A model generated the notes under the pieces. The model saw nothing but the letters and a program-made list of their open reading frames with translations. It was not told the origin of the DNA and made no database searches. A stretch of DNA of 20,000 bases from an uncultured virus (IMG/VR IMGVR_UViG_3300025098_000028) (taxonomy: Duplodnaviria; Heunggongvirae; Uroviricota; Caudoviricetes): the IMG/VR virus record IMGVR_UViG_3300025098_000028, one strand, 5' to 3'. How positions within the stretch are numbered: position 1 is the first letter of the stretch; each line of letters opens with the position of its first letter. Position numbers and translations under genes: made by a program. Shown one piece after another: positions 1-20,000 of the stretch.

Positions 1-16
1 GCCGAATTTGTGGATA

Positions 17-157
17 TTATATCCAACCTCTTAAAGAGGCTTTAAACTCATAATAAGCATCCCAAGATATGTAACACTTACAAGTTGGACACTCAAAACT
101 TTCATTCAATCCATTAGATACCATAGGCTCATCACAATCATCACACCATGCCGACAT
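17..157 (-). CDS. Small zinc-ribbon protein, 46 aa (not in ORF track)
   Basis: Manual translation MSAWCDDCDEPMVSNGLNESFECPTCKCYISWDAYYEFKASLRGWI* with CxxC...CxxC. Upstream GCAACCTTAT motif at the same distance as for the ATG at 2243. Confidence 0.7.
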   Translation of the reverse strand: MSAWCDDCDEPMVSNGLNESFECPTCKCYISWDAYYEFKASLRGWI

Positions 158-182
158 GGTAATACTCTAATAGAAAGTATAA

Positions 183-234
183 GGTTGCTTAATGCGAAAC
201 AAAGTTTCAAGCAACCATATGGTTGTAGACTTTG
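183..234. repeat. Hairpin-palindrome element copy 1
   Basis: Stem GGTTGCTT(183-190)/AAGCAACC(209-216) encloses GAAAC-AAA-GTTTC; core ACCATATGGT at 214-223; CTTTG at 230-234. Confidence 0.9.
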
Positions 235-545
235 GTAATGAAATGTAAACCCTATCCCCATGCAAAACTCCGGCTACTCGTTCAAAGCAAGTGAACACGC
301 TGATACTTGGTAGGTTTGATGAGAGGTCACTAATTAACTAGTATTTAGATAACTTCAATCTCTTTCCATATCCTTCCGAATTACATTTTGAACTTTGACT
401 TTCGCCTTCGTTTCACAATGGGGTTATGGCCACTAATAGCCATTGGAATAGGAGGGTTGTTCAACTAACATATAATATCGCTATATGCTCACCCCCGCAC
501 TACCTCTAGTGAAGGTATTGGTATTCGTCGAACTACCCGTGACAA

Positions 546-836
546 TTATTCTTCTTCATCTTTATTCCAAAAGACAAATACTTCTTGTCTGTATAAATTG
601 AAATCTACATATTCTTGAATCTCAATTTCATTAGTGTTAAAATTCATGGTTTTAATTTCGTCTTCTTCCCAAGCCATGCTATCCCAAAACAGAACCATAT
701 TGGATGCTGTATCGAATCCTATGGTCATTTTTTTAGCAATAGTTCCATCGGAATAAACAGTGGTTCCAAAACGGGTTTCTGAATTTACTACTCCTTGTTC
801 ATTGGTTGTTGGTAATTTATCATCCATATCAATCAC
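546..836 (-). CDS. Hypothetical protein
   Basis: 96 aa ORF, start overlaps the stop of the upstream 833-1048 gene; acidic C-terminus KDEEE. Confidence 0.65.
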   Translation of the reverse strand: MIDMDDKLPTTNEQGVVNSETRFGTTVYSDGTIAKKMTIGFDTASNMVLFWDSMAWEEDEIKTMNFNTNEIEIQEYVDFNLYRQEVFVFWNKDEEE

Positions 837-1048
837 AACTCATTATTTTGAATAATAGTAGTAACTACCCTTTCACCGTCTAAAACTTTGTTCAATGCGC
901 TAAGGCTAATTCTTAATGCAACATATGTTTGACCATCCGAGGTTGTGTATTTTCTACACTCTTCAAACGCATCAACATTAACTGATACTTTGATTTCACT
1001 ACCTGCATTACTTCTTCTAACATATCCAACCAATCTACTTTGATTCAT
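833..1048 (-). CDS. Hypothetical beta-rich small protein (probable start MNQSRLVGYVRRS)
   Basis: ORF 833-1087; the internal ATG at 1048 is 48 nt from element copy 2, matching the spacing of neighbouring genes. Confidence 0.7.
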   Translation of the reverse strand: MNQSRLVGYVRRSNAGSEIKVSVNVDAFEECRKYTTSDGQTYVALRISLSALNKVLDGERVVTTIIQNNEL

Positions 1049-1073
1049 GTCTAAATAATATGATTTAGGATTA

Positions 1074-1126
1074 GGGTTCGGCCTCAAAGATGCCTTACCA
1101 TATGGGTGATACTTTGATAATAGCCC
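1074..1126. repeat. Hairpin-palindrome element copy 2
   Basis: GGC-C-TC-AAA-GA-T-GCC arm, core ACCATATGGG at 1097-1106, then TGATA-CTTTG. Confidence 0.85.
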
Positions 1127-1137
1127 CGAAGGGCGGC

Positions 1138-1503
1138 CTATAGGCCAACTTCATGATATCCGTATAAGTCGAATATTTCTTCCATTACATATCTGCCAGT
1201 GTCTCGGTCATAGTGTTTTAGGGCAAAATAAATTTGACCATCACAATCACTATTATGATTCATAGCGAATTCTGCTGCAATTTTCAATACCGAAGTCAGT
1301 GCTTGAGACAATCCAGTAACATAAATATAAATTGTATTATCAGGATTCCAAACCATTTCTAAAAATTCTCTAGCCTGTTTTTCTAGAGTTTCAAAATCAT
1401 TTGGATTTTCAATAGGTTCGTCGAATATGAATAATTCGATTTTTTGTCCTTTGTCCTCAATTTCATGTCTTCCTTTGCACAATCCTGCTCTTACTACTAC
1501 CAT
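1138..1503 (-). CDS. Small Rossmann-like protein (GRH...YVTGL...HYDR motifs); possibly CARF/SAVED/Csx3-like
   Basis: 121 aa ORF. Strand-Gly-helix motif IYIYVTGLSQALTSV and C-terminal LKHYDRDTGRY. Fold assignment is tentative. Confidence 0.6.
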   Translation of the reverse strand: MVVVRAGLCKGRHEIEDKGQKIELFIFDEPIENPNDFETLEKQAREFLEMVWNPDNTIYIYVTGLSQALTSVLKIAAEFAMNHNSDCDGQIYFALKHYDRDTGRYVMEEIFDLYGYHEVGL

Positions 1504-1531
1504 GTTTAATATATTTTAATCAAAATATATG

Positions 1532-1582
1532 TGGTATTCTCAAAGATACTACCATATGGTAACGCTTACTTTGGGCGTTACC
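1532..1582. repeat. Hairpin-palindrome element copy 3
   Basis: TGGTA/TACCA arm around TC-AAA-GA; core at 1551-1560; GGTAACGC(1558-1565)/GCGTTACC(1575-1582) arm around CTTTG. Confidence 0.9.
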
Positions 1583-1586
1583 TCAT

Positions 1587-1641
1587 AAAAAAAACGGGGA
1601 GGGGCAGATGCTAGAGAAAACAAAATTCTAACATCTACCCC
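1587..1641 (-). terminator. 15-bp RNA stem with U-rich loop followed by an oligo-U tract
   Basis: Minus strand GGGGUAGAUGUUAGA/UCUAGCAUCUGCCCC is fully paired with two G-U; T8 run at 1587-1594; lies downstream of the 1677 gene. Confidence 0.65.
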
Positions 1642-1676
1642 ATGAATATGGCGACTCAAGGGCTAAAACTTGAGCC

Positions 1677-2192
1677 TCACTCTTCTTCTAAACCTCCGTC
1701 TGCTTTAACTGCTGTGGGGGTTATTTGTGGAACACCGTTCTTATTAGCGGTAACTCCATCCCATCTACCTTCCTTGATGGATTTCATCATATAGGAATTA
1801 GCGGCTTTTTTGTAGTTATTTGTTAGAGAATCATAGTCGGAGTATGTTCCGCCAGTTCTTCCGTGTGGCACAATTACAGTTAGTAAAGTTTCGTGGTATT
1901 CAGTAGGGATTGCCGCAAAAGCATTCGCGACAGCCATGTTCACATTGTCCACAACCATTTGCTGTTCTTCTGTTAGATTGCTCTCTCGGCCACGACGGGC
2001 GGTTGGAAAACCATCTTTTGTAGAACCAATTGAACGGATAGCCGTCCAATATGTGCTTCTTAATTCATCGCTACTAGCGTTATCCCCAAGTGTAAGGGAT
2101 AGCATAATTGCTTGTACCTCATCACATGGGTCTTGGGATTCAGCCCAAGTCCTGACCTTATTTGTATTCATTATCCAATTTGCTTGCTTCAT
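1677..2192 (-). CDS. Hypothetical protein, paralog of 3810-4280 (start 2192 with AGGTGA SD; alternative ATG at 2243)
   Basis: Shares L-x-L-x-x-G-x-N, DG-x-P-x(2-3)-RG, H-x(3-4)-GG-x-Y and K-x-G-x-WDG with the 3810 protein. Confidence 0.75.
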   Translation of the reverse strand: MKQANWIMNTNKVRTWAESQDPCDEVQAIMLSLTLGDNASSDELRSTYWTAIRSIGSTKDGFPTARRGRESNLTEEQQMVVDNVNMAVANAFAAIPTEYHETLLTVIVPHGRTGGTYSDYDSLTNNYKKAANSYMMKSIKEGRWDGVTANKNGVPQITPTAVKADGGLEEE

Positions 2193-2268
2193 AATTTTCA
2201 CCTTTTTAGATTGGTTTGACTCCGGTTTAGCCCTTGAAGTCATTATAATCTGCTGTATTCGGAAATAA

Positions 2269-2323
2269 GGTTGCGAACAAAGACACGCAACCATATGGTA
2301 AGGTAGTCTTTGACTACAGTACC
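2269..2323. repeat. Hairpin-palindrome element copy 4
   Basis: GGTTGCG/CGCAACC arm around CAAAG; core at 2290-2299; perfect hairpin GTAGTC-TTT-GACTAC at 2303-2317. Confidence 0.9.
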
Positions 2324-2365
2324 CTAATAGGAAATTAATTATATTAATCAAATGGTGAGGATAGA

Positions 2366-2512
2366 ATGACCACATATAAAATAATAAGATTTAGATTTGG
2401 AAGAGAAACGCAAACAATAAAAACGGGCTTAACACTAGAAGAAGCGCAAGCCCATTGTCAAGATGATGAAACAAGAGGAGATGGTTGGTTTGACGGTTAC
2501 ACTGAAGAATAA
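2366..2512 (+). CDS. Small viral protein, 48 aa (not in ORF track)
   Basis: MTTYKIIRFRFGRETQTIKTGLTLEEAQAHCQDDETRGDGWFDGYTEE*; strong SD GGTGAGG. Resembles a recurrent small phage family (GLTLEEAQAHC...WFDGY). Confidence 0.8.
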   Translation: MTTYKIIRFRFGRETQTIKTGLTLEEAQAHCQDDETRGDGWFDGYTEE

Positions 2513-2605
2513 ACTCATTAACATTGTATCGCTTGAATGTGCTAGAACTGACCACAGGCACAATTTGAAACATTGTAAGATTTGCATGAAAAAGAGGGAA
2601 AAGAA

Positions 2606-2851
2606 ATGACTAGAGATGACGAAATCCATTGGGAGGAGGAAATAGGAACAAAAAGGTGTGAAAACTGTATACAACACATTGGTAAATATGACGGATGGCA
2701 ACCGCATATTAGAGTATATACCGAGAAATACAGAAACACGGCAAACCCCTTGACTGATTTTAAAGATATATGCGTTACTTGTCATGATAGACCTAGTGAC
2801 ATGAAACCACTAGGGAGAAAGAGAACATTATTTGATGATTTATTTGGGTAA
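2606..2851 (+). CDS. Small CxxC...CxxCH zinc-binding protein (HNH-like cysteine pattern)
   Basis: ATG at 2606 after GAGGG; motifs CENC and CVTCH. Confidence 0.65.
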   Translation: MTRDDEIHWEEEIGTKRCENCIQHIGKYDGWQPHIRVYTEKYRNTANPLTDFKDICVTCHDRPSDMKPLGRKRTLFDDLFG

Positions 2852-2902
2852 ATCCCACATCCTCCGCTTGTCCTAACAAGTAAAAAAATAGGGTGGCTTT
2901 AG

Positions 2903-2959
2903 GGTCACTCCGTTTCATCCACAAAGTTTCATGACCATATGGTTGGGCTTTGGCCAACC
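2903..2959. repeat. Hairpin-palindrome element copy 5
   Basis: GGTCA/TGACC arm; core at 2934-2943; GGTTGG-G-CTTTG-G-CCAACC arm. Confidence 0.9.
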
Positions 2960-2989
2960 TAGTATTCATTATAAAATAATACAAGTTGT

Positions 2990-3220
2990 ATGGCGTTTTG
3001 TAGTTGCGGTATTTGTAGAGCGAAGTTTAATGGTGATAAGGCTCATCATTATTCGGATAATGAGGGTTTAGACCATCACCCTAAATGTAATCACATTTTG
3101 GAAAAAGAAATCCATAGAGAACAATACTATGACGAAGAATTACAAGATATAGTTATTTTGTATGAATGGTATTATTGCACCTGTGACGAAGAATACGCTA
3201 AAGAGGAGGAAGAAGAATAG
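2990..3220 (+). CDS. Cys/His-rich small protein
   Basis: 76 aa ORF with CSCGIC...CTC; starts 46 nt after the copy 5 core. Confidence 0.7.
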   Translation: MAFCSCGICRAKFNGDKAHHYSDNEGLDHHPKCNHILEKEIHREQYYDEELQDIVILYEWYYCTCDEEYAKEEEEE

Positions 3221-3227
3221 GCCGTGA

Positions 3228-3275
3228 GGCCACTAACCGCAAAGTTTCATGACCATATGGTTGTAAAAGTGCAAC
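3228..3275. repeat. Hairpin-palindrome element copy 6 (right arm degenerate)
   Basis: CAAAGTTTCATGACCATATGGTTG (3240-3263) is identical to 2922-2945; right arm GTTGTA/TGCAAC lacks CTTTG. Confidence 0.85.
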
Positions 3276-3376
3276 AAATCATTATTACAACACTATCAAT
3301 CAAACATGAATAGGTACTGACTTACATAACCCACTACAAACCCTTATTCTATGAGTCCTTTCCAATTGGCCTAATG

Positions 3377-3750
3377 AATATTAATATATTAATATAATAG
3401 AGTAGAACCTTCGAGTCGTCTCATGAGTTAGAAAAGTGAGATGAGACAACGAAGAGAAGAAACTAGAGGGTTGTGTAACACATCTATTATATTATATCAT
3501 ACTATCTCATTATCTCATTATCTCATAATAATAATGATGATGAGAGAGAGTGAGTGAAAAATACCCTATGAGGTATATATTAGGATTCGATGAGACGAGA
3601 TGAGACAACCCAAAAGTGCAGGTTTGGGGTAGTTTCTTTAAAGTTGTGTTACATAAGTCATTGTCTCATCATGAGATAACTCATGAGAATACCAAAGGGT
3701 CGTTTGACAGGGCGATTCTATTATGGAGATTAAATTCTAATATATTAATA
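3377..3750. repeat. ATGAG/CTCAT iteron-like repeat field flanked by AT-only tracts; candidate replication origin
   Basis: GAGATGAGACAAC at 3438-3450 and 3597-3609; inverted TTGTCTCATC at 3661; CTCATGAGTTA (3420) vs TAACTCATGAG (3677); tandem TATCTCAT x3 near 3503-3526; no long ORF. Confidence 0.6.
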
Positions 3751-3771
3751 CTTGAGCGAAAAAGAATTAAT

Positions 3772-3788
3772 TAGACTCCTTTAAATAT
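3772..3788 (+). promoter_or_regulatory. Archaeal-type promoter (BRE-like + TATA) TAGACTCCTTTAAATAT
   Basis: Exact 17-mer repeated at 8881-8897; TTTAAATA lies about 22 nt before ATG 3810 (leaderless spacing). Confidence 0.7.
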
Positions 3789-3809
3789 GAAATAATTTAT
3801 GGTTAATAC

Positions 3810-4280
3810 ATGATTGATGAAGTCGAATGGCAAAGTATGGTAATAGAAGTTAATGATTATTTGAAGGCAGACCCCACATTAAATGATGGTTTGAAGCAGG
3901 TAATCCAACTTAATTTACAAATAGGGAACAATAATCCCGATGAAAGAATAGCGGCAAAGGGTGCATTGAAGGCTCTATTGAAAGGAAGAGATGGAACTCC
4001 CTTTAAGCGAGGGCAGAAATCTAGTGTTCCTGCCACAGTTAGAGTATCTATTGATAAGGCAATTTCTATTATAGAAATAGAGTCACTTAATTATTACAAT
4101 TCACACCCAATAATGTCAAAGGTTCTTCGTAAGCATATTAAATCCGGTGGAGGAGATTATGCCAATGGAGAAGAATATGCCCACATTGTAGGTAAGAGGA
4201 TGAGAAATGCACTTGCTAAAAGATACAAGGATGGAGATTGGGATGGGAATTACGACTCTCTACTAACTACGACAGAATGA
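3810..4280 (+). CDS. Hypothetical protein, paralog of 1677-2192
   Basis: 156 aa ORF with motifs colinear with the 1677 protein. Confidence 0.8.
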   Translation: MIDEVEWQSMVIEVNDYLKADPTLNDGLKQVIQLNLQIGNNNPDERIAAKGALKALLKGRDGTPFKRGQKSSVPATVRVSIDKAISIIEIESLNYYNSHPIMSKVLRKHIKSGGGDYANGEEYAHIVGKRMRNALAKRYKDGDWDGNYDSLLTTTE

Positions 4281-4300
4281 TGGTGGTGCGTCATTCACTA

Positions 4301-4375
4301 GTGGGATATTAGGGTGTTTTCTTTTCTCTTTTTTTTAGGTACTTGCGTGTTTTCGATAATGCCCTAATATCTCAC
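4301..4375 (+). terminator. 18-bp RNA stem enclosing a U-rich loop
   Basis: GUGGGAUAUUAGGGUGUU/AAUGCCCUAAUAUCUCAC is fully paired with G-U on the + strand; the loop contains an oligo-U tract. Confidence 0.6.
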
Positions 4376-4393
4376 ACCCCCTTGGTGATTAAT

Positions 4394-4909
4394 ATGAATA
4401 AAGTACCTCAAAATGAAGCACACTTACACGACTCTATCATGAAGTATATTTTTGAAAGAATAGATAAGGAGATTAATGCTCCTTGTCATCAATGGATTGG
4501 GCCAACTAGTACCTCTCTTAAATTACCCTCACCAAGAGCAAAGAAGTTTGTTAATGGATATAGAAATAGTTTCATGCCACATATTGTCATGTACAATTAT
4601 CACAACTATCCTAATAAAAAAAGTCCGATAGATTGGAATAAGGGCAAAGGTCAAGAAATAAGAAGAAAATGTAATAATCTAATGTGCGTAAACATTGATT
4701 GTTTAGTTTTAGGGGATAGAAGTAAAACCATTCAAGCCACAATAAATAGGGGAAAGACGGCCATCGGGAATGACTACGGTGTTAAGTATGATGCTGATAT
4801 AATTAGGGCTGACCATCAAGCAGGACTTTCCTATCGAGATATTATGAAAAAGTACAATATACCCAGTAAAGGAACAATATCCTACATTATAAATAAAGCA
4901 AAAAGGTGA
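4394..4909 (+). CDS. HNH-family (Zn-binding loop) protein with C-terminal HTH, catalytically degenerate
   Basis: RRKCNNLMCVNIDCL vs canonical xHxCxNxxCVNPxHL; C-terminal GLSYRDIMKKYNIPSKGTISYII HTH; ATG 4394 after GGTGA. Confidence 0.7.
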   Translation: MNKVPQNEAHLHDSIMKYIFERIDKEINAPCHQWIGPTSTSLKLPSPRAKKFVNGYRNSFMPHIVMYNYHNYPNKKSPIDWNKGKGQEIRRKCNNLMCVNIDCLVLGDRSKTIQATINRGKTAIGNDYGVKYDADIIRADHQAGLSYRDIMKKYNIPSKGTISYIINKAKR

Positions 4910-4913
4910 TATT

Positions 4914-5162
4914 ATGAGATTAATAGAAGAAGTATATATCAAGGCAGAAAAAGACGAAATATGCCAAAAATGCGGTGTAGATATACTGGAAGGCAGTAAT
5001 TTTCTAATGGAAAGTTACATCCATAAAGGCAAATTATTATCTAACACTTATTGCTTGGCAAAGAAATGTAATCCTCCGAACAATGTTAGGTTAAGGTTGT
5101 TTTGGGGAACAATTATCGTAAGCATAAGTGCTTGGATTATTTACGGCATATACTTTAGATGA
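4914..5162 (+). CDS. Zinc-finger protein with C-terminal transmembrane helix
   Basis: CQKC...CLAKKC followed by hydrophobic LFWGTIIVSISAWIIYGIYF. Confidence 0.7.
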   Translation: MRLIEEVYIKAEKDEICQKCGVDILEGSNFLMESYIHKGKLLSNTYCLAKKCNPPNNVRLRLFWGTIIVSISAWIIYGIYFR

Positions 5163-5214
5163 TTCTCATTTAACTCTATAGATGCTCGATGACCCTGTGT
5201 CCACCCTTATATAC

Positions 5215-5419
5215 GGATGCGGCAGGTTAGGTTGTATCAAGTGGTCGAGGTTTGCACAAACAAACATGCAAACAACAAAGTTATGAAATAATTAATCTCT
5301 ATAGAGATAAATGATACGCAATATCCATGAGGGATAGCGAGCCAATGGCGACTCACAGAAGTAAATTTCGGTTAGTTCTCACCACTCTTTCATAATAATC
5401 TAACCGTGTGGCCGCATCC
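5215..5419. ncRNA. Candidate structured non-coding RNA (~205 nt)
   Basis: Nested long-range pairings 5215-5223/5411-5419, 5225-5230/5400-5405 and 5240-5245/5381-5386, plus internal hairpins. Confidence 0.55.
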
Positions 5420-5458
5420 CTCACCTATTCAATAAAGAGTAAAAATAAAGGTGAGAAC

Positions 5459-5620
5459 ATGACACATGAAAAATATGAATATAATAGCAAGAGCCATATG
5501 ATTATGGATTTAATGAAACATGAAGAATTGATGGAACTTCTTGGAGAGTTAATTCAACTTGACAAGACAGGACTCGTTGATGAAATAATTGATGATTTGG
5601 CATATGACTTAGAAAGGTGA
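5459..5620 (+). CDS. Small acidic hypothetical protein
   Basis: ATG 5459 after AAGGTGAG; stop overlaps the next start. Confidence 0.65.
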   Translation: MTHEKYEYNSKSHMIMDLMKHEELMELLGELIQLDKTGLVDEIIDDLAYDLER

Positions 5621-6909
5621 TGAAAATGAGAGAACTAGGAAATGGACATTGGGATAAAGCACTAATGAGAAACATGGTGCATTTATCTACAGCAAATAAC
5701 TATGAAGAAGCAAAAGATGAATGGCTAGCAACAGGTAATGTTTGGTGGGTCGGTAATGGCGAAACACCCGATTGGGTTGCTAATACAAACCACCAAGCAA
5801 AGTGCCTATGTGGTCATAATATCGTTTATCATTTTGAGATTCTAAATACTACAAATGGTGTAAGAGAATGTGTCGGTAGCGACCACATTAACTCCTATCT
5901 AATTATGAGACAAATTGCTCAAGAAAAGGGAATTGATATTTCCACAATTACTGAACAAGAAGTTGAAGATTGGAAAAAGAAAAGAGTTGGTTCTATGAAG
6001 GCTGAAGCATGGTGGAAAGAAAACGGAACTTCTTTCGATATGATGTTTGAAAAGGTCAAAGAAATTGATGTTTGGTTTAATGCTAGAATTAAATCTAGAT
6101 GGTATAATTCAAAATTAAGGCTAATGGAAGAAACTAGAGAACTAAGAAAAAGAGCAGAAGGTACTTATGGCAACCCTGATTACCATATGGCTTCTGTCGT
6201 TTGGAGATGGAATAGCGAAAATAATCCAAAGGCTCAATTTAGAACAAGAGGCTATCCTAATGATAGACTGATGCAGGATTTAGCATTATTATTTATCAAA
6301 TCCGAGCCGCTAATTAAAGAACTAGAAGCAATTAAACTTACTAAGAAATTAGCAGAAGAAGCCTATGAAGAAAGAGTAAGAATTCAACAAGAACAAAGAC
6401 AGGCTAGAATAGAATCAAGAAGGGCTAGAGAAGCAGAAGAACAAAGAATTTGGAATCTACCGGAAAATGTAGAAAAAAGAAGACTAGCAGATGAAGAACG
6501 CCAAAGACAAAGAGAGATATATCGTGCTGAACAGGCTAGAAAGGCAGAAGAATTTAGACTTAGCAAATTAAAAGAAAGAAAAGCAACCTTTGCTTTAAAG
6601 AGTGAAGTCTTTGAAGATAGTTGCGATTACTATGGAATACCTGTCTATGATGAAACTTATGCACAAAACGATTGGTCTTTTGAGTTTTTAGCAGACATCA
6701 AAAAACAAATGATTAGCGGTAGGGGTTTGAGTGATAATCAATTAAATAGCCTAAGAAATATCCTCGAACCCGCTACATCAAAGCAAATAACATTTTTGCG
6801 TGATTTGGCTTATGAAGGCTCTATAGAAAACCTCACTAAAGGACAGGCAGGTTATTTAATTAATAAACATAAATATCCCGAAAGTGAGAGGCATTCCGAT
6901 GATAATTGA
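5620..6909 (+). CDS. Viral protein with CxCG-H...VGxxH/C metal-binding domain, coiled coil and C-terminal ATxKQ helical motif
   Basis: KCLCGHNIVYHFEILNTTNGVRECVGSDHI; E/R/Q-rich coil; PATSKQITFLRDL...LTKGQAGYLI. Confidence 0.8.
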   Translation: MKMRELGNGHWDKALMRNMVHLSTANNYEEAKDEWLATGNVWWVGNGETPDWVANTNHQAKCLCGHNIVYHFEILNTTNGVRECVGSDHINSYLIMRQIAQEKGIDISTITEQEVEDWKKKRVGSMKAEAWWKENGTSFDMMFEKVKEIDVWFNARIKSRWYNSKLRLMEETRELRKRAEGTYGNPDYHMASVVWRWNSENNPKAQFRTRGYPNDRLMQDLALLFIKSEPLIKELEAIKLTKKLAEEAYEERVRIQQEQRQARIESRRAREAEEQRIWNLPENVEKRRLADEERQRQREIYRAEQARKAEEFRLSKLKERKATFALKSEVFEDSCDYYGIPVYDETYAQNDWSFEFLADIKKQMISGRGLSDNQLNSLRNILEPATSKQITFLRDLAYEGSIENLTKGQAGYLINKHKYPESERHSDDN

Positions 6910-7147
6910 CTGGATTAAACGGTTCTTTGTCACGGAAAAAAAAATAAAAAGTCCTAAGTGCAATATTTGTGGCTTAGGCGCAAAGTTCCATATGTTAGTT
7001 GAATTTCAAACAATGGAACTGGTAGAAATTGAAAATAAAATATTAATAAAAATATGTGGTGAATGTTATGAAGAAGTATATGAAAGATATAATCCCGAAA
7101 GAACACCACCGACAATACAAGTCGGGGTATTTGAATCGAGATTGTAA
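6899..7147 (+). CDS. Zinc-finger protein
   Basis: CNICG...CGECY; ATG 6899 overlaps the end of the upstream gene. Confidence 0.7.
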   Translation: MIIDWIKRFFVTEKKIKSPKCNICGLGAKFHMLVEFQTMELVEIENKILIKICGECYEEVYERYNPERTPPTIQVGVFESRL

Positions 7148-7247
7148 ACATGAAGAAAGAAGAATAAAAATATGTAAGCAATTAATTACTAAGGGTGTTA
7201 AGCACTATAAAGCATATGAAATCTCTCTAAGGAGGATGGAAATATGA
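7056..7247 (+). CDS. Small basic hypothetical protein (start uncertain)
   Basis: Fills the gap between neighbours; stop overlaps the next ATG (ATGA). Confidence 0.45.
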   Translation: MVNVMKKYMKDIIPKEHHRQYKSGYLNRDCKHEERRIKICKQLITKGVKHYKAYEISLRRMEI

Positions 7248-7879
7248 ATATATTTGCATTATCAAAAGACCCAGTAGAATCAGCACAAGAGATGTTAGAT
7301 AAGCATGTAGTTAAGATGCCGACTGAAACTTGTCAAATGCTACACACAAATGCACTATTCAATGAATTCGTTGATAGATATGGCTATGAACCTTCTCTTA
7401 GAAGACTAAAAGAATACCACGAAGAAACAGATTCTATGCTAATGAAACCTGCTATGTTGAATCATCCTAGCACTATTTGGGCTAGACAGAATATTCATAA
7501 TACATTATGGTTGTATAATCATGGTATTGCTTTGTGCGGAGAATATACAGAAAGATATGATAAACAGCATGGAGCGTTTGAAAGAATGCTACAGACTCCT
7601 ATTGAGTTTGATGCTGATACTACATTAGCAACTCCTGTATCAATCGCCATGTTCGATGAGTATAGAATACCAAATGAATATGGTGAACATTGTTGGGATT
7701 ATGTAATTGATTCTTATAGGCATTATTACTTAGAAGGCAAATGGCAATTTGCTGAATGGCCGGAAGGTAAAATGCCAAATTGGTGGCCTAAGAACCACAG
7801 GGCAAAAAAATACAATGTAGGTGTTAGAGCATATAATGCTACTAATCCTAGATTCCCAAAAGTATTAATGGAGGAATAA
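7244..7879 (+). CDS. Pyrimidine-dimer DNA glycosylase / T4 endonuclease V-like family protein
   Basis: MNIFALSKDPVESAQEMLDKHVVKMPTETCQML, NHPSTIWAR, EYTERYDKQH, SYRHYY-x-x-x-K and a W-rich tail, typical of the viral Pyr_excise-like family. Confidence 0.8.
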   Translation: MNIFALSKDPVESAQEMLDKHVVKMPTETCQMLHTNALFNEFVDRYGYEPSLRRLKEYHEETDSMLMKPAMLNHPSTIWARQNIHNTLWLYNHGIALCGEYTERYDKQHGAFERMLQTPIEFDADTTLATPVSIAMFDEYRIPNEYGEHCWDYVIDSYRHYYLEGKWQFAEWPEGKMPNWWPKNHRAKKYNVGVRAYNATNPRFPKVLMEE

Positions 7880-7881
7880 AA

Positions 7882-8097
7882 ATGGATGAAGAAATATATA
7901 AAATAATAACAGATGCTTATGGAACTGTCTATGAACCTGCCCCTAGAGGGCAAATAGAATTGCATAAGAAACATGCAAGTGAGGGAATGGATATTGCCCT
8001 TTCTTATTTCAAGAAAAACCCAAGTGCAGAACATTTTAACTTGCTAAAAGTTGCTATGCTAACTTATCAGTATTGGGTTCATAAGAAGGTGATTTAA
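7882..8097 (+). CDS. Hypothetical protein
   Basis: 71 aa ORF with GGAGG SD. Confidence 0.7.
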   Translation: MDEEIYKIITDAYGTVYEPAPRGQIELHKKHASEGMDIALSYFKKNPSAEHFNLLKVAMLTYQYWVHKKVI

Positions 8098-8207
8098 TGA
8101 AAATAAAATATAGATGTTTAAATTGTAATAAAGTAATTAGTAAAGACAGACATTATTGCTACGGTTGTTTTACCGAAGCAGAAGATAAGGTGAATAAAAA
8201 TGAATGA
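8097..8207 (+). CDS. 36 aa zinc-finger microprotein (not in ORF track)
   Basis: MKIKYRCLNCNKVISKDRHYCYGCFTEAEDKVNKNE*; AGGTGA SD; TAATG coupling. Confidence 0.7.
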   Translation: MKIKYRCLNCNKVISKDRHYCYGCFTEAEDKVNKNE

Positions 8208-8517
8208 TTGTAAAATATGTAATGGAGCAGGTTTCTATAAACAAGCAAACCATAGATTAGAAATTCTAGAATGGGTTGAGTGTATAGAATGTATGCTAGA
8301 AGACCACTATAGAGAATCAATTGAATTTGATATACAGTTGCTACTATCTAAAACTAGTCCTCAAAAACTAGCACAAATTGTAGCACAACTATTAGTCAAT
8401 TCGATGGATATGGAAGGCCAAGAGAGCCTTCAAAGATTAGATGATATAGCACAAGGGAAAGATGTAATGAATCTCCTAGTGCTTGCAGAAACAACAGTAA
8501 ATGGAATAAAGAAGTGA
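8200..8517 (+). CDS. Protein with N-terminal CxxCxGxG...CxxC zinc finger
   Basis: CKICNGAG...CIEC; AGGTGA SD. Confidence 0.75.
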   Translation: MNDCKICNGAGFYKQANHRLEILEWVECIECMLEDHYRESIEFDIQLLLSKTSPQKLAQIVAQLLVNSMDMEGQESLQRLDDIAQGKDVMNLLVLAETTVNGIKK

Positions 8518-8521
8518 TAAC

Positions 8522-8767
8522 ATGATAACAGAAGAAAAGACACAAGTAGAGTTTAGAATTATAAACACAGAAGAAATGCCCCCTATTGTAATAACCCAAA
8601 GTGATAATGACAACCCTAAAGTGGTGTTGAATATTCATCACAAAATTTGGATTAGTCTACATAGGAAAGTGATAGCAGGTATTATTGAAAGCCTCCAAGA
8701 TAAATTGGATTCAATATTAACCTCTTATTTAGCAGAACAAAGAGCATTTGAAAAGATGGATGAGTGA
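8522..8767 (+). CDS. Hypothetical protein
   Basis: 81 aa ORF within the operon. Confidence 0.7.
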   Translation: MITEEKTQVEFRIINTEEMPPIVITQSDNDNPKVVLNIHHKIWISLHRKVIAGIIESLQDKLDSILTSYLAEQRAFEKMDE

Positions 8768-8772
8768 ACAAA

Positions 8773-8883
8773 ATGATAGGAAAAATATTAGAAAAAGTAG
8801 TAATAACAACGCTAGCAATAGGAACAGGAGCATTCATGCTCGGCTTTTTAGCCCAAAATGATGATTACGAGGATTTAGAATAG
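8773..8883 (+). CDS. 36 aa single-pass membrane peptide (not in ORF track)
   Basis: MIGKILEKVVITTLAIGTGAFMLGFLAQNDDYEDLE*. Confidence 0.55.
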   Translation: MIGKILEKVVITTLAIGTGAFMLGFLAQNDDYEDLE

Positions 8884-8897
8884 ACTCCTTTAAATAT
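8881..8897 (+). promoter_or_regulatory. Second copy of promoter TAGACTCCTTTAAATAT, upstream of the Ubl gene
   Basis: Identical to 3772-3788. Confidence 0.7.
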
Positions 8898-8936
8898 AGT
8901 ATGAAGAATGAATAGAATATAACGGAAAGTGATAAG

Positions 8937-9143
8937 ATGATTAGATTAAGAATTATGAACGAAACAGGCCATACAGAAGTAATGTTGAGTAGTGACAGCA
9001 TTATCGAACAAATTGACACACACCCAACCCATTGGTGTTTTATTGATGGGGAAATGGTAGCAAGAGAAGAAATTTCGAATGTTAATTGGGATGAAGTCCA
9101 AGCAGTAGACCTAACTCCTGCTATTGTTGGAGGATGCGAATAA
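8937..9143 (+). CDS. Ubiquitin-like beta-grasp protein (ThiS/MoaD/SAMP-like) with GG followed by a 2-residue extension
   Basis: 68 aa; FIDGEMV and VDLTPAIVGG-CE match the ThiS/MoaD C-terminal pattern; E1 and JAB genes lie downstream. Confidence 0.8.
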   Translation: MIRLRIMNETGHTEVMLSSDSIIEQIDTHPTHWCFIDGEMVAREEISNVNWDEVQAVDLTPAIVGGCE

Positions 9144-9171
9144 TTACTATTCAATAATACTTCATACTTAC

Positions 9172-9209
9172 GGAGGAGGGCTATTTTCTCCTATTAATAG
9201 TCCTTCTCC
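9172..9209 (+). terminator. 14-bp RNA stem after the Ubl gene
   Basis: GGAGGAGGGCUAUU/AAUAGUCCUUCUCC is fully paired with two G-U. Confidence 0.55.
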
Positions 9210-9227
9210 ACCTATTTAGGTGATATT

Positions 9228-9605
9228 TTGAGAGGCTTTGAATCGTATCAAGAGTTTTTGACTACGGTTCTAGTTTTCTCACAACATCTATCTATTGATT
9301 CCCTTGAAAAAATTAATGATGCTAGGGAATACATATCGAATAATAGATGGATGACAAAAAAGGAAAAATATAATTATTGGTGCAATACCATACATCTTTG
9401 TCTTTGGGAAATACCCCAAGCAATAGATATCGGATTCAACGCATATCTAAATGAGAAACTCTCTCATTATAGAGATGCCTTAAGATATCATGATGAAAAT
9501 TGTGATAACTACTATAACTGTAAAGTCTGTGAGTTAAAAACAGATATGATAAATAAAATGAGTGATTTAAATGACAAAAGAAAAAGACCCGAAGTATGTT
9601 CTTAA
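9228..9605 (+). CDS. Hypothetical protein with H/C cluster
   Basis: TTG start after AGGTGA; H-x3-C-x5-CxxC. Confidence 0.7.
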   Translation: MRGFESYQEFLTTVLVFSQHLSIDSLEKINDAREYISNNRWMTKKEKYNYWCNTIHLCLWEIPQAIDIGFNAYLNEKLSHYRDALRYHDENCDNYYNCKVCELKTDMINKMSDLNDKRKRPEVCS

Positions 9606-9735
9606 TAAAAGAAAGAACAAAACAGTGGCAACATGCTGTAGAGTGTGTGGAGGTCAGTTGATGACAGCACAAGATATAGCAAAGGAAATACACGAAGAGT
9701 GTGATAGAGATAATAATAAAATATACATGATGTGA
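9571..9735 (+). CDS. 54 aa zinc-finger protein (not in ORF track)
   Basis: MTKEKDPKYVLNKRKNKTVATCCRVCGGQLMTAQDIAKEIHEECDRDNNKIYMM*; CxxC...HxxC. Confidence 0.65.
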   Translation: MTKEKDPKYVLNKRKNKTVATCCRVCGGQLMTAQDIAKEIHEECDRDNNKIYMM

Positions 9736-9739
9736 TAAT

Positions 9740-10906
9740 ATGGAAAAAATGGAAATACAAATTAAGAAACCAAATGATAGTAATGAATATTATATAACAT
9801 CAGTTTCCTGTAATGAAGAACAAGGAGTCTATTTTCCCACTAGGAGAACTGTTGTCTATGATATGACACATAAAGACCCTGTTCATGCAGGTATTGTAAA
9901 ATTATGGAAAGAGATTCTAGGAACTAGAAGAAGTTATTTTCCTAGCGATAGAGACTATAGCATAATGATTATGATAAAATCTTGCCCTTTACTTATTGGT
10001 AGAAGCGGGAGTAGATTAAAACTTCAAGGGCAGTATGCTAGTCTTTCTACTATTGCCTCTATTTTAGCGAGGGTAACTTACAAATCTTGTTTTGAAGATG
10101 ACCCCGAAAAATTGATGTTAAGTGTTTATTCTACAATGAATTTACCCGAAGATGCTAGGTATTGTTTAGAAAACAGAATGCCATACCACTTTTACGAAGA
10201 CTTTGAAAAGATAGAAGTTAGATTAAACTGTCAGCAAATTAGTGATACAGAATTAGCCGTAGAAATAACTGATGGTGTTTGGGGAACTATGAAAATAAAA
10301 GATGTTACAGCATATTGTAGTTTCTACTTACATAAAAATGAAAGAGGTAAGAAATGGAAACGGCTCTCACCTAAGAAATTGTATACTGTTCTAGTTGGTA
10401 AGAAACCAACAGATTCCCAATTAAAAGTAATGGCCGCCTTTCTAAAACAGAATAGAATGGGCGATATTGTAGAAAAGAGAGCCATGCAATTAGTAGATGA
10501 TATGTTAGAACAACACCAAGAAAAACTAATACCGTTTTTCGATACAAATGGTGTTTTGAGAGATTTGGTTGTAAAAGGCAAACAACATGATTGGAGGCTT
10601 ACATACCGAGGTTCCGGAGACTATAGAAGAACGACAGGTAGACAAAATGTTTCTACCTATATTCTTCAAGAAGTAACTAGAGATGATGAATTAGTAAAAG
10701 AATGGAAAGGGCCGATATGTATAGATAACATGGCAGGAGGTTCTCCATTAGGCGACCAATATGCTGCTAGAGCATTAGCCCTAATGAATGATACTCATAC
10801 TATGAAAATAGTAAGCACAATTAGAAGTTACATTGTAAATGATAATAAAGATATAAGAGTGGATGAAAATGTATTGCGAAAATTGCGGGAAAGAGACTCC
10901 GAATGA
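9740..10906 (+). CDS. 388 aa protein; C-terminal region is a candidate E2/UBC-like domain
   Basis: The ORF is solid. GPICIDNMAGGSP (Cys327) resembles the E2 active-site G-x-ICLD-x-L-x(3-4)-SP, and the gene lies between Ubl and E1. Function is tentative. Confidence 0.5.
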   Translation: MEKMEIQIKKPNDSNEYYITSVSCNEEQGVYFPTRRTVVYDMTHKDPVHAGIVKLWKEILGTRRSYFPSDRDYSIMIMIKSCPLLIGRSGSRLKLQGQYASLSTIASILARVTYKSCFEDDPEKLMLSVYSTMNLPEDARYCLENRMPYHFYEDFEKIEVRLNCQQISDTELAVEITDGVWGTMKIKDVTAYCSFYLHKNERGKKWKRLSPKKLYTVLVGKKPTDSQLKVMAAFLKQNRMGDIVEKRAMQLVDDMLEQHQEKLIPFFDTNGVLRDLVVKGKQHDWRLTYRGSGDYRRTTGRQNVSTYILQEVTRDDELVKEWKGPICIDNMAGGSPLGDQYAARALALMNDTHTMKIVSTIRSYIVNDNKDIRVDENVLRKLRERDSE

Positions 10907-11738
10907 GTTTGATGAAAGACTAGGAGAACACACTTGTTTAGATTGTGGCCTTGTTTTAGTTACAGAAATATTTGAACAGACTGTTCATATTTTAGATAGT
11001 AGCGGAGAAGTAAGACATTCTATAGATAATAAATTAGGTTCAGTGAATGCCCCTAGTAAATTAAATAGACTAAACAATCGTTCTATTTATTCTAAGAGTA
11101 TTATCCAAGGATTGATTCATTGTAATATGGTTTTAGGCTCTATACAGCCCAACTCGCCACTAAAGGATAGAGTTGAAGAGTTTTACCTATACTGTAATAG
11201 AAAGGCAGTATTCGGTAAAACACAATACGAGGCTAGAGCAACCGCAGTAGTATATTATGTATTGAAAGAGAACGGAACTCCTCATCTATTGGCTGATGTA
11301 AATAGCGAATTTAATGCTAGGACAAAAACAGTAAAAAAACTATTGAGAAAGATGAATCAACTAAATAAAAACATGGTTAGTAGAAAACCTATCAATCCTC
11401 AATATCAATTAGAACAAGTATTAATGAAGATTAATGGTGGTTCTGTCTTCAATGAACAATGTTATGAAGTTTTAGAATATTTCGAAAGCGTTATTGTAAA
11501 TAGCGACTTTAACAAAGGGCGTTCCTATTACGCCTGTATTGCGTGGATAGCGGCCAACTGTAATGTTAGAAAAGACATACAACGGCAAATGATTTCTAAG
11601 AGAACGAAGTTTTCCGAATGGGTCATTTGGAACCAAACAAAAGCAATACTAAACCTAGTAGGAAAAGATAATGTAAACCAAATAAAAGGAAAGAAAATAA
11701 CAATGGTGATTAAGAATGATAAAAGAAGAATGGATTGA
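10863..11738 (+). CDS. tfb: Transcription initiation factor IIB (TFB) homolog
   Basis: N-terminal Zn ribbon CENCG...DERLGEHTCLDCGLV, then two cyclin-like repeats (EARATAVVYY; KGRSYYACIAWIAA...QMISKRTKFSEWVI). Confidence 0.85.
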   Translation: MKMYCENCGKETPNEFDERLGEHTCLDCGLVLVTEIFEQTVHILDSSGEVRHSIDNKLGSVNAPSKLNRLNNRSIYSKSIIQGLIHCNMVLGSIQPNSPLKDRVEEFYLYCNRKAVFGKTQYEARATAVVYYVLKENGTPHLLADVNSEFNARTKTVKKLLRKMNQLNKNMVSRKPINPQYQLEQVLMKINGGSVFNEQCYEVLEYFESVIVNSDFNKGRSYYACIAWIAANCNVRKDIQRQMISKRTKFSEWVIWNQTKAILNLVGKDNVNQIKGKKITMVIKNDKRRMD

Positions 11739-11913
11739 ATACTATGTGTATTTAGAAGAGTTAAGACAAAGTGGAGTAACCAATATGTTTGGTGCTACTC
11801 CATATTTGAGAGAAGAGTTTGGCTTAGGCCGAAGAGAGGCAATAAAGATTCTAGGTAGTTGGATGGATAACTATGCTGAATTGATAGAAAAAGGAATAAT
11901 TAGGAGAGAATAA
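11716..11913 (+). CDS. DUF5049-like small protein
   Basis: LRQSGVTNMF motif. Confidence 0.7.
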   Translation: MIKEEWIEYYVYLEELRQSGVTNMFGATPYLREEFGLGRREAIKILGSWMDNYAELIEKGIIRRE

Positions 11914-11915
11914 AA

Positions 11916-12476
11916 ATGAAAAGAAAAATATTAATAATCGGAGCAGGCGGTATCGGGAGTTTCTTGTTACCGCTTTTAGATAAAGTAGAATTGTATAACA
12001 TATCAGTAGCAGACCCCGATAAGGTAGAAAAGAAAAATCTACCATATCAAAACTTTAGTGCTGAGGATGTAGGAGAAAACAAAGCATCGGTTATGGGTAA
12101 TAGATACCGTAGTGTAATGGGTGGTTCTCAATATCCTATTCTTAGTGAAAAACAAATGCAAGGATATGATTTGGTTATTTGTTGTGTAGATAACTTATCA
12201 GTTAGAAGAACATTATACAACACAACCGTTAAATGGCTTGACCTTAGAGCGCAAGGTAGAAATGCCGCACTTGTGTCGCATAAAGCAGACCCAAAGATGT
12301 ATGATATGCTTTTAGCAGGTAAAGACGGTTCATTTAGTTGTCAAGGAGATTCATGGGATGGTTCAAACAAAGGAGTGCATTTTATGCAAGTTGCTATTGC
12401 AGGTTTGGGCGCACAATGGATTCAAAGATGGTTTAATGAAGAACAAGTACAAGAATATATGGTGGTGAACCTATGA
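11916..12476 (+). CDS. ThiF/MoeB/E1-family adenylyltransferase (minimal)
   Basis: IIGAGGIGS, DPDKVEKKNLPYQ, NKA, DLVICCVDN..R; candidate catalytic Cys in FSCQ. Confidence 0.9.
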   Translation: MKRKILIIGAGGIGSFLLPLLDKVELYNISVADPDKVEKKNLPYQNFSAEDVGENKASVMGNRYRSVMGGSQYPILSEKQMQGYDLVICCVDNLSVRRTLYNTTVKWLDLRAQGRNAALVSHKADPKMYDMLLAGKDGSFSCQGDSWDGSNKGVHFMQVAIAGLGAQWIQRWFNEEQVQEYMVVNL

Positions 12477-12775
12477 GTAAGAAATGGACAAGAGAAAAAG
12501 AAATGGATTTATTAGTTTATTTTTATGAACTAAGTATTGATGAAGCAAGAGAAAAATATGAAGCCTCCTATAAAACAATAGCAGGTAGATTAGAAAAACT
12601 ATTCGACGATGATTCCGAAGAAGGAATAGCATTGTTGTTAGAGGCTTCTGAGAGAGTGAGGCTGATTAAGAATGTGAACAACTTTGGAAAAGCAGACTTT
12701 ACTTATAAGCAAAAAAGATTAGCAAAAAAGATACATAAATTACAAAGAAAATTAGACAAACTAAGAGGTGAATAA
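12473..12775 (+). CDS. Hypothetical protein, possibly HTH/Myb-like with C-terminal coil
   Basis: KWTREKEMDL...SYKTIAGRL; ATGA overlap with the E1 stop. Confidence 0.65.
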   Translation: MSKKWTREKEMDLLVYFYELSIDEAREKYEASYKTIAGRLEKLFDDDSEEGIALLLEASERVRLIKNVNNFGKADFTYKQKRLAKKIHKLQRKLDKLRGE

Positions 12776-13397
12776 CATGGGAAGAATGAAAGATAAATAT
12801 TTTAATGAAATAAATAGTGATGATGATGGTAATGGTGAATTTGAAGACCAATCCGAATTGAATTATTGGAGAAAAATCGCTGAAAAGTATATTCATGATG
12901 CGTTTTTGACTGAAATGGAGTCGGTATGGAGTGGTTATGAAATTGAAGAGGGTGAGAATTTATCCGATATGGAATGTGCTAAAATAGTAATAAAAAGCAA
13001 GGCGTTCTTTAAGGCTATATGGCATGCCTCAACAGAAATATTACCTAAGTTAGAAGTCCAAGTAGTTTTAGACGGTAGCGCAAAAATATTTGTTACTACA
13101 GGTTCATCAGGTTATGTTGAATTTGGATTACAACCACCAATAGGACTAAAATTACCTATCAAGTGTTGGATTCATACTCATCCATTTGCTTCTGCCTATT
13201 TTAGTGGAACAGATTGGATGACCGTTGGTAATTGGAAATCACTGATGGAAGAAGCCTATGTATTGGGTGGCGTAGAACATTATGGCCATTGGGTCAATAC
13301 TAAGCCAAATAACTTGTTAATTAGATGGGTTGATAATAATGGTCTTGAAACATTTAAAGTGCAACAACAAAGACAAATAGAAGGTGAAGAAGAATGA
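12768..13397 (+). CDS. JAB/JAMM (MPN+) metallo-isopeptidase
   Basis: Exact E...HxHx7Sx2D motif: LEVQVV...WIHTHPFASAYFSGTD. Confidence 0.88.
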   Translation: MNNMGRMKDKYFNEINSDDDGNGEFEDQSELNYWRKIAEKYIHDAFLTEMESVWSGYEIEEGENLSDMECAKIVIKSKAFFKAIWHASTEILPKLEVQVVLDGSAKIFVTTGSSGYVEFGLQPPIGLKLPIKCWIHTHPFASAYFSGTDWMTVGNWKSLMEEAYVLGGVEHYGHWVNTKPNNLLIRWVDNNGLETFKVQQQRQIEGEEE

Positions 13398-13612
13398 AAG
13401 CAGTAGGAGATTATGCATGTATTGAAATTGAAAACACTATCACTAGTAGTGGCATTCAAGTAAAGAACGATGGTATTGGGGTTTGTTTATCCTGCCCATC
13501 TAAACCTGATTTGATAGATAAGCGAGTATTGTTTGACATAAATCAAAAGTTTTACGAATATGAATATATGATATTTATTGATAGTAAATTTATCATGGGG
13601 GTAATTGAATGA
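13394..13612 (+). CDS. groS: GroES-like co-chaperonin (short)
   Basis: MKAVGDY...TSSGI...RVLF...IMGVIE pattern; directly upstream of and coupled to GroEL. Confidence 0.7.
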   Translation: MKAVGDYACIEIENTITSSGIQVKNDGIGVCLSCPSKPDLIDKRVLFDINQKFYEYEYMIFIDSKFIMGVIE

Positions 13613-15105
13613 TATTGAATGGAGAAGAAGTTAAACAAAAATTATTGGAAGGAATTAATATAGTGGCAAATACTGTGAGTCCTACTTTGGGGCCACAAGC
13701 CAAAACTGTTATTTTACAAGGTAATCCTCCTATAATAATTAACGATGGTGTAACTATTACTAAGCACATTTCTAGTGATGACCCGTATGTTCAAATGGGA
13801 ATACAACTGGTTCAAAATCTAGCAAGTAAAGCACAAGAAGGTAGTGGTGATGGAACAACTACCGCTTGTATTCTTGCTCAAGCATTATGTCAAAATATGC
13901 CTATTGGTGGGGATTTGAAACCGCATCAATTTAATCTTCTAATAGAATATCTAAAAGAAGAGGCCATAGGTTATTTCAATGCTATTTCCACAAAGGTAGA
14001 AAATGAAGACATACTTAATGTTGCCACTATAGCGGCTAACAATGATGCTGAAATGGGTAAATTAATACAAGAGGCATTAAATGAAGTTGGTAGAGATGGC
14101 ATAGTTACCGTTGAAGAATCAAATAACTATCAAACTAATCTAGTTGTTAGAGAAGGAATGGAAATAACCGAGGGCTATCTAAGTCATTTAATGTGCAATA
14201 CTGATTCCGGTAGAGTAGAATATAATGACCCTCTAGTATTTATGTCAAATATTCCATTTAGAAACTTCAAGGATATTATTCCTCTTTTAGAATATTCTTC
14301 TGCTAAGTCTAAGCCTCTTGTTATTATGTGCAAAGGCATGGAAGGTTCAGCGTTGAATAACCTCATAATGAATTTAATTAACCAAACAGTACAGTGTGCT
14401 GTAGTATTAGCCCCTAATTTTGGAGATGCTCAAATAGATGAATTAGGAGATATTCAATCTTTAATTGGCGGTAGAGTTTTCAATCACGAAAGTAAAGATG
14501 ACCCTGCTTCTTTTACTGAACTAGATTTAGGAACCTGTAGTAAGTTGATAATTACTAAAGAAACTACAACCTTTATTGGTGGTGAAGGAGAAACAGAAGA
14601 AAGAATCAAATCTCTAAAGGGAGCATTAGAAGGAATGAAGGGTCACGATGCCGCTAGAATCAAAGCAAGAATTGCTAGACTAAAAGGCGGTGTAGCCACT
14701 ATTCAAGTCGGTGCTTCTTCATCTATTGAAATGAGGGAAAAGAAAGAAAGATTAGACGATGCTCTTAATGCTACAAAGGCCGCATTAGAAGAAGGCATTG
14801 TAGTCGGTGGCGGTATGCCATTTGTAAATTTCGCAAATGAATATAAAGAAAAGATACCGCATTGGTTTTATCAATCTTTATTACAGCCTTGTAGACAACT
14901 ACACTACAATAGCGGGCATCACCCTGTAGGAATAGAAGAATGGAAAGGTGAAACTGGATTTAATGCTCTAACAGATAGAGTGGATAATCTAGCAATAGCG
15001 GGAGTTTATGACCCTGTTAAAGTAACCAAAAATAGTTTCTTAGCGGCTATGTCAATTGCTCAATTGTTTTATACAACAGATGTAGCGGTATTGTTGGAGG
15101 AATGA
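13609..15105 (+). CDS. groL: Group I chaperonin GroEL
   Basis: TLGP, NDGVTI, GDGTTT, GRDGIVTVEES, APNFGD, GGVATIQVGA, EKKERLDDALNATKAALEEGIVVGGG, DPVKV. Confidence 0.96.
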   Translation: MILNGEEVKQKLLEGINIVANTVSPTLGPQAKTVILQGNPPIIINDGVTITKHISSDDPYVQMGIQLVQNLASKAQEGSGDGTTTACILAQALCQNMPIGGDLKPHQFNLLIEYLKEEAIGYFNAISTKVENEDILNVATIAANNDAEMGKLIQEALNEVGRDGIVTVEESNNYQTNLVVREGMEITEGYLSHLMCNTDSGRVEYNDPLVFMSNIPFRNFKDIIPLLEYSSAKSKPLVIMCKGMEGSALNNLIMNLINQTVQCAVVLAPNFGDAQIDELGDIQSLIGGRVFNHESKDDPASFTELDLGTCSKLIITKETTTFIGGEGETEERIKSLKGALEGMKGHDAARIKARIARLKGGVATIQVGASSSIEMREKKERLDDALNATKAALEEGIVVGGGMPFVNFANEYKEKIPHWFYQSLLQPCRQLHYNSGHHPVGIEEWKGETGFNALTDRVDNLAIAGVYDPVKVTKNSFLAAMSIAQLFYTTDVAVLLEE

Positions 15106-15200
15106 GAATGGAATGTCCTAACTGTGGTAGAGATATGTCTAAGTATTATGCTAGAAGGTATAATGAGTGTAAGATATGTTTAGAAGGTGAAAGTAAATGA
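15102..15200 (+). CDS. 32 aa zinc-finger microprotein (not in ORF track)
   Basis: MRMECPNCGRDMSKYYARRYNECKICLEGESK*; ATGA overlaps at both ends. Confidence 0.65.
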   Translation: MRMECPNCGRDMSKYYARRYNECKICLEGESK

Positions 15201-15412
15201 TAACAGCAGATGATTGGCAAGGGGAATATAGAGGAATAACATATGAAATATCCGCAGAAAATAAGGTTAGCAAACCTTTTCTAAAGATATTATTTTATGA
15301 AGGAGATGACCCTTCTTTTGACATAGAACATCATGGCTATTGCCATACTCTAAGACAAGCACATAAAATCGCTAAACAAATTATAGATGAAGAATTAGGT
15401 GATGAAGTTTGA
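15197..15412 (+). CDS. Hypothetical protein
   Basis: 71 aa ORF with AGGTGA SD. Confidence 0.7.
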   Translation: MITADDWQGEYRGITYEISAENKVSKPFLKILFYEGDDPSFDIEHHGYCHTLRQAHKIAKQIIDEELGDEV

Positions 15413-15807
15413 AAAAGAAAGCAATAACAGTAACACTACCTGCTCCACACAAATCACAAATCAAATGCCCTATTTGCGAGGGTAATAAGTGCCATGTTTG
15501 TAAAATGACGGGAACGCTAAAAATAGATGTAGCCCCGAAAATACCAATTCAAAGAGCGCATATTGTCAAGTATGTTGTAGATAATATTCATGACATAGCG
15601 GGGGAGATAACTAGGATGTATGGATTAGTTCCGGAAATCAACACACAAGAAGTAATTGTTGTTAATGAAGGGCAATATGAGGTAGTCCAAGTATCTTCTT
15701 TAGGTGGAGCATGTTGGGTAGTAAATAGATTAGATTCTTTAGAATCACCAAGATACTTCAAGTCTAGGAGTGAACTAGATAAATTCAAACAGGGGTGGAT
15801 GAATTGA
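15409..15807 (+). CDS. Zinc-finger protein (CxxCxG..CxxC..G)
   Basis: CPICEGNKCHVCKMTG; TTG start overlapping the upstream TGA. Confidence 0.75.
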   Translation: MKKKAITVTLPAPHKSQIKCPICEGNKCHVCKMTGTLKIDVAPKIPIQRAHIVKYVVDNIHDIAGEITRMYGLVPEINTQEVIVVNEGQYEVVQVSSLGGACWVVNRLDSLESPRYFKSRSELDKFKQGWMN

Positions 15808-15998
15808 CTCTAGAAAAAATAGGTTCTATTATTAGAAATGAAAAGATAGAATATGTTGTTAAAAAAGGCAGATGGACAATCTACGATGTAATAGACATAA
15901 GACAACATGAAAACGATAAACCCTCGGTAAGAGGTCTTCGCCTAAATAGAGACGAAGCAAAATTACTATTACAGATATTAAAAGAGGAATTAGAATGA
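15795..15998 (+). CDS. PC4/YdbC-like ssDNA-binding protein (true start may be TTG 15804)
   Basis: VIDIRQH...KPSVRGLRLNRDEAKLL matches the PC4 D-I-R...P..KG-I-x-L motif. Confidence 0.7.
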   Translation: MDELTLEKIGSIIRNEKIEYVVKKGRWTIYDVIDIRQHENDKPSVRGLRLNRDEAKLLLQILKEELE

Positions 15999-16276
15999 CA
16001 GAAAGAGAGATACACAAAAGATTAAGTGAAGTACAAGCAAAGAAAAGTGTTCGTAAAGCAAACAAAGACCGACAATATGCTCACGGAGCATTACCTAAAT
16101 TTATAGGTTGTTCTAGTAAAATAGTAGATTTATTTGCTAAATATGTAGAACAAGAAATGAAAGTACCTGCCGGTGGCGGTAGGGGTTGTAGGGTTAAAGA
16201 TACCCACATAGAGTTATGTTACGGTAAGTTTTACCAAGCCATGAGAGAATTTATGGATGGTGAACAAAATGAATAA
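15995..16276 (+). CDS. Divergent histone-fold protein
   Basis: Short helix, long helix, then RVKDTHIEL, comparable to the archaeal histone TIKAEDIEL. Confidence 0.5.
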   Translation: MTEREIHKRLSEVQAKKSVRKANKDRQYAHGALPKFIGCSSKIVDLFAKYVEQEMKVPAGGGRGCRVKDTHIELCYGKFYQAMREFMDGEQNE

Positions 16277-16625
16277 GTTATTTTTGATAACCACCAATGA
16301 TAAGAAATTTCATGAGTGGGCTAAGAAAGCAAAGAAGACCCTAAAGGGGCAAGAGACTGCATTAGATGCCTTTAATCAAGCATACGGAGAAGTCTCCGGT
16401 GGTAATTATTTAGTTAGGGCATCTTTTGTTTGTTATTGGGAAATATACACAAGTAACGACTTAGCAAGACTTGCACCCGCTATTACTCAAGCAACTATGA
16501 TTCATATGTTACACAGGTTCGCTGAACAAAATAAATTAGAAGAAGTGCAAGTAGTAGAACAACTGATATCGAACTTTATTCGCCTATTGGTTAATTTAGA
16601 TGGTGAATCTAATGAAGAAGAGTGA
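16257..16625 (+). CDS. Hypothetical protein (start may be ATG 16269)
   Basis: 122 aa ORF; GGTGA precedes the second Met. Confidence 0.7.
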   Translation: MVNKMNKLFLITTNDKKFHEWAKKAKKTLKGQETALDAFNQAYGEVSGGNYLVRASFVCYWEIYTSNDLARLAPAITQATMIHMLHRFAEQNKLEEVQVVEQLISNFIRLLVNLDGESNEEE

Positions 16626-16782
16626 ATGGATTTACTTAGCAAACGCTATGTGGACATATTCAGAAAAGAATGAAGGTGAGATATCCCGCCTTCTAAAAGA
16701 AGTGGTTATTAGATTAAATAAAAATATGGAAGTGATTATAGATGACATGGGAAATAATGAGCCGAATGTTAGAATCAAATGA
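16600..16782 (+). CDS. Small hypothetical protein
   Basis: Fills the gap between neighbours; GGTGA SD before the internal Met. Confidence 0.55.
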   Translation: MVNLMKKSEWIYLANAMWTYSEKNEGEISRLLKEVVIRLNKNMEVIIDDMGNNEPNVRIK

Positions 16783-18274
16783 TTCTATCGCACAAACACA
16801 GCAAATAAATGGAATAGTTAGAAGTTTGAAAATGTCAGTATTGACTCCAAGTGGAGTATTGCCTATATTAGATAAAGATAATTTGCCAAGCAATAATATT
16901 GGATTATCTAGGGCAAAGAAATGGCTAGCAAAAATCTTTCAAGTCTTTGAAAGTGAAATTGATGGTCTTTATGCCGCACATAATTGCTTAGGTTCCGCTA
17001 TTTATTATTTAGAGCCTTCAGCAGAATATAAAAAACAGTATTCTCTAAAACAGATATATAATTTATTAATAATGGACACCGGAACGATTGATTCTAATTG
17101 CTTCAAACTACTAGAGGAAATACTACCGAATATGTCTGCTAATGCTAGACAATGGTTTGTTAGATATTGGATTAGGAAACCTAGAAATGGAATCAACGAG
17201 GGAATAGTAACTAAAATACTGGCCAAGCACTACAATAAACCTGTAAAAGAAGTTAAGAAACATCTTAATTTTAATAGTTTAGATGTAGTGACATCTCATT
17301 ACAATGCTTCGAGAAACCCCCCATGTAATTTAACACACGGTAAATTTGTAAAGCCAATGTTGGCCAAAGAAGTTCCTATGGACAAGTGGCCTACAAATAG
17401 AATTGTAGATTACAAATATGATGGTAATAGATATCAAATACATAAGCAAGGTGATAATGTAATTATCTTCAATCGGAAAGGTTCTATTGTTACACCACAG
17501 TTTCAAGATGTAGTAGAATCAGTTAGAGAATATTATGTTGATTGTATTCTAGACGGAGAGATTTATCCAATTAAAGATGATGGTTCACCTGCTGAACATA
17601 AACTAATGGGAACAAGAGTCCATTCTAAGAACCATGCAGAAGCAAGAGAAAGGGTCGCTGTTAAATGGGTTATTTTTGATTGCCTAAAAATCGGATTAGA
17701 AACTATAATGGAATTACCCTACTCTAAAAGAGTGCTAAAAATGTCTAAATTACCCGACCAAGCACACAGAATGGCCGAAGATGGTGACACATTAGCATTC
17801 TATAACCAAGCCATTAATGATGGATTTGAGGGCATCATAGTTAAAGATTCATCACTACCTTATGAAGCAGGAAAGCGAAGTATTGGATGGGCTAAGTATA
17901 AGCCGCCTAGAATAAATCTTGATGTTGTGATTGTTAAGGCTAAATATGGCCAAGGCAATAGGTCAAATGTATTTGGAACATTTGAGATAGCAGTTAAGAA
18001 TGATACTGAATTTGTTTCCGTCGGGAGTGTCGGTTCGGGATTTAGCGATGAAGATTTAATTAAACTAACAAATACATTAAGAAGAAATGTTATTTCGTTT
18101 GAGAATAAAACATTTGAGTTAGCACCTAAAGTTATTCTAGAAGTTACTGCTGATTTAGTTTCTAGAGATGAGAACAATAACTTAGGATTAAGATTCCCAA
18201 GATGTATTAGAATTAGGGATGATAAGTTTGTTGCTGATATTAATACATTAAGAGATGTGGAGGCATTAGAATGA
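16742..18274 (+). CDS. lig: ATP-dependent DNA ligase
   Basis: KPMLA, motif I YKYDGNR, LDGEI, FDCL, EGIIVK, WAKYK, OB domain VGSGFSDEDL and LRFPRCIRIRDDK. Confidence 0.96.
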   Translation: MTWEIMSRMLESNDSIAQTQQINGIVRSLKMSVLTPSGVLPILDKDNLPSNNIGLSRAKKWLAKIFQVFESEIDGLYAAHNCLGSAIYYLEPSAEYKKQYSLKQIYNLLIMDTGTIDSNCFKLLEEILPNMSANARQWFVRYWIRKPRNGINEGIVTKILAKHYNKPVKEVKKHLNFNSLDVVTSHYNASRNPPCNLTHGKFVKPMLAKEVPMDKWPTNRIVDYKYDGNRYQIHKQGDNVIIFNRKGSIVTPQFQDVVESVREYYVDCILDGEIYPIKDDGSPAEHKLMGTRVHSKNHAEARERVAVKWVIFDCLKIGLETIMELPYSKRVLKMSKLPDQAHRMAEDGDTLAFYNQAINDGFEGIIVKDSSLPYEAGKRSIGWAKYKPPRINLDVVIVKAKYGQGNRSNVFGTFEIAVKNDTEFVSVGSVGSGFSDEDLIKLTNTLRRNVISFENKTFELAPKVILEVTADLVSRDENNNLGLRFPRCIRIRDDKFVADINTLRDVEALE

Positions 18275-18708
18275 TAGAAGTAGGAGACATGACAATAATA
18301 GGCACAACAACATACCGTTGTATTAGAATAGATAGTGATAATAATGTCTATCTTAAAAACATATTACATGATAAAGGTAGACCGCTAGTACATATAAGAG
18401 AACTATGCCCTTACATTAAAGATAATGAGTTAGTTATTCCGGAACAACCAAAGAAGAAGAGAATGGTGACTAGAATAAACATATCTAAGATTGTAAAAGA
18501 AAGCACTGAAATGACAGTATCGAATACAGCAAAGCGATTTTTAGTAGAATGGGTAGATACCGCAGTTGCTAATCTAATAGCAAACGGTGAGAAAAATGCT
18601 ATAAGTCGTGGCAAGAAACGAATAACAGCCGCAGACCTTTTTTGGCTAGAAACAAATAATCTACCCGAAGGATATTGGAAAGACAATGAAGTCTATTTTA
18701 AGGAGTAA
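18271..18708 (+). CDS. Histone-fold protein with N-terminal beta-rich extension
   Basis: ISKIVKESTEMTVSNTAKRFL...AISRGKKRITAADL matches archaeal histone RIIK..RVS..A...A..AGRKTI.AED. Confidence 0.8.
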   Translation: MIEVGDMTIIGTTTYRCIRIDSDNNVYLKNILHDKGRPLVHIRELCPYIKDNELVIPEQPKKKRMVTRINISKIVKESTEMTVSNTAKRFLVEWVDTAVANLIANGEKNAISRGKKRITAADLFWLETNNLPEGYWKDNEVYFKE

Positions 18709-18713
18709 TCGCC

Positions 18714-19073
18714 ATGTATGATGATGAAACTATCGTTGAATGGATAGATAGGTATGGTAATGCCACTAGTTTCAACTTCATAGTTTATGGAATAATAAAA
18801 GATGAGGATATTAATATGTTAATGAGAGGAGTAATGTTTCAATTGTTAATGGACAAACAAAGTATCGCTGCCCCATGGATTGTAACAGATGAAATTGATG
18901 AAGAAAAGGCTGTTGCTATGAAAACATTTCAAGGAATGAGCGTATCTTTTGTTTTCGGTGGGGAAGTTCTAATGATAGAAGACACTATCAAGAAATTAGT
19001 TTCGGACGGGTTAGATTACTTGAGATTTAAGAACGAATATTTGGGATATCATTTGTGTGATAGTCATGTATAG
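18714..19073 (+). CDS. Hypothetical protein
   Basis: 119 aa ORF with AGGAG SD. Confidence 0.7.
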   Translation: MYDDETIVEWIDRYGNATSFNFIVYGIIKDEDINMLMRGVMFQLLMDKQSIAAPWIVTDEIDEEKAVAMKTFQGMSVSFVFGGEVLMIEDTIKKLVSDGLDYLRFKNEYLGYHLCDSHV

Positions 19074-19461
19074 TAAAGATATGATAGTAGGAATTCTATT
19101 GAGTAAAGGTAATTTTTGCGTTTCTATCCAAGAAAACAAGAGATATTCCATAGGATATAAAATAAATCCTAGCATAACAATAAGAGGAAACATAAGTTTC
19201 TTACAGGCGATTAGTCGTTCTTTGAAACAACATGCAATAGAGTCCAAGATAAAAGAAAGGGAATCTAACAACAGCCCAAGACCCATATTAAAAATAACTG
19301 GGTTAATTAACATAACAAACACAATAGTGTTAATTCCAGATTTACCTGACGCTAACGATAACTTAGAGGGTTTTAAACAAGCACTAAAAATCATAATTGA
19401 AGGCAAGCATAAACAATTAACTGGATTAGAATTAATAATGAAACTAAAGGGAGTTTTATAA
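19066..19461 (+). CDS. LAGLIDADG-fold protein, degenerate motif
   Basis: IVGILLSKGNFCVSI...YKINPSITI...FLQAISRSL...EGKHKQLTGLELI follows the single-domain LAGLIDADG layout; the catalytic acidic residue is replaced by Lys. Confidence 0.7.
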   Translation: MYSKDMIVGILLSKGNFCVSIQENKRYSIGYKINPSITIRGNISFLQAISRSLKQHAIESKIKERESNNSPRPILKITGLINITNTIVLIPDLPDANDNLEGFKQALKIIIEGKHKQLTGLELIMKLKGVL

Positions 19462-20000
19462 TGGGATTAAAAAATATAAATAAAATAAGAGCAATATTAT
19501 TAGTAGGAAAAACAGGAACGGGTAAAACAACAAAAGCGAAAACATTTGTTAATGACCCTATTATTTTTTATGGTAGTGATGAAATAGATTTTGATTTAGG
19601 TTCATTTCCAGTGGACAGGGGAATCATCATAGAAGACATACATTACAAACCTCGAAAGGATATGATAAAGAATATCATAAGACAGTATCGTGGTCAAGTG
19701 GTTTTAACTTCTATAAATAAAAAATCTGTTAAATGGGTTCACTCTATGTGTCAAGTAAAATTAGCAGGTTCTACTAAGTATTTAGAAAACGAAATAAAAC
19801 AAGTAGCACCGAATAGTGAGCCTCCTATGCTTATGGAAAAGGGAGAGTTTGAATTAATCTATCCATTTATGAAAAGCAAGAATAGAGACAAGATTAAGGA
19901 TTTGCTTCTTTACAATGAGCCGAAAGATTACAGCATACTAAATTTATTAGTCCAAGTATTACACCCGACTAGATTGATTTTGATAGACTCTACTGTAAAG
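19461..20000 (+). CDS. AAA+ ATPase, probable clamp-loader (RFC-like) subunit; truncated by the window end
   Basis: Manual translation MGLKNINKIRAILLVGKTGTGKTT (Walker A)...GIIIEDIH (Walker B-like)...VVLTS; frame open to base 20000. Confidence 0.75.
   Translation, partial: MGLKNINKIRAILLVGKTGTGKTTKAKTFVNDPIIFYGSDEIDFDLGSFPVDRGIIIEDIHYKPRKDMIKNIIRQYRGQVVLTSINKKSVKWVHSMCQVKLAGSTKYLENEIKQVAPNSEPPMLMEKGEFELIYPFMKSKNRDKIKDLLLYNEPKDYSILNLLVQVLHPTRLILIDSTVK

Follow-up and report, generated by a model that had tools for sequence, protein, structure and literature searches.

Palindromic joints between small genes of a magrovirus-like virus as candidate two-faced promoters and recombination hot spots

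Introduction

The 20,000-nucleotide stretch of IMG/VR record IMGVR_UViG_3300025098_000028 analysed here (the window) contains a run of small genes separated by copies of one palindrome, which raises the question of what this repeated joint does: drive expression, direct recombination, act at the RNA level or serve replication. The initial annotation had read the locus as a gene-cassette-like array in an archaeal virus, delimited by six double hairpins that might be folded-DNA recombination sites, like integron attC or HUH-recognised hairpins, or alternatively hairpin promoters. The guess of an archaeal virus is supported by the gene content: the virus encodes a TFB homologue, GroEL within its replication block and two ATP ligases, one of them within the structural module, and the last two features match descriptions of magroviruses, tailed viruses whose hosts are thought to be Marine Group II archaea. 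The source virus is magrovirus-like. We compared the array of the window with those of four complete relatives (CheckV 100%) and two partial relatives.

Results

The palindrome CCATATGG occurs seven times in the window against 0.27 expected, a count reached by none of 200 shuffles. Six copies lie between genes, within 215-3260 (at 215, 1098, 1552, 2291, 2935 and 3253), confirming all six core positions of the initial annotation, and the seventh, at 6183, falls inside an ORF (5617-6909) and is free of CAAAG or CTTTG flanks. The intergenic copies share the layout CAAAG-N-ACCATATGGT-N-CTTTG; the 10-mer ACCATATGGT is exact in five of them, and the copy at 1097 reads ACCATATGGG, with a different outer base. 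In the four complete and two partial relatives the element is limited to one small-gene array of 2-5 kb. Copies inside a single region of 2.3-5.4 kb numbered 10/11, 8/8, 6/6 and 4/4 in the four complete genomes, in which a reversed-pattern control gave 1, 1, 0 and 0, and in G001 and G002 a stretch of about 4 kb takes in 8/8 exact 10-mers. Conservation of the core is perfect, though the proteins of the viruses compared are only 30-60% identical. Because G001 has four more cores upstream of its counterpart of core 215, the array probably continues past the left end of the window. A literature search found no published description of the element.

The arms on either side of the core are more variable. 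Element 1 (183-252; CAAAG 200-204, core ACCATATGGT 214-223, CTTTG 230-234) has a left arm that folds as GGTTGCTT...AAGCAACC at -9.3 kcal/mol and a right arm that forms no stable hairpin (0.0). The arms of element 2 (1074-1117; CAAAG 1085-1089, core ACCATATGGG 1097-1106, CTTTG 1112-1116) reach -3.8 and -0.7, and element 3 (1533-1582; CAAAG 1541-1545, core 1551-1560) combines a weak left arm (-2.2) with a strong right one (GGTAACGC...GCGTTACC, -8.0). Element 4 (2269-2323; core 2290-2299), which occupies the divergent gap, is the sole window copy with two strong hairpins, GGTTGCG...CGCAACC on the left (-7.4) and GTAGTC-TTT-GACTAC on the right (-5.2), and its G001 counterpart has self-complementary stems of entirely different sequence. 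In element 5 (2900-2959; CAAAG 2922-2926, core 2934-2943) the left arm is weak and the right arm, GGTTGG...CCAACC, folds at -7.1; element 6 (3232-3277; core 3252-3261) has a right arm without CTTTG and a left side, CAAAGTTTCATGA (3240-3252), identical to that of element 5. All five stems quoted initially were found in the sequence. With DNA parameters, however, 5 of the 11 CTTTG- or CAAAG-bearing window arms fold at -5 kcal/mol or below, the other six lying between 0 and -3.8, and the term double hairpin is generous, since stems are present but only the element at 2291 is strong on both arms.

Several arms are perfect stems closed by a TTT loop, and the distance from core to CTTTG is 5 to 10 nt in the window and index 4-19, mostly 9-13, across arrays. 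Mean arm folding energy was -2.79 versus -1.46 kcal/mol (p = 7e-14). Hairpins around CTTTG that start with GGT occur solely beside a core (4/4 in the window array, 3/3 in the G003 array), while those found elsewhere (1 + 10) have neither GGT nor core. In a set of 35 arms picked on geometry alone, 106 of 190 variable cells were paired, compared with 66.9±5.5 when partners were swapped, and 0 of 1000 shuffles reached the observed value. The stem covariation, proposed initially as a check, is real and statistically supported.

Turning to the genes, every interval holds one or two small ORFs, as first described, on the minus strand to the left of 2291 and on the plus strand to its right. Element 1 has its outward CTTTG 42 nt before the ATG of a 46-aa zinc-ribbon-like ORF (17-157, minus strand). 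On the other side of this element, unit A opens with a conserved block without a conserved ORF (265-490, plus, strand uncertain), which starts about 31-36 nt past the right-hand CTTTG, at the predicted transcript start; it is 74.7% identical to G001, its homology begins at 265 in contigs from four runs, three sequences give a weak fold, and it had no Rfam match. Unit A also carries a 71-aa ORF (833-1048, minus), which starts without a Shine-Dalgarno sequence 36 nt from the outward CTTTG of element 2 and has homologues in G001 and G003; behind it lies a second gene of 96 aa (546-836, minus) with only a weak PHROG match. In unit B, 37 nt separate the outward CTTTG of element 3 from the ATG of a 121-aa ORF (1138-1503, minus). 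Unit C holds a family-C gene (1677-2243, minus) with a conserved ATG-containing leader from 2243, 34 nt after CTTTG, whose true start is likely ATG 2192, with GGTGA before it. This family is the most conserved of the array, with two paralogues per genome in G001, G003, G004 and G005, and its protein is all-alpha with an acidic tail. Unit D (2366-2851, plus) comprises d1 (2366-2512, 48 aa) and d2 (2582-2851), and unit E a 76-aa Cys-rich ORF (2990-3220, plus) with 37 nt between its ATG and the outward CTTTG of element 5.

An ATG opening an ORF of at least 35 codons lies 33-40 nt downstream in 17 of the 70 CTTTG-bearing halves of six arrays, against 106 of 3000 random anchors (p = 3e-10), with peaks at 36 nt (seven cases) and 37 nt (six cases). 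The consensus of an outward half is ATGGT-arm-CTTTG-arm-ACC(C/T)TAWA, with ACC after CTTTG in 116 of 142 halves, then C/T, then T (64%) and A (77%). Because ACC-C/T-T-A follows CTTTG, a TA box falls about 24-29 nt before the ATG; for comparison, mapping of transcript starts at the intergenic-repeat promoters of halovirus HF2 put the beginning of the TATA box at -26 (PMC8707807). The same window has a canonical TTTAAATA box 24-31 nt upstream of ATG 3810, and sigma-70-like sites were not enriched (14 versus 15.8 in shuffles). The CTTTG-to-ATG spacing is archaeal TATA/leaderless geometry, and the elements look like ordinary archaeal TATA promoters adjoining a hairpin, a promoter activity that we infer from geometry alone. 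Of the hairpin-promoter proposal the promoter part is thus backed, by CTTTG 36-37 nt before the ATG and a TA-rich box after ACC, but nothing shows the hairpin itself as a promoter. Arm stability did not differ between promoter-facing halves (-3.4, n = 17) and other halves (-3.0, n = 53). Many halves that face gene 3' ends nevertheless retain the complete arm and the ACC-TA box, more than promoter function alone would call for.

The same geometry bears on whether the elements act in RNA instead, as processing, 3'-end-stabilising or termination signals between genes. The unit reads alike on both strands (AAA-loop hairpin, ACCAUAUGGU, UUU-loop hairpin), so that it would be present in read-through transcripts whichever way they run; this strand-symmetric design, the presence of elements between every pair of transcription units, and stems that covary while tolerating G:T (24 of 70 internal mismatches versus 22% in swapped controls, p = 0.012) would all suit such a role. 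The G:T to A:C asymmetry of 24:7, however, is not beyond the expectation from composition (67%, p = 0.15), the arms have no following U-run, no Rfam family matched within 1-4000, and separate GC-rich tetraloop hairpins with T-runs already stand between stop codons and arms, for example a hairpin plus T8 at 1590-1640 on the minus strand. The fixed distance to the downstream ATG points to a promoter role at the DNA level, and we regard an RNA-level element as improbable. Replication-linked hairpins, acting in priming or fork pausing beside the origin-like repeat region at 3400-3720, seem more improbable still: the virus encodes its own replisome and in the window the array abuts iteron-like ATGAGAC/GTCTCAT repeats and a switch in gene orientation and GC skew, but position is the only tie between element and replication, and there is one element per gene at a fixed distance to start codons.

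Among related viruses, gene units have been gained, lost, moved and flipped at the palindrome. At another position, G001 has a unit 93% identical to unit E (2939-3256), with identical arms. In the window, both junctions of unit E are chimeric, with G001 flanks joined inside CCATATGGTT: at element 5, the flank to the left of the core corresponds to that on the left of G001 core 11732, and the flank to the right to that on the right of G001 core 8543. Unit B (1102-1555) is missing from G001, core to core, and is found elsewhere in G003, and at core 215 the right flank is homologous to that of the G001 counterpart while the left flank is unrelated. In G003 and G005 the units stand in another order and orientation. 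Metagenome contigs vary in the same way. An X12 contig differs from the window at 2 positions over 443 nt and then has another arm directly after 2943, and an X7 contig switches after 3263 to a different CTTTG arm; the window arrangement across cores 2935 and 3253 is itself present, with 0 differences, in an X7 contig. The cassette-like character of the array is thus upheld, as the differences among relatives and contigs comprise entire units and the crossovers fall within the palindrome. The claim that breakpoints lie at cores holds for these unit-level junctions, but at least one gene move is an exception: in G003, d1 and d2 sit in separate units, d1 inverted, through a junction away from any core. 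Since whole units differ at the palindrome and stem covariation is supported, we found neither of the outcomes first named as speaking against a cassette array, namely relatives with fixed gene order or breakpoints unrelated to cores, and stems lacking covariation.

Do these exchanges require dedicated sites? The elements could be site-specific recombination sites of an integron-like system of archaeal viruses, in which strands would cross over at the symmetric palindrome. The arms, conserved in structure, would serve as recognition sites, perhaps in extruded or single-stranded hairpin form, for an enzyme that excises, inserts and inverts units; candidates would be a host Xer-type enzyme, a viral protein that escaped recognition, and a structure-specific nuclease acting with a ligase. 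The units themselves would carry the promoter function. Wherever a junction can be resolved cleanly, at both ends of unit E and in the X12 and X7 contigs, it falls within the 10-bp core, and arms travel with the unit, as expected for units of the form ATGGT-arm...arm-ACCAT. In tyrosine-recombinase sites a symmetric crossover region permits both insertion/deletion and inversion, and both were observed here. The invariance of the core across such divergent viruses and the covarying stems also fit, and the genomes of element-bearing viruses encode two DNA ligases along with one nuclease of the ERCC4/XPF type and one of the PD-(D/E)XK type. Against this, no tyrosine or serine recombinase, HUH protein or transposase was found at E ≤ 0.001-0.01 among 158 ORFs (22 in the window, 35 in G001 and 101 in the complete genome G003); the initial statement that the window holds no recombinase was correct at Pfam/PHROG sensitivity, its 22 ORFs giving only HNH-type endonuclease matches. 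Recombination alone does not explain the fixed distance from element to start codon, and the d1/d2 separation is not at a core. Among contig joints, none showed a core-joined circle or inversion, although rare forms are invisible in contigs, and in the archaeal host genomes searched there was no copy marking a host site, only 35 scattered single matches, about the chance number by estimate. With no recombinase or HUH protein in the window, G001 or G003, and with units that, unlike integron cassettes, have their own promoters in both orientations and include an off-core junction, the proposal of attC- or HUH-like sites is not demonstrated, and dedicated sites of any kind appear rather unlikely.

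Discussion

We consider it fairly probable that the elements are two-faced promoter/operator joints that are also recombination hot spots, an archaeal-virus counterpart of the PeSLs of T4. The invariant palindrome ACCATATGGT would be the putative site of a dimeric DNA-binding protein and would act as operator or as upstream activating site. To either side, an arm of the form ATGGT-N4-10-CTTTG-N4-9-ACC, often predicted to fold as a hairpin, would end directly at a TA-rich box (ACC-C/T-T-A-W-A), with the start codon of the outward-facing gene, or the conserved family-C leader, about 25 nt beyond. This arrangement suggests an archaeal BRE/TATA promoter in both directions, with leaderless or short-leader mRNAs. 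Breaks or stalled forks may arise at the hairpin-prone arms, and because the palindrome is the only sequence common to all units, recombination would resolve inside it and move whole arm-promoter-gene-arm units, by a general or microhomology-driven route rather than a dedicated one.

Several points sit less easily with promoter/operator joints. A double-stranded operator or promoter does not explain the hairpin covariation, a shared core of 10 bp is very short for ordinary homologous recombination, and variants among near-identical strains would be explained more easily by a dedicated enzyme. The variable core-to-CTTTG spacing is awkward for a single rigid protein reading both motifs. The search for a palindrome-binding protein yielded no candidate, and fold comparison of family C was uninformative (Foldseek best E = 0.64; VIA Z ≤ 8.1, a generic helical bundle).

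Several known systems share parts of this design. Integron attC arrays consist of small unrelated genes between imperfect inverted repeats in which structure, not sequence, is conserved, and the array resembles them in these respects and in the gain and loss of units at repeats. It differs in having no IntI-type integrase, attI or common promoter, and in its units with their own promoters in both orientations, its symmetric element and its different core and loop motifs. The virion RNA polymerase of phage N4 uses as promoters short DNA hairpins with 3-nt loops that lie upstream of early genes, a design that recalls the perfect stems on TTT loops found here. In the array, however, about 36 nt rather than about 11 nt separate the hairpin from the predicted start, with a TATA-like box between, the host is archaeal, and no virion-type RNA polymerase was seen in the virus.

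PeSLs (promoter-early stem-loops) of T4-type phages are reportedly a subject of Comeau et al. 2014 (PMC4122927) as well as of the account used here. That account describes them as mobile regulatory cassettes of hyperplastic regions (Arbiol et al. 2010, PMC2839356). As far as it goes, PeSLs and the elements have in common a short repeated intergenic cassette of promoter and stem-loop, concentrated at clusters of small genes of unknown function, which bounds insertions, deletions and replacements between close relatives and has no dedicated recombinase. Relative to the same account, our elements differ in their archaeal host and TATA-type rather than sigma-70 promoter, in their dyad symmetry, two arms around an invariant 10-bp palindrome serving genes on both sides, in variable covarying stems where PeSLs have conserved terminators, and in a shared identity of about 10 bp only. 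Mini-circles have been shown for PeSLs.

The intergenic repeats of HF2 and other haloferacalesviruses, as presented in the relevant parts of one study (Russ, Pfeiffer and Dyall-Smith 2021, PMC8707807), likewise belong to archaeal tailed viruses and contain a repeated BRE/TATA promoter with the TATA box starting at about -26; repeat classes differ by genome region, and bidirectional activity is described for some repeats. In sequence they do not resemble the elements of the array: a sub-string of the HF2 beta motif gave 0 matches in the window. In that description the HF2 repeats have no central palindrome or covarying hairpins and hold their position and orientation among relatives (PMC8707807), whereas the units described here are shuffled.

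If the elements are indeed promoter/operator joints, the small accessory genes that lie between the structural and replication modules would each have their own copy of one co-regulated promoter, and they would probably belong to an early or host-takeover class.

A repeated palindromic element marks an array of small genes

The 8-mer CCATATGG occurs seven times in the 20-kb window, where 0.27 copies are expected, a count reached by none of 200 dinucleotide-preserving shuffles. Six of these copies are intergenic (215, 1098, 1552, 2291, 2935 and 3253) and all lie within the first 3.3 kb; the seventh, at 6183-6190, falls inside the ORF 5617-6909 without CAAAG or CTTTG flanks, and we regard it as due to chance. 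Five copies match the 10-mer ACCATATGGT exactly, while the one at 1097 has G as its last base. When aligned on this core, the copies have a common layout of CAAAG, 6-10 nt, core, 5-9 nt and CTTTG, with the right-hand CTTTG absent from copy 3253. The CATATG inside the core might have pointed to a restriction site, an idea that we rejected, as this hexamer is not avoided elsewhere (14 in the window versus 12.9 expected; 34 versus 37.5 in the relative G003).

The element is similarly concentrated in related viruses. In G001 and G002, two IMG/VR contigs retrieved with an exact 24-mer from the element, all eight exact 10-mers lie inside ~4 kb, while the reversed-pattern control gave none. Four relatives rated 100% complete by CheckV hold the 8-mer in one region of 2.3-5.4 kb (10 of 11, 8 of 8, 6 of 6 and 4 of 4 copies). 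There are six elements in the window and 42 across six arrays, whose small ORFs separate the structural module from the replication module, as expected of a hyperplastic region; in G001, leftward structural genes lie on one side of the array and rightward replication genes on the other, and in G003 the array adjoins the start of the replication module. Copies were placed by exact-pattern and hairpin scans, which could miss degenerate copies with a mutated core; in the hairpin scan, GGT-started hairpins enclosing CTTTG were found beside cores only. A degenerate pattern matched at least 151 IMG/VR loci, with at least 22 contigs carrying multiple copies as judged by contig names; the length of many of these contigs is 84-97 kb. 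A search for the full pattern across the genomes of 185,579 prokaryote species yielded 35 scattered single matches, none in a Poseidoniales record, which is about the number expected by chance on our own estimate (30-60). No published description of the element was found in the magrovirus texts searched or among the listed papers matching its sequence string, and the words promoter, palindrome and hairpin are absent from the available main texts of PMC5434244 and PMC11706807.

Two further observations concern individual copies. The locus L193 (NZ_NZTP01000027.1, titled Altibacter sp. MAG) is the only cellular-genome record with the full element in two copies; these are separated by 460 nt on a contig of 14.8 kb, which is probably a magrovirus contig mis-binned into a bacterial MAG. 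In three complete genomes the joint that closes the array at its far end is truncated (L160 9135, L161 3787 and L162 7079), with CTTTG directly after CCATATGG and then an AT-rich stretch, common to all three, that includes a long T-run; this joint may represent a conserved array terminus.

Gene content resembles that of magroviruses

The products of the window include a GroEL-type chaperonin, an ATP-dependent DNA ligase, a ThiF-like protein, a clamp-loader-like ATPase and a 291-aa TFIIB zinc-ribbon protein; no DNA match to window 1-4000 was found among cultured-phage records. Window 3240-11908 is collinear with G001 at ~77% identity, and G001 contains a tailed-virus structural module in which a second ligase, of 1005 aa, is embedded. 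G003, a complete relative of 92.8 kb, adds RFC, an ERCC4 nuclease, a PD-(D/E)XK nuclease and a family-B DNA polymerase that is split into two ORFs (L166:13792-14715 and L166:15633-17285) with ~900 nt between them. According to the available text of PMC5434244, a split PolB is a trait of magrovirus group B1, GroEL lies within the replication block in groups B, B1 and C, and a ligase lies inside the structural module in magroviruses of Marine Group II archaea. Here, a structural module, an archaeal-type replisome, a replication-block chaperonin and a second ATP ligase in the structural module are all found and, judged from the predicted proteins, the gene set of the window, G001 and G003 is that described for magroviruses in this text (PMC5434244).

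The 291-aa protein (10863-11738), which carries the TFIIB zinc ribbon, is conserved in G001 and G003. It has 90 homologues of 197-297 aa, some of which pass the Pfam threshold for the TFIIB cyclin repeat and are named TFIIB by JGI; a comparison of the 291-aa protein with PDB sequences gave no match. The virus thus encodes a homologue of TFB, a factor that makes sense only alongside archaeal transcription machinery. The word TFIIB does not occur in the available main texts of the magrovirus papers PMC5434244 and PMC11706807. We also considered, and rejected, a Bacteroidota-phage reading with TTTG as a -33 element: by eye, the expected second element is missing at the right spacing downstream, and the magrovirus-like gene content and the TFB homologue argue against it.

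Several other features of these genomes were observed. The ORF 4343-4909 is HNH-endonuclease-like on the basis of PHROG endonuclease/HNH matches, and window 4402-4886 is absent from the otherwise collinear G001; the ORF looks like a mobile homing-endonuclease insertion. Across the whole G003 contig (loci L164-L168 and L160), certain 6-bp palindromes are strongly depleted (CCATGG, 0 versus 12 expected; GATATC, 10 versus 31.7; GGTACC, 1 versus 6.2), whereas CATATG is not; restriction systems of the host may have left this trace. Finally, window 3400-3720, which separates the array from the first replication-module gene, is ORF-free and dense in direct and inverted ATGAGAC/GTCTCAT-type repeats and AT-rich palindromes, including two copies of the 13-mer GAGATGAGACAAC and a tandem run of four TATCTCAT units. 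This stretch, near which the genes change orientation and the GC skew switches, is a candidate replication origin.

Each half-element has the anatomy of a putative archaeal promoter

When read outward from the centre, the two halves of an element share a common anatomy. Across the six arrays, 80 of 84 halves start with ATGGT and 70 of 84 have CTTTG within 26 nt. In halves of complete elements, ACC is found downstream of CTTTG in 116 of 142 cases, mostly 4-8 nt on, and is followed by C/T and then by T (64%), A (77%), W and A. The ATG of an ORF of at least 35 codons lies 33-40 nt past CTTTG in 17 of 70 halves, compared with 106 of 3000 random anchors (p = 3e-10), and the peak is sharp, at 36 nt (seven cases) and 37 nt (six cases). 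Genes in the window lie 34-42 nt from their own CTTTG/TA box on both strands; the ORFs 17-157, 833-1048, 1138-1503 and 2990-3220 have the expected CTTTG-ATG distance, and no Shine-Dalgarno sequence was seen at any of these four. In the case of the family-C gene (1677-2243), a conserved leader begins at this distance, and the likely start codon lies 50 nt further, behind GGTGA.

Because of the CTTTG-ACC-TA and CTTTG-ATG spacings, the TA box starts ~24-29 nt before the ATG, a distance measured to the start codon. In halovirus HF2, the available text of PMC8707807 places a TATA box at -26 from mapped transcript starts. A canonical TTTAAATA box also lies 24-31 nt upstream of the ATG at window position 3810. 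Bacterial signals are not enriched, either as sigma-70-like sites (14 versus 15.8 in shuffles) or as intrinsic terminators (2 versus 2.4), and the CTTTG-to-TA-box spacing is incompatible with a -35/-10 pair. No RNA run was found to carry window 1-4000. From the geometry, we infer that each half would act as a TATA promoter of the archaeal type, giving a leaderless or short-leader mRNA. If so, the palindrome would sit ~45-60 nt upstream of both predicted divergent starts, and it is at such distances that archaeal activators and repressors commonly bind. The best-supported reading is that the element is a dyad-symmetric promoter/operator joint heading every small accessory gene. A role of the element in replication is less likely.

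One conserved block of the array has no conserved ORF. Window 265-490, which includes CCGGCTACT..TTCAA, TAACTAGTATT and TTGACTTTCGCCTTCGTTTC.CAATGGGGTTATGGCCACTAATAGCCATTGGAAT, is also found in G001 and G003, is the part covered to the greatest contig depth in four metagenome runs, and begins at the transcript start predicted by the right half of the first element. It may be a small RNA; Rfam gave no match on window 1-4000, and a fold of three sequences is only suggestive.

The arms form covarying hairpins

All of the stems quoted in the initial annotation are present. Its description of the element as a double hairpin is literally true for element 2291, but not for the others when DNA energy parameters are used: of the 11 arms that carry the motif, five have folding energies of -5 kcal/mol or below, and the other six lie between 0 and -3.8 kcal/mol. 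Across 143 unique halves, the mean arm folding energy is -2.79 kcal/mol, compared with -1.46 when 5' and 3' half-arms are recombined between elements (p = 7e-14), and 25% of arms reach -4, compared with 7% in this control. The best stem has 5.5 Watson-Crick pairs versus 3.9, with at least six pairs in 49% versus 16%. Covariation was assessed in 35 arms, comprising 33 distinct stems, that were picked only by ACC mirroring GGT around CTTTG; in these, 106 of 190 variable cells are paired, with a further 22 G:T, whereas swapped partners give 66.9±5.5 and none of 1000 shuffles reaches the observed value. By all three tests, the hairpins are real. Joint 2291 and its orthologue, G001-11032, have flanking genes of 80% identity but entirely different stems, each of which is self-complementary.

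Arm pairing is far from perfect, and hairpin strength does not differ between promoter-facing and other halves. A wobble test for the folding strand gave 24 G:T and 7 A:C, where composition alone predicts 67% G:T (p = 0.15). A role of the element at the RNA level is among the less likely readings. In N4-type hairpin promoters, a DNA hairpin is read by a phage-encoded virion RNA polymerase; no RNA polymerase family is among the Pfam matches of the 158 ORFs, a search that could miss divergent forms. The covarying hairpins are the main point that a plain promoter model leaves unexplained, and it is in them that new biochemistry most probably lies hidden. They and the short core would be better accounted for by a dedicated folded-DNA recombination system acting at the element than by a promoter/operator joint, but such a system comes without an enzyme and leaves the fixed distance to start codons unaccounted for, and we regard it as unlikely.

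Units are rearranged at the joints

The initial annotation asked whether gene content, order or orientation changes exactly at the core between relatives, and with one exception this is what we observed. Unit E (2939-3256, with ORF 2990-3220) is 93% identical to a G001 unit that lies four joints further from the replication module, while its neighbours are only 75-80% identical to G001. The flanks of core 2935 match those of G001 core 11732 on the left and of G001 core 8543 on the right; at core 3253, the match is to G001 core 8859 on the left and to G001 core 11732 on the right. Both joints are thus clean chimeras, which places the crossovers within CCATATGGTT or the identical 23-mer. Unit B (1102-1555) is absent from G001, core to core, and core 215 has a right flank homologous to G001 and an unrelated left flank. 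In the relatives G003 and G005, units A (546-836 and 833-1048), B, C and D are reordered with respect to the window; gene d1 of unit D is inverted in G003, and in G005 both family-C genes are flipped with respect to the replication module. The exception is the junction between d1 (2366-2512) and d2 (2582-2851), which are adjacent without a core in the window and belong to different units in G003.

Independent metagenome contigs support strain-level variation of the array. A contig from run X12 has two differences over 2501-2943 and then a different CTTTG arm, and one from run X7 switches to a different CTTTG arm after 3263, while another X7 contig follows the window order across cores 2935 and 3253 with no differences. 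G001 and G002, from different samples, have identical core spacing. As the repeat in common does not exceed 24 nt, which is below the usual k-mer length in assembly, assembly chimeras are unlikely to account for these joints. Other contig joints (2851>3930, 2597>3225, 2060>2697, 2054>400 and others) were set aside, being off-core, in relatives of <90% identity and with the joining sequence undefined.

Since the joint is the only sequence that the units share, the promoter/operator joint would also be the site at which they are exchanged. A further alternative is that archaeal viruses possess an integron-like system of cassette exchange, with the palindrome and its two folded arms as the recombination site. 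In such a system, symmetric crossover by an unrecognised enzyme or a hijacked host Xer-type recombinase would yield circles that re-insert at any other joint in either orientation, and the units, each with a promoter of its own, would be expressed wherever they land. Core-to-core back-joining of the mini-circle type was not found among the joints of assembled contigs. As the initial annotation had it, no recombinase is visible in the window, with no Phage_integrase or other recombinase family in its 22 ORFs, and families of tyrosine/serine recombinases, HUH proteins and transposases had no match in the 22 window, 35 G001 and 101 G003 ORFs; structure-specific nucleases and ligases are present in G001 and G003. 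We consider this integron-like system quite improbable.

Family C was examined as a cognate factor of the element. This is the most conserved array gene among five relatives examined, with two paralogues each in G001, G003, G004 and G005. Its members (window 1677-2243, minus strand, and paralogues at L156, L160, L161 and L162) are all-alpha proteins of 162-188 aa with an acidic C-terminal tail and the conserved motifs RSTYWTAIRSIGS, PHGRTGG and KEGRWDG, and those inspected have a conserved TGCTTCAAGGGGCTAA-like leader. The candidate was not upheld, with no Pfam match, no PDB sequence match and no informative fold match: for an AlphaFold model with pLDDT 76 and pTM 0.46, the best Foldseek hit had E = 0.64, and VIA-align gave Z <= 8.1 over a helical bundle of 59 residues, a score that the tool itself counts as noise when models are helical.

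Comparison with known systems

Integrons have an integrase beside an array of promoterless, co-oriented cassettes that are read from one common promoter. Here, no integrase was found among the 158 ORFs, and the genes lie on both strands, each with its own CTTTG/TA box. The likeness is to attC, as a site conserved in structure and variable in sequence (33 distinct stems in 35 arms).

The closer likeness is to the promoter-early stem-loops (PeSLs) of T4-type phages. Both are repeated intergenic motifs that combine hairpin arms with promoter-like geometry (the promoter here being predicted from that geometry) and are concentrated in a hyperplastic region of small ORFs, and both bound the differences between close relatives, here with the d1/d2 junction as the one exception. 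Unlike PeSLs, which carry a sigma-70-like early promoter, the element lacks such a promoter and the host is archaeal. As far as the available texts describe the two systems, PeSL logic (PMC2839356) appears here to be built on archaeal promoter parts like those of the intergenic repeats (IRs) of HF2. The class I beta sub-motif of the HF2 IRs has no match in the window, and in the available text of PMC8707807 the position and orientation of the IRs are conserved among relatives, whereas here units are reordered, absent or flipped. Compared with both systems as described in these sources, the element stands out by having an invariant palindrome, by being two-sided and by the covariation of its arms.

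The element provides a sequence tag for one co-regulated class of genes, which probably act early or in host takeover. It allows transcript starts to be predicted with a precision of a few bases and marks the sites at which accessory genes are swapped between marine strains. Magroviruses are among the most abundant viruses of the ocean and their hosts are uncultured; as far as the literature was searched, nothing has been reported on their gene control or gene exchange. If the reading of the element as a promoter/operator joint is true, mobile regulatory cassettes consisting of a promoter and a hairpin evolved separately in tailed viruses of bacteria (T4-type) and of archaea, and such independent origins would point to a general way of maintaining a shuffleable pool of accessory genes.
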